A model generated the notes under the pieces. The model saw only the letters and a list, made by a program, of their open reading frames with translations, made no database searches and had not been told where the DNA came from. The position numbers and the translations under genes are program-made. This document shows positions 1 to 64,000 of a DNA stretch of 64,000 nucleotides, piece after piece. The stretch's first letter is position 1, and each line of letters starts with the position of its first letter. Source of the DNA: Nitrospirota bacterium (GTDB lineage Bacteria > Nitrospirota > UBA9217); the NCBI GenBank assembly GCA_963741205.1, contig CAVUHW010000012.1, positions 32,001-96,000 on the forward strand, given 5' to 3'.

Positions 1-123
1 CTCGTCGCGCGGCACTCCGCGAACCCAAGCTCCATGCGTCAAGCTGCGTTGAACCTTGAGGCCCAAGGCCTCGGCGGCTGCTTGCGCATTGGCAGGAATA
101 GCAATATCGACGAGATCGGCCAT
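1..123 (-). CDS. Partial 5' end of a hypothetical protein running off the window (MADLVDIAIPANAQAAAEALGLKVQRSL...)
   Basis: ATG at 123 preceded by a GGGGAG SD-like sequence; frame open to the window edge. May belong to a chimeric segment. Confidence 0.35.
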   Translation of the reverse strand, partial: MADLVDIAIPANAQAAAEALGLKVQRSLTHGAWVRGVPRDE

Positions 124-312
124 GTGGATCTCCCCGTCTCGAATGTTGTCACCAAACTCCGGCACGGCGCCGCGCCGACAGCAATTTCTTCGCCCGCGCC
201 CGATCGTGCCGTGAGCGGTAGATCGAGATAACGGCGTAAAAAAACCATTCAAATCGGCGCATCGATTCGTAAACCCATGGCGACCTGATCGGCTCAAGGT
301 CAAATCGTCGAG

Positions 313-692
313 TTGGACGACTTTAAAATCATCCTTCTCGGGGGGACGATCACCCAGACCAGCAACAGCAAAGAAGGCACGGTCATCGAGGTCATCCAAA
401 AACCCCTCGACTACTGGGGCAAACCCAAGCGTACGGACAGGACCGGCGGCCGGTTTCTCGTGCTCTCCCCCGCATACCTTAATGCGATGATCTTTGCCCC
501 GGGCAGGGAGATCACCGTTGCGGCCGAGGTGGAAGGTACCCGCAGCAAGGCGCTGGGAGAGATGGAATACAGCTACCCGGTCGTCGCGCCAGGGAACTGA
601 AGCTCTGGGAGCGCGAGCGTCAGTCCTGGGACAAGCCGCAATGGATCGATCCTCTCTATGATCCTTACAGCCCTGCCCGACAGGAATGGTGA
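313..692 (+). CDS. Slp-family outer-membrane lipoprotein, 5'-truncated, frameshift near 590
   Basis: LLGGTI...EVIQKPLD...P...GRFL...YL...GREITV..EV.G Slp pattern, paralogous to the next gene; continues in another frame ELKLWERE...QEW* to 692; no signal peptide or lipobox present. Confidence 0.75.
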
Positions 693-720
693 CGAGAGTC
701 GCGAGCCAAGCGAGGCTGCC

Positions 721-1225
721 ATGATCGAAAAAACCAAACCGATTATTCCCCGCCCTGCTACTGCTTGTCTTGGGATTGTGGTTTGCCGGCTGCGCGCCGA
801 CATTCCCGCGGGAGATCACGGACAGGGTAGACAGGCACGTATCATTCAAGGAACTGCAGGCCGATCCCGAAAAATTCAAGGGCGTGTGGCTGATGCTCGG
901 GGGTGTCATCGTTTCCTCCCGCAACGCGAACGAAGGAACGTATCTCGAGATTTTGCAGAAGCCGTTGGAAAGCGACGGCAGGCCGGAAGATACTGATGCA
1001 ACGGAAGGGCGTTTTCTGGTCCTGACCGAGGGGTATCTCGATTCAGCCGTATACCACCGCGGGAGGATAATCACCGTTGTCGGCGAGGTCGCCGGCCTGA
1101 AGACGATGCCGCTCGATCAAACCATGTATCAGTTTCCGCTTCTCGCGGCCAAGGCCCTCAACCTGTGGAAGCCGTCAAACGGCCCTCAATTCTTTTTCGG
1201 CGTCAGCGTTTTTCACCGGATCTAG
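721..1225 (+). CDS. Slp-family outer-membrane lipoprotein (frameshift in signal peptide)
   Basis: Lipobox FAGC, then SFKELQADPEKFKG...LGGVIV...EILQKPL...GRFL...YLDSAVYHRGRIITVVGEV. Confidence 0.85.
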
Positions 1226-1231
1226 CGCGTG

Positions 1232-1352
1232 AAACCCGGGGACGATGAATTGGCGAAACGGAGAAGGGGCGATAGAGCGTCGGCGGGAAGGGAGCTTCCG
1301 TTGTTCCACTTCTTCGTTTCTCCGCTTCACCCCCTCGCCGAGTCGGTTCAAC
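1232..1352. repeat. Imperfect short-repeat hairpin element
   Basis: GCGAAACGGAGAAGGGGCGA on the left, complementary TTCGTTTCTCCGCTTCACCCCCTCGCC on the right. Confidence 0.5.
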
Positions 1353-1383
1353 TCCCCGCCGCTTCTGCGAAGAGAGGTCCCTC

Positions 1384-3207
1384 ATGAAACGAAGTTCTCA
1401 GCTCTTGTTCTATGTTCTCCTTGCCCTGATATTCGTCAGCATGTTCAGGATCTTTTCGGAACCCCCGAGCGAAGACATTCCCTACAGCACGTTCAAGCAG
1501 CTTCTGGCCGATAAAAAGGTGAAGGACCTCGTCATTACGCGGGACCACATCCGGGGAACCCGCCTTCCTGACAAGGGGGGTGAAAAAGAACGGCCGTTCA
1601 TGGTCGTCCGCGTTGAAGACAACGACCTGGTAAAACATATCGATGCCGCCGGCATTTCCTACAAGGGCGAGGTCAGCGAAAACTGGCTCAGGGATTTTTT
1701 GCTCACCTGGATCCTTCCGCTCGTGGTCCTCATCCTGATCTGGAGCTTTGTCTTCCGGCGCATGGGACAGGGCGGGCCGGGAGAAACGTTCATGAGCTTC
1801 GGCAAGTCGCGCGCCAAGATATACGGCGAGAGCGACGTCAAGGTCACCTTCAACGATGTGGCCGGCGTGGACGAGGCAAAGGAAGAGCTCATGGAGATCA
1901 TCGAGTTCCTCCGCCACCCTGACAAGTTCACCAAGCTCGGCGGCCGGATTCCCAAGGGCGTCCTGCTCGTCGGGCCGCCGGGCACGGGAAAGACGCTCCT
2001 GTCAAAGGCCGTGGCCGGCGAGGCCAAGGTCCCGTTCTTTTCCATGTCCGGTTCGGAATTTGTCGAGATGTTCGTCGGCGTCGGCGCCTCCCGAGTTCGC
2101 GACCTGTTCCAGCAGGCCGTGCAGAAAGCGCCCTGCATCATTTTCATCGACGAGCTCGACGCCCTCGGCCGCGCGCGGGGCATGGGGATGGCGGGCGCGC
2201 ACGAGGAGCGGGAGCAGACCCTGAACCAGCTCCTGGCTGAGATGGACGGTTTCGATCCCCGGAAGGGCGTGATCATCATGGCGGCCACCAACCGGCCGGA
2301 AATCCTCGACCCGGCGCTGCTCCGGCCCGGCCGCTTCGACCGGCACGTCCTGGTGGACCGGCCGAACATCAAGGACCGCGAGGACATCCTCCGGATCCAC
2401 ATCCGGGGCGTCAAGCTCTCGAAGGACGTTGATATCGCCGTGCTTGCGGCGCGCACGCCCGGGTTCGTCGGGGCCGATCTCGCGAACATTGTGAACGAGG
2501 CGGCCCTTCTGGCCGCGCGCAAGAACAAAACGGAGGTGGACATGACGGACTTCGAGGCGGCCATCGACCGTATCGTTGCCGGCCTTGAAAAAAAGCGGCG
2601 GGTCATGAACAAGAAGGAAAAGGAGATCGTGGCGTACCACGAGTGCGGCCACACTATCGTGGCCGAGCTTTTGCCTACGACGGACCCGGTGCACCGCGTG
2701 TCGATCGTGCAGCGCGGCATCGCGGCCCTGGGCTATACGCTCCAGCTCCCGACCGAAGACCGGTACCTGATGACCAAGGCCGAACTCAAAGACAAGCTCT
2801 GCGTGATGCTTGGGGGCCGCGTAGCCGAGGAACTCACCTTCAACGAGGCCTCGACGGGAGCTCAGAACGACCTTCAGCGCGCCGCCATCATCGCCCGCAG
2901 CATGGTGACCGAATACGGCATGACCGAGAAGTTCGGTCCCCTCACCTTCGAAAAGGAGCGCAGGCCCATGTTCCTCGACATCGGCCTGCCCCAGGGCGCC
3001 AAGGAATACAGCGAGGAAACGGCCCGGGAGATCGACCAGGAGGTAAAAAGTCTGATCGACGCGGCATACAAAAAAGTCCAGGAGATGCTTCAGGCGAACC
3101 AGGACAAGCTTAAACTTCTCGCGGCTGTTCTTCTGGAAAAGGAGACCGTCGAGGGTGAGGACATCAGGAAAATCCTGGGGCTTCCGGAAAAGAAGGAGCA
3201 GGGATAA
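1384..3207 (+). CDS. ftsH: ATP-dependent zinc metalloprotease FtsH
   Basis: Two TM segments, Walker A GPPGTGKT, Walker [34 protein letters not shown] Zn motif. Confidence 0.97.
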
Positions 3208-3241
3208 AGCAGCCTCAAGGTCATGACCAAAGCCGGCAGGA

Positions 3242-3274
3242 AAAAGGCGCTCACGATTCTTGAGAGCGCCTTTT
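3242..3274. terminator. Bidirectional intrinsic terminator after ftsH
   Basis: AAAAGGCGCTC...GAGCGCCTTTT hairpin between convergent genes. Confidence 0.75.
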
Positions 3275-3386
3275 ATAGAGAATTGGAATCAATGAATGTT
3301 TAATGCTGGTATTTTCACGGGCGCGGCTACTCGCGTTCACTGCAGTTCTTTGTTGATTGTGCTATCTCCATCCAATTGCCAAAAAT

Positions 3387-3791
3387 CTATTTTTGGAAGT
3401 ACTGTCGAACTCTAGCTGCAATCTGACGATCGGTCATCTTGTCAACTGTCTCAATGCCGGCTATGCGACCACTCAACTTGGCGCTCTCGATTCGTTTTAC
3501 CAGCTCGCCCTTTGCCTCGCCGGGACCGAAAATCAGAATTAATTCCGCATTGCGAAGATGCGAAACTACCTCATCGTAGTATTTGTCGAGATGTTCCGTG
3601 AGGCCTCTCTCCTGCGCATCATCTGCTGGAACAAGTTGGGCTGGATAGGAAGTTGTTGAGCGTACGCCCTCAAAACGGCCGAGTTGTTTTTCCACATGTG
3701 AAATTATCTCTTTTACTTCCTCCCCTTTGTCTGTAACAGACACGATAATAGCCTTCCTACGGTCGATCCACAAACCCTTTGTCGTTTTCAT
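3387..3791 (-). CDS. eRF1 domain 2-like / baeRF (host-attachment-like) small protein
   Basis: GLWIDRRKAIIV N-terminus and ILIFGPGEAKGEL motif. Confidence 0.65.
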   Translation of the reverse strand: MKTTKGLWIDRRKAIIVSVTDKGEEVKEIISHVEKQLGRFEGVRSTTSYPAQLVPADDAQERGLTEHLDKYYDEVVSHLRNAELILIFGPGEAKGELVKRIESAKLSGRIAGIETVDKMTDRQIAARVRQYFQK

Positions 3792-4019
3792 AGGTTTCTC
3801 CCTGAGATATGATGTCCGCCCGTTGTTTTAAGTATACACCAGCAATCGTTCTTGGAAGCATCGCTTCCGCTGATTTATTCGCACTGGCGTTTTTGCATGC
3901 CTGGTTCATGCTTTTACCAGCCGGAGTTATTCGCCCTTGAATCAAGTCCGATTTATTATTCTTGAGAGGCAAAGGCCCCAATGAATCGGGGATTTCGCGA
4001 AGAGCCGTCACCTCTCGGT

Positions 4020-4095
4020 GAGGCAGGTAATGGGATGTCTCATATCATCTCAGCGGACACGCATTTTGACTCGATAAAGGAAATCAAGAGAGAGT
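4020..4095 (+). pseudogene. Remnant of a PIN/VapC toxin C-terminus
   Basis: G-MSHIISADTHFDSIKEIKR resembles the C-terminal I(V/I)S.D..FD.I..I.R motif of VapC; rest of the gene is absent. Confidence 0.35.
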
Positions 4096-4454
4096 GCGCC
4101 CGGAACTGTATGCGCGCTCCAGGACCGGCTGAATCGCGAAGAAAAAGGATTGAGCTATACCGACCTTCTCTTGATGTGGATCAAGGAGCACGTGCGAAGG
4201 AATCAAAACGGGTCGCGTAACGGCAAGACCCCGGAGCTTTCCCCCTGATTTCCTCGACGGTCAGAGATTGATCGGAGTTTTGTCAATTCAAAGTAACCCA
4301 TTAGACGAATTGACTGTATGGGAGTGGTTGTTTATTTTACCTAACGTTGTTGTCTGCTGAGCCTACAATCATGCAGCAGTGCCCAATATATCGGAGGGCA
4401 GTATACTACTTGAAGCAGTCCCCATTGCTTCCTTCATGACCTTAAGGGCCGTTA

Positions 4455-5393
4455 TTAAGCTATGTGTTTACTATCTCTGATCTTATCCGGCAAGGGGGCC
4501 AGGTTGCGTACGATGCCAAGCCAGGAAAACAGCACAAGGAGGTAATAGGTGATGTCGACCTCCCACCAGTAGAATCCCGCACGGGCGGTTATGGGAAAAT
4601 GGTGATGATTGTTATGCCAGCCCTCGCCCAGCGTTAAGACGGCCGTCCAGATGTTATTGCGGCTGTCATTCGGCATGTCGTACCTTCGCGAGCCGTACAT
4701 GTGATCGATGGAGTTGATCGAAAATGTCGCGTGGCTGCACACAACGGTGGAGATGAAAAACCCCCATACGAGCAGTTGAAGACCGTTGGTATTCAGGTCC
4801 GGCTTATACAGGGAAAGGAGATGCCCGATGACCAGGATGATACCTGCTTCCACAATGGGAATTGCATAGGAGACATTTTCGAGAAAAATCAGTTCCGGAT
4901 ACTTTAACCAATCCTTCACGTACTCCACGCGGATTCTTTTGTTCTCAGCCGCCAGTATCCAGCCGATATGACTCCAGACAAAACCTTGTATCCTGGGAGA
5001 ATGAAGGTCCTTCTCCGTGTCCGCGTAGATATGGTGATGACGATGGATGGCGGCCCACCATAACGGCCCGTTCTGCATGGCAGAGCAGCCCCAGAACGCG
5101 AACAGAAACTGAAAGAACCTGTTCGTGGCGAAAGCGTGGTGGGAAAAATATCGGTGATAGAATGCCGTGATCGCGAACATGCGGAGAAGGTAATACAGAG
5201 CGGCGAAGAGGACGGCAAACGCGCTCCACCCGACCCATAGGACCCCGAGAGGAGCGACATGGAACAGGACAAAGGGCATATTGTCCCTCCAGTATATCCC
5301 TTTTTTCCCCTGATCGCTTTGTTCGGGCAGGATGAAGAGGCGATTGGTCCATTGACGAATGCGGACGATCCACGTATCAAGTACTCTTCCCAT
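4455..5393 (-). CDS. Acyl-CoA (delta-9) fatty acid desaturase
   Basis: His boxes HRYFSH, HRHHH and GEGWHNNHH; TM segments. Confidence 0.92.
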   Translation of the reverse strand: MGRVLDTWIVRIRQWTNRLFILPEQSDQGKKGIYWRDNMPFVLFHVAPLGVLWVGWSAFAVLFAALYYLLRMFAITAFYHRYFSHHAFATNRFFQFLFAFWGCSAMQNGPLWWAAIHRHHHIYADTEKDLHSPRIQGFVWSHIGWILAAENKRIRVEYVKDWLKYPELIFLENVSYAIPIVEAGIILVIGHLLSLYKPDLNTNGLQLLVWGFFISTVVCSHATFSINSIDHMYGSRRYDMPNDSRNNIWTAVLTLGEGWHNNHHHFPITARAGFYWWEVDITYYLLVLFSWLGIVRNLAPLPDKIRDSKHIA

Positions 5394-5646
5394 AACAGGA
5401 CTCTTCGCACCAACACGGGGAAAACCGTATGAATTTATTACATTGCTTCAAGTATATAACGTCGCTCGTCATTTTTCAACGAAGAAAAACCTTTATTGAA
5501 GAGGGGAATTCCGGGGTAGCTGCTGCTGATTTCAGGTTGATAGTGTATGAGCCCCTAATCGCGGACACTACAACACTTTAGGATGAACTAGGCTTGAGCC
5601 AGGCTATCTCCCGTGCACGAGTTGTGAGAGGCCACGGTTGGCGGTG

Positions 5647-5991
5647 CTAGCTCTCGTCACACTTTACACAGCGTGTGCATGTCGGGTCCTCCGAAAGCCG
5701 GTGAATATCGATTTCCTCGCTGCATACAAAGCAGTTTCCGTACTCGCCGGCTTCAATACGGCGAAATGCACCCTCAATTTTACCGAGTTGACGCTGACGC
5801 TGCCTGACTGCTTTCTCAACCACAAGCTGTTCTTGCATGGCACCCATGCGGGAAAGCCGGCCTGAACCGGCTTGATCCGGCTCCACGGCCTCTTTCGATG
5901 ATTCTTCAAGCATCTGAAGCTCCGATCTAAGAATAAGAAGCTTTTCTCTGAACTGTTCGATCTGTGTTTCATTCATTCGCGTCTCCGACAT
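5647..5991 (-). CDS. TraR/DksA C4 zinc-finger protein
   Basis: GRLSRM..MQEQ coiled coil, GEYGNCFVC...TRCVKC. Confidence 0.85.
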   Translation of the reverse strand: MSETRMNETQIEQFREKLLILRSELQMLEESSKEAVEPDQAGSGRLSRMGAMQEQLVVEKAVRQRQRQLGKIEGAFRRIEAGEYGNCFVCSEEIDIHRLSEDPTCTRCVKCDES

Positions 5992-6039
5992 TTCTCGTTT
6001 GTCTCCAAGGGAACCGGCGGGGTAGCATTTTCGCTGCGT

Positions 6040-6912
6040 TCAGCATACCGAGTTTTTCAGGAACTCCTTTAGATCGCCCCCGATATCCTCCCTGACCAAA
6101 GCGTATTTTATGACCGCCTTCAGGTAGTTTAACGGATCACCGGTAGTCAGCCATTCTCCGTTATCCACCTCTTTGGCCAGAAAGATCCCCCCACGCTCAA
6201 CATACTGACGGATTGCATCGACGATCCAGAGTTCATTGTTTTTACCAAGTGGAATGTCTCTCAGAATATCGATAATATCCTGATTCAAAATCATCCGCCC
6301 GAAATCAGCCAAGTGAGACGGGGCCTCTTCTATGGATGGTTTTTCTATAATATTTTCTATTTCCGAAGAGTTGGGACGAAGCTTTACAATGCCGTAGCGG
6401 TTCACCATCTCTCGCTCGACTTTTTGCACCCCGATCATCAAGTGGCCATGCCTCTGATAATCCTCTATCATCTGTTTGGTGAAGGATACATTCGAGCGGA
6501 CAAGATCATCGCCCCAAACGTATATAAACGTTTCGTTTTCTACCAGGCTTGCTGCAGACAGCACCGGCGTACCATTCCCATAAGGCCCCTTTTGCCTGAT
6601 ATAGACGAAATTGGCCATCTCGGATATTCGCCGTATCTCCTCGAGCTGTTCCAGCTTTCCCGCTTCCTTTAATTCATTTGCCAGTGCCCAGTTATGGTCG
6701 AAGTGGTCTTCCAGAGATTTCTTATCCCATTTTGTGACAAGGATAATGTCCTGTATCCCGGCCTCCACCAATTCTTCTACGACCAGCTGAATAATCGGCT
6801 TGTCCACGATCGGCAACATCTCTTTGGGCATGGTCTTTGTTGCCGGAAGAAATCTCGTCCCGGCGCCGGCCACGGCAACAATCGCTTTCTTAATCTTTGG
6901 AACAGGCCTCAT
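6040..6912 (-). CDS. galU: UTP-glucose-1-phosphate uridylyltransferase
   Basis: KKAIVAVAGAGTRFLPATKTMPKEMLPIVDKP signature. Confidence 0.9.
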   Translation of the reverse strand: MRPVPKIKKAIVAVAGAGTRFLPATKTMPKEMLPIVDKPIIQLVVEELVEAGIQDIILVTKWDKKSLEDHFDHNWALANELKEAGKLEQLEEIRRISEMANFVYIRQKGPYGNGTPVLSAASLVENETFIYVWGDDLVRSNVSFTKQMIEDYQRHGHLMIGVQKVEREMVNRYGIVKLRPNSSEIENIIEKPSIEEAPSHLADFGRMILNQDIIDILRDIPLGKNNELWIVDAIRQYVERGGIFLAKEVDNGEWLTTGDPLNYLKAVIKYALVREDIGGDLKEFLKNSVC

Positions 6913-6927
6913 ATTGCCCCCTTATTG

Positions 6928-9900
6928 TTAAAGTATTCCTCTTCGCTTTATCTGGGCCGGTACCCTCATCTCGACCGCGTGCTCCTGACGATCGTCAACC
7001 AGGGAAATAGTCTGGCCGCTCTGCAGGGCGCCATCGACGGTCGCGCTCGCCTCCCTGTTGTCGCGTGTTTGCAGCACGGTGATATGGTAGATTGTTTCCC
7101 GGTACCTGTAGTGCATTGTAAACGAATCCCACTCCCAGGGCAGGCACGGCTCAAAGCGCAACTTGTCTGTTTCAAGCCGCAGCCCCAGAAGTGACTCCAG
7201 GATAAGCCGGTACATCCATCCGGCCGATCCCGTGTACCAGGACCATCCGCCCCTCCCGATGTGCGCAGGGGCCGCATAGACGTCGGCGGAGGCAACGTAT
7301 GGTTCTCCTTTGTAGATCGCGATCTCTTCAGGCGAGCTCGCATGGTTTATCGGATTGATCATCGCCAGAAGCTCCCATGCGCGGCTTCTGTCTCCCAATG
7401 CGGCAAAGGCCATCGCAGTCCAGACCGCGGCATGTGTATACTGCCCGCCGTTCTCCCTTACGCCGGGAACGTATCCTTTGATATAACCGGGATTCAGATC
7501 CGATTTGTCGAACGGCGGGTCCAGGAGCTGGATCAGGTTGTGTTCCCGTCGAACAAGAAGCTTATCCACCGCTTCCATTGCCAAGCGGGAGCGTTCGGCA
7601 TCCCCGGCGCCGGAGAGAACAGACCAGCTTTGGGCAATGGAATCGATACGGCATTCGGGATTGTTTGCCGAACCCAGCGGAGAACCGTCGTCAAAAAAAG
7701 CTCGCCGGTACCACTCGCCGTCCCAGCCGTGCTCCTCGATATTCCCGCGCAAACGATCGGCTTCTTCCTGGCAGCGCCCTTCGAATGATGGATCGCCATG
7801 CAGACGCGCGATCTCCGAAAATCGTACAAGCACTTCATACAGGAAAAACCCGAGCCAGACGCTTTCACCCTTGCCCTGCCTGCCCACCAGGTTCATGCCG
7901 TCGTTCCAATCACCCGAGCCCATAAGCGGCAGGCCGTGCTCGCCGCGGGTAAGGCCCCTCAGAATGGCCCGCACACAGTGATCGTACAGACTTGCCGTTT
8001 CTTCAGACGCATGGGGAAGATCGTAATACGAGTCCTCGTCCGGGTTTATTGGACGGCCTTCGATGAAACGGACGGTTTCATCCAGCACCCCGGTGTCTCC
8101 GGTTGCGAGAACGTAGCGGCACGCGGCCAGGGGCAGCCAGAGAAGATCGTCTGAACAGCGTGTTCGCACGCCCCGCCCCGTCGGGGGATGCCACCAATGC
8201 TGGACATCTCCCTCCTTGAACTGATGGGCCGCGCAGAGGAGGAGGTGCTCGCGCACGAGCCGAGGCTCGGAGAGGATGAGCGCCATCACGTCCTGCAGCT
8301 GGTCGCGGAAACCGAATGCGCCGCCGGACTGGTAGTATCCGCTCCGCGCCCAGAGACGGCACGCCAGGGTCTGGTAGAGGAGCCAGCCGTTGGCCAGCAT
8401 GTTGACGGATTGGTCGGGCGTTTCCACCTGCACCGCGCCGAGGGTGCGGTTCCAATACTCCCAGACTTTTTCCAGCGTCCCGCGCGCGGCAGCGGATCCC
8501 CGGAAGCGGCGCACCAGGTTGCCTGCGTCATCGGAGTTTCTTCCTGCGCCGAGCCTGAAGATAATCTCCCGCTCTTGCCCGTCCGCCAGATCGAAGGAAA
8601 CCTGGATAGCGGCGCACGGGTCCAGACCGGCGCCGATCCTTCCGGAAAGCCGCACACGGGTCATCGCAGCCGGTCTTTGAAGCGTGCCGTTTCGCCCGAG
8701 GAACTCGGTCCGGTCGCCGGTCACGGTCCGGGTCGCCTCGCCCGTATCAAAGAACGCGGTCCGGTCGATGAACTCCGAGTTATACGGGTTCCGCGCAAAG
8801 AGCGCGCCTGTTTTGGGGTCTATTTCGGTGATCACTTGCATTGACGTTTTCGGCCGAAGATCCCCAGTACCCATTCCACGTAACCGGTGGCTGAGAGCCG
8901 GCGCATTCGGCCTGATCTGTTTTTCACCTTCAATACCGTAAATTTGATCGATGCATCCATGGCAACGTAAACCCAGACCTCCGAGCTGACCCCGTCCTCC
9001 CTGTGCTCAAAGACGCTGTAACCGAAGCCGTGGCGGGTGACATAATGCAGCGCCCCGCAGCCCGGCAGCGGGAGGGGGGACCAGAAATGGCCGCTCTCTT
9101 CATCGCGGAGATAATAAGCTTCTCCGCCGGAATCGCTTATGGGATCGTTGTTCCAGGGAGTGAGGCGGAACTCGTGGGCATTTTCGCTCCAGGTGTAGGC
9201 AGCTCCGCTCTCCGAAATAATTGTCCCGAAAAGCGGGTTTGCGATCACATTCACCCATGGCGCCGGAGTCTTCTGCCGCGTGGCGGTCGCAATCACGTAC
9301 TCGCGGCCGTCAGGCGTGAATCCTCCGAGTCCGTTGAAGAAGATCAGGTCGCGGCGGGGCAGCTCGGCGGCCGTCGGGGTCTTCGGCGCGATGGGTTCGG
9401 ATCGGCGTGAGGCGCGGGACCGGCACATCCGCCAGGCGGCGACGGTGGATCTGGTCCCACAGCGTCCCCCGGCTGTCGGTGAGGATGGCGCGAGCGACCG
9501 TTTGCAGCAGAATGCGGTCCTCTTCCGATATCTGCTCCGCGAGCCTCAAAAAGATGCCGCCCGGTCGATCGGTCACGTTGGCTTCAATGCCTGCGGCAAT
9601 CAACCCCATGATTTGTTCTTGGAGCAGTTGCCGATAACCTGCTTGATCTTCGTTCCAGATCACCAGGTCCACCGCCAGCCCTTTTAAGTGCCAGTATGCG
9701 TGGGCCTGCACGAGTTGGCGCACCAGGTCGATGTTCGCCGGATCTGCGATCTTCACCAGCACGATCGGCAAATCGCCGGAAATGGAATAGCCCCACAGTC
9801 CGGATTGCCCGCGGCGGTTCTTGATGAGAACGCTCGCGTCGGCGCGCAGAGAGGAATTGGCATAGATGACGTTGCCGGCAAGGTGTCCATAGAGTTGCGC

Positions 9901-12900
9901 GTCGGCCTCCGTGGCATTGAGCTGTTGCAGGACCACCTGTCCGTGTGTCCACGCCAGGTCGAAGACGCGGTCCGCGAGGCGCCGATCCTGGTATTTCCCG
10001 ACAAGGCTTAACGCGACGTCGCGGGTTTCGCAGGCGCCGGAGACGATATCGATCGCCGCCGATTCTTCCGGATCGAGCGTGATCCGATGCCGGATCGAGA
10101 CAATCGGATCGAGCACGGAGCCCTGGCTGCCCGAGAGCGCCGCGGGTCCTCTCATCGCTTGCGGATCGGCGGCCGTGTTTCCGCGGCCGATGAACCGCAT
10201 CCGGTCGGTCTCGCAGGAAACTTCCACGGTGTCCGTCCCGTGCACTGCCATCAGGTGAAACATCCAGGGCACCGGCTCATTGAGAGAGCGGGGCCGGCGG
10301 GTGCAGAGGATCGCCTGGCGCTGGGGGAGGATCTCCGTCTGGACGAAGAGGTTGCCGAACGCCGGATGCAACGCGTCCGCGGCAGGCGATGCAAGAACGA
10401 CTTCCGCGTAACTCGTGATCTCAATCTCTCTGCGTGCTCTGCAGCGGTTGGTGATCGTGATCCTGCGCAGCTCAATATCATCCTCGGGAGAGACGGCGAT
10501 CTCGGTATGGGTATCGATAGTCATGGTCCCGGCGGCGGAACTCCGCTCGCGCGCCCGAGAAGATCGCTTCGTAGGTGTCCGGCCGTTTGAGCGTCGGCTG
10601 ATAGGCGGTCGACCAAAACTCCCCGCTCGCCGCGTCGCGGATGTAGCAGAACGTCCCCCAATTGTCGCAGGTGCTGTCCTCGCGCCAGCGTGTCACCGCG
10701 ATGTCCTTCCATCGGCTGTAGCCGCCGCCCGCGTTCGTGACCATCACGTGGTATCTGCCGTTCGACAGAAGCTGCACCTCCGGTATCGGGGTGTCGGGGG
10801 TGCCGAAAACCCGGACCGGCATTTCCGGGCCGACGGAAGTCGGCCGCAGGTCGGAGAGCTCGGCGGCGCGCGAAAAGAACGCCGTCGCCTTCGGAACCCG
10901 TTCCTGGAGCAACAGCGTGGTCGCCTGGAACTGCGGATCCGACTCGAATCGCTTCTGCATCGGACGGTCCAGGAGCAGATAGGCCAGTGAGAGGAGGCTC
11001 ATGCCCTCGTGATGTGCCAGGAAAGCCCGGACCACGGCACTCGATTGGCCGCGTCGTTGACGGGAAGGGGTATAGTCGATGGCTTCAAAGAAACCGTATT
11101 TCCCGATCGTACCCCTCGGCGGCGAGGCGCTGCAGATTCCGGCACGCCTCCTCGGGCGCCACCATCAACGCGAGCACCGAGGCGTACGGCGCGACGACCA
11201 GATCGTCCGCGAGGCCGCGTTTGAGCCCCAGACCAGGAACACCGAACGCGCGGTACTGGTAGTTGAGACGAATGTCGACCATGTTGTAGCAGGATTCCGA
11301 CATGCCCCATGGTATGCCGAGCTGCCCCCCATACTGGATCTGCCTCTTGACGGCCGCCTTGCAGGTCCGGTCGAGCAGCGTGTTTTCGTACGTCGGCATC
11401 ACCAGGAGCGGCATGAGGTACTCGAACATCGAACCGCTCCACGAAAGGAGGACCGGCTCTCCACCGGCGGTAGTGAGCAGGCGCCCCAGGGCAAACCAGC
11501 TTTCCTGCGGCAGCTGCCCTTGCGCAATCCCTACGAAACTGCAGAGCCTTGCTTCCGAAGCCAGCAGGTCGTAGTAACTCGTGTCCCGCCTGCGGCTGTC
11601 AACGTTGTACCCGATGGCCAGTAAATGGCTTGACCTGTCGAACAGGAAGTCATACTCCATGCGGCTGAGTTCTCCGGATTGCAACACAAGCTTTTCTATG
11701 GCCGTGATCCTCTCTGCGGCAGTATCGTTTTCTCTTTTCGCCAAATCGCGCAAAGTCGGGATATCATCAATACTGCAGATCGGACAACGGGGCGAGGAGG
11801 GTCAGCTCGTCAAGCGCGGCCCTGCATTGCCCGGTAAAAGCGCGCGCCCACCGTCCTGCCTGATTCTCCGAAGGATACCGGAATTATCGATCCGGGAAAG
11901 CAGGTCCTCCGCGGACGTTGTCAATTGAGCAAGGCAGGACCTCGCAGCCGTGAGCGTAGTGGCGGGGAATTGTACGCGGACTCCAGGTCGTTCTGAAGTT
12001 GAGCAAGGACTTCGGCGAGCTCAGTCGAGCCGCCGTTGGATCGTCTTCCAACCTGACGAACCTGAATCAAAAAGCCGTGACCGCTGGCAGCGGTCGCGAA
12101 GAATTTTGCAAGCTTTCCTGTTTGAGATTTCCTTTGCGTCCCTTGCGCCTTCGCGGTAAACCGTCTCTCCATTTTGACCAGAACGTGATTCTTCAGCTTT
12201 CAAAACGTCCATGAGGACCTGCAGGGTATCGGAGAGCCCGCTGAACAATCTCGCATGAACGATCTTGTGATCGGGAAGTGCGAGCAGACCCTGCCGCAAG
12301 GTGAGCAGATTAGCCGCAAGGTTCCCGCTGTCCACCGTAGATACATACTTGGGCTGCAGCGGCTTCAGAGACTGCGTGTCATACCAGTTGTAGAAGTGGC
12401 CCCGGTGCCGATCCAGGGCTTCCATTGTTCGCAATGCATTCTCCGTGCGCTCGATGAGTTGTCCGGCAGGAATATAGCCGAAGTCGTATGCGGACAGATT
12501 CGCAAGCAGCGCAAGTCCCATGTTGGTCGGCGACGTGCGATGCGCGACCATAGCAGCGCGATACTCCTGATAGTTATCAGGCGGCAGCCAGTTGTCCTCC
12601 GGGCCGACGAATGTCTCGAAGAAGCGCCCAGGTTTTTCGGGAAAGCTTTCGGAGAAAAAGGAGCTGGCGCGCGTCAATCGTGCTTCACGGTGCGTAAGCG
12701 GCCGGCTGATCCACCACGCGATGACGGGTGAAGCAAACCAGAGCACCAGGAGAGGCCCGGCCGCTCCCAACGCAGCCGGATTCGAAAGCGCCAGATAGAC
12801 CACCACGGCGACCGCGAGAAAGGGGGCGAACCACATCGTCAGACAAGCAGCGGCGAGGCCCGTTCGGCCCTTCCGGTCCGGGTCGCCTGACGGACTCCAT

Positions 12901-15735
12901 TCGAGAAGCCGCTTGTGCGTGACGAGCATTCTTCCTATCGTGCGCACGACCGCATCCAGACTGAAAAACGCCTCGTAGGGGAGGCACGCAAGCGTAAACA
13001 GATCGTGGGCAAAGCGCCTGCCAATGGACCGCCCTGCAGCAGCGAGATGCTGCCGGAGAAGCACCTCGCGCGGTTTTTGAAGCAGATCCAGGATAGAGGA
13101 AATAAAAGAAGGGATCAGAATAATCCCGATCACTGACACGGTCCAGAACCAGGGCGAAGACAAGATCGTCCAACCGAGCAATAAGAGGAGCGTCATTGCC
13201 GAAGGCACGAGACTGCGCCGAAGGTTGTCGAGGAGCTTCCATTGGGACAGCAACGAGAGAGGATTCTTCCGGCGCTGCCGGTCACGCGCAGACCCGGGGC
13301 CAGGGACAACCGCCCGCAGCCAGGACAGAAGCTGCCAATCCCCGCGAATCCACCGGTGGCGGCGGCTCACGTCCGCGCTGTAGCGGGGAGGATATTCTTC
13401 GTACACCATTACATCGCTCAACAGTCCGGCTCGAGCATAACACCCTTCGATAAGATCGTGGCTCAGGATCCGGTTCTCGGGGAAGCGTCCGCTCCAGCGT
13501 CCGCTCGAACGCGTCGACATCGTAGATCCCCTTGCCGATAAAGGAGCCTTCAAGAAAGAGGTCCTGGTAGACATCCGAGACAGCGCGCGTATAGGGGTCA
13601 ATGCCCGGGTCGCTCCCCTCCATGCGCGCATACCGCGACCGGTTTGTGCCCGGCAAACTCACCGCCACCCGAGGCTGAAGGATGCCGTACCCCGCGACAA
13701 CACGCTGCTTGCCTTCGTCGTATTGCGGACGATTCAGCGGATGCGCCATGGCTGCCACGAGCTGCCGGGCCGAATCGCGCGGCAGCTGGGTATCCGTGTC
13801 CAGGGTAATCACATACTTCACGTTGAGCAGCACTGCAATATTGCCGACGACGAGGGAGAACCGGTCACGCGAGCCGCTGCGAAGAAGTGAATTCAGTGCC
13901 GCAAGCTTTCCCCGCTTGCGCTCGTAACCCATCCAGACGCCCTCCAAGGGATTCCATTGGCGAGGGCGGTGAAAAAGGAAGAACGTATCGCTCTTTGCCT
14001 TTCCGTACTTCTCATTCAGCTCTTCGATTCTTTGCCGGGCGAGCAGCAAGAGCGGTTCGTCCTCCGGCAGTATTTCTTCCGATGCGTCCGGAAAATCAGT
14101 CAGCAGTCCGAAGTGCAGGTTTTCATCGCGATTTGCCAGAAACCTGACTTCCAACGCCTCGACCAGATTCTCGATGTCGGGAGCGCTCGTGAGGAATGTC
14201 GGGATCACCACCAGGGCGAGAGATTCCTCCGGAATTCCTTCGGAGAAGTCCATTCGCGGCAGCGGATGCGGCGCCACCAGCAATGTGGCCAGCCAGTTCA
14301 CCAACGCCACCGCCAGCTGGCTTCCGCCCAGCAGCGAAAGGAACCCCATCAGCGCGAGCAGCCAATCCGGGTACCCGCCTGCATGCGCCTTTGCCAGCAG
14401 GCTCCCTGTGAAAATCACCGTCATCAGTGTGATCGAGCCCAGATAGAGGAACAAAGGAAACCTGCTACTCGCCCTTCGAAGGGACTCTATGACAGATAGC
14501 CGGACCCCTGCCAGGTGTTCAAGCTGCGCCAGTCCCTTGTCGATCAGGTAGTAGCCCACATGAGCCGAGCGCTCGTCTCCGCTTTGAGTGTCGTCTTTAC
14601 GGGCCGCGCTCGCGCGCGCAATCCGGACCGCGTTGGCTGCCACCTCCCCTTCAGATAGCCGGCCGCTCTTCGCAATCTTTTCCACCACGTGACGGTAACG
14701 GTCACGAGTAGAAAAATCCATTTTTCTGTATGTACCGCGGGGGTCCTCACGCAGGGTCTGCTCGACAACGCTCATCGTCTCGACGAACTTGCGCCAGTCC
14801 ATCCCTCCCAGAAATCGGAGGCTGCCGATGCTGTTGCTGATGGAAACCTGGTCCGCGGCCTGTTGTTGGCTCTCCGACTGCACCAACTGCTCGATCGTCA
14901 GACCGGACTCGGAAAGTCGATGCTCGATCCAGGTGAGCGGCAATGCCAGAGCGGGGCTCTGTCCCTTCAACCGGCGGGCAAATTCCGCAACAAACGAGCT
15001 CACCATCGGGGGGTTCGACCGCGCCATGTCCGCAGTCACCAGGATCAGGCTCTTCGGATCCTTCTCGGCAATCTCGGTCATCTGTTCCGCCCATTGGGCG
15101 GCGCTGTTTCGTTCGATCATGTTGGCGGCGATCCGGGCCCCGACGCGTCGGAGATTCTCGATCAACGCCAGGCGCAGCATGATGGGGATCGCCCACAATT
15201 CTCCCAGCTTCAGGACGGTGACTGACTGGTAGGCCGCAATAAAACTGCTGAGGCTTTCCGGGTCCACCCGCCCGTCGCCGTGCGAGATCGTTTCCAGGGC
15301 GATGTCATAAACGCGCGGAAGCCCGGCAGAGGGTCCATTGAGCAGGCGGGGCAGCTCCCGGCTGTAACCCTTTGGCAAGTGTCTCCTTGCCGTCCGGATC
15401 TGTTCTTCGATCAGATAGAAGTTATCGAGCAGCCATTCGGCTGCCGGCATGATCCTGCGCTCCGTCTTGACCGCTTCTACCAGCAGGCTGCGGGTCCCGG
15501 CCAGGATGGCTTCATTCTCAGCCAACCGCGCCAGAAGCCGGTCACGAGCGCGTCCCGGGTGGAGCGTGTGCAGGCCCGCAAGGGTCTTGCCATGCTGCTC
15601 CATCTGGTCGCTGCTGAACAATTCCGATCGCAGTGGCGGCTCGTAAACGGCGAACTTTGCTTCCCGGCCTTTTTTCGGAAAGCGCGCCAGCACATTGGGC
15701 AGGTTCCCGAGAATGGTTTTGTTGCTCAACTTCAC
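6928..15735 (-). CDS. ndvB: Cyclic beta-1,2-glucan synthase (Cgs/NdvB; synthase plus GH94 phosphorylase domains), several frameshifts
   Basis: Collinear fragments: [99 protein letters not shown]. Confidence 0.93.
12010..12200. repeat. Composite REP-like/hairpin insertion inside ndvB
   Basis: Minus strand carries CCGCGAAGGCGCAAGGGACGCAAAG...CTTCGCGACCG, GATTCAGGTTCGTCAGGTTGG and GGCTCGACTGAGCTCGCCGAAG between ...LQVLMDV and [15 protein letters not shown]. Confidence 0.5.
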
Positions 15736-15970
15736 TGGCTGATACTCTCCTTAAAATACAAACCTTATAAAACCACGGGTCAGCTGCGGGACACACGTAT
15801 AAGGCAGACGCATGCTTTTTATCTGTGCTTCCAACTTCCCCCGGCGCTTAGGGTGCCTAGCGTGAGAGGGGGGATGCGGCGAAACCGCCTGTGGTTAATG
15901 ACATCTTGGTTCCGGCTTATCCCGTTAGTATATCAAGAATGTTATCAGGTCGTTATCCAATATTCATTCG

Positions 15971-16864
15971 TCACGTATTTGTCGATATCAGAGGTTTGAC
16001 CGCTGGCCTTCGCTTCTTGAAAACCCGGATCTCGACGTCCACATCCAAAGCAAGCCGGTCAAGGGCCTCCACCTTGGCCTTGGTCTTCAGATCGATATTC
16101 CAGAAATAGGGCGTCATTGCCAGAAGGTCCATGATCGCCGAGCTCTCTGTAAGCTCAAGCGGATAATTGATCCTCGTTTCACTGGAAAGAGAAAAGAGTT
16201 GTTCGGCCTCTTCGCTGATTGTTGATGGCGCATGCTCCCTGGCATTCGGATAAATGACCTCCCGCAGGCCGTTGAGGTGCCTTGGGCCGGGGCTTACGAT
16301 CAAGAGCCCCCCTGTCTCCCTAAGCACCCTCGAGAATTCTGGAAAGTCAGCAGGCGAAAATACATTCAGAATCAAATCAAGGGAGGATTGTGCGAAGGGG
16401 AGGTCGATGATGCTGGCAACAAACCAGTCCATCGTCCTGTCCCGTTGGGCGGCTTGGCGGACGGCAAATTTAGAAATATCCACTCCGTAGTATTCAACAG
16501 GGATCCGGGTCCTGGGTCTCTGCATCAGGAACTCCTTGAGGCGTTTGAGATAAAAACCCTCGCCGCAGCCAGCGTCAAGAATGTTGAAAGCGCGTTCACT
16601 CCCGGTGCCGGGGAGATCGCCCGCAACAGCTTCATTGATGCCGTTCGAAATTCTGTCGTACAGTCCCAGGTCCAGAAACCGCCTCCTGCTCCGGATCATT
16701 TCCTTGCCGTCGCCAGGTTCTTTGGAATTCTTCTTGTGAGAAAGCAGAACATTGACATACCCCTCGCGGGCAGCATCGAAGGTGTGGTTATTGGAGCATT
16801 GGTAGCCGTCGGAGGAGTTAAGCAGCGGATTCCGGCACACGGGGCATTGCAGGATGATGGTCAT
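15971..16864 (-). CDS. rlmA: RlmA-like 23S rRNA m1G745/m1G748 methyltransferase
   Basis: CPVC...CSNNHTFDAAREGYVN zinc knuckle, LDAGCGEGFY SAM motif, LLAMTPYFW. Confidence 0.85.
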   Translation of the reverse strand: MTIILQCPVCRNPLLNSSDGYQCSNNHTFDAAREGYVNVLLSHKKNSKEPGDGKEMIRSRRRFLDLGLYDRISNGINEAVAGDLPGTGSERAFNILDAGCGEGFYLKRLKEFLMQRPRTRIPVEYYGVDISKFAVRQAAQRDRTMDWFVASIIDLPFAQSSLDLILNVFSPADFPEFSRVLRETGGLLIVSPGPRHLNGLREVIYPNAREHAPSTISEEAEQLFSLSSETRINYPLELTESSAIMDLLAMTPYFWNIDLKTKAKVEALDRLALDVDVEIRVFKKRRPAVKPLISTNT

Positions 16865-16962
16865 AGGATCACGTCAGCTCCTGTTTTTGTCTGTAACTCT
16901 GTCTGTGGTTCATGTTTCTCCTTCAGTGTAAAGCAACAAACTCCGCGTTGTTATGCTGGCTG

Positions 16963-16995
16963 AAAAAAAACAGGCCCTGACATGATCAGGGCCTG
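16963..16995 (-). terminator. Intrinsic terminator, originally of the csp gene, now displaced by the IS
   Basis: CAGGCCCTGA-TCATG-TCAGGGCCTG followed by a T-tract on the minus strand. Confidence 0.8.
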
Positions 16996-17118
16996 CAAAG
17001 GTCTATGCCTTAGACATAATGGCTGACAGTTGAAAATCAAGTGACCTGCCCCTTGCAACGTGGGTTATACTTGGGAACCCGGTTCCCAAATACAGAGCCA
17101 CAACCAAGGAGGCAGGTC

Positions 17119-18227
17119 ATGAAACATTCTATCATTTTTGTCGGACTCGATGTACACAAAGATTCGATCGATATCGCCATGGCCGATGACGGCAGAAACG
17201 GCGAGATCAGGTTCTACGGCACCATCGGCGGCGATCTGGCATCGCTGGACAAAGCGATCCGGAAATTCCGCCGTTCAGGCGTTGAGCTTCGCTTCGTATA
17301 TGAAGCGGGACCCTGCGGCTATGAGATCTACCGGCACCTGACCGCACAGGGATTCCACTGCGATGTTATCGCGCCTTCGATGACACCGAAGAAGAGCGGC
17401 GACCGAATCAAAACCGACCGGCGGGATGCCCTGACTCTTGCCCGGCTCTACCGGGCGGGCGAATTGACACCGGTTTATGTCCCCCGCGAGGACGATGAGG
17501 CCATGCGTGACCTGGTTCGGGGCCGGGAGGATGCTGTAAACGCAACCCGGAAGGCCCGGCAACGCTTGAGTGCTTTCATTCTTCGTCATGGATTCCGGTA
17601 TTCGGGCGCAAAAGCTTGGAGCGTAGCCCATCTGCGTTGGCTTGCGGACATCAAAATGCCGCATCCGGCCCAGCAGATCACGCTACAGGAGTATATCCAC
17701 AGCATCGAAGAGTGCTCGGAGCGTGTAGATCGCCTGACCGAGCAGATATTGAAACTGATCCCGACATGGCGCATGGAGCCGGTAGTAAATGCCCTGCAAG
17801 CCCTACGGGGCGTGGCACCCATCGTTGCATCGACCATGGTGGTCGAGATCGGAGACCTCAGGCGGTTTGAGAATCCCCGGCAGCTCATGGCCTATCTGGG
17901 CTGGTTCCATCGGAGAACTCCAGCGGCCAGACCACAAAGCGGGGTGGGATCACCAAAACGGGCAACGGACATGCCCGGCGTGCGCTGATCGAGGCAGCCC
18001 AGGCATATAGTTTCCCGGCCAGGGTCAGCAGAGCGCTCCGAAAACGTCAAGAGGGCCTGCCGCGCGAGATCAAGGAAATATCCTGGAAAGCCCAAGTGCG
18101 GCTCTGCGGACGATTCCGCAAGCTCATGGCCAAGGGGAAGAACAGAAACCGAACCGTAACCGCGATCGCACGAGAGCTTTCCGGTTTCATGTGGGCCATT
18201 GCCAAGGAAGTGCCCATGCCGGCATAA
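17119..18227 (+). CDS. IS110 DEDD recombinase/transposase (frameshift near 17900)
   Basis: FVGLDVHK, YEAGPCG, KTDRRDA; C-terminal GITKTGNGHARRALIEAA...AIARELSGFMWAI. Confidence 0.95.
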
Positions 18228-18299
18228 TGCCAGGAATAACTTTCAAAGAACAAGACGGCTATTAAGGAGAGCAACCAAGACCAAATACAACTATCCAGG

Positions 18300-18500
18300 G
18301 TATCATCAGAGACGCGACCACGATCAGGAGAACTCTCGTTTAAACTATGGAATAAGGCTCATGCCGAACTTCCGCTTTTAGAGCGAGACAGCTCCGCGAT
18401 GAAGACAAGTCATGCGGTCAAACCCGCGAATATCAGAGTGATCAATCGTCGCCGACAGGTCCCGTCTCTGATTATGCCCTGGAGCAATAACTGATATCAT
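18300..18500 (+). ncRNA. Predicted bridge RNA / seekRNA of the IS1111-type element
   Basis: Stem TCTCGTT(18334-40)/AGCGAGA(18382-88) encloses TAAACTA and CTTTTAG, which match the target site; second domain GCTCC/GGAGC contains ATATCAG and ATTATG, which match the donor junction. Confidence 0.7.
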
Positions 18501-18561
18501 CCCTTTTGCATAAAGGGGCGGGGAAACTGTTTTGTCCTTGACAACTGTCAACCATATCAGT

Positions 18562-18762
18562 TTAGAGCTTTACAACGTTGGCTGCTTTGGGACCCTTGGG
18601 TGAGTCGACAACGTCGAACTGAACCTGCTGGCCTTCAGTCAACGACTTAAAGCCGCTGTCCTGAATGTCGCCAAAATGAACGAACACATCGCCGCCATTT
18701 TCACGGGTAATGAATCCAAAGCCTTTGGAATCATTGAACCACTTTACTGAACCTGTCTCCAT
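18562..18762 (-). CDS. Cold-shock protein (CspA family)
   Basis: [18 protein letters not shown]1, DVFVHF RNP2, [10 protein letters not shown]; strong AAGGAGG SD. Confidence 0.97.
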
Positions 18763-18807
18763 GGTAAGCTACCTCCTTCTTGTGAAATTGAAGCGACGGA
18801 AAAGGAC

Positions 18808-18906
18808 AAAAAAAATACCGCAAAGTCAATCAGTCTTTGCGGTCTCCCTACAAGAACATCCGGAACTTCTATATAAGATAATGCTCCTTCTGCGCCGGAA
18901 TGTCAA
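18808..18906 (-). promoter_or_regulatory. csp promoter and 5' leader with terminator-like hairpin
   Basis: TTGACA(18906-18901)-17 nt-CATTAT; leader contains ACCGCAAAG...CTTTGCGGT followed by a T-tract. Confidence 0.6.
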
Positions 18907-18994
18907 TGGTTATTATTGTTCAAGCGGTAATAGCCTGCCAGTATTCCACGGGTCCTGACTGAAAACGGGCCAGAATGATTGACAAGCAAGAAGT

Positions 18995-19031
18995 AAAAAA
19001 GGGCCAATTTCTTAGGAAATTGGCCCTTTTT
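18995..19031 (-). terminator. Intrinsic terminator after tRNA-Asn
   Basis: AAAAAGGGCCAATTTC...GAAATTGGCCCTTTTT perfect hairpin. Confidence 0.85.
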
Positions 19032-19038
19032 ATGGCTA

Positions 19039-19114
19039 TGGCTCCCGGAGCAGGACTCGAACCTGCGACATGGTGGTTAACAGCCACCCGCTCTACCGAC
19101 TGAGCTATCCGGGA
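19039..19114 (-). tRNA. tRNA-Asn(GTT)
   Basis: Cloverleaf TCCCGGATAGCTCAGTCGGTAGAGC...CT GTT AA...GGTTCGAGTCC...GCCA. Confidence 0.97.
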
Positions 19115-19139
19115 ATGTGAGGTGTATTTTTTATAACTA

Positions 19140-19252
19140 TTTATACCCCCGACCATAAGGTTAAGCCCGCTTCTGCGGGACTCTTCCGACTGGGAACCTA
19201 CCGGGGAATACGTTATTACAGCGCGTGGTGTGTTCGTTCAGGCTGGTATAAA
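19140..19252 (-). ncRNA. Candidate structured RNA upstream of tRNA-Asn
   Basis: Terminal stem TTTATACC/GGTATAAA; internal AGGTT/AACCT, TTCC/GGAA and CCCGC-AGAA-GCGGG hairpins; TTGACA just upstream. Confidence 0.3.
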
Positions 19253-19353
19253 TACCATATATAACCTGATATGTCAAACAGTTCTTTAGAGAAACCGAGG
19301 CAACTACGTAACCATTCGGCAATTACGCTGATGTGACCAGCCTGATCCACACC

Positions 19354-19948
19354 CTACCGCTCCTGCCCCTTCTTCAGCTCCATGATGACAAGTTTGGCGA
19401 TAGCCTTCAAGGTGTCGAACACGCCAGTGCCGTCTGCGGCGCAGGCCTCGAAATCCGGAACATTGCTCGTGGTTGAGGGCCCTGCGCATCTCATCGACCG
19501 GCACCACGTTCGGCAGGTCTCTCTTGTTGTATTGGATGATATAGGGTACCTTGTCGAGGTCGTACCCTTGCTCGGAAAGATTGAGGCGCAGGTTTTCGAC
19601 GCTCTCGATATTGGCTTCCATGCGTTCAATCTGAGAGTCGGCAACGAACACGATGCCGTCCACACCCTTCAGGATGAGTTTGCGGCTTGCGTCGTAGAAT
19701 ACCTGGCCGGGAACGGTGTAGAGATGGAACCGCGTCTTGAATCCGCGGATCTCCCCAAGGGCGAGCGGCAGAAAGTCAAAAAACAGCGTGCGTTCGGTCT
19801 CCGTGGCAAGCGAGATCATCTTGCCCTTGCTGTCGGGGTTCGTCTTTTTGTAGATCCACTGCAGATTGGTCGTCTTGCCGCAGAGGCCCGGGCCGTAGAA
19901 GACGATCTTGCAGTTGATTTCTCGCGACGAATAATTGATAAAGGACAT
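19354..19948 (-). CDS. mglA: Gliding-motility Ras-like GTPase MglA (3' frameshift)
   Basis: [53 protein letters not shown]. Confidence 0.95.
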
Positions 19949-20000
19949 GGGGCCGAACTTCCTCTCTTGCGCGCGTATCAGGGAATGCTGCGAGGCTGGG

Positions 20001-20495
20001 CTATCCGAAAAGCTTGTCGATATCTTCGTCGGTTATCTCGGCAAAGGGGGACTCGCTGCCCTTTCCGGGCCCCTTTTCCGTTTCCACTTTCTGCAGCAGG
20101 TTGTTGAAAATGCTGCCGAGCGCCTCGGCGCTCTTTTTCACCCGGAGCCGCACGAGACCCAGCGATGAGCGCTGGTCGAATATAACCACCAGGATCACCC
20201 GCTGGCCGATGATGGAGATATGGATGTTGTCCCGCGCGCCTTCGTGGAAAAGGATGGAGAACTCCTTCTCGCCCAGGAGCTTGGCCATGCCGCCGGTTGC
20301 GGCGATGTTTCCCGCGGTAAGTGACGCCAGGGATGTCGTATCGAGGTTTTCCGTTTCGCCGGTCGCGGCGATGAGCTGGCCGTTCTTATCCACGAGGAAG
20401 ACGACCTTCGCATTCGCCTGCTGCAGGAGACGCTGGAGTTCCGTGTCTATCTGCTTAAACTCTTCGTCATACATGACCAAGTCGGAACCCAGCAT
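20001..20495 (-). CDS. mglB: Roadblock/LC7 GAP protein MglB
   Basis: LVMYDEEF...[11 protein letters not shown]...[14 protein letters not shown]...[15 protein letters not shown]. Confidence 0.95.
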
Positions 20496-20612
20496 GTTTT
20501 CATCTCCCCATTCAAAATGTGCCGCATCTGCCCGCCGGCAACGTGCGGTCCGAGCTATTAAACCATACTAACCATGAGATTTCAAGACTTTTTTTGTTCC
20601 CGACCTGAACAT

Positions 20613-20642
20613 AAAAATAGCCGGGGGTGCGTCTCCCCGGCT
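20613..20642 (-). terminator. Intrinsic terminator after porB
   Basis: AGCCGGGG...CCCCGGCT followed by ATTTTT on the minus strand. Confidence 0.7.
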
Positions 20643-20673
20643 CGTGATGATGTCTGCCAGTATCGAAAACCGG

Positions 20674-21627
20674 CTAGCTCTTGGACATCTCCTGGAGCTT
20701 CTTGAGGCTCTCCCAGTCATCGTCCACGTACTTCTGGAACTGCGCCAGGAGCGCCTCGTTGCCCGGGGCAAAAAGGTGCTTGAACCTGCCCTGGGGCTTG
20801 AGCCACTCGGCAACGGGCTTCTTCCGGTCCTTGGGGTCGTAGTTGATCGTCCACTTGCCGCCTTCCACCTCGTACAGCGGCCAGTAGCAGGTATCGACCG
20901 CGAGGCGGGACAGCAGGATCGAATCGTTCGTCTGGGACCGCCAGCCGCGGTTGCAGGGGGACACGACGCCCATGTACGCGGGGCCGTTCGTGGCCAGCGC
21001 CTTCTTGACCTTGGTTATGAGGTCTTTCCAGTTGTGGGGCGACGCCTGCGCGGCATAGGCCACGTTGTGCGCGGCCATGATGCGCGTAAGGTCCTTGCGG
21101 CGCTGCGATTTGCCGGGCACCTTGGAGCCCACCGGTTGGGTGGTCGTGTCCGCGCCGAAAGGCGTTGCGCTCGAGCGCTGGATGCCGGTGTTCATGTACG
21201 CGCCGTTGTCGTAGCAGATGTAGAGCAGCTGGTGGCCGCGCTCCATGGCGCCCGAAAGCGCCTGGAACCCGATGTCATAGGTGCCGCCGTCGCCGCCGAA
21301 GGCGATGAACTTCATCTCCTTCTTGAGTTTGCCCTGCTTCCGGAGCGACCGGTACATGGTCTCGATGCCCGAGGCCGTTGCCGCGGCGTTCTCGAAGGCG
21401 CTGTGCATCCACGGCACTTTCCAGGCCGTGTACGGGAACAGGCAGGTCGAGACCTCGAGGCAGCCCGTTGCGTTCGCGATCACGACCGGTTCGTCGATGG
21501 CCATCAGGACCTGGCGTACGATGGTCGGCGCGCCGCAGCCGGAGCACATCCGGTGCCCGCCCGTTAGACGCTCCTGCTTGTGCGTGAGTGATTTCAGGGT
21601 CAAGGGTTTTTCCTGTGTCGTGCTCAT
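20674..21627 (-). CDS. porB: Pyruvate:ferredoxin oxidoreductase beta subunit
   Basis: GGHRMCSGCG, ATGCLEV, AFENAAA, GGDGGTYDIG TPP motif, YMNTGIQRS. Confidence 0.93.
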   Translation of the reverse strand: MSTTQEKPLTLKSLTHKQERLTGGHRMCSGCGAPTIVRQVLMAIDEPVVIANATGCLEVSTCLFPYTAWKVPWMHSAFENAAATASGIETMYRSLRKQGKLKKEMKFIAFGGDGGTYDIGFQALSGAMERGHQLLYICYDNGAYMNTGIQRSSATPFGADTTTQPVGSKVPGKSQRRKDLTRIMAAHNVAYAAQASPHNWKDLITKVKKALATNGPAYMGVVSPCNRGWRSQTNDSILLSRLAVDTCYWPLYEVEGGKWTINYDPKDRKKPVAEWLKPQGRFKHLFAPGNEALLAQFQKYVDDDWESLKKLQEMSKS

Positions 21628-21644
21628 GGTATTCTCCTTGGATA

Positions 21645-21722
21645 TAACCACGGAGTCACGGAGATACTGGAAATCTATTATCCGAATGCTTGTCAGCTTG
21701 CCTCTGCGTCCTCTGTGGTTAA
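21645..21722. repeat. Hairpin element between porA and porB
   Basis: AACCACGGAGTCACGGAG ... CTCTGCGTCCTCTGTGGTT inverted arms. Confidence 0.7.
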
Positions 21723-21731
21723 GGGTGTCTA

Positions 21732-22923
21732 TTAATTTCTGACCGTGATATATTCCTTCATCATGCTTCACCTTGCCGGTCTTTGCGACCTCGATGGTCT
21801 CATCGAGCACCTCATCCACAGTGAGCGGCATCAGGTCCCTGCCGCCGAGTCCGTAGATCTTGTTGAACATGAGCGGCCCCTGGCGATAGGGGTACACGGC
21901 GGGCGCGATCTCCATAAAGAGCGGGCCGTAGCCGCCGTAGGAATCCGCCCGGTCCATGACACAGACGGCCTTGGCGTTCTTGAGCGCAGCGCCGACTTCC
22001 TCGTACGGAAAGGGCCGGAACACGCGGGGCTTCAAGAGCCCTGCCTTCACGCCCTTGTCGCGGTAGCGGTCAACTTCGTCCTTGATCGTTCCGGCGGCGG
22101 AGTTGAGCGCAACGAGAACGATCTCGGCGTCTTCGAGGCGGTAGGATTCGAACAGATCGTATTTGCGGCCAAAGCATTTGGCAAACTCGTCCGAAACATC
22201 CTGGATGACCTTTTTCGCGTTCACCATGGCCTCGTGCTGCGCCCGCTTGTGCTCCATGTAATAATCCGGCAGGACCAGGGCGCCGATGCTCTTGGGGTTA
22301 TCGATGTCCAGGAGCGGGTCGATCGCGATATAGTCGCCGATAAACTTTTTCACCTCGTCATCGGGAAGGAACTGCATGCTCTCGATCGAATGGCTGATGA
22401 TGAACCCGTCCATGTTGACCGCGATCGGCAGCCGCACGTCCCTGTGCTCGGCGATCCGGTATGCCATGATCGTGTTGTCATAGGCCTCCTGGGCGTTCTC
22501 GCAGAATAGCTGGATCCAGCCGCAGTCGCGCATGCCCATGCCGTCGGAGTGGTCGCCGTGGATATTGAGCGGGGCCGAAAGCGCCCGGTTCACGAGCGCC
22601 ATCAGGATCGGCAGGCGGTAGCCCGAGGCGATGTGCAGCATCTCCCACATGAGGGCAAGGCCCTGAGCGCTCGTGGCCGTCGCCACTCTGCCGCCGGCTG
22701 CCGAGGCGCCGATGCAGGCGCTCATGGCGCTGTGTTCGCTTTCGACCAGGATCGTCTCGGTGTCCACCTTGCCGTTCGAAACGAAAGAGGTAAAGGATTC
22801 CATGATGCCCGTGGACGGCGTGATGGGATACGCCGGCATGACATCGGGGTTCAACTGGCGGAGCGCCTCTGCAACAGCCTGATTGCCGGTGACCGCCACG
22901 GTCTTTGTCGTCGTTACTGCCAT
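21732..22923 (-). CDS. porA: Pyruvate:ferredoxin oxidoreductase alpha subunit (3' frameshift)
   Basis: TGNQAVAEA, YPITPST, VESEHSAMS, TATSAQGL, IHGDHSD, YGLGGRD. Confidence 0.93.
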
Positions 22924-22924
22924 G

Positions 22925-23220
22925 TTATTTGCCCTCCTCTTCCATGACGATGGCCTTGTTGCCCTTCTTGCCCGGGCACTCCATGGCGCAGACGCCGCAG
23001 CCCTTGCAGTGGTCGTAATCGAAGCCTGATCATTTTCTCGTCCTTTACCATGACCGCAGTATCCGGGCAGTAGACCCAGCAGAAGAGGCACTGGATGCAG
23101 TTCTCCTCGATCCACCGCGGCTTGAGCGAACGCCACGAGCCCGTTTTATATTCATTCGCATTCCCGGCCTTCAAGCACCGTGCCGGCATGCGGCAGCTCT
23201 TTCCAGTTCATCTGTTTCAT
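22925..23220 (-). CDS. porD: Pyruvate:ferredoxin oxidoreductase delta subunit (2x[4Fe-4S]; frameshifts)
   Basis: YKTGSWRS..P, CIQCLFCWVYCPD, DYDHCKGCGVCAMECP. Confidence 0.9.
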
Positions 23221-23793
23221 CCTTCGCTTTACCTCCTCGTACCCGCGCTTTACCGCGGCGAGATTGCCGTCGATGATCTTCTGCGCGAACTTTTTCCCGA
23301 AGCTGCCCTTCACGTCCTCCAGCAGCACGTCCATGCCCACGATGCCGGTGGCGCGGTTCACCGCGCCGAGCATGCAGGAGTTCGGCATGGTCCTGCCGAT
23401 GGTCTCGATCGCGATCTTCGAGGCGTCCACGGTGAACACCTTCTGGGAGGGCTTCGCCTTCAGCTTCTCCCGCACTTCCTTCGGGTCCTTGCCCGTGTTG
23501 ACGACGAAGACGGCGTCGTCTTTTGCGCCCTCGGCAACATTGATCGCGTCGAGGAGCGTGGCGTCCACCACCGCCACGACGCCGGGGTTCAGCACCGGGC
23601 AGTGCATGCGGAGCGTCTTTTCGCTGATGCGGTTGTAAGCGCGCAGCGGCGCGCCTGCGCGCTCGGGCCCGTATTCCGGGAAAGCCTGCACATTGCGGCC
23701 GCCGGACAGACATGCGTCCGCGAGCACCTTGGCCGCCGTGACGGTCCCCTGACCGCCCCTGCCGTGCCATCTGATCTCAATCATTTCTGCCAT
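23217..23793 (-). CDS. porC: Pyruvate:ferredoxin oxidoreductase gamma subunit
   Basis: EIRWHGRGGQG, AFPEYGPERAGAP. Confidence 0.93.
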
Positions 23794-23817
23794 ACTAACC
23801 TCCCATCAAAGAGCTCA

Positions 23818-23923
23818 TTGGAAATTGAAGATTGGAAATTTGAAATTGCAAATTGTATAGGCTGTAAACACCGCGCCGAAGGCGCACCACAAATTTACAA
23901 TCACCAATTTTTCAGTCTGCAAT
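23818..23923. repeat. Heptamer-repeat hairpin element
   Basis: GAAATTG AAGATTG GAAATTT GAAATTG CAAATTG ... CAAATTT ACAATCA CCAATTT. Confidence 0.7.
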
Positions 23924-23942
23924 GAGTACCGCTTTGCGGGAC

Positions 23943-24647
23943 TCACATCTCCCTCCGCCCTTCGAGCGCCCGCTGGACGGTGTTTTCATCGGCGTACTCG
24001 ATGTCGCCTCCCACGGGAAGGCCGTAGGCGATGCGGCTCACGCTGATGCCCAGGGGCTTGATCAGCTTCGAAAGATAGAGGGCCGTGGTTTCGCCCTTGA
24101 CCGTCGGGTTCGTCGCGATGATGACTTCCTTGACCGCGCCGGACCTGAGCCGCTCCATGAGGCCGTCGATCCTGAGGTCTCCGGGGCCGACGCCGTCCAG
24201 GGGCGAGATGGCGCCCAGGAGCGCATGATAGCGGCCGCGGAAGATGCCGGTCTTTTCGAGGATCAGGATGTTGCTCGGCTCTTCAACCACGCAGATCCGT
24301 GTAGCGGTCCCGTCTTCTCATCGCGGCAGATGCCGCAGGGCTCGTCCTCGGTGATGTTGTTGCAAACGGTGCAGTACCGGCTGTTGTTCTTGAGGTCCAG
24401 GATGGCCTGCGGCGATCCCCGCTGCCTCGTCCTGCGACATGCCGAGCACGGCAAAGGCAAGGCGCTCGGCGCTCTTTCTGCCGATGCCGGGCAGCTTCAT
24501 GAAGGCCTCGACCATCCTGCCGAGCGCCTTGCCCGAAACTTCCGCTGCCTGCGCGCCGGCCTTCTCCCTGTTTCGGCTGTTCGAGGAAGTCCGGGACGAT
24601 TGCTCCTGTTCCTTCACTGCCGTCCTGTCCTGTTCACCTTGAATCAT
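23943..24647 (-). CDS. recR: Recombination mediator RecR (frameshifts; start uncertain)
   Basis: [14 protein letters not shown] Hh[51 protein letters not shown]. Confidence 0.93.
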
Positions 24648-24710
24648 AACTCATGGCTCTTAGCTCACAGCCATTGCGCAGAGCTATCAACCATGCGCAA
24701 TCAGCATGAT
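24642..24710. repeat. Heptamer-repeat hairpin element
   Basis: ATCATAA CTCATGG CTCTTAG CTCACAG ... GAGCTAT CAACCAT ... CAGCATGAT. Confidence 0.45.
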
Positions 24711-24717
24711 CCGCAAT

Positions 24718-25038
24718 CTAAAACATCCCCGGGGGAAGCCCCATGCCGGCGGTGAGCTTGCCCATTTCTTCCTTCATCAGGTCCTGCGATTTTCTGAGCG
24801 CTTCGTTCACCGCGGCAGTGACCAGGTCCTGGAGCATTTCGATGTCCTTCGGGTCGACCACCGAGGGGTCGATCTTGATGGAAAGGACTTCCTGCCGGCC
24901 GTTTGCAACGACGGTCACCATGCCGCCGCCGGAAGAGGCCTCAACGGTTTTTCCCCCGGCTTCTTCCTGGAGCTTTTTCACCCGCTCCTGCATCTGCTGG
25001 GCCTGTTTCATGATGTTGCTGAGCATGTTTTTTGACAT
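24718..25038 (-). CDS. ybaB: YbaB/EbfC nucleoid-associated protein
   Basis: MKQAQQMQ...[11 protein letters not shown]...[15 protein letters not shown]; located between dnaX and recR. Confidence 0.95.
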
Positions 25039-25251
25039 GGAATGTCCTGGACAAACGAGATTATAAAGCTGCTAAGAAGGCTTATATTAAAAGATATTTT
25101 GCGGTTTTGCAACAAAAAATGCGGGGTTTATGGAATATATAAAAAAATCAAATGATTCCCGACGGGCACATCGGGACGTATTTATGTTCTTCCGGGCAAT
25201 TATGACTCCAGCTGAGCCAGCAGTCATAGAGAGGTTTTCTTAAATGACCTG

Positions 25252-26903
25252 TCATGTTTCAGGGTTGTCGGCTTCGATCACCTCGCCGTCAAACAATTTG
25301 GCGACATCCTGGGCTAATGCATCATGTTCGTCAGGCTTGGTTTTTCTGGGGCTTTTCGGTTTTGATACCGGTTTCGTGGATGCTTCAATGGCCTGCACCT
25401 GAACTGATACCTTTTTACCCAGCACTTCCCCCGCAACCTGTTCAATTACGCTGCAATTTTCGGGTTTCTTTACCTGGCCTGCCTGAAAATCGCCTTTCAC
25501 TCCGATCACCAGCGTCGTATCTGAAGTCTCAAGAAGCCTGCTCTGGTCGAGAAACGGGGCAAGGCTCGGCTTAACTGATTTCAGCACGGTCATGACCCTG
25601 ATCCAGAGATCATGCACTCCGCCGCCAGCGGCTGCCGGTCGGGAAACAGCGGCTGCCGATGCCCGTCCGGCCGGTGCATAGGGTGCAGGCCCTTCGCTCA
25701 CCCGGTGCGCTGAGTGAGTTGCGGCATTAAGAGAAGCCGCCGGCGATTTGCCCGATGCAAGCCGCGCCTCGAGCTCCTTCATGCGGCCGAGGACGTCGGC
25801 GAGGGGCTTGAGCGGCGCGAGGCTGCAAGCCTTGATCAGCCCGATCTCGAGCGTGAAACGCTGGTGCGGCGACCAGCGCATCTCGTCGAGCGTCTTGGAC
25901 AGGCTGTCGAAGAGCATGAGCAGCTGTTCGGCATCCGCACTCGCCGCCTGCTGCCTGATGGCCTCGATGTCTGCTGCGGGAAGCTCGATGATGTGGGCAG
26001 GGTCTGCCGCGATCTTGACGACCATGAGGTTCCGCAGGTGCTCGACGACGCCGGACAGGAACTGGCGCATGTCCTGCCCCTGCTCCAGCAGGGCGTCGAC
26101 CGACTTCAGGAGGCCGGCGGCGTCGCGCGCAAGCAGGCCGGCGGCGAATTGCAACAGCCTCTCCTGGGCAACGGCCCCGAGGGTCGCCTGAAGGTCGTCG
26201 TCCTTTATTTCCATGCCGCTGTACGACACGGCCTGGTCCAAAAGGCTCTGGGAATCGCGCATACTGCCTTCCGCGGCGCGCGCGATCATGGCGAGCCCCC
26301 GGTCGGTTATCGTGATGCCCTCGGCAGCGGCGATCGTGCGGAGACGATCCGATGATATCATGGAGGGCAACGCGCTTGAAGCCGTAGCGCTGGCAGCGGG
26401 AATGGATCGTCGCGGGGATCTTTTGCGGCTCCGTGGTGGCGAAGATGAAGATAACGTGCGGCGGCGGTTCTTCGAGGGTCTTTAAGAGCGCGTTGAAGGC
26501 CTCGTTCGTCAGCATGTGGACTTCGTCGATGACGTAGACCTTGTTCTTGCCGCCCACGGGCGCGTACTTGACGGCCTCGCGCAGCTCGCGGATATGCTCG
26601 ATGCCGCGGTTCGACGCGCCGTCGATCTCGATGACGTCAACCGACGTGCCGGCCGCGGTCTCGAGACAGGAATCGCATTTGCCGCACGGCGTCGGCGTCG
26701 GCCCCTCTGCGCAGTTCAGCGCCTTTGCGAGGATGCGCGCCGTCGTCGTTTTTCCCACGCCGCGCGGGCCGGAGAACAGGAAGGCATGGGCCAGCCTGTC
26801 CCGAGGTGATCGCATTCTGGAGCGTCCGGGTGATGTGCCCCTGGCCGACCACGTCCTCGAATACCTGGGGCCTCCATTTTCGCGCCAGGACCTGATAACT
26901 CAT
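25252..26903 (-). CDS. dnaX: DNA polymerase III gamma/tau (frameshifts)
   Basis: [54 protein letters not shown]. Confidence 0.95.
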
Positions 26904-26927
26904 GAAACCCTCACGGAGAGAACCCGG

Positions 26928-27042
26928 TTAGCCATGGATGAACACTGATCAACACGGATGCAAATTCCTCTTTTGAGCTCCGCTTTCACCATACACAGGC
27001 GGCGTTGCCTTGATCCGTGTAAATCCTTGTCTACCGTGGCAA
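26928..27042. repeat. Hairpin element upstream of dnaX
   Basis: GCCATGGATGAACACTGATCAACACGGAT ... ATCCGTGTAAATCCTTGTCTACCGTGGC. Confidence 0.7.
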
Positions 27043-27065
27043 CAAAGTTTTCGCAATACAAAAAG

Positions 27066-27178
27066 GCTCATAAACCCGGGCACCCCTGCGGCACACCCGG
27101 AACCCGCTTACCGCTGCTTCCTTCCGGACCTGACGGGGTTCACGGGACCGCGGTTGCGCAGGACCCGGGCTCATGAGC
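27066..27178 (-). ncRNA. ffs: Signal recognition particle RNA (small bacterial SRP)
   Basis: GTCAGGTCCGGAAGGAAGCAGC helix-8 motif inside a long hairpin, upstream of dnaX. Confidence 0.95.
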
Positions 27179-27187
27179 GCGTTACTA

Positions 27188-27254
27188 TTTCGGATTTGTC
27201 GATTGCGGATTTCGGATTTTCCATTCCGCATTCCGCATTCCGCAATCCGCATTA
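27188..27254. repeat. Heptamer-repeat hairpin element
   Basis: CGGATTT GTCGATT GCGGATT TCGGATT ... ATTCCGC x3 AATCCGC. Confidence 0.8.
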
Positions 27255-27259
27255 AAATA

Positions 27260-27347
27260 TGGCGGAGAGGGTGGGATTTGAACCCACGTTAGGTTTCCCT
27301 AAACACGCTTTCCAAGCGTGCGCCTTCAGCCGCTCGGCCACCTCTCC
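27260..27347 (-). tRNA. tRNA-Ser(GGA)
   Basis: GGAGAGG acceptor, TT GGA AA loop, long variable arm, CCA end. Confidence 0.96.
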
Positions 27348-27359
27348 GTTTACTGCAAT

Positions 27360-27441
27360 TCAGGAGTGCAGAGTTAAGAGTTCGGATCACAGTCTCGTAT
27401 CTTTAACCGCCGAACTCCTGAACTCAGAACTCCGAACTCTG
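27360..27441. repeat. Heptamer-repeat hairpin element
   Basis: GGAGTGC AGAGTTA AGAGTTC GG ... CCGAACT CCTGAACT CAGAACT CCGAACT. Confidence 0.75.
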
Positions 27442-27453
27442 CTATTATGTACA

Positions 27454-27543
27454 TGGCGGAGAGGCCGGGATTTGAACCCGGGGTGGAGTTACCCCCACAA
27501 CAGTTTTCGAGACTGCCGCCTTCAGCCACTCGGCCACCTCTCC
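27454..27543 (-). tRNA. tRNA-Ser(CGA)
   Basis: Anticodon loop CT CGA AA, long variable arm, CCA end. Confidence 0.96.
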
Positions 27544-27550
27544 CTTAACT

Positions 27551-27626
27551 TCAGTTCGGAGTCGAGAGTTCTGGAGTAAACGGAGCGTACCCTTCACTCC
27601 GAAACTCCGAACTCGATACTCCAAAC
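27551..27626. repeat. Heptamer-repeat hairpin element
   Basis: AGTTCGG AGTCGAG AGTTCTGG AGT ... ACTCCGA AACTCCG AACTCGA TACTCCA AACT. Confidence 0.75.
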
Positions 27627-28087
27627 TATTTAGCTCTCAGCTTTTCAAAAAACTTCTGGAGCACTTCCCGGCACTCTGCTTCGAGCACGCCTGGCGTGAT
27701 GCGATACGTATGGTTCAGCCTCCCGTCCCGTACCACGTCATACACCGAGCCGAGCGCGCCTGCCTTGGGGTCCCTGCAGCCGTAGACCAGTCTGCCGACC
27801 CTCGCCAGCACCAGCGCCCCCGCGCACATGAGGCAGGGCTCCAGGGTCACATAGACCGTTGCGTCCGAAAGCCGCCACCTGCCGAGCCGTGCCGATGCTT
27901 CGCGGATGACCAGCAACTCGGCGTGAGCAGCTGGGTCCTGCCATGTCTCCCGCATGTTGCGGGCCGCGGCAACGACCTCATCGCCGATGACGAGCACCGC
28001 ACCGACCGGCGTCTCGCCGATGGCAGCGGCCTTTTCCGCCTCCGCCAGGGCCAGGCGCATAAAGTCTATATCGGTCAGCGGCTGCAT
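27626..28087 (-). CDS. tadA: tRNA adenosine(34) deaminase
   Basis: GETPVGAV, DPAAHAE, YVTLEPCLMCAGA, DPKAGA, LNH. Confidence 0.95.
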   Translation of the reverse strand: MQPLTDIDFMRLALAEAEKAAAIGETPVGAVLVIGDEVVAAARNMRETWQDPAAHAELLVIREASARLGRWRLSDATVYVTLEPCLMCAGALVLARVGRLVYGCRDPKAGALGSVYDVVRDGRLNHTYRITPGVLEAECREVLQKFFEKLRAK

Positions 28088-28157
28088 AGCAAGAGGTTCT
28101 CTTCTCCACTCTGTCTTTGTTACGAAATTGCCCCTTGCGTCTTGTGTGTCCGAATGT

Positions 28158-28234
28158 TGGCGCGCCCAAGAGGATTCGAACCTCTGGCCTACGGATTCGT
28201 AGTCCGTTGCTCTATCCAGCTGAGCTATGGGCGC
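28158..28234 (-). tRNA. tRNA-Arg(ACG)
   Basis: GCGCCCATAGCTCAGCTGGATAGAGC...CT ACG AA...CCA. Confidence 0.97.
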
Positions 28235-28317
28235 ATAATAAAGCGCACCGATGCGCAGAAAGCGCATCGGTGCATGAACGGATATAACGTATAACCCGGA
28301 ACTCCCGGCCGCCAGCG

Positions 28318-28829
28318 CTACTTGGACACTCCGCCGACGAGCGTGATCGCGATCTTTTCGTGCGGAAACGGATGGATTTCGGGATGCATCGAGTATACCC
28401 AGCCCTTCCACTCTTCTTTTCCCGGCTCCTGGACGACGATCTGAGCGGCGGGGTTGTTCGGCTTGTCTGACGCAGAGGTGATTTCCTTGTCGCCCATCTT
28501 GAAATCCGGGAGGAACGCAAGAACCTTCACCTTCATGTTCGTGTTCGGTATGGCCAGATCAGAGCCGATTGCCACGACATACTCCTTCGCGCTCTTTCCG
28601 GTCTTATCCTGGATATTAAGCTTCACGGCGGTCCACTTTGCCGCAATCTCTTTCGGCACGGTGACCGTGCGTTCTACCTTCGGCACATTTTGCATGCTGC
28701 GGCGGCATGCCGCCTTCCATTGCCGGATGTCCAGGCAGGCATCTGAGGCTTCTCCTCCTTCTTTTTGCATGCCCCGAACGAAACTGCAAGAACGACAACT
28801 ATAGCCACTGCAACCATCTTCTTCAACAT
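28318..28829 (-). CDS. Putative lipoprotein, DUF2155-like (frameshift)
   Basis: Signal MLKKMVAVAIVVVLAVSFGAC; C-terminal FLPDF...NPAAQI...KGWVYS.HP..HPF.H. Confidence 0.65.
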
Positions 28830-28917
28830 TGTGTTACCCTCCTTGGTATGTATGCCGACTGGTAATAAAATAATTACTCACTGCCCTACCGGGCATCCTG
28901 CCCTGCGTTTCCAACAA

Positions 28918-29007
28918 TGGCGGAGAGGCCGGGATTCGAACCCGGGGTGGAGTTACCCCCACAACTGCTTAGCAGGCAGCTGCCTTCAGCCGCTCGGCCA
29001 CCTCTCC
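28918..29007 (-). tRNA. tRNA-Ser(GCT)
   Basis: Anticodon loop CT GCT AA, long variable arm, CCA end. Confidence 0.96.
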
Positions 29008-29104
29008 CTTTACTACAGTACACAGTACGGAATTCGTAGTACAGATATGAAACGGGAACTACGCAATGTACGGATGTTGTATGCTCTGAATTCTTCTTTA
29101 TACA

Positions 29105-29190
<86 letters not shown>

Positions 29191-29223
29191 GGTTTTACCG
29201 ATTGTTTAAACCGTTCCAACCGC

Positions 29224-30521
<1,298 letters not shown>

Positions 30522-30548
30522 TTAAAGTATCATTCTCCTCTTCCATTG

Positions 30549-31337
30549 TCAATAACTTTTCTTGGCAATCCTGTTCTCGAGCGCCCTGATTTTGATCTGG
30601 ATGGCCTCGGGATTGGGGTAGAGGGACTCGATCTCTTTATAAATCGCAAGCGCCTCCTTCAGCCTGTCGCCTAACTCAAGGCATTCGGCAAGGGCAAACT
30701 TCGCTTTAATCGTGAGCTCCTTATCCTCATTGTGCTCAAGGGCCTTTCGGTAAAACTGCTCGGACAGGTCGAGCTCGCCTTTCGAAAAAGCCGCTGTTCC
30801 GAGCCGGAAGTACGCCAGTCGGGACTGCGGACCGTTCGGGAACTCGGCCAATTGCTGCAACCAGATCTCCCTCGCCTCTTGTATCTTGCCGGTGCGAAAG
30901 AGACACTCGGCAACGCTGTAGAGACTCTTTTCCCGGACGTCGCGGTTCGAGTATGCCGTTGCTTTTCGGTATTCCTCGATGGCCCTCCCATAATCGTTGT
31001 ACCCGAGTTCGTAGATCTGTGCGATGTACCACTGCGCGTGGGGAGCCATGTCGCGCCGCGGATAGGTCTTGAGCAAAAGCCGCAGTGTCTGGAGCGCCTT
31101 TTCGGTTTCGCCAAGGTATAAAAACTGCGTGACTCCGGCCCAGTAGAGCGCTTCGTCCGCTTTAGGGCTTGAGGGATGCTCTTTGACGAGCTCAAAATAT
31201 TGGGCTGACCGCAGCCTGATAATCTCCGGCATTCCAGCGCTTGGTCGCCGCTTCGTATTCGTTGCTCGCTGCCTTGTCGTACACGTCACACCCGGCCAGC
31301 AGGACCCCGATGAGAAGCGCTATGAACGCCGTCTTTT

Positions 31338-31341
<4 letters not shown>
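30549..31341 (-). CDS. TPR-repeat lipoprotein (BamD/CpoB-like; frameshift)
   Basis: Lipobox LLAGC, several TPR helices (HPSSPKADEALYW, YPRRDMAPHAQW). Confidence 0.75.
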
Positions 31342-33833
<2,492 letters not shown>

Positions 33834-33849
33834 GTTTTCCCGCATATCC

Positions 33850-33905
33850 GTAATTCGAATTTCTAAATCCTGATGAGCTTCGAATTTCGGACTTCGAAAT
33901 TCGTG
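33850..33905. repeat. Heptamer-repeat element between gyrB and gyrA
   Basis: ATTCGAA TTTCTAA ... CTTCGAA TTTCGGA CTTCGAA ATTCG. Confidence 0.6.
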
Positions 33906-33914
33906 CTTGTTTTG

Positions 33915-36498
<2,584 letters not shown>

Positions 36499-36507
36499 GT
36501 GCTTCCC

Positions 36508-37628
36508 CTACACCCTCATGGGCATGACGACGCACTTGTAGTGCTCGTTCGCCGTCCTCGGTGATGAGGCAGGGGCTCAAGGGGTCGCTCAGCTCGAGCG
36601 CGACGTTCTCCCGGTCCATGGCCGTGAGCACATCCATGAGGTAGCGGGAGTTGAACCCGATGGCGATGTCCTCGCCCTGGTAGTCCACGCCGAGCTCTTC
36701 GTTCGCTTCTCCGACTTCCGGGTTGTTCGTGGAGAGAACCAGCCGGTCCTTTTCGAGCTGCAGCTTTCACGGCGTTCGTCTTTTCCTTTGACAGGATCGA
36801 GACCCGCTTGACCGCATGGGTGAGCACTTCTTTGGAGACCGTCACTTTCTTCGTGCTCTTCGTGGGCAGAACCTGGAGATAGTTGGGGTAATTGCCGTCG
36901 ATGAGCTTCGACACCATGACGAGCCCGTCCCGTTTGAAGAGCGCATGGTTCTTGCTGAAACCCGAGCCGAAGCTCGGTCTGGGGCGCATCTTCCTCGAGG
37001 AGCCGCCGCAGCTCCATCATGGCCTTCTTGGGGATGATGATGCTCTCTTCCTTGTGCTTGGCATCGACCACGCGGTCGATCATGGAAAGCCGGTGGCCGT
37101 CGGTGCCGACCATGCGGATCTTGAGGCCTTGCTTGGCCTGGGTCATGTGCACGAACAGGCCGTTCAGCACGTACCGCGCGTCGTTTTCTCCGACGGAGTA
37201 GAGGGTCTTCCTGATCATGTCCCGGAGGGTCGTCGCCGTCAATGGCGATCATGCCCTCCTCCGCCACATCGGGAAGCGCGGGATACTCGTCCTTGGGCAG
37301 GCCCACCAGCTTGAACTGCGAATGGCCCGACAGGATCTTGACCCAGTTGCCGTCCTCAACATTGATCTGAACGTCCTCTGCCGGAAGCTCCCGGACGATC
37401 TCGTACATCTTCTTTGCGGATACGGTGACCGCCCCGGGTTTCTCGACCTCCGCGGCATAGCGGCCGCGCAGCCCGATCTCAAGATCCGTGGCGATGATCT
37501 CGATGACTCTTGCCTTCGGCGGTGAGGAGCATGTTCGAGAGGATGGGCATGGTGTTCTTTTTTTCCACGACGCCCTGGATTCTCTGCAACCCTTTCAGGA
37601 TTTCCTCTTTCTTGATTGTCAGTTTCAT
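36508..37628 (-). CDS. dnaN: DNA polymerase III beta clamp (frameshifts)
   Basis: [49 protein letters not shown]. Confidence 0.95.
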
Positions 37629-37717
37629 CTAGGGAAGCCTCCTGTCACATCCAAGAATAATATCAGAATACCGTTCAAATAGCAATAAAAATGTTTCGCC
37701 ATTTTACCCTTTATGTT

Positions 37718-39046
37718 TCAATGCTTTATCTGCCTAATCAACATCTCTATTCTGGCCCTGAGTTCGGGGTCTTTTTCTTTCTTTTCCTCGATCACTTTGA
37801 CTGCGTGGATCACGGTGCTGTGGTCCTTGCCGCCGAAGAAATTTCCGATCTCCGGGAGCGAGGAGTTGGCCAGAGTGCGGCAGAGATACATCGCCACCTG
37901 CCGGGGAAGCACCACGGCCTTCGTGCGGCGCTTTGACTTCAAGTCGGAAATCTTGACGCCGAAGGATTCGGCCACGACCTTTTGAACAAGCTCGTTCGTG
38001 ATGATTCTTTCCCTGCTGTCGAGCAGGTATTTCAGCTCGTTCTTGGCGAGCTCCTGGGTGATCTCCGTATTCGTGAGCGACGAGACCGCGCCGAGCTTGA
38101 CGAGCCCTCCTTCGAGCTCCCGGATATTGTTCTTCATCATGGATGCCAGAAATTCCGCGACATCGTCGGGCAGCCGGATACCCCAGAAATCCGCTTTTTT
38201 CTTGAGGATCGCGATCCTCGTCTCCAGGTCCGGCGCCTGGATGTCCGAGATCAAGCCCGATTCGAACCGGGAACGGAGACGTTCTTCAATGTCCGGGATC
38301 TCCTTGGGCTGGCGGTCGCTGGTAAGCACGATCTGTTTCTGCGCCTCGTAGAGGGCGTTGAAGGTATGGAAAAACTCTTCCTGCGTCCGCTCCTTGCCGG
38401 CAATGAACTGGATGTCATCGATGAGCAGGATATCCATGTTCCGGTATTTCTGCCGGAACTCCTCCATCCGCTGGTGGCTCATGCGGTTGATCAGTTCGTT
38501 CGTGAACTGCTCTGACGAAAGGTAGGCGACCTTGGTCCGCGGCGATCTGCTCTGGATGTGGTGGCCGATGGCGTTCACGAGGTGGGTCTTGCCCAGACCC
38601 ACGCCGCTGTAGATGAAAAGGGGATTATAGGCCCTGCCGGGCGCATCGGCCACGGCCTTGGCCGCCGCATGCGCGAATTGGTTGCTCGGCCCGACAACAA
38701 AGGTGCTGAAGGTGTATTTCTTCTCAAAGAGGCCGATCTTTTCCTCACGGCCCTCTTTTTTCTCTTCCTTCGCCTGGCGAACTGCTTTTTTCGCCTGCTG
38801 GGGCTGGACAAAAAAGTCAATTTCCATGTCTTCTCTCTTCGTGACTTCCTTGATAACATCGGTTAGCGTTCCCCAGTGGTGCTCTTTGATCCAGTCGCGG
38901 TGAAATTTGCTCGGCACTTCTATTAAAAGCTTGTTGCCGTCAATGGACAGGAGTTTCGACTGGCTGAACCAGGTGTCGTAACCCTGCTTAGACATTCGGT
39001 TTTCAATCAGCAGCAGTATCTCTTCCCAAACTCTTTCCTGATCCAT
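37718..39046 (-). CDS. dnaA: Chromosomal replication initiator DnaA
   Basis: YTFSTFVVGPSN, YNPLFIYSGVGLGKTHL, LLIDDIQF, RQVAMYL, GGKDHSTV. Confidence 0.98.
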   Translation of the reverse strand: MDQERVWEEILLLIENRMSKQGYDTWFSQSKLLSIDGNKLLIEVPSKFHRDWIKEHHWGTLTDVIKEVTKREDMEIDFFVQPQQAKKAVRQAKEEKKEGREEKIGLFEKKYTFSTFVVGPSNQFAHAAAKAVADAPGRAYNPLFIYSGVGLGKTHLVNAIGHHIQSRSPRTKVAYLSSEQFTNELINRMSHQRMEEFRQKYRNMDILLIDDIQFIAGKERTQEEFFHTFNALYEAQKQIVLTSDRQPKEIPDIEERLRSRFESGLISDIQAPDLETRIAILKKKADFWGIRLPDDVAEFLASMMKNNIRELEGGLVKLGAVSSLTNTEITQELAKNELKYLLDSRERIITNELVQKVVAESFGVKISDLKSKRRTKAVVLPRQVAMYLCRTLANSSLPEIGNFFGGKDHSTVIHAVKVIEEKKEKDPELRARIEMLIRQIKH

Positions 39047-39093
39047 AGATACCCCGAAAATACCCGGAAAAACAGCCCTGGTTACAAACATGC

Positions 39094-39113
39094 TTATCCA
39101 CAGGTGTGAATAA
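39094..39113. promoter_or_regulatory. Pair of DnaA boxes upstream of dnaA
   Basis: TTATCCACA (39094-39102) and TGTGAATAA (39105-39113). Confidence 0.85.
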
Positions 39114-39511
39114 CGATATTATTATAATATTTTCGAGATGTTATGCTTGCATTAGGAGGTTGGTTGTCCGCTTTTTAATGCCGTATTTATTGCGTATTTT
39201 TAACTGTCTCTGAAATGAGCGGGCTTAGCACACATCTTGCAAATTTTGACATTCTCCGAAGTCCGATAATACCAGCGAGGCGAAACTATACCAGAACAGC
39301 GTACTTTCTGGCAAGGTATTTTTACGGCAGAACGCGAAGCAATGATACGCTCGGCTGTCGACCACGCCGGTGATAGTTAAGAGGCGGCAATCATGGAAAA
39401 CTGCACTCTCCGATGCTGGGCTGCATTTGTTTCTCGCAGCAATCATGGCAGAACATTTGTCGCAGAATTCGTCCGTTGAGGATCAATCCGTAATTTCGTT
39501 TAAAAAATTGC

Positions 39512-39540
39512 TTGACTTCGCAACTATGCGCAGGTAGAAT
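39512..39540 (+). promoter_or_regulatory. Sigma70-type promoter for tusA-dsrE2
   Basis: TTGACT-17 nt-TAGAAT. Confidence 0.7.
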
Positions 39541-39605
39541 AGAACATTTGTTTCTAGACCCACCAAAAAAATAACATTTTATTACACTATCGGAGGTGTC
39601 TTACT

Positions 39606-39848
39606 ATGTCAGCAGATATCAAGTTTGATCAGGTGCTTGATGCAAAGGGCCTAAGCTGTCCGCTTCCCATCTTAAAGACCAAAAAAGCCGTAGAATCGCT
39701 GACCAAGGGCCAAGTGCTTAAGGTCGAGTCGACCGATCCGGGGTCGAAGAACGACATGGCAGCCTGGGCAAAAAGAACGGGAAATGAAATCGTAAAGATG
39801 GAGGAGGGTGCCGGGACGTTCACCTTCTACATTAAGAAAACGGCATAA
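39606..39848 (+). CDS. tusA: Sulfur carrier TusA-family protein
   Basis: LDAKGLSCPLP motif, TDPGS. Confidence 0.9.
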   Translation: MSADIKFDQVLDAKGLSCPLPILKTKKAVESLTKGQVLKVESTDPGSKNDMAAWAKRTGNEIVKMEEGAGTFTFYIKKTA

Positions 39849-39863
39849 TAAGAGGAGCATACG

Positions 39864-40337
39864 ATGGCTAATAAAAAAATGACGATCATTGCTTCAAAGG
39901 GTTCGCTGGACATGGCCTATCCTCCCCTCATCCTCGCAACCACGGCAGCAGCCATGGATGTTGACGTAACGATATTTTTCACGTTCTTCGGGCTTGACAT
40001 CATAAAAAAGGGCAATGCTGACAAGCTCAAAATTTCACCCATCGGCAATCCGGCCATGCCGATGCCCGTGCCGATCCCGACGCTCGTCGGATCGCTTCCC
40101 GGCATGGAGGCCATGGCAACCGCAATGATGAAGTCCAAGTTCAGCAAGCACGGCGTCGCGACCATCGGCCAGCTGCTCGATCTCGCCAGGAAAGCGGCGT
40201 AAAGATGATCGCCTGCCAGATGACCATGGATGTCATGGGCGTCAAGCAGTCGGACATGATCGACGGCGTGGAGTTCGCGGGCGCCGCAGCATGGCTGGAT
40301 ATCGCTGCTGACGCGCGACATCAATCTGTTCATATAA
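39864..40337 (+). CDS. DsrE2-family sulfurtransferase (frameshifts)
   Basis: KGSLDMAYPPLILATTAAAM..V.IFFTF, PIGNPAMPMP, IACQMTMDVMG. Confidence 0.85.
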
Positions 40338-40366
40338 ATAACCGTCGTTTCAGGAATTGTTATCGA

Positions 40367-40399
40367 AAACCGGTCCCCTCAACAGGACCGGTTTTTTTA
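40367..40399 (+). terminator. Intrinsic terminator after dsrE2
   Basis: AAAACCGGTCC...GGACCGGTTTTTTT. Confidence 0.85.
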
Positions 40400-40446
40400 T
40401 TTCGGCTCTCTGGACATTTCCTGTCGTTTATGTTAAAACCTGTTTC

Positions 40447-40792
40447 ATGATCATTCCTGCCGACCTCAAATACGACGAGAAAGGCCTCATCCCCGCGGTG
40501 ATCCAGGACTGGACAAACCGGCGAGGTCCTCATGGTCGCCTACATGAACGCCGAGTCCCTCAAGCGGACCGTCGAGACGGGGCTCACCTGGTTCTGGAGC
40601 CGGTCCCGTCAGAAGTTCTGGCAAAAGGGCGAGACCTCCGGCCACGTCCAGCGGGTAAAGGACATTCTCTACGACTGCGATCAGGATACGCTGCTCATCA
40701 AGGTGGAACAGACCGGTCCCGCCTGCCATACCGGATCGCGATGCTGCTTCTTCAGAAGTTTTTCCGGGAGCGCCGGGGAGAAGAAATCGTGA
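40447..40792 (+). CDS. hisI: Phosphoribosyl-AMP cyclohydrolase (frameshift)
   Basis: [39 protein letters not shown]. Confidence 0.92.
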
Positions 40793-41142
40793 GCCTCGAT
40801 CCCAACTGCATCTTCTGCAAGATCATCGAAAAAAAGGTCCCCTCAAAAATCGTGTACGAGGACGAGCTCGTGACCGCCTTCGAAGACGCGAACCCGCAGG
40901 CCCCCGTCCACACCCTGGTCGTGCCCAAAAAACACATTCCCGACATTCACAGCATGACCGAGGCGGACCGGGAGCTCGTCGGGCACCTCTTTTTCACGGC
41001 GCGGAAGGTCGCGGAAAACAAGGGCCTTGACTCGAAAGGCTACCGCATGGTGATCAACAACGGCCGCGACGCCGGCCAGACCGTGTTCCATATCCACCTT
41101 CATCTTCTTTCCGGACGCCGGTTCTCCTGGCCTCCGGGATAA
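40789..41142 (+). CDS. Histidine triad (HIT) nucleotide-binding protein
   Basis: [23 protein letters not shown]. Confidence 0.93.
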
Positions 41143-41149
41143 TAACAAC

Positions 41150-41470
41150 GTCCTGTGAGTAGTTGATGAACAACCTGTGCAGAACTCAGGGAAGCCGGTT
41201 ATCAACAATACTGTCCGCAGAGATTCACAGACAACGACATCACTTTTTCTTTTCTTTTTTATTTTCCCTTTCAATCGGTTTGTCGATGTTCCAACATATC
41301 CACAGCGCCTACTACTACAACTACTATTTTATTAATATATATTAATAATAGATTCTTACTGCCGGCACCTGTCGATAACCGTCGGCATGATACGCCGTTC
41401 GATTCAGGATTAACACCGGCATAAAAATATTTTATTAGATATGCGAGGATAAGCATGGTATTCTTAATAT
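41150..41470. other. Replication origin oriC (DnaA boxes, DnaA-trios, AT-rich DUE)
   Basis: TTATCAACA (41199), ATATCCACA (41296), then GCGC and CTA CTA CTA CAA CTA CTA trios (41309-41326), AT-rich palindrome TTATTAATATATATTAATAA, TGTCGATAA (41370). Confidence 0.85.
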
Positions 41471-41614
41471 CGTCAAAACTGACTCACCGGGTCATTCCCG
41501 AGGGTTGAATCGGGAATACGTTTTTTACGTTCTGAATAATCCGTATCCCTGATAGAATCATTCGGGGATGACGGCAGAGGAACTATCATCACGGCACCAA
41601 CAAGGAGGCGCACG

Positions 41615-41989
41615 ATGGAAAACAAAGAGTTTGTTTTTATTCTGACCCATTCGTATGATGCGATCGAACGTTCGGCGGCGGCGCTGCAGCTTGCAACCAA
41701 CATGGTGGCCTTCGATGCAAAGATCGATTTCTTTCTGATGAACGAAGGAGTCCATCTCGCGCGCAAGGGATTCGCCGAATCCGTATCGTGGCAGCACGGT
41801 TTTTCGCCTGTCGCTGAACTCATGAAAAGCCTGGTCGAGGATTTCGACTGTAAGTTCTACATCTGCGCATCCTGCGTGAAACCCTACGGACTAGAAGGCG
41901 CGGAGTTCATCAAGAATTCGGAAGTGAAACCCGGTTCCTTTCTCGGCGAGATGTTGATGAAGCGGCAGGGGCTCCTAACGTTCGCGTAG
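41615..41989 (+). CDS. DsrE/DsrF-family protein
   Basis: FFLMNEGVHLARKG, FYICASC. Confidence 0.8.
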   Translation: MENKEFVFILTHSYDAIERSAAALQLATNMVAFDAKIDFFLMNEGVHLARKGFAESVSWQHGFSPVAELMKSLVEDFDCKFYICASCVKPYGLEGAEFIKNSEVKPGSFLGEMLMKRQGLLTFA

Positions 41990-42102
41990 GTTTCAAATCA
42001 GCGGAATGATATGCTTTTATTGATTGTCAGATGGCCATCAATATCCGTGTTCCGTAGTTACAATATGCCGTAAGATAATGTTCAAAATGGTGCAATCCTG
42101 CC

Positions 42103-42678
42103 ATGAAAAACATCGCGAATTTCCTGTTTGAGGCGGGCATGCTGAAGCGCACGCCGAGGAGCGGTTTTCAGTTTCTCGGTTCCGGCGCGGAGTCCGTGGC
42201 GGAGCATATCTTCCGGACCACGTATATCGCTTATGCCCTCGGAAAACTGGCGTCGGGCGTCGATGTAGACCGCATGATCAAGATGTGCCTGTTCCACGAT
42301 CTGCCGGAGGCGCGGACGGGCGACCTCAACTACGTGAACAAAAAATATGTTGAGGCGAACGAGAAAAAAGCGGTGGAAGACCTCGCGCAGACGCTGCCGT
42401 TCGGAAGCGAGATCCGCGAATTGATTCTTGAATTCATCGAGGGAAACACGGAAGAGGCAAAACTGGCACGAGATGCGGACCAGCTCGAGATGATCCTCGC
42501 GCTGAAGGAGTACAAGGACCTCGGAAACAAATACGCGGACGAGTGGCTGGAGTTTTCACTCAAGCGGCTGCAGACGGATGCCGCGCGCGATCTGGCAAAG
42601 ACCATTCTTGAAACCGATTCATCGCTGTGGTGGTTCAGCGACAAGGGTGATTGGTGGGTCAGCGGCGGCAAGCGTTGA
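42103..42678 (+). CDS. HD-domain hydrolase (YfbR-like 5'-nucleotidase)
   Basis: LKRTPRSG, ESVAEH, HDLPEARTGD, DADQLE. Confidence 0.88.
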   Translation: MKNIANFLFEAGMLKRTPRSGFQFLGSGAESVAEHIFRTTYIAYALGKLASGVDVDRMIKMCLFHDLPEARTGDLNYVNKKYVEANEKKAVEDLAQTLPFGSEIRELILEFIEGNTEEAKLARDADQLEMILALKEYKDLGNKYADEWLEFSLKRLQTDAARDLAKTILETDSSLWWFSDKGDWWVSGGKR

Positions 42679-43293
42679 GAGCCTGTAATAGGCGGATCCG
42701 GTTGTTGTCCGCTCGTTGATGTCGATGCGGTAAATGCGGCTTCCTGCCCTTTGGTAGTGTTCAATAAGCGGCGCTGTCCGCTCCTCGTATATTCTGAGTT
42801 TTTTTTCGATCAACGCCTGTTCATCGTCCGCGCGCCCGACCCTGTCCCCTCCGGTATTTTCCCCGATCCTCTGGAGAACTGACTCAACGGAACAGTCAAG
42901 AACCACGAGCGAGTGGACCGTGGCGATCGATGCGACGTCCTTTGCCTGGCCTTCGTGGCGCGGAATGCCGTTCAGGACCAGCACATCGCCGGGACGGAAG
43001 CGGGAGCGTTCAAGGAACAGACGGATGATCTTCTTCGCGAGAACAAAGTGCTCGTTCTCGAGAAGCAAGCCACGATCAAGCACTCCGATGATGAATTCCC
43101 GCTCCTCTCGCGTATAGGAAGAGGCGCCGATGCCCGATGCAATGGAGCGGAGTTCGGAGCCGAAGTCCAGATGATGGGTCCTTCTGCCGAGAAAACCGCG
43201 CGATGCGAGAATATCGCCGAGCGGGCTTTTTCCTGAACCGGTCGGCCCGAGGAGCAGGATGGCATCGATGGGGTAGGTGTATTGAGTTGTCAT
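42619..43293 (-). CDS. Adenylate-kinase-like nucleoside monophosphate kinase
   Basis: P-loop GPTGSGKS, DFGSELR, LNGIPR..QA, R.DD, Y.ERT.PLI.HY. Confidence 0.75.
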   Translation of the reverse strand: MTTQYTYPIDAILLLGPTGSGKSPLGDILASRGFLGRRTHHLDFGSELRSIASGIGASSYTREEREFIIGVLDRGLLLENEHFVLAKKIIRLFLERSRFRPGDVLVLNGIPRHEGQAKDVASIATVHSLVVLDCSVESVLQRIGENTGGDRVGRADDEQALIEKKLRIYEERTAPLIEHYQRAGSRIYRIDINERTTTGSAYYRLSTLAAADPPITLVAEPPQR

Positions 43294-43368
43294 GCTTCAT
43301 GACTCCTGGGTTCCCGCTGGAGCCCGCCCCGGCATGATTTAAGCAGCGGGGGCGACAGACGGCTTTTT

Positions 43369-43797
43369 TCATCGTTTTCTCTTTTTAAGGCTTTCGAGGC
43401 TCTTCTTTGATGCGATGGTGAGCCTGTCTTCGGGAATCTCGTCGATTGCGAACCAGCCGATCTCGTCGCATTTGTGCGGCTCCCGGATGCGGGGAGTGCC
43501 GCTCGCGATCCCGCACAGGAACGAGGGCGAAACCCAGTGCTGCTGTTCCTCCGGGATGAGGTGGTTTACGACATCGAGGAGTTCCAGAACCACGATCTCG
43601 ATGCCGTACTCTTCCCTGACCTCGCGCGCGAGCGCATGTTCGAGGGTCTCTCCGAACTCGACGCCGCCTCCGGGAAATTCCCATCTTCCCGATTCGTTCT
43701 TCGCCTCCTTGCCTCGTTTGGCGAGAAAGACACGGCCCCCGGAGTCGAAGATCACGGCGCCGACGCCCACGCCGATATAATCGATACCTTTTTTCAT
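43369..43797 (-). CDS. NUDIX hydrolase
   Basis: Nudix box GGGVEFGETLEHALAREVREEYG. Confidence 0.9.
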   Translation of the reverse strand: MKKGIDYIGVGVGAVIFDSGGRVFLAKRGKEAKNESGRWEFPGGGVEFGETLEHALAREVREEYGIEIVVLELLDVVNHLIPEEQQHWVSPSFLCGIASGTPRIREPHKCDEIGWFAIDEIPEDRLTIASKKSLESLKKRKR

Positions 43798-43819
43798 TGG
43801 TTGTCCCGGTAACACCCAG

Positions 43820-43930
43820 AGTAACCACGGGTCCTGACAGAGTCAGGACACACAGAGAAACACAGTTAAAGAAGTTCAAACGAAGTTGTACGTTACCGTG
43901 TGTTCCGCGCTTCGCGGAACCTGTGGTTCC
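43820..43930. repeat. Hairpin element upstream of the NUDIX gene
   Basis: AACCACGGG-TCCTGAC..GTCAGGA-CACACAG ... CCGTGTG-TTCCGCG..CGCGGAA-CCTGTGGTT. Confidence 0.65.
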
Positions 43931-44008
43931 AATCCGACGCTCGGTTCTGTCGCAATCTACCAAAAATGCGGGACAAAGTCAAAACCCTGTTTCCACATGG
44001 TTTTTTGC

Positions 44009-44036
44009 TTGACATTGTTTCGTTTTGGCTTATAAT
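44009..44036 (+). promoter_or_regulatory. Sigma70 promoter of the rpmH operon
   Basis: TTGACA-16 nt-TATAAT perfect hexamers. Confidence 0.85.
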
Positions 44037-44077
44037 ACCCCCCTGTTAATAATATCCATACGAAGGAGTAAGCTACG

Positions 44078-44215
44078 ATGTCGGAAACAACAGCACAAAA
44101 AAGCAATCTCAAACAGAAGCGGGCGCAGGGCTTCCGCAAGCGGATGCAATCGCCGACGGGACGGGAAGTCCTCAACCGCCGCAGGGCCAAGGGAAGAAAG
44201 CGTCTCGCCGTATAG
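44078..44215 (+). CDS. rpmH: 50S ribosomal protein L34 (not in the ORF track)
   Basis: [45 protein letters not shown]; AAGGAG SD; precedes rnpA. Confidence 0.93.
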
Positions 44216-44235
44216 CACCCCGCGGGATGTGACCC

Positions 44236-44610
44236 ATGCCGTACGCATACCGGAAAAGCGAGCGAATAAGAAAAAATACGGAATTTGTCTCTACGATGAA
44301 AGGAAAAAGACTGTCATTCGACGGTCTTTCTCTTTTTTATACGAATAACGATACGGGTAATTTCAGGGTGGGGATCTCCGTCAGCAAAAAGCTGGCAAAT
44401 GCGGTCAAGAGAAACAGGTTGAGGCGGCGGATACGGAACAGCGTCATGAAGGCGCTCGCGGGACATTCGCTGGGGTATGATCTGGTCTTCGTGGCGCGCC
44501 GGGAGATCACCACGGCGGGGTATGAGAAAATCATGAAGACCGTAGAGGCCGTTCTTCGAAGAACGGCCCTTCAGAGCCCCGCGCAACGCGGGGAAGGCAC
44601 AAGACCGTGA
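44236..44610 (+). CDS. rnpA: Ribonuclease P protein component
   Basis: RVGISVSKK..NAVKRNRLRRR. Confidence 0.93.
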   Translation: MPYAYRKSERIRKNTEFVSTMKGKRLSFDGLSLFYTNNDTGNFRVGISVSKKLANAVKRNRLRRRIRNSVMKALAGHSLGYDLVFVARREITTAGYEKIMKTVEAVLRRTALQSPAQRGEGTRP

Positions 44611-44816
44611 ACCGCTTTTTCATCGCCGTCATCCGCCGATACCGGCGTTATATTTCCCCGTTCCTGCCGCAAGCCTGCCGGTTCACTCCCACGTGTTCCG
44701 AATACGCCATCGAGGCCTTTGAGAAGAAGAGCGCGATGCGGGCGCTCTGGATGACTGCCCTGAGGATCGCGAAGTGCCACCCCTTTCATCCCGGCGGATA
44801 CGACCCTGTACGTTAA
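44607..44816 (+). CDS. yidD: Membrane protein insertion efficiency factor
   Basis: CRFTPTCSEY...RI.KCHPFHPGGYDPV. Confidence 0.95.
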   Translation: MNRFFIAVIRRYRRYISPFLPQACRFTPTCSEYAIEAFEKKSAMRALWMTALRIAKCHPFHPGGYDPVR

Positions 44817-44828
44817 TCCGGAGGATTC

Positions 44829-46529
44829 ATGGAAACTCGAAGATTTATTTTAGCACTCTCTCTGTCCCTGCTCGTATTTCTCGTCTATGTGAAGTATTTC
44901 GCGCCCAAACCTCCGGTCCAGACTCCGGAACAGGGGGCCGTCAAACAGGAAGCCGCAGAGCACAGGGAGGAAGAGGCAACGCGCCCTCCCGTTCGCCCCG
45001 AGGCCGTTGCGTCAAGGATTGAGGAAGCCGCCAAAGGGAAAGAGATCGTCATTGAAACGGACCTCGTAAAGGCCACGGTCAATACGGCCGGCGGCGTCAT
45101 CACCCGCTGGGAGCTCAAGAACTACCGCGAGGCCGACAAGACCGAGGTTGGACTGGGTGCGCTGTACAAGCGGTTCACGGGACAGGCGAAAAAGGAAGAG
45201 AAGCCGAAGAAGGAACTGGGCAATGTGCAGCTCGTGCCGTTCTACGAAGGACTGGACCGGAAGGACCTTGTTTCACCGCTTACCCTCGCGCCCCTCGACA
45301 AGACCCTTTACAAGCTCTCACAGGTCGAGTACCGAGCGGACCGTGATGCGCTCCTTTTAGGCAAGGACAAGCCCACAGAGACCCTGGTGCTTACTTACGC
45401 GGGTCCTGCCGGCCTCTCGATCGAAAAAAAGTTTACCTTTTATAATAACGACTACAAGGTCGATATAGCCGTTACGACCAGGGGCCTGGACGGATATACC
45501 CTCTCGCTCGGGACGGATTTCGGCATCGCCGACAAGGTGAGCAAGGACGCCAGCGGCCGCGTGGGCCTCGTCGCCCTTGTGGACGGCAAAACAATCACCG
45601 ACAAGCTGGACAGCATCAAGGGAGAAGTGCAGCATGCCGGCTCCGTGGAATGGTTCAGCCAGGAGGACAAGTATTTCACGGCGACGCTCCTCTACGGATC
45701 GAACGGCATCATTACAGCCAGAAGGACCGCCGAGCCGAAGGAGATCGGCGACCTTTTGACCACGAACCTCACCGTGAAGGAGAAGCCCGAGGCCCACACC
45801 TTTACACTCTATGCAGGTCCGAAGAGCTTCACGCTTCTGCAGGCCCATGGCCACGGCCTGGAACAGATGGTCGACTACGGGTGGTTCGGCATTCTCGCGA
45901 AGCCTATGTTCTGGCTCCTCCGGCAGTTTTATACGATCACGCAGAATTACGGTATCGCGATCATCCTGCTCACGATCGTGGTGAGGATACTCCTGTTCTA
46001 TCCCTCGCTCAAGAGCGCCACGGCCATGGAGGAAATGAAAAAGATCCAGCCGCAGCTCATGGCGATCCGCGAGAAATACAAAAAAGACCCCGCCCGAGTA
46101 AACCAGGAGATGATGAAGCTCTACAAGGAGCACAAGGTGAACCCCCTGGGAGGGTGTCTGCCCATGCTTCTGCAGCTGCCGTTTTTCGTCGCGCTCTACA
46201 ACGTGCTGTCCGTGTCCATCGAGCTCAGGCAGTCGCCCTTCATCTCCTTCTGGATCAAGGACCTGTCCGTCTATGATCCCTTCTACATCCTGCCCGTGCT
46301 CATGGGCGTCTCCATGATCTTCACCATGAAGATGACCTCGACGACGGCGGACCCGCAGCAGGCCAAGATCATGATGTTCATGAATATCGCGTTTATATTC
46401 CTCTTCGCCTGGCTCCCGGCCGGCCTCTTGCTCTATATCACGCTCAGTAACGTGCTCTCGATCGTCCAGCAGCTGTACGTTCGCCGGATCCTCGGTCTCA
46501 AGACGGACTCCGCGGCCCTCTCCGCGTAG
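44829..46529 (+). CDS. yidC: Membrane protein insertase YidC
   Basis: DYGWF, NYGIAII, NPLGGCLP, ELRQ.PF..WI.DLS..DP, PAGL.LY. Confidence 0.96.
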   Translation: METRRFILALSLSLLVFLVYVKYFAPKPPVQTPEQGAVKQEAAEHREEEATRPPVRPEAVASRIEEAAKGKEIVIETDLVKATVNTAGGVITRWELKNYREADKTEVGLGALYKRFTGQAKKEEKPKKELGNVQLVPFYEGLDRKDLVSPLTLAPLDKTLYKLSQVEYRADRDALLLGKDKPTETLVLTYAGPAGLSIEKKFTFYNNDYKVDIAVTTRGLDGYTLSLGTDFGIADKVSKDASGRVGLVALVDGKTITDKLDSIKGEVQHAGSVEWFSQEDKYFTATLLYGSNGIITARRTAEPKEIGDLLTTNLTVKEKPEAHTFTLYAGPKSFTLLQAHGHGLEQMVDYGWFGILAKPMFWLLRQFYTITQNYGIAIILLTIVVRILLFYPSLKSATAMEEMKKIQPQLMAIREKYKKDPARVNQEMMKLYKEHKVNPLGGCLPMLLQLPFFVALYNVLSVSIELRQSPFISFWIKDLSVYDPFYILPVLMGVSMIFTMKMTSTTADPQQAKIMMFMNIAFIFLFAWLPAGLLLYITLSNVLSIVQQLYVRRILGLKTDSAALSA

Positions 46530-46651
46530 TTTGACCCTCCTCTGCCTGCTCCCGGCCTCTTGCGGGAGCGGGCGTTTCGACTTCATCGGTATTCGATTTA
46601 GGAATGAAAAGAATCTGATTCTTCTCAGAATGGAGAGGATATTTCTTGCTA

Positions 46652-46745
46652 GTCGCCACGCGCGCGAAGAAGGCAAAGATTATTGGGATTTAAACCGATA
46701 GGGAATGATTACTTTGCATCCCCTCGCGCACTTTGCGAGAGAGAC
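46652..46745. repeat. Hairpin element downstream of yidC
   Basis: TCGCCACGCGCGCGAAGAAGGCAAAG ... CTTTGCATCCCCTCGCGCACTTTGCGA. Confidence 0.55.
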
Positions 46746-46770
46746 GCTTTTGTTCGCTGATTTGTCTGGG

Positions 46771-48892
46771 TTATGAGACGCGGGGATTGCCGACGCCGAT
46801 CTCATCGCTCAGCACAGGCTCCAGGTTCAGAAACGCCTCGACGACCTTGGGGTCGAATTGCGTTCCCGCGAGTGAGCGGATATGCTCCCGTATCCGTTCT
46901 CCTGGCCATGCGGGATGATACCTTCGTTCCGAATTAAGCGCGTCCCAGATGTCGGCAAGAGAGAAGATGCGGGCCGCAAGCGGGATCTGCTCTCCTTTGA
47001 GACCGCGCGGATACCCAGCTCCGTCCCATCGCTCATGATGGCAGTAGGGTATATCCAGTGCTGGCCTGAGGTAGGAGATGGGGTACAACATTTCGAAGGC
47101 GGAGACCGGATGGCGGCGCATGATCTGCCATTCTTCCTCCGTCAGCGGCCCGCTCTTGAGCAGGATGCTGTCCGGAATGCTCATCTTCCCGATATCGTGC
47201 AAAAGCGCCCCCCTGCGCACGTGCACCAGTTCGGCCTCCTCCATGCCCATGGCGCGGGCGAGGAGCAGCGTCATCTCCACGGCCCGCTTGGTATGGCCTT
47301 CCGTCTCCCGGTCCCTGAGCTCGAGCGCCCGGGCCCAGCCTTCAATCGTGGTATCGTAGGCGAGGATGAGCTCGACATTGGACCGCTGCAGGTCGCTGAA
47401 GAGCGCGGCATTGTCGATGGCGATGGCCGCCTGCGCGGCAAGGGAACCGAGAAAGTTCATCCATTCTTCATCGACCTTGAGGGGCGACCGATGGAGGATG
47501 TCCAGCACGCCCTTCACCTGTCCCTTCGCGATCAGCGGGATGGCATAGTAGGCGGTAAATCCTTCGCCCTCGATGAGCGGCATCCGCTTGAAGTCGTCGT
47601 CCGCTCTCGGCGAGGTTGGGAATGCCGATGCTCCGGCGCTCAAGCGCCGCGCGGCCGGCGATTCCTTCGCCCAGGCGCAGACGGGAGTGACGGATGCCGG
47701 GGTTGCGGAACCCCCGCATGGCCGCGTATTCGAGCGTCTGCGTATGGCGGTCCAGGAGGAGCACGGCCGCGGCGTCGATGTTGAGCTGCGTCATGACGAG
47801 AGTGAGGAACTCCTGGAGAGTAACGCTGAGATCGAGGCTCGAGTTGATGATCAGGTCGATGGCGTGAAGGGTTGCCAGGTGTTCAAGTCGGTATCGGGCC
47901 TGATCTTCCGCTTTTTTGCGGGCGGTAATGTCCTCTCCCGAACTGAGCGTTGCGACCACCTGCCCCTGATCGTCCCTGAGAAGTGTGTTGTGCCAGGCAA
48001 TGATTCGTTCCCTGCCGCCTTTGGTGACGACAGGATTTTCATAATATTCAACCGGCTCGAGCTCCCCGGATATGAACTGGGTAAAAACCGCGCGCACTTC
48101 GCTTTTCATCCGTTCAGGGACGAAATGATCAAACCAGTTCTTGCCGATGATCTCTTTTTCGCGGTATCCGAGGATTTCGGCGCCTTTCCTGTTGATGAGG
48201 ATGACGGCGCCGCTCCGGTCAAGGACGCGGATCATCACCCCGGCCACATCCAGGTATTGTTCGGCGCGCTCTTTCTCCTTCCGGTGCGCCTCTTCGGCGG
48301 CCATGCGCCGGGAAACGTCCCGGAAGATGCCCTGAACAATTTTTTTTCCGCCGACGGTGACGACGCTGGCGCTTATTTCCACCGGGATGTTCCGGCCGTC
48401 GCGATGCATGATGCAAAAGTTATCGCCCATGGCATGTCCCGCACCGAGAGATTCCTGGAGCAGCATCCTGCACCGGTCGGCATCCTTTTGAGGATGGAGC
48501 TCCGTGACATGTCTGCCGATGAGCCGGGACGCCTCCAGGCCCGTCAGTTCTTCGATTTTTTGGTTAACCTCAAGGATGTCGCCGGTTTCCGCGTCAGCGA
48601 TGACAATCCCGTCATTCGCATGCTGCACGAGCATCTGGTATTTTTGCTCGGTATCGCACAGCGCCGCTTCCGCCCGTTCGCGGTTCACGAATTCGCGGCG
48701 GAGGACCAACCAGAGGGCCAGCGCGCTCGCCGCGACGAAAACCCAGCCCTTATATGTCTGGATCACGGTGAGCTTGTGCGGATCGGATACCAGCATTTCT
48801 ACGATCCGGTCCGACAGCGCGATCCAGAGGCTTCCAATGGCAAGATAAAGCAGAATGATCCGCAAAACAGGATGCCGTATGAGCTGTTTCAT
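46771..48892 (-). CDS. Membrane-anchored PAS-PAS-GAF HD-GYP c-di-GMP phosphodiesterase (frameshift)
   Basis: N-terminal TM with QTYKGWVFV, two PAS, one GAF, LHDIGK, HHERWDGAGYP. Confidence 0.9.
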
Positions 48893-48981
48893 GATACCTC
48901 GGCAAGAATAAAAGGACGACCCTGACCATCAATATCTAATTCTATTGTACCACCGTACAGGGGAAAATAACCCTTTCCCGT

Positions 48982-49410
48982 TTAAACGATGCCTACGAGC
49001 TCGAGGTCGAACGTCAGCTCTTTTCCCGCCAGAGGGTGGTTCGCGTCGAGCGTTATGTTCGTATCGGTCACTGCCATAACCGTGACCAGCATAGTCTGAT
49101 CATCTGTCTGGGTGAGCTCGAGGCGCTGGCCGACGCGGGGGTCCACGCCGGGCGGGAGCTGACCGCGTTCCATGGTCACGATCCTGTCGTTCCTGCGCGG
49201 CCCGTAGGCCTGGTCAACGGGGATCGTCGTAGTCCTGGACTCCCCGGTATTCATGCCGGCCACGGCCTGTTCGAAGCCGGAAATAACCTGTCCCTTCCCG
49301 ATCGTAAACTGGAGCGGATGCCGGTTCCTTGAGGTATCGAAGATGGTGCCGTCCGGCAGCTTTCCTGTGTAGTGTACCTTTACAGTATCGCCGTGCTTCG
49401 CCTGTGTCAT
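48982..49410 (-). CDS. slyD: FKBP-type peptidyl-prolyl isomerase (SlyD-like, no His tail)
   Basis: GDTVKVHYTG.L.DG..FD, AYG, DANHPLAGKELTF. Confidence 0.9.
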   Translation of the reverse strand: MTQAKHGDTVKVHYTGKLPDGTIFDTSRNRHPLQFTIGKGQVISGFEQAVAGMNTGESRTTTIPVDQAYGPRRNDRIVTMERGQLPPGVDPRVGQRLELTQTDDQTMLVTVMAVTDTNITLDANHPLAGKELTFDLELVGIV

Positions 49411-49668
49411 GGTAGTCTCCTTTTTATAATATCAGCCTAAAGTCTTATGCCGAAATGTCCGTTTTACCGCTGAAGTCAGGTATTGGAACAAAGCAGTTTA
49501 CCCCTTCTCCGAGGTTCCCGCAACTTTTTTATTCGTCATGGGGCGTCTGTGGGCCTCCTTTCGAGCGGGCCGTCTTGACTTTGCCCCGGCCTTGGGATAT
49601 TGTACCGAAGCAACCGTTGCAATTAATCGGACGATTTACCCAAAGCATAATGCCCTTGCGAGGATCGA

Positions 49669-50258
49669 ATGAGCGATACCAAAAAAGAGAAACCCTTACC
49701 CAAGCCGCCGCATACGGCATTCGGAAGAAAAAAACCGGCGGAACATGAGGAAGGAGACACGCTTCTGGCCGACCGTCTGGCTGCAGCCATGGCGGAAGGA
49801 AAGATCGAGGAATTTCTGAAGCAGGAGATGCCCGATAATGAATACGCCAGGAACCTGACATCCATGATGATGGGGATGACGGGGATGTTGCCGATAGGCG
49901 GCGCAGAGACGGCGCCTCAGCCCAGCCCCCCGAGAACAAAGGAGAGACCGCGGCGCATGAAGCCGCCGTATCCGCGGAAGCGTTGCCCGAGGGGGTAAGG
50001 GAGGCCGTTCAGGGCGGCGATGTAAAAGGGCTCACGGACCTTTTGCGCCGGGAACACCGGAAACGGATGCCCGATGCGAAGACTGAGCCGGCGGAAGAAA
50101 CTGCCGCCCAACGGATGCCGGCTCAGCCGATGATTGATAAGGAGTTGATCGACGCATTGATCAAGATCGCGGGAGAAAATAGCGTTACCCTCGACTGGAT
50201 GATCCTGCGGGCGATCAGGCTCTATGTTCAGGATTACGAGAAGACGGGCAGGCTGTAG
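49669..50258 (+). CDS. Hypothetical protein with C-terminal ribbon-helix-helix-like segment (frameshift)
   Basis: ORFs 49669-49998 and 49983-50258 join; IDKELIDALIKIAGENSVTLDWMILRAIRLYV resembles CopG/RHH. Confidence 0.5.
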
Positions 50259-50287
50259 GGACCTCCGAACAAGCGAAAGAAAGCACC

Positions 50288-50884
50288 ATGACCCTGAAGC
50301 CGCTTACCGGGAGGTTCGATTCGTTGATGGCGGAAAACAGAAAAATCATGAAAGCGCTCAAAAGCAAACCCACGCTCGTCATGATAGTGTTGTCGGCAAT
50401 AATGCTCTTCGGCCCAGGGTGCGTATCTGAACCGGGCATAGACAAGGGGAAATTCTCGGAATTAAACCGGATGGCGCAGGACCTGAAGACCGCTATTACA
50501 TCGGGACGGCCCTGTGACGTGCCGGAAACATTGATGCAAAGACTTGCTTCCGGGACGGCGGCCTTGCGAAACAAGACGGCCTCACAGGATGAGAGCTTCG
50601 TGCTCGAAGCTTACACGCGCCTTTTGACGACTTATAAGGACGGTTTGCTGCTTTGTCAATACCAGAACCAGATGTCTCAATTTCCATTCGTCCCCAAGGG
50701 ACGCATCTATGTGTTCCAGGAACTCGATCCGCTTGTTCAAAAATATGATTTGCCGACAGAGAGCCATGTGTATAAACCCACCGGAGTGCATTGGAGGAGT
50801 ATTGCCGGGGACTCGGGTAAGGTGATCTGGGAAAGCGCAGCGTTCCAGATAAAGAACATAGAAAACATGGTGAATTACAATTGA
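50288..50884 (+). CDS. Hypothetical lipoprotein (start probably near 50348)
   Basis: Hydrophobic signal ending GPGC; long ORF. Confidence 0.55.
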   Translation: MTLKPLTGRFDSLMAENRKIMKALKSKPTLVMIVLSAIMLFGPGCVSEPGIDKGKFSELNRMAQDLKTAITSGRPCDVPETLMQRLASGTAALRNKTASQDESFVLEAYTRLLTTYKDGLLLCQYQNQMSQFPFVPKGRIYVFQELDPLVQKYDLPTESHVYKPTGVHWRSIAGDSGKVIWESAAFQIKNIENMVNYN

Positions 50885-51010
50885 TGTTATTACGTGAGCG
50901 TTTCGTATCGCCCTGCGCGCTCTGCTACCTGACTTTTTTCAAGCCCCTCGTTTATGCGCCCCAACCCGATGCCGGCAGGCGTCAGGACATTTGATCAGCG
51001 GATGTCCTGT

Positions 51011-52157
51011 TCATGAGCTCAGAAATTCCGTCACCGATCTCTTGATCTCCAGATGATGCACCGGAATGTTCGGCACGTCCTTGTTCCCCGGTATTGCGAG
51101 GATATGGATAAAGGCGGGACCTTTATGCCGATGCTTCATTATCTCGGTAATTTCCTTTTCCGCAGCAACTTTCACCGTCTCCCTGAACCCGAACCCCCGC
51201 GCCACCGATTCAAGATCGACGCATGACCCCGTCAGCGTCGGTTGATTTCCCGTAGATCCGTAAGCGCCGTTGTCGATCGCGATGATGGTAAGATTTTGCG
51301 GCGCAAAGAGGCGGCGGTCGCGAGCGTGCCGGGATTCATGAGAAGGCTCCCGTCGCCGTCGATCACGAAGACTTCCTTTGATGACGCAAGGGCGATGCCA
51401 AGACCGATGGGCGTGGCCATGCCCATGCTGCCGAGCATGTAGAAGTTCGAGGGCTGGTGCTTCAGTGCATAGAGCTCTTTGGACGGCCATCCGAGATTGC
51501 TCACAACAACCTTTCCTTCAAGGTACGGTGCGATGATCTTGATGATATCGTACCGGGTGAAGACGGCACGTGATGCGGCGATGCATGATTTGACGATGCA
51601 CGATGACCTGCATCTCCAGTATCCTTTAATTCCGCACTCCGCATTCTCGCACTCCGCAATCGGACCCCTCCCACACCGCCGGGCTCAGCAGGAATGCATG
51701 AATCCTGTTCCGGTCCGAAGACTTTCCTGAAGCATACGGTCCACCGCGCTGAAATCGCTGCTGCTGTTGATCTCCGAACTGGCAATCCCGGCGCCCGCGA
51801 GGATTGCGGGAAGACGCTGTCCCATCGGGAACTGCGCCTCGATCTTCTCTTGATAGACCCCTCTTCGGCTAACGAACAGGGCAAGGGGCAGCTCATAGAA
51901 ATGCGGTAAGCGAGAGGAGCGCGTTGATCATGTTCCCGATGCCGGAGCTCTGGACGAACATGGCAGGCCGCCTGCCCGAAAGGGCCGCGCCCGCGCAGAT
52001 GCCGACGCCTTCTTCCTCGCGCGTCAGGGGCACGTGAACGAAAGTTCCGGCCGACCATCTCCAGGAGGGTCTTGATCTTCTCGCAGGGCAGCGAGGCGGT
52101 GAAATCCACCGCATGCTTCTTGAGAAGGCTTATGAGTTCTTCTTCAGGACGCGGCAC
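51011..52157 (-). CDS. comDE: Fused sulfopyruvate decarboxylase ComDE (frameshifts)
   Basis: ComD part: SLPCEKIK.LL, TREEEGVGICAGA.L.G, QSSGIGNMINAL.SL. ComE part: VVSNLG.PSKELY, NFYMLGSMG, IDGDGSLLMNPG, DNGAYGSTGNQ. Confidence 0.88.
51565..51665. repeat. Heptamer repeats in the ComD-ComE linker
   Basis: ATTCCGC ACTCCGC ATTCTCGC ACTCCGC AAT and GTGATGC GGCGATGC ATGATTT GACGATGC ACGATG; first set matches the intergenic unit at 27222-27254. Confidence 0.6.
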
Positions 52158-53406
52158 AAAAGCTCCTCGATCTCTTTCCCGGTGACGTTCTTTGAGATGA
52201 ACTGCGGTGCGACTGCATGGGTCTTCCTTGTCCTTTCTCAACCGCGCTTCGCCGCCGCCGGTGATGTTCAGGAGAACGGTGTCGTTCCTGCTGATCGCGC
52301 CGGTTTTGACCGCGTCTTCGAGCGCGGCAACGGCCACGCCCGGCAGCGGGGACGATGTCGATGCCCTCGGTCCTGAGAAACGTTTCCATGGCCGGCGTAG
52401 ACCGCATCGTTCTCGATGCCGTACATCTTTCCGCCGGTTGCGGTGAGCGCATCGTACACGCCGCCTTTGACCGAATAGGCGGGATAGCGGGTCGAGAGGA
52501 CCCGCGTCGTGATCTGCGAGATCAGCTCCGGCCTGAGGTCGCCGGGATCAAGCGTCCGGCTGCTTCTTGCTCCCAGGCATGGAGCATCGGCGCGAACGGC
52601 AAGTTCTGCCCCAGATGCAGGACGGGCAGCCGAGAGCCGAACCTTCCGTCCCGGAGGAACCGCTCGGCCATTTCCCAGGCGCCGACGGCGCCGGTCCCGC
52701 TGCCCACGGCCTGGACGTAATGGTCCGGCAGTTGTCCGATCTTCGACACTGCTTCGAGCATGACAATGCCGAGACCGTCGCGCTTGGCGATATTCTTCAC
52801 GCCGCCTTCGAAGGGGAAACCCAGTGGCCATGGCGATCCTTTTCGCCACATCGATGGAATCGGCATAATCGCCGTCGCCCACCGCGAGGGTCGGGCACCG
52901 TGGATGAGCGCTTCGAGGTACCACATCTCGCCGAGGCACATCGCGGCACGACGATGACCGACGGGAAAGCCCGTGAGCGCGGAAAGATGGGCGAAGGCCC
53001 GCGCCGTGTTTCCGGCGGAGGCGACGATCAGTCCTTCGATGCCGTTCTCCCGGGCGTTCTGGAGCACGATCGCGGCCTCGAATTCCTTGAAGGTGCAGGT
53101 TTCGAGCAGCGCCCCTTTCTCCGGCCAGTAGCCGTTGAAGGCAATGTAGAGATTCTCGAGCCCGATGCTCCCTGCGAGGCCGCTGCGAACTGGTAGACAA
53201 CGGGACCGGGCTGGAGGGATGTCGGGCTCGTGGACCGGAAGCCAGTTGAACCGCCAGACGCCGCCCGACCCGCGCGCTCTCGACAAAGCGGGTGTCGTGA
53301 TAATCGGTCACCAGAAGCGCGTCCTTGCAGTGTTCGCAGAAGGCGCAGTAGGTGTGTTCGAGTGATCTTGCCGCAGTTCGCTGCATCGAATGGAAAAATG
53401 GCTCAT
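52130..53406 (-). CDS. Cysteate synthase (threonine-synthase-like PLP enzyme; frameshifts)
   Basis: LYIAFNGYWPEKGA...TCTFKEFEA (PLP Lys), VASAGNTARAF, EGGVKNIAKRDGLG, PDHYVQAVGSGTG, QNLPFAPM, VLSTRYPAYS..GG, LLNITGGG; overlaps the comDE start. Confidence 0.9.
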
Positions 53407-53526
53407 GACTTTTACACTAAGATCACCCGTCACCACGGCCCTGCTCCCACGGAGGGGAGCAGGATGTAGCCCCTCGCCTTGATGGGAGGCGTTCGGTGAG
53501 CGTGAACGTTCCTGGTCGAATGTTTC

Positions 53527-54738
53527 TATAATCAAATCCGCTCACCAGCTCCATGATGTCCGTGATCCGGATCTGGTTCTTGTGTCCCTGCATGGCCTCG
53601 TTCACCTTGGCGTAGCAGGCGGGACAGGCGAGGATCAGCCGGTCGGCCTTCTTCGCCACCGCCTCATCGATCGTCAGCCTGCCCATGGCGATCGCGTTCT
53701 CATGAAACACCTTTCGTGCCGCGCCGCCGGAGCCGCAGCAGCGCGAGTCCAGGCCGTGGCGCTGGAACTCGAGGAGCTTGATCCCCGGGATGCTTCTAAG
53801 CACCTCTGCGCGGCTCTTCGATCACGCCCACGCCCCGGCTGAGATAGCACGGGTCGTGGTAGATCACGGATTCGCGCAGTTCCTTGTTCAACCGCAGCTT
53901 GCCGTGCTTGATGGCGTCCGAGACATATTGCGTGATATGCCGTGATCGTGAACGGGCAGCGCCTTGCCGTAGAACAGGGGCCAGTCCCGGATCATGATGT
54001 TCACGCAGCAGGGACAGGAGCAGACCAGCGTCTTTACCCCGCTTCGCCTGATAGCCGTCCACGAGCCTCGTGACGAGGTCCTTCAAGAGATCGTGCTGTC
54101 CCGTGATGAAGAGCGGAAAGCCGCAGCAGACCTCCTCCTCGGGCGGCAGCATGGTGAATGGTTCGCCGATGGCGTTCGAGGACGAGCACGTCGCCCCGCA
54201 CCATGGGCTGCGCCTCGTAGGCGCCGGTGCATCCGGCGTAGTAGGCGATGTCCGCGCGCTCGGCGACCTTCACGTTCTCCGGGAACCAGGGCTTGTACCG
54301 GTCCGCGGCCGGCTTGTCATAGGGGTTGCCGGATTTTGCGATGGCCTTGCGGCAGGTCCGCCTGAACGCCGATGGGGCCGAGGCCCGCGCTTCACCATTT
54401 CTTTCCTGAGCATGGGCCAGAGCCGCTGCGTAAAGATGCCCACCGGGCAGTTCTGCCCGCAGGCGCCGCAGGTGGTGCATTCATACACCGCCTTGGTGAA
54501 GTCCTCGAGCATCTTGCGGTCCGCTTCGCGCGGGGCCGAAGAGCCTGGCCTTGAGACCGTCGGTTGCGCGGATGAACTCGCGGAACATGCGGATCTTCTC
54601 CGGCGGCGAGACCGCGGGTCTGCCGGTCACGTCCTGCACCGGGCAGTGCTTCAGGCACTCGCCGCATTGGGTGCAGGCGTCGATCTCGAGGATCTGACGG
54701 GGCGAGAGCTCTTCGGTGAATGAACGTTTATTCTTCAT
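53527..54738 (-). CDS. HdrD-like Fe-S oxidoreductase (2x[4Fe-4S] plus 2 CCG domains; frameshifts)
   Basis: CTQCGECLKHCP, CTTCGACGQNCP, YYAGC, EVCCG, CSCPCC, YHDPCYL.R, RCCGSGG, ACPAC. Confidence 0.88.
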
Positions 54739-55409
54739 GGATCACCAGGCGAAGCGCCTGCTCCCGCTTCCTCGCCTCCATCATCACCAGCGGGGCGGTG
54801 AAGATGTGGGTCGGAAGAAAGGGGACCAGGACCAGGACGAGGGAAAAGTGCAGCAGGAACAGCAGGCTCTCCGGCGCCGCGGCCGGATGAAAGCGCAGGA
54901 TGCCGAGGGCGAACAGTTTCACATCCACGAGATCGGGCTTGTACCAGACGCTGCATGATCACGCCGAGGGAACTGATCAGGAGCACCAGGTGACGAGGAA
55001 CACTGTTTGCGGGAGCCGCATATTTTTCGTGCCTGGTGAGCAGCCGGATGACAAGGATATATGCCGCGGCAAAGGGCAGAACGTATCCGGCGATCAACCC
55101 CGGCGTCTGCAGCCACCAGACCCAGAGCGGGACGGGATCCAGGAAGTACCGCAGGTGCCGCAGGATGACGAACAGGAAGGAGGCGTGAAAGGCCCATTCG
55201 CCGATCCAGAGCGCGGGGTTCACGTTCAGGACCCTGCCGAGAAGCAACACATCCACGGCCGTGAGGACGCATGCTTTCAGCGCTGATCGCGGGCCTGTCG
55301 GCTCGCGAAGCCGCTGCGCCGCTCTCCACCACACCAGGAAATGCGCGAAAAACCGCAACCAGAAGGCCGCGTACACGCAGTATGCGGCTACGATGAGAAA
55401 TTTACCCAT
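54728..55409 (-). CDS. HdrE/NarI-like membrane cytochrome b subunit (frameshift)
   Basis: About five TM helices with His pairs FHASF...LRHLRY and LLHF...PTH; overlaps the hdrD-like start. Confidence 0.7.
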
Positions 55410-55529
55410 GCATTATCGCCGTTTGCCGTTGCTGCCACTATTGTACCATATCGGGCAGATAACCCCTTGCAACCTGATCGAGCCGGGGTCCGAGCGGTCA
55501 GCGGCATGAGTACGAGATGGTCGACTTCC

Positions 55530-55856
55530 TTATTTGGGACTGTCTTTTTTTACGAAAATGATGCTCGCGTCCTTTGCGACATTGAGTCCCGCCTCGACCT
55601 CGAGCGCCTTCAGGATGCCGGACGGCACGGTGCAGGCGACATGCTTCAGATGTATGGCCGCGGACCGGTAAACGGGATTGCTCGTGAACCCGGTCAGCGG
55701 TGCGAACCGGTCGAGGACCGAGATGTCTTCGAGCATCTTCTTCACCATCTCGCAGTCGGTATCCAGGGAGATGGCGATCTTCCCGCCGGCGACCTTTTCA
55801 GCCCTGATGGTGACGGAAAAGCCGCATGCCCCCGAGTTGACAATGACCTTTGTCAT
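55530..55856 (-). CDS. Small Cys/His protein, DUF6951-like
   Basis: GACGF, TDC, H.ACTVPSGILKA.EVEAGL pattern. Confidence 0.6.
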   Translation of the reverse strand: MTKVIVNSGACGFSVTIRAEKVAGGKIAISLDTDCEMVKKMLEDISVLDRFAPLTGFTSNPVYRSAAIHLKHVACTVPSGILKALEVEAGLNVAKDASIIFVKKDSPK

Positions 55857-55998
55857 GATGGCCTTTCATTCCAGCATCCTTATCGCCCCAGATAGACGAT
55901 GAGTCACGATACTATAAATTCCCGCTTCTGCGTGAATTCGATCCAGCCCTGCGCGTACATTTATCCCAGGGCCGATGAACCTTTATCCGCATTCCGAC

Positions 55999-57984
55999 TC
56001 ACGCCTTGATCTCAACCGTGCTCCCCTTCTTTGCGAGGTACTCCTTCAAATTCGGGAACTTGTCCTTCATGTGCGGAATATGCATCGCCATCATGAATTC
56101 CCTTTCGAAGGCCGGGTCCGTGGCGATCTCGACGAATTCGACCCAGCGCGCCCGCTCATTCGCCTCTATGCGCTTGCCCCGGTTCAGGAGCGCCATGCGC
56201 GAACCGTCGCCGGCCGCGTTGCCCACGGCGTAGATCTTGTCGAGGGGCAGTCGGGGAACATGCCGAGCGTCAGCGATGCCTCGCGGTCGATGTGGCTCCC
56301 GAAGGCGCCGGCAAGGATAACGCGGTCGAGCTGTGGTGATGCCGAGCTTCTTCATCATGAGCTTCGCGCCCGTGTAGAGCGCGCCCTTGGCGAGCTGGAG
56401 CGCGCGCACGTCGCCCTGGGTGATGGTGATGTCCTGGCCGATGGAGGTCTCCGTTGCCCAGGCGAGGACATACTCGGGCTTGCCGTCGGCGTCCTTCCTG
56501 ACCCGCGGCGTGCCCAGGTCCATCACGAACCTGCCGCTCTTGTCGATGATGCCGGCCTTGAACATCTCGGCGACCACCTGGATGATGCCCGAACCGCAGA
56601 GGCCCTTCGCATCCACCTTCTGGATATGCGTGTGCCAGTCCGCCTTGCCGATGACCTTGTAGCGCGGTTCCTTCGTCGCGGGGTCGATCTCCACGGTCTC
56701 GATGGCGCCGGGGGCCGCCCGCATGCCGAACTTGATCTGGGCGCCCTCGAAGGCCGGTCCGGTGGCGCAGGACGTGGAGCAGACCTTGTCCCGGTTGCCC
56801 ATGAGCAGTTCGCCGTTCGTGCCGATGTCGATGATCAGCACCTTCTCGTCCTGGTTATAGGGTTCCTCGGCGATCAGGACGCCCACGTTGTCGGCGCCCA
56901 CGAAGCCCGCCTCGATGGGCAGCACATGGATGTAGGCGGCGGGATTGATCTGGAGGCCCAGGTCGCGCGCCTTGATGTCGAGCGAGCTCTGGACCGCGGG
57001 GATGAAGGGCGACCGGCCGATGTACTCGGGGTTCAGGCCCAGGAAGATGTGGTGCATGGCCGTGTTGAACACGATCGTGAGGTCGTCGATGACATATCCG
57101 GGGTTCGGCCCGTCCTTGTTGATGTCGCGTCACAACGCGCTCGATGATCTCGTTCAGGCCCTGGATGATCGCTTTCTGCATGGTCTCCAGGCCCACGCCG
57201 GGATTGCTCATGGCATAGGTGATGCGGGACATCACGTCCTCGCCGTAGGGCACCTGGGGGTTCATCATGGACTCGGTGTTCACCACCTTGCCGGTGTTCA
57301 GGTCCGTCAGGTAGCCCACGCAGGTCGTCGTGCCGATGTCCACGGCAAGCCCGTAGCTCTCCTCGACGAACCCCGGCTCCGCCTTGATGATCTCCTTGTC
57401 CATCCAGACGGTGACCGTGGCCTTCCATCCGCCTTTGCGAATCACGTCCTGGAGGTCCTTCAAGACCAGATAATCGAAGGTGAGGCCCTTGAGCCCGTAG
57501 TCGTCCTCAAGGAACTTCAGGACCCGTTCCCAGTCCCCGGTCGTCATGTCGTGGAGCGTGGGAGGGGTGAGCTCGACGTTGTATTTTTTCACGGCCGGAT
57601 CGAGCTTGATCGTGAGCTCTTTGGCCGCCTTCCGGACGACCTGCTTGCCCGCGCGGGAACGCTCGGGCACGAAGACCTTGATGTCGCCCCGGATCTCGCT
57701 CTGGCAGGACAGTCTGATGCCGGGCCCGTCCTGGGGCTTGATGTGCTTCATCTCGTCGGGCGACGGCACGGCAGGGGAGAGTGGGCCATGCCCGAATCGA
57801 TGTTGTCCTTCTCGAAATAGCCTTCTTCGATCCTTACCTTGCACTTTCCGCAGACTTTTTTATTGCCGCAGAGCGCTTCGATATCAACGCCCAGGGCCTG
57901 GGCGGCCTCGAGGATGGTCTTGCCTTCCTCGATCTCGCCGCGCCTGCCCGCAGGCTGAAATATGACCTTGTGTTTCTTAATCAT
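55999..57984 (-). CDS. Corrinoid reductive activator (RACE/RACo; [2Fe-2S] plus ASKHA ATPase; frameshifts)
   Basis: CGNKKVCGKC...RLSCQ ferredoxin, AVDIGTTT, NPQ..YGEDVMSRI, GFVGAD, IDIGTNGE, CATGPAFEG, GLCGSG, QLAKGA, GNAAG. Confidence 0.92.
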
Positions 57985-58014
57985 GCAATTCCTCCTAATA
58001 CTAAATCATGAGAA

Positions 58015-58130
58015 TTCACCACAGAGCACGAGGTAGCGAAAATGAGCGAACTCAGAAGTAAGACACCTTTCTAGATTCGCGCCTCGATTCCGGGCTGATG
58101 TCTCCGTGATCTCCGCGTCTCCTGCTTCGC
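58015..58130. repeat. Hairpin element at the 3' end of the QueG-like gene
   Basis: TCACCACAGAGCACGAGG ... CTCCGTGATCTCCGCGTCTCC. Confidence 0.45.
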
Positions 58131-58767
58131 GATCTTTTTCGCGTTTCTCTTCTCCCATAGGGGCAGATGTTGATGCACAGCCCGCAGTTGGGTTTGCCGT
58201 CCGTGGCCCGCTTGGCCTTCTTATGACTCCTGCAGGCGTCGAGCCTCACGAGCTCCACAAAGGGAAGGGACCGGGACCATTCCGCGCCCGTGATCGCCTT
58301 CGACGGACAGTAGTCCACGCAGAGCGAGCAACTCGCCGCACAGACTGTGTTCGATCGGCGCGTCCGGCTCGAAGCGGCGCGTCGGTCAGCACCGTGCCAG
58401 GGACAGCCGCGGGCCGTAGTCGGGGCTGATGAGGAGCCCGTTCTTCCCGATCCAGCCCAGCCCCGCGGAGGTGGCCGCCATCTTGTGGTTGAACAGCGAG
58501 TAGAGCTTCGAAATGAACGTGCCCTTCTTCCGGTCCGAGTCCGGCGGGATGGCCAGCGTGCGGTACCCCCGGGATTTCAGGAACCGCACGGCGCGCTTCT
58601 GGAGCTTCATGAGGAGGCTCAAGCGTGTCCTCATTCAGCCTGCGGTCCACGCCGATGGACACGGCCTGCTCCAGATGGGCGATCTCGCCGCTCATATGGC
58701 CCCGGAGACCGGCAAACCCGACGACGTCGGCGCCGTGGTCCAGCAGCTCTTTCCTGAGCGAGGTTCT

Positions 58768-58771
<4 letters not shown>
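58052..58771 (-). CDS. QueG/reductive-dehalogenase-like cobalamin Fe-S protein (frameshifts)
   Basis: GADVVGFA, AVSIGV, FNHKMAATSAGLGWIGKNGLLISPDYGPRL, C..C..CVDYCP..AI, CGLCINICPYG. Confidence 0.75.
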
Positions 58772-59464
<693 letters not shown>

Positions 59465-59468
59465 GGGA

Positions 59469-60496
59469 TTACCTCCTGTAATTTCTGACTTCATCCATCA
59501 TCGCCTTGAAATTTTCGGCCGGCACCGTGGGCCAGATGTCGCACCCGGGCCAGACCGCGCTCACGCCGTCGTCCATGCATTTCTTGACGGTCTGGCGCAC
59601 GAGGTCCGGCGTTCCCGCCACCAGCACATTGTAGGGGTCGTAGTTCCCGAAGACGAGCGCCTTGGGGCCGAGCTTCTTGCGCGTCTCGGCGACGTCGTTC
59701 TTCTGGTCCACGCTGATCGCCTTCGCGCCGCTCTCGGCCATGAAGGGAACGATGTCGTTCGTCTTGCCGCAGATGTGGATCGCGCTCGGCACGGTGATCT
59801 TCTCGAAGATCTTCTTGAGGTAGGGCAGGATGAGGCTCTTGAACACGCGGGGGCAGAGCACGTCGGAAGTCGCGCCCATCTCCCTGACGGTGATGTAGTC
59901 CACGCCGGCCTTCTGGTACTCCCCTGCCACCTGGATGATCACGTCCGTCAGCTGGTCGAGCAATTTCCCGATCTTGTCCGGCTTCTTGAAGGACAGCTTC
60001 AGGAGGTCGTTCAGCTCCATGATCTGGCCCGCGAGCGTGAAGGGACCGAGCACGTAGGAGCCCACGGCCGCCTCGCCGCCGATGTCCTTCTTGATCAGCT
60101 TGATCGCCTCGACCATGAGCGGCACCCTGCCCCGCTTGGTGAGGTCGGACGGGATGGAGAGCTCCATCTCGGCCTCGTTGTGGATCAGCTTTTTCTTGAT
60201 CGTGGGGTACAGCAGGTCCTCGGAATGGGCATACACATTGATCTCGCACCCCATGGCCTCGGCCTCGATGCAGAGGTCGAAGGGCGCGACCGCGCATTCG
60301 AACCCGAACAGCTTGTACGTAGTAGCCGCCGCCGCGGCCATCATCTTTGCGTCAAGGTGCGTTGCCGCGAATTCTGGTTCAGCGATTTCAGCCCCTCGGT
60401 GGTCACGTTGCCCATGCCGCTGAAGCACGGCGGCCGGTCCACTTCCTCGCCGGCGAACATCTTCAGCACCCGTTCTCTTGAATTCATTGTTGTCAT
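59469..60496 (-). CDS. MtaA/CmuA-family methylcobamide:thiol (CoM) methyltransferase (frameshifts)
   Basis: HLDAKMMA, PFDLCIEAEAMGC, GRVP, GPFTLA, zinc motif HICG...PGC. Confidence 0.88.
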
Positions 60497-60524
60497 GCAA
60501 TCTCCTTCCTGATACGAAAATAAA

Positions 60525-60615
60525 ATTTATTGTAAATTGCAGATTGAAAGTTGGAATTACATTTTCAGAGATTCAGTTTTGTAAAATTCAATTTCGAATA
60601 CTCCGCTATTCAATC
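60525..60615. repeat. Heptamer-repeat element between mtrH and mtaA
   Basis: TAAATTG CAGATTG AAAGTTG GAATT ... ATTCAGT ... ATTCAAT TTCGAAT ... ATTCAAT. Confidence 0.55.
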
Positions 60616-60630
60616 GGCGTCTGTCAGCGC

Positions 60631-61577
60631 CTACTTTCTCGCTGCTCCCGAGGTCAATTTTCCCAGGAAATCCGAAAAATACTTCTTGATCGGCAGATTG
60701 GGATTGTCCGATATCTTATGCGTCTCGTCATACACCAGCGTGGAAAGCAGGACATGCGCCGCCGCCACTGCCGGGATGATCCGCGGCATCGTTACGATGG
60801 GGCCGCAGAAATTGAAATCGCTCCACAGCGCCGAAGCCATGCCCTGGACCACGGCGTCCATGGCCTTGAACCCGTCGAGGCTCCAGATGGTCTTCGCCTC
60901 CTTCCACATGTGCGTGCCGTTCGAGTAGGCGCCGCCGCAGGGGAGCCCCAGCTTCTCCTTGATCATCCGGTTGGCGACGAGCGAGAACGACGTGGCGGGC
61001 AGGTTCATGACCGAGGTGTCGACGATGACGGTTTCGAAGCTGTCGGCGCCCTGGCGAGGATGTTCTCCAGGGACTTGAGCCGGCCGGCGGGCGACTGGTC
61101 CTGTCGTCGAAGGCCTGTACCACGACGTGCTTGATCCCGAGGTCTTTGAGCTTCTGGACCTGGCCCTTGATGTCCTTGTCCCAGGGGGTGATGCTGTTGT
61201 ACAGGAACTTGTCCTGCAGTCCCAGCTTGGCGACATATTCCGTTGCCTGCGCGCGTTTTTCCGCGACCCACATGTCGATGCCGAAGGGCATGGTCGGTCG
61301 TCTCGCGGTAAAAGTCGATGTAGATCTTCGCCTCTTCCGGCGAGTTGGCGACCATGGCCACCATGGACGGGATGCCGGTGGAGGCCGAAAGCTGCTCCAT
61401 CGTTTTGATGAGTTCCGCGGCCTTCGCGCGGTCGAAATTCCCTTTCCGGTCGGTCACGATCCGGTCCTTGTTGTGGAACATGGACGCGATCTGAAGCGGC
61501 GGATTTTCGCCCGGCTGCCCGCCGACCTTGATCCCGCCAGAGTTGAATGTCTTTTGATCTTTTTTAAATTGAAACAT
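60631..61577 (-). CDS. MtrH/MtgA-family methylcorrinoid:pterin methyltransferase (frameshifts)
   Basis: MFQFKKDQK.F...GIKVGGQPGENPP...SMFH....IV.D...G.FD..KA, YNSI, IKEKLGLPCG. Confidence 0.85.
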
Positions 61578-61669
61578 TTACCGTCCTCGCATTATGCCGC
61601 CATTCCGGACTTGATCGGGGAATGACCGATAAGAATAGTCTGAGCAAGAGAGTAACGAATTATGAGTCC

Positions 61670-61705
61670 AAAAAAACGGGGGAGCCATTCGAAACGCTCC
61701 CCCGT
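61670..61705 (-). terminator. Intrinsic terminator after the CMD gene
   Basis: ACGGGGGAGC...GCTCCCCCGT followed by a T-tract on the minus strand. Confidence 0.75.
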
Positions 61706-61718
61706 CGATAGTTCATGG

Positions 61719-62161
61719 TTAGAACACGCCGTGGTCGAACTTGGGCTGCGGCAGGTACTCCCACTTCTCGCCCTTGCGGAACTTGGCTTCGATATCGAGG
61801 CACTTCAGGGCATACTCGAAGGCGTAGGGGATGCCGGGTCCGCCGGGCACGAAGCCGCCGAGGATCATGCCGACCGAGGCGGCCTCGAAGATCTCGCCCG
61901 TGGTCGCGCCCGCGTTGATCGCGGGATCACATGGATGATGCAGCGCGGCGAGCAATAGGCGACGCCGCCGGACATGAACATCAGCTCCTTGTACTTGCGG
62001 GAAAGGGCGCCGTCGCCGAAGATGCTCGCGTAGAAATCGGCGAAGGTCCTGCCCGGTTCGGGCGTGACGGTGTTGATGATCTGGAACATGCGGGGAACGA
62101 AACCGCACTGCTTCTTCATGTAGTCGTTCACTTCTTCCAACGTCATTTTCTTGTCAGCCAT
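61719..62161 (-). CDS. Carboxymuconolactone decarboxylase/AhpD-family protein (frameshift; alternative GTG start at 62236)
   Basis: GALSRKYKELM....VAYCSPRCIIH, GATTGEIFEA. Confidence 0.8.
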
Positions 62162-62476
62162 TTTTGTTCCCTCCCCTTGCCCGGATGCGCTCTGCGCCCG
62201 GGAAAACAGTTTTTTCAACTCCTCCAAAATACCCACTGAATCGACCTCCTTTCACGAAACCGAACCGTATCACCTCCTTCGTAACCACAGGCGGCTGCGC
62301 CGCACACGGTAAAGATTAAAACCAGCCCCGACGAAAGCGTTCTGCCCGAGTTATTATTATCGTGTTCATCCGCATGCACCCAGCGATTACGAGTGGCACG
62401 TAACCTGCTCTTGCGAAAGCGCGGCCATAAACGAGTGCGGGGTGTGAGTCACGCGAAGCGGGACCCGTGGTTGCAA

Positions 62477-63514
62477 TCACAGTTTCCACTCCAGCGCCAC
62501 GTCGTGGAACTTCCGGAGATTCTCGTAGGGAATCGTCGGCGGGATGTCGCACCCGGGCACCAGGATGAACCCGCCGTCCTTGCCGGCGACCTCGATGACC
62601 TCGCGGCAGGCCTTCTCCACCCCCGCGACGTCCTGGTTGAGCAACACGTGCACCGGCGCGACGTTGCCCCCGAAGCTCATCTTCCCCTGCAGCGCCTCCT
62701 TGGCCTTGGCGATGTCCACCTTCTGGTCGAAGAAGATCGTGCTCGCCCCCGTGAGCGGGAACAGATCCAGCCGGTCGCTGGTGTTCCCGCAGATGTGCAG
62801 GATCGAGTGCACGCCCTTGCCCTTGGCCCAGCCGGTGAGCTTCTTCAGGCCCGGCACCGCGAAGCGCTCCATCTGCTTCTTGTTGATCAGATCTCCCGAG
62901 GCGGTCGGGTCAGCGATGCTGATGCACTCGAGGCCGTCCTTTACCAGCGGCTCGTAGAGGTGGATCAGCAGGTCGGCGCAGAAATCGACCATCTTCTCGA
63001 CGAACGCCGGCTTCTTGAAGGTCGCCTTCATGAACTGCTCCTCGCCGACGAAGCGCGCCGCAAGGGTGAACGGCCCCCAGCAGGTCATCGTCACGAGGTA
63101 GGTGTCGCCGATCTTCTCCCGGACGCGCCGGGTCGCCTCGAGCACCGTCTGGACGACCGGCTCGCGGTGGACGTCGGCGATGTCGAGCTTCGCCAGGTCC
63201 TCCTCGGAGTTGACGAAGTGGGTGGTCATGTCGGGAGCGCCCATCTCGCGGTACTTGATCCCGACCCCGAAGGCCTTGCCGAGCGCCGAGGCGTGGAAGT
63301 TGTTGAAGCCCGAGCCGACGTAGACGACGTCGCTTCGGATTCGCGCCGCCTCCGCCACGCACATATCGGTCATCTTCTGCGGATCGTGGGCGAGCGCCTC
63401 GAAGGTCGTCCCGAAGTCCTTGATCGACCACATCCCCGCGCCGAAGAGGGTCACGGGAATCCGGTCGCCCTTGCCGCCCTCAAATGCCTTGAGTATCACT
63501 TCCTTCGGTTTCAT
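62477..63514 (-). CDS. Second MtaA/uroporphyrinogen-decarboxylase-family methyltransferase
   Basis: DRIPV, GPFTLA, IADPTASGDLI, zinc motif LHICG...PGCD, GNVAP. Confidence 0.88.
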   Translation of the reverse strand: MKPKEVILKAFEGGKGDRIPVTLFGAGMWSIKDFGTTFEALAHDPQKMTDMCVAEAARIRSDVVYVGSGFNNFHASALGKAFGVGIKYREMGAPDMTTHFVNSEEDLAKLDIADVHREPVVQTVLEATRRVREKIGDTYLVTMTCWGPFTLAARFVGEEQFMKATFKKPAFVEKMVDFCADLLIHLYEPLVKDGLECISIADPTASGDLINKKQMERFAVPGLKKLTGWAKGKGVHSILHICGNTSDRLDLFPLTGASTIFFDQKVDIAKAKEALQGKMSFGGNVAPVHVLLNQDVAGVEKACREVIEVAGKDGGFILVPGCDIPPTIPYENLRKFHDVALEWKL

Positions 63515-63636
63515 AGCATCTCCCTTCATGAATAAAGTAGAATCAAACCTTCAGCCCGCTTGGGGCCGCCATCATTTAATGTAGCACAAATAGAGTTCCT
63601 GCGTGTATGGGCTGACAGCAACGGTCCTAATGGGCT

Positions 63637-63964
63637 TCAGACTGCGATACTGTGGATCGTGTGCTTGAACTCTTCGAGATCAACGGGCGTCTCGACGGAC
63701 GGCACATCCGCATCGACTGCCGCCCCCCACGACGAGCGTGGGCGTGCCCGGCGACACGGCCTTGATGATCTCCACCGCGTCCTCGGCGGACAGGCCGAAG
63801 GGCTCCGAATCGATGATGACGAAATCATATTTCCCGAACAGGACCTTTTGAACGGCGAGGGAGGGATGCTCGACGATTTCCACGTTGTAGCCTTCCTCGC
63901 GAAGGACACAGTAGAGGCTCTTGACCAGAATGGGATTGGAGGAACAGAGAATGATGTTCTTCAT
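63637..63964 (-). CDS. Atypical single-domain response regulator (frameshift)
   Basis: Receiver-like pattern L...GYNV...YDFVIID...P; lacks the N-terminal acidic pair and the conserved Lys (ETPV instead of KP). Confidence 0.65.
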
Positions 63965-63978
63965 GGCAGGGATTTAAC

Positions 63979-63994
63979 TGCATTTGCGATGCCA
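63979..63994 (-). promoter_or_regulatory. Putative sigma54 (-24/-12) promoter
   Basis: TGGCATCGCAAATGCA with exact GG-N10-GC spacing. Confidence 0.55.
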
Positions 63995-64000
63995 GGCAGT

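Follow-up and report, generated by a model that had tools for sequence, protein, structure and literature searches.

A block of genes in a Nitrospirota genome raises the question of whether a bacterium can make coenzyme M (CoM) and use it as a methyl carrier, as a preliminary description of the locus had proposed. Taking as tblastn queries the 13 intact proteins encoded at locus L011 of G002, a relative in the same genus, we found all 13 named genes on the minus strand at positions 51011–63964 of the window, i.e. the whole 64,000-nucleotide stretch analysed, and families were assigned using Pfam and NCBIfam. The genes run in the order receiver, MtaA-2, CMD/AhpD-like protein, MtrH, MtaA-1, corrinoid protein, QueG/RdhA-like Fe-S protein and RACo, followed by DUF6951, HdrE-like protein, HdrD-like protein, cysteate synthase (CS) and fused ComDE. 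The names, order and strand given previously were therefore confirmed by tblastn, but not the count of 12, as 13 genes had been named and 13 were found. The features are as follows.

63637–63964, minus: receiver, a CheY-like single-domain response regulator of ~110 amino acids; frameshifted near its end
62477–63529, minus: MtaA-2, URO-D/MtaA-like zinc methyltransferase, 350 amino acids; one open frame, intact
61719–62236, minus: CMD/AhpD-like protein with a CxxxCxxH motif; single frameshift near 61923
60631–61589, minus: MtrH-family methyl-corrinoid:pterin methyltransferase; ~4 frame-changing indels
59469–60493, minus: MtaA-1, MtaA/CmuA-family zinc methyltransferase; base missing near 60374
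58772–59464, minus: corrinoid (B12-binding) protein, DxHxxG type; 4 extra bases in the window
58154–58758, minus: short QueG/reductive-dehalogenase-like protein with two [4Fe-4S] motifs; frameshifted
55999–57984, minus: RACo, ATP-dependent reductive activator of corrinoid proteins; frameshifted
55530–55856, minus: DUF6951, small Cys/His protein with a predicted IscU/SufE-like fold; intact
54731–55409, minus: HdrE/DsrM/NarI-like membrane protein, putative di-haem cytochrome b; frameshifted
53423–54738, minus: HdrD/DsrK/TfrB-like protein with two [4Fe-4S] motifs and two CCG domains; ~8 extra bases
52133–53406, minus: cysteate synthase; ~15 frame-changing indels in the window
51011–52168, minus: fused sulfopyruvate decarboxylase ComDE; ~8 frame-changing indels in the window
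49714–50255, plus: convergent conserved ORF of ~199 amino acids, of no family, marking the end of the block; frameshifted

The convergent ORF has homologues on the downstream side of ComDE in 21 loci and no match in Pfam or NCBIfam.

Conservation, origin and integrity of the block

The block is colinear in all 60 of the Nitrospirota loci found with CS, the presence of this gene being the basis on which they were picked. CS occurs in 60 of them, ComDE in 59, HdrD in 55 and MtaA-1 in 43, and of the 17 loci lacking MtaA-1, 16 are truncated no more than 420 bases from their start. The end of CS and the start of ComDE share 25–28 bases in 52 of 52 loci, HdrE and HdrD overlap in 40 of 45, the gap from HdrD to CS is at most 30 bases in 25 of 53, and in all 42 loci compared at most 8 bases separate the stop of MtaA-1 from the start of the corrinoid protein gene. 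Among 64 genomes of the class, both CS and an MtaA-1 orthologue are found in 36, neither in 23, CS only in two and MtaA-1 only in three, each of these five discordant genomes having at least 210 contigs; across this set, the genes for methyl transfer and for CS tend to be present or missing together. In G329, a genome of another family, both halves are present on different contigs, with CS–ComDE detached.

Methanogens are the best-known source of several of these gene families and the GC content of the block (0.61–0.62) is above the contig range of the genome (0.48–0.61), both of which would suit an archaeal contig that had been mis-joined or mis-binned. However, the block lies inside Nitrospirota contigs of 1.76, 0.85, 0.93 and 0.78 Mb, bacterial genes flank it on both sides in the window, RACo, the DsrM-like protein and the receiver are of bacterial type, and the Nitrospirota CS proteins form a clade of their own (SH-aLRT 100). 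The mis-joining that the preliminary description had held could overturn its reading was not borne out, the G002 block being placed within a contig of 1,758,701 bases, and a mis-joined or mis-binned archaeal contig is scarcely credible. These data support the block as a real, conserved bacterial unit.

In the window, only MtaA-2 (62477–63529) and DUF6951 (55530–55856) are intact single frames, whereas the other 11 of the 13 genes span two to four frames, and alignment with G002 gave ~56 frame-changing indels within genes (43 extra and 13 missing bases). The number of indels and of genes affected could mean that the frameshifts are real and that this organism no longer uses the cluster, which would then be decaying into pseudogenes. 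The intact rpoB of the same genome adds to this, as errors are not uniform. Against decay, the indels are strongly skewed to single extra bases, nucleotide identity to G002 in the broken genes (74–87%) is not below that in the two intact frames (65–71%), and dsrA and acsB, which are core genes of this metabolism, are split alike in this genome; among the four relatives examined, dsrA is whole in three and acsB in all four. With dsrA and acsB split and rpoB whole, the errors are patchy and not specific to this cluster. In addition, contigs of four sediment runs, which are 88–99% alike and represent relatives or other samples rather than a proven source sample (a point in favour of decay), lack the indels at the places listed, namely 56334, 58619, 59043, 60371, 61052, 61102, 61292, 61295, 61687, 61921 and 61925, together with a twelfth, the 2-base insertion behind 58776; most of these 12 places are no more than ~8 bases from an indel seen on alignment with G002, and 64 more places lie beyond this list. 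As the relatives and the four environmental runs are without them, the indels are most likely consensus errors rather than signs of a dead cluster, and we consider decay improbable. Contigs from RNA runs also cover the block, which is no proof of transcription.

CS, ComDE and a possible route to CoM

The G002 orthologue of CS scored 460.2 on TIGR03844, passing the curated equivalog cut-off of 324.9, and residues 1–419 were matched in the window over two frames by tblastn. ComDE, of which residues 1–378 were likewise matched in the window, passed both cut-offs as its G002 orthologue, with 185.1 against 147.95 for TIGR03845 (alpha) and 229.9 against 221.5 for TIGR03846 (beta). Judged by these curated cut-offs at the sequence level, CS and ComDE are true members of their families. 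ComDE was also considered as a phosphonopyruvate decarboxylase, for which it did not pass (213.8 against a cut-off of 312.5), and PEP mutase, relevant to a phosphonate alternative, was over its cut-off in none of the five genomes searched. CS alone is not diagnostic of CoM, since it adjoins a serine-palmitoyltransferase-like acyltransferase in a Dehalococcoidales locus.

To our knowledge, MMP16/ComF (COG1900) is the only known archaeal last step to CoM. It was found in none of the five genomes, three of which are 99–100% complete, leaving the last step to CoM without a known gene. mcrA, noted earlier as missing from the window, was missing from all five genomes as well, so that methyl-CoM has no known consumer. 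The inference of CoM synthesis thus retains CS and ComDE, but not a recognized final enzyme.

Methyltransferases and iron–sulfur proteins

MtaA-1 is a Pfam URO-D protein (E=3e-67), 87% identical to that of G002, in which the base missing from the window near 60374 shifts approximately the first 40 residues. It passes the subfamily cut-offs of PRK06252 (265.1 against 244) and TIGR01463 (247.7 against 235.4), models that represent the MtaA/CmuA and ‘methylcobalamin:CoM methyltransferase’ subfamilies, and fails the methanogen equivalogs MtaA_Meth (245.8 against 400) and MtbA (180.1 against 600). It matches Methanosarcina mazei MtaA (PDB code 4AY7) with an E-value of 7e-45, with the HxC and GC motifs aligned, and its zinc site (H242, C244 and C320) is invariant in 39 of 39 orthologues. 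MtaA-2, also a URO-D protein (E=6.5e-57; 67% identical to G002 MtaA-2), has an equally invariant His-Cys-Cys set (H248, C250 and C330; 39/39) and fails even the subfamily models, scoring 180.7 against the TIGR01463 cut-off of 235.4. The earlier reading of CoM as methyl carrier gains from the subfamily assignment of MtaA-1, but loses from the absence of MMP16 and mcrA.

The remaining methyl-transfer proteins were identified as named. MtrH matches Pfam MtrH and its G002 orthologue scored 324.2 on NF002142 (cut-off 287), while the corrinoid protein, in four tblastn pieces that are 68–100% identical, has a G002 orthologue with the B12-binding and B12-binding_2 domains. The QueG-like protein (three pieces) matches epoxyqueuosine reductase (5D6S, residues 166–278; E=7e-14) and has eight cysteines invariant in 39 of 39 sequences. 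RACo was matched in three tblastn pieces; RACo_C_ter, Raco_middle and RACo_linker were found on pieces from the window, and the G002 orthologue has Fer2 and all three RACo domains. For the receiver, residues 1–84 of the 110 in the G002 protein, a Pfam Response_reg member, match 63964–63713 by tblastn. The CMD/AhpD-like protein (Pfam CMD; two pieces, 90 and 98% identical) has C95 in 24 of 25 sequences and C99 and H102 in all 25, and its only NCBIfam matches, all weak, are to AhpD domains of arsenic/selenium methyltransferase selenoproteins.

The HdrE-like protein (two tblastn pieces) has a weak NCBIfam match to DsrM (60.5 bits against 300) and four histidines invariant in 43 of 43 sequences. 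The HdrD-like protein, spread over three tblastn frames, contains two CCG domains and Fer4_8, with all cluster cysteines kept in 45–47 of 47 sequences, and passes no specific profile (TfrB, the best, 180.5 bits against 385; DsrK 96 against 400); a canonical DsrK is encoded elsewhere in all five genomes. The HdrDE-like genes described previously are hence present, but as a generic NarI-like/CCG pair, whose substrate may be a protein-bound persulfide rather than the CoM heterodisulfide. On contig C49 there is an HdrD paralogue, 74% identical, with a DsrE-like sulfur-relay gene nearby. DUF6951 (95.8 bits against a Pfam cut-off of 27) has C11, C35, H72 and C75 invariant in 48 of 48 sequences, in the pattern C..C..HxxC. 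The top Foldseek PDB matches to its AlphaFold2 model (pLDDT 94.2) were all IscU, SufE, SufU or CsdE (best E=0.03, TM 0.57), with no Foldseek match at E≤0.001 and no sequence match in the PDB; this weak match suggests a predicted fold resembling the sulfur carriers IscU and SufE, a likeness that is new here.

A possible sulfonated-thiol operon and its alternatives

We give a probability of roughly 0.5 to the block being one functional operon in which the making of a sulfonated C2 compound is linked with corrinoid-dependent transfer of S-methyl groups. Its hosts would be anaerobic sulfate- or sulfite-reducing Nitrospirota with a Wood–Ljungdahl pathway; AcsB and DsrA are each present in five of five genomes, offering a possible methyl sink or source. 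CS, fused ComDE and a general aminotransferase would convert phosphoserine and sulfite into sulfoacetaldehyde, which an enzyme different from MMP16 might thiolate, giving CoM or a closely similar sulfonated thiol, with DUF6951 as candidate sulfur carrier and the HdrDE-like pair as candidate reductant. This NarI-like di-haem protein and CCG iron–sulfur protein would act in the membrane as a quinone-linked thiol/disulfide oxidoreductase akin to DsrMK and HdrDE. Both MtaA-type enzymes have the kind of His-Cys-Cys zinc site that typically goes with thiol or selenol substrates; MtaA-1, translationally tied to the corrinoid protein, could with the latter and the MtrH-family enzyme, as corrinoid-to-pterin link, interconvert methyl-S-thiol, methyl-corrinoid and methyl-H4folate. 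RACo and the QueG-like protein would be at hand for re-activation. Such a route would do in soluble form what the Mtr reaction does in methanogens, feeding or draining the Wood–Ljungdahl methyl branch, and MtaA-2 with the AhpD-like protein may act on a second methyl-sulfur or methyl-selenium substrate. Against this explanation, we reason that a methyl-oxidizing sulfate reducer thermodynamically needs no CoM between corrinoid and H4folate.

MtaA-like enzymes and clusters in bacteria without CoM genes have been associated with methyl-sulfur and methyl-selenium compounds, including methyl sulfides and selenides (PMC10418091), and G002 carries a second MtaA-like cluster without CoM genes. The block could be a demethylation system resembling the mlp gene cluster, with MtrH as an addition, in which MtaA-2 and MtaA-1 move methyl groups from methanethiol, dimethyl sulfide, methylselenol and the like on to the corrinoid protein, MtrH hands them to H4folate, and the sulfide, selenide or persulfide set free is dealt with by the AhpD-like, DUF6951 and HdrDE-like proteins. 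CS–ComDE would be separate in purpose, its sulfoacetaldehyde going to taurine, isethionate or a sulfonolipid head group rather than a methyl-carrying thiol. The zinc site suits sulfur or selenium substrates by the criterion of PMC10418091, and the selenoprotein matches of the AhpD-like protein, the sulfur-relay gene near the HdrD paralogue, the absence of MMP16, the reach of H4folate by MtrH alone and the detached CS–ComDE of G329 all point the same way. However, the translational chaining of CS–ComDE to HdrE–HdrD and the co-inheritance of CS and MtaA-1 (59/64 genomes) are left unexplained, the sulfoacetaldehyde-consuming enzyme Xsc was over its cut-off in none of the five genomes, and MtaA-1 passes the CoM-methyltransferase subfamily model. 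We therefore regard demethylation alone as possible, though doubtful.

CoM or a relative might instead serve mainly as an antioxidant or redox buffer, its disulfide re-reduced from the quinone pool by the HdrDE-like pair, with the AhpD-like protein as peroxidase partner and the methyltransferases as a side activity or regulatory sink. CS–ComDE does share the block with an AhpD/CMD-family protein and a membrane pair resembling a disulfide reductase, and methanogens are reported to be protected from oxidative stress when CoM is raised through comDE (PMC12713407, a 2025 paper). Nevertheless, a full set for corrinoid methyl transfer, its activator included, accounts for seven of the 13 genes and is as conserved as CS–ComDE, MtaA-1 co-occurs tightly with CS, and there is no evidence of regulation related to oxygen, which makes such a role unlikely.

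Our literature search found no paper describing this system, in agreement with the earlier statement that no characterized bacterial system of this composition was known, and the proposed operon suggests that bacteria may use a ‘methanogen’ cofactor in a way not described so far. Likewise new here, three of the 60 loci contain an SsuA-type sulfonate transporter within the block: its SsuA-family binding protein scored 194 bits (cut-off 163.5), the permease is present in all three and the ATPase was matched in two. A solitary SsuA-like binding protein is encoded next to ComDE in eight loci and next to the detached CS–ComDE pair in G329.

Conservation and gene content of the block

A tblastn search with the 13 proteins of the intact copy in G002, a relative of the same genus (locus L011), recovered all 13 genes on the minus strand of 51011-63964, in the order that the preliminary description had given; that description counted 12 genes, but its own list held 13 names, and 13 were found. 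The window belongs to a 4.27 Mb genome in 50 contigs (G000, 84% complete), which was examined together with G001 (99% complete), G002, G019 and G024 (100% each); these are the five genomes referred to throughout.

Table. Genes of the block (window 51011-63964, minus strand), in order from the receiver to ComDE. Scores are in bits, against the cut-off of the model; 'G002' marks an assignment made on the intact G002 copy.
Receiver: Response_reg (G002)
MtaA-2, URO-D-type zinc methyltransferase: URO-D (G002)
CMD/AhpD-like protein: family assigned on the intact copy (G002)
MtrH: NF002142, 324.2 vs 287 (G002)
MtaA-1, URO-D-type zinc methyltransferase: PRK06252, 265.1 vs 244; TIGR01463, 247.7 vs 235.4 (G002)
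Corrinoid protein: B12-binding and B12-binding_2 (G002)
QueG/reductive-dehalogenase-like protein, 230 aa: two [4Fe-4S] motifs; match to epoxyqueuosine reductase 5D6S at E 7e-14
RACo: three RACo domains (PF14574, PF17651, PF17650) and Fer2; scores 316, 178, 86 and 38 (G002)
DUF6951 protein: family assigned on the intact copy (G002)
HdrE-like membrane protein: weak DsrM match (G002)
HdrD-like protein: CCG iron-sulfur protein (G002)
CS, cysteate synthase: TIGR03844, 460.2 vs 324.9 (G002)
ComDE, fused sulfopyruvate decarboxylase: TIGR03845 (alpha), 185.1 vs 147.95; TIGR03846 (beta), 229.9 vs 221.5 (G002)

All four domains of RACo were found on the G002 orthologue, and RACo pieces were matched in the window too. 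The G002 orthologue of CS passes its curated equivalog cut-off, with threonine synthase as the next-best model at 88 bits, and tblastn identifies the window CS as the same gene, but frameshifted. The beta half of ComDE passes only narrowly. As ComDE fails the phosphonopyruvate decarboxylase (Ppd) model (213.8 vs 312.5) and PEP mutase is above its cut-off in none of the five genomes, a phosphonate role for this decarboxylase is unlikely. A search for sigma-54 consensus sites gave seven matches in the window against 4.4 expected, none of them sensibly placed for the operon.

The block is a real conserved unit. A scan for CS with one genome per species yielded 63 loci, namely two from Heimdallarchaeota, one from Dehalococcoidales and 60 of the Nitrospirota type, these last in Nitrospirota or Thermodesulfovibrionia MAGs and including one 'Betaproteobacteria' bin at 80% identity. 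Gene order was colinear in 60 of 60, so that the synteny looked for in Nitrospirota MAGs is indeed conserved. ComDE follows CS in 59 of these loci, the lone exception stopping at a contig end; an HdrD-like gene stands before CS in 55, and 43 loci contain MtaA-1. Of the 17 that lack it, 16 are cut within 420 bases of the first gene of the cluster. In 22 loci the 10 kb flank that was fetched takes in the full run of 12 genes, MtaA-2 through ComDE. Spacing is tight: CS and ComDE overlap start to stop or nearly touch in 52 of 52 cases and HdrE and HdrD in 40 of 45, MtaA-1 lies at most 8 bases from the corrinoid protein gene in 42 of 42, and HdrD lies at most 30 bases from CS in 25 of 53. At least 60 species-level genomes of Nitrospirota, recovered from sediment, soil and groundwater, keep the operon. 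The archaeal character suggested for some of the genes had raised the prospect of a mis-joined archaeal contig; the block sits within contigs of up to 1.76 Mb, which excludes such a mis-join, and a chimeric contig is scarcely conceivable.

Among 64 genomes of the window's class, all of one family, CS was found in 38 and an MtaA-1 orthologue in 39; 36 have both, 23 neither, and the five discordant genomes each consist of at least 210 contigs, figures which serve as description only because the genomes are kin. In G329, a genome of another family, the part from methyl transfer to HdrD and the CS–ComDE pair are both present, on separate contigs. The best 120 listed homologues of CS are all close, Nitrospirota-type sequences (74-100% identical), with no methanogen reference among them. 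A CS tree had 104 rows, made up of 94 full-length representatives at 50% identity (380-480 aa, out of 150 listed, the 56 shorter or longer ones being left out), eight Nitrospirota, one Heimdallarchaeota and one Dehalococcoidales sequence; here the Nitrospirota CS form one clade, with P0127, P0147, P0122 and P0133 as nearest neighbours, and two of 10 rows looked up carried an organism (Methanomassiliicoccus and Phycisphaerae), the tree giving neither donor nor direction of transfer.

The 'Betaproteobacteria bacterium MAG281' locus (L020) is a 7.6 kb contig running from the QueG-like gene to ComDE, 67-87% identical to Nitrospirota genes, and probably represents Nitrospirota DNA placed in the wrong bin. 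G004, a genome of the same genus, has the block twice (contigs C16 and C40), with MtaA-1 97-98% and CS 86-88% identical to G002; the block is either duplicated there, or the bin mixes two strains.

Frameshifts in the window assembly

In the window MtaA-2 and DUF6951 alone can be read as single open frames; the other 11 genes are spread over two to four frames. Compared with G002, about 56 frame-changing indels lie inside genes, 43 of them extra and 13 missing bases in the window; CS has 15 and the HdrD-like and ComDE genes eight each. These could be true pseudogenisation in this strain, whatever the function of the block, and such an explanation would account for the disruption of nearly every gene; at the nucleotide level, however, the broken genes are 74-87% identical to G002, no less than the intact ones. 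In contigs from four sediment runs (one RNA, three DNA; 88-99% alike) the window indels were absent at all 12 listed places, beside which there are 64 further places, and most of the 12 are within about 8 bases of an indel of the G002 alignment. No run covers 55340-55773; the shares of words in the runs are small (0.07-0.12), so that nothing on habitat or strain is read from the runs beyond their 'sediment, soil' labels. Moreover, dsrA (G000 contig C8, 197604-198750) and acsB (contig C22, 114567-115037) are split likewise, each over two or three frames, whereas among four relatives dsrA is whole in three and acsB in all four, and this indicates that frameshift errors occur well outside the block; rpoB of G000 is intact, so the errors are patchy. 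The indels in the block are accordingly very probably consensus errors, and a genuine decay of the genes is improbable. A statistic of ORF coverage, tried as a measure of genome-wide frameshifts, was uninformative, as a high-GC genome yields long spurious frames.

Elsewhere in the window, two overlapping ORFs of 217 and 188 aa on the minus strand at 36589-37408, beside a 457-aa ORF at 37718-39091, may be one gene split by another frameshift.

Predicted sulfonate synthesis and the putative disulfide reductase

By curated cut-offs both signature enzymes of the phosphoserine route are present, CS, a family that turns O-phosphoserine and sulfite into cysteate, and ComDE, and production of sulfoacetaldehyde is a well-supported prediction from their sequences. 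The preliminary description had proposed that the bacterium may make coenzyme M (CoM). In favour of this are the CS and ComDE equivalogs, but the step from sulfoacetaldehyde to CoM was left unsupported, the CoM synthase MMP16/ComF (COG1900, PF01837) being found in none of the five genomes, whereas the controls M. jannaschii and M. acetivorans were matched. In Methanosarcina, MMP16 is the accepted last enzyme, a COG1900 protein whose gene comes right after cs and comDE, the type 2 CoM genes of M. acetivorans being cs (MA3297), comDE (MA3298) and MMP16/ComF (MA3299); a mutant without MMP16 is nevertheless reported to grow without CoM if sulfide is supplied, so other routes exist (PMC11844431, PMC12068725). 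The block resembles M. acetivorans in that CS adjoins a fused ComDE, both above the curated equivalog models, and differs from it in lacking MMP16 from the operon itself as well as from the five genomes, in having the HdrE/HdrD-like pair and DUF6951 upstream instead, and in its host, a bacterium without mcrA. Sulfoacetaldehyde acetyltransferase (Xsc) was not found above its cut-off in the five genomes.

CS alone is not diagnostic of CoM. At the Dehalococcoidales locus (L076, 1840-6296) a CS homologue of 44% identity comes before a BioF/serine-palmitoyltransferase-like acyltransferase, and an SDR lies upstream. A cysteate synthase homologue, an acyltransferase and an SDR are the expected make-up for a capnine-type sulfonolipid, and this locus, by its gene content, looks like a set of such genes in Chloroflexota. 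At the Heimdallarchaeota locus examined CS comes after a PAPS reductase, and ComDE is absent from both of these loci. The other entry to CoM, through ComA, is uncommon in Nitrospirota (23 of 401 genomes), and in the 10 loci fetched it was not beside methyl-transfer genes; the ComA of G329 lies 7 kb off on the opposite strand and scores 96.8 against a cut-off of 280 on the archaeal model. Xanthobacter autotrophicus Py2 is described as making CoM by ComA and XcbB1-E1 from phosphoenolpyruvate, for alkene metabolism (PMC9457059, as cited in PMC12068725). If the block makes CoM, its host would be like Py2 a bacterium with CoM but no methanogenesis, using a different route in which ComA does not accompany the operon.

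Genes for aliphatic-sulfonate ABC transporters of the SsuA family lie inside the block in three of the 60 loci (L040, 1282-3803; L050, 641-4826; L068, 5038-6746), each insert encoding a binding protein (194 bits vs 163.5) and a permease, and two of them a matched ATPase as well. In eight loci a lone SsuA-like binding protein stands just past ComDE, and the detached CS–ComDE pair of G329 has one too. These genes indicate that a sulfonate belongs to the business of the block. We also looked for the same machinery joined to other routes of CoM supply, and only the transporter part was seen, in the three loci named. The insert of L050 also holds a chemoreceptor, a gene type found inside the block in four of 60 loci, and L040 and L050 carry a second NarI-like/HdrD-like pair.

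All 48 DUF6951 sequences compared keep the residues C11, C35, H72 and C75. Its AlphaFold2 model (pLDDT 94.2) matches IscU, SufE, SufU and CsdE in all of the top 40 or so PDB hits, weakly (best E 0.03, TM 0.57, none at E <= 0.001), while a profile search of PDB sequences gave no match and an atlas look-up returned other DUF6951 clusters only, from Nitrospirota, Thermodesulfobacteriota and Chloroflexota. Set on an IscU/SufE-like fold, a C..C..HxxC site would fit a carrier of persulfide or else a small Fe-S protein. A predicted complex of DUF6951 with the HdrD-like protein scored 0.01, which speaks neither for nor against binding.

In the HdrE-like protein four histidines are invariant (43 of 43), and the HdrD-like protein has two [4Fe-4S] motifs and two CCG domains (Pfam CCG twice, Fer4_8), the cluster cysteines being kept in 45-47 of 47 sequences. 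The general HdrD and HdrE features that had prompted the name HdrDE-like are therefore present, but they are also common to DsrMK, TfrB, GlpC and others, and no specific profile cut-off was passed: the best profiles of the HdrD-like protein are TfrB (180.5 vs 385) and DsrK (96.1 vs 400), DsrM likewise fails for its partner, and no HdrD-specific profile was among the matches. In the PDB the HdrD-like protein matched an unnamed 'iron-sulfur-binding reductase' (9OJN) and, at E 7e-4, HdrB. With DsrMK and HdrDE, in which a membrane NarI-like cytochrome b is joined by a CCG iron-sulfur protein, the pair shares the histidines of the membrane subunit and the clusters of the soluble one, and is distinct from the organism's own DsrMK, whose canonical DsrK (about 730 bits) lies elsewhere, close to dsrAB, in all five genomes. 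It is best regarded as a putative quinone-linked thiol/disulfide oxidoreductase of the DsrMK/HdrDE type. Such an activity would be in keeping with a redox buffer of the CoM type, an explanation to which we give little weight; the same operon also carries the methyl-transfer genes.

A further intact HdrD-like protein of 402 aa, 74% identical to that of the G002 cluster, is encoded on contig C49 of the window's genome (10729-14162; locus L102), downstream of a DsrE-like sulfur-relay protein and a protein of 220 aa with weak similarity to a type III sulfide:quinone reductase; the DsrE-like gene again ties this HdrD subfamily to protein-bound sulfur. The GC content of C49 is 0.535, and the contig may come from another organism in the bin.

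Methyl-transfer genes and proposed function

Both MtaA-like proteins align with the HxC and GC of MtaA (4AY7), and none of these residues varies among the 39 orthologues of either protein. Kountz and Balskus (bioRxiv 2023, PMC10418091) take such a His-Cys-Cys set as zinc ligands, typical of sulfur or selenium rather than oxygen substrates. Of the two proteins named MtaA, MtaA-1 passes the subfamily cut-offs for MtaA/CmuA (TIGR01463) and methylcobalamin:CoM methyltransferase (PRK06252), and MtaA-2 does not (TIGR01463, 180.7 vs 235.4; PRK06252, 171.1 vs 244); neither reaches the methanogen equivalogs NF040654 (MtaA) and NF041608 (MtbA), MtaA-1 scoring 245.8 vs 400 and 180.1 vs 600, and MtaA-2 144.2 and 161. 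MtrH was correctly named at the subfamily level (NF002142) and fails the archaeal mtrH equivalog TIGR01114 (171.2 vs 271.4) and MtgA (149 vs 550). The system is like the MtaA, MtbA and MtsA of methylotrophic methanogens in its URO-D fold, its zinc site and the adjoining DxHxxG corrinoid protein, but identities are 33% or lower, and RamA and the membrane Mtr complex are replaced by a bacterial RACo and an MtrH that stands alone.

The block may also be compared with type 1 mlp gene clusters, for which at least an Mlp2 and an Mlp3 with a corrinoid protein and RACE are required. The same source describes them from more than 100 genera, among anaerobic bacteria and Methanococcales. Two or three MtaA-like proteins are joined in them by a corrinoid protein and a RACE activator, an H4folate methyltransferase is lacking, and the clusters are connected with the metabolism of methyl-sulfur compounds and methyl-selenide (PMC10418091). 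By composition, as opposed to clades, the block agrees with them in its two MtaA-like proteins with His-Cys-Cys, corrinoid protein, RACE/RACo and nearby sulfur/selenium accessory genes, and departs from them in having MtrH, the HdrDE-like pair, DUF6951 and CS–ComDE. This likeness would be expected if the operon were an S- or Se-methyl demethylation system whose sulfonate genes serve another end, and the direct route from corrinoid to H4folate needs no thiol carrier; set beside the sulfonate genes that keep their place in the operon, we consider this rather unlikely. The main text of PMC10418091 contains no occurrence of cysteate, sulfopyruvate, HdrD, MtrH or any word beginning with Nitrospir. 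As had been supposed, no characterised bacterial system of this kind came to light: our literature search found no paper describing the block or linking Nitrospirota with cysteate synthase or ComDE, and MtaA or comE are mentioned in data sets containing Nitrospirota in passing only. The parts are of known kinds and the combination is new.

Regarding the host, the search for Wood-Ljungdahl genes was successful, AcsB/CdhC being found in all five genomes, and the absence of mcr from the window extends genome-wide (mcrA in none of five). DsrA was matched in all five and is above its cut-off in three. Together with DsrK, these results describe sulfate- or sulfite-reducing anaerobes that have the Wood-Ljungdahl pathway and no methane metabolism.

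The reading that we favour, at a probability of about 0.5 for its four steps together, is as follows. CS, a general aminotransferase and ComDE would produce sulfoacetaldehyde, which some enzyme, with DUF6951 and the HdrDE-like pair as candidates, would thiolate to CoM or a closely related sulfonated thiol. Methyl groups would then move between this thiol and H4folate by way of MtaA-1, the corrinoid protein and MtrH, and MtaA-2 with the AhpD-like protein would handle a second S- or Se-methyl substrate. Its weak points are the missing CoM synthase, the lack of a known use for methyl-CoM where MCR is absent, and the dispensability of a thiol carrier already noted. A narrower version, which is distinctly unlikely, has genuine CoM formed by the archaeal phosphoserine route and ended by a non-homologous CoM synthase, followed by a soluble Mtr-like reaction in a sulfate reducer without MCR. 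MMP16 would here be replaced by a persulfide borne on DUF6951, which would thiolate sulfoacetaldehyde, with the quinol-linked HdrE/HdrD-like pair performing the reduction, and MtrH, the corrinoid protein and MtaA-1 would form a soluble three-protein equivalent of Mtr between methyl-H4folate and methyl-CoM.

CoM is the methyl carrier of methanogens and alkane-oxidising archaea, and to our knowledge the only bacterial setting described for it is alkene or epoxide metabolism, in which another pathway supplies it. Should the operon make and methylate CoM or a close relative, this would be a third, unrecognised role of a 'methanogen' cofactor, in sulfur-cycling bacteria; comDE and cysteate synthase would lose value as methanogen markers in metagenomes, a new CoM synthase would be implied by the absent last step, and methylated sulfur and selenium compounds would have a route into the Wood-Ljungdahl pathway of sulfate reducers.

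G002 also carries a second corrinoid methyltransferase cluster (contig C2, 690868-704799; L079, 4868-18799), consisting of a PAS histidine kinase with a LuxR-type regulator, a URO-D protein sharing 49% identity with MtaA-1, a CobW GTPase, a CbbQ/MoxR ATPase, a protein of 903 aa with no family assignment, DUF2284, a second URO-D protein, a probable corrinoid protein and RACo, and by this gene content it looks like a plain type 1 mlp cluster. At the block itself, contigs of the RNA-library run X1 reach their greatest depth over the AhpD-like gene (834; 61850-62283) and are also deep over the corrinoid protein gene (187; 58812-59245), which, the depths being summed over organisms, is at most a hint of expression. 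Just upstream of the G002 block and divergent from it (L011, 3395-4267) lies a gene for a CobW/COG0523 metallochaperone GTPase, which may supply zinc or cobalt to the methyltransferases.
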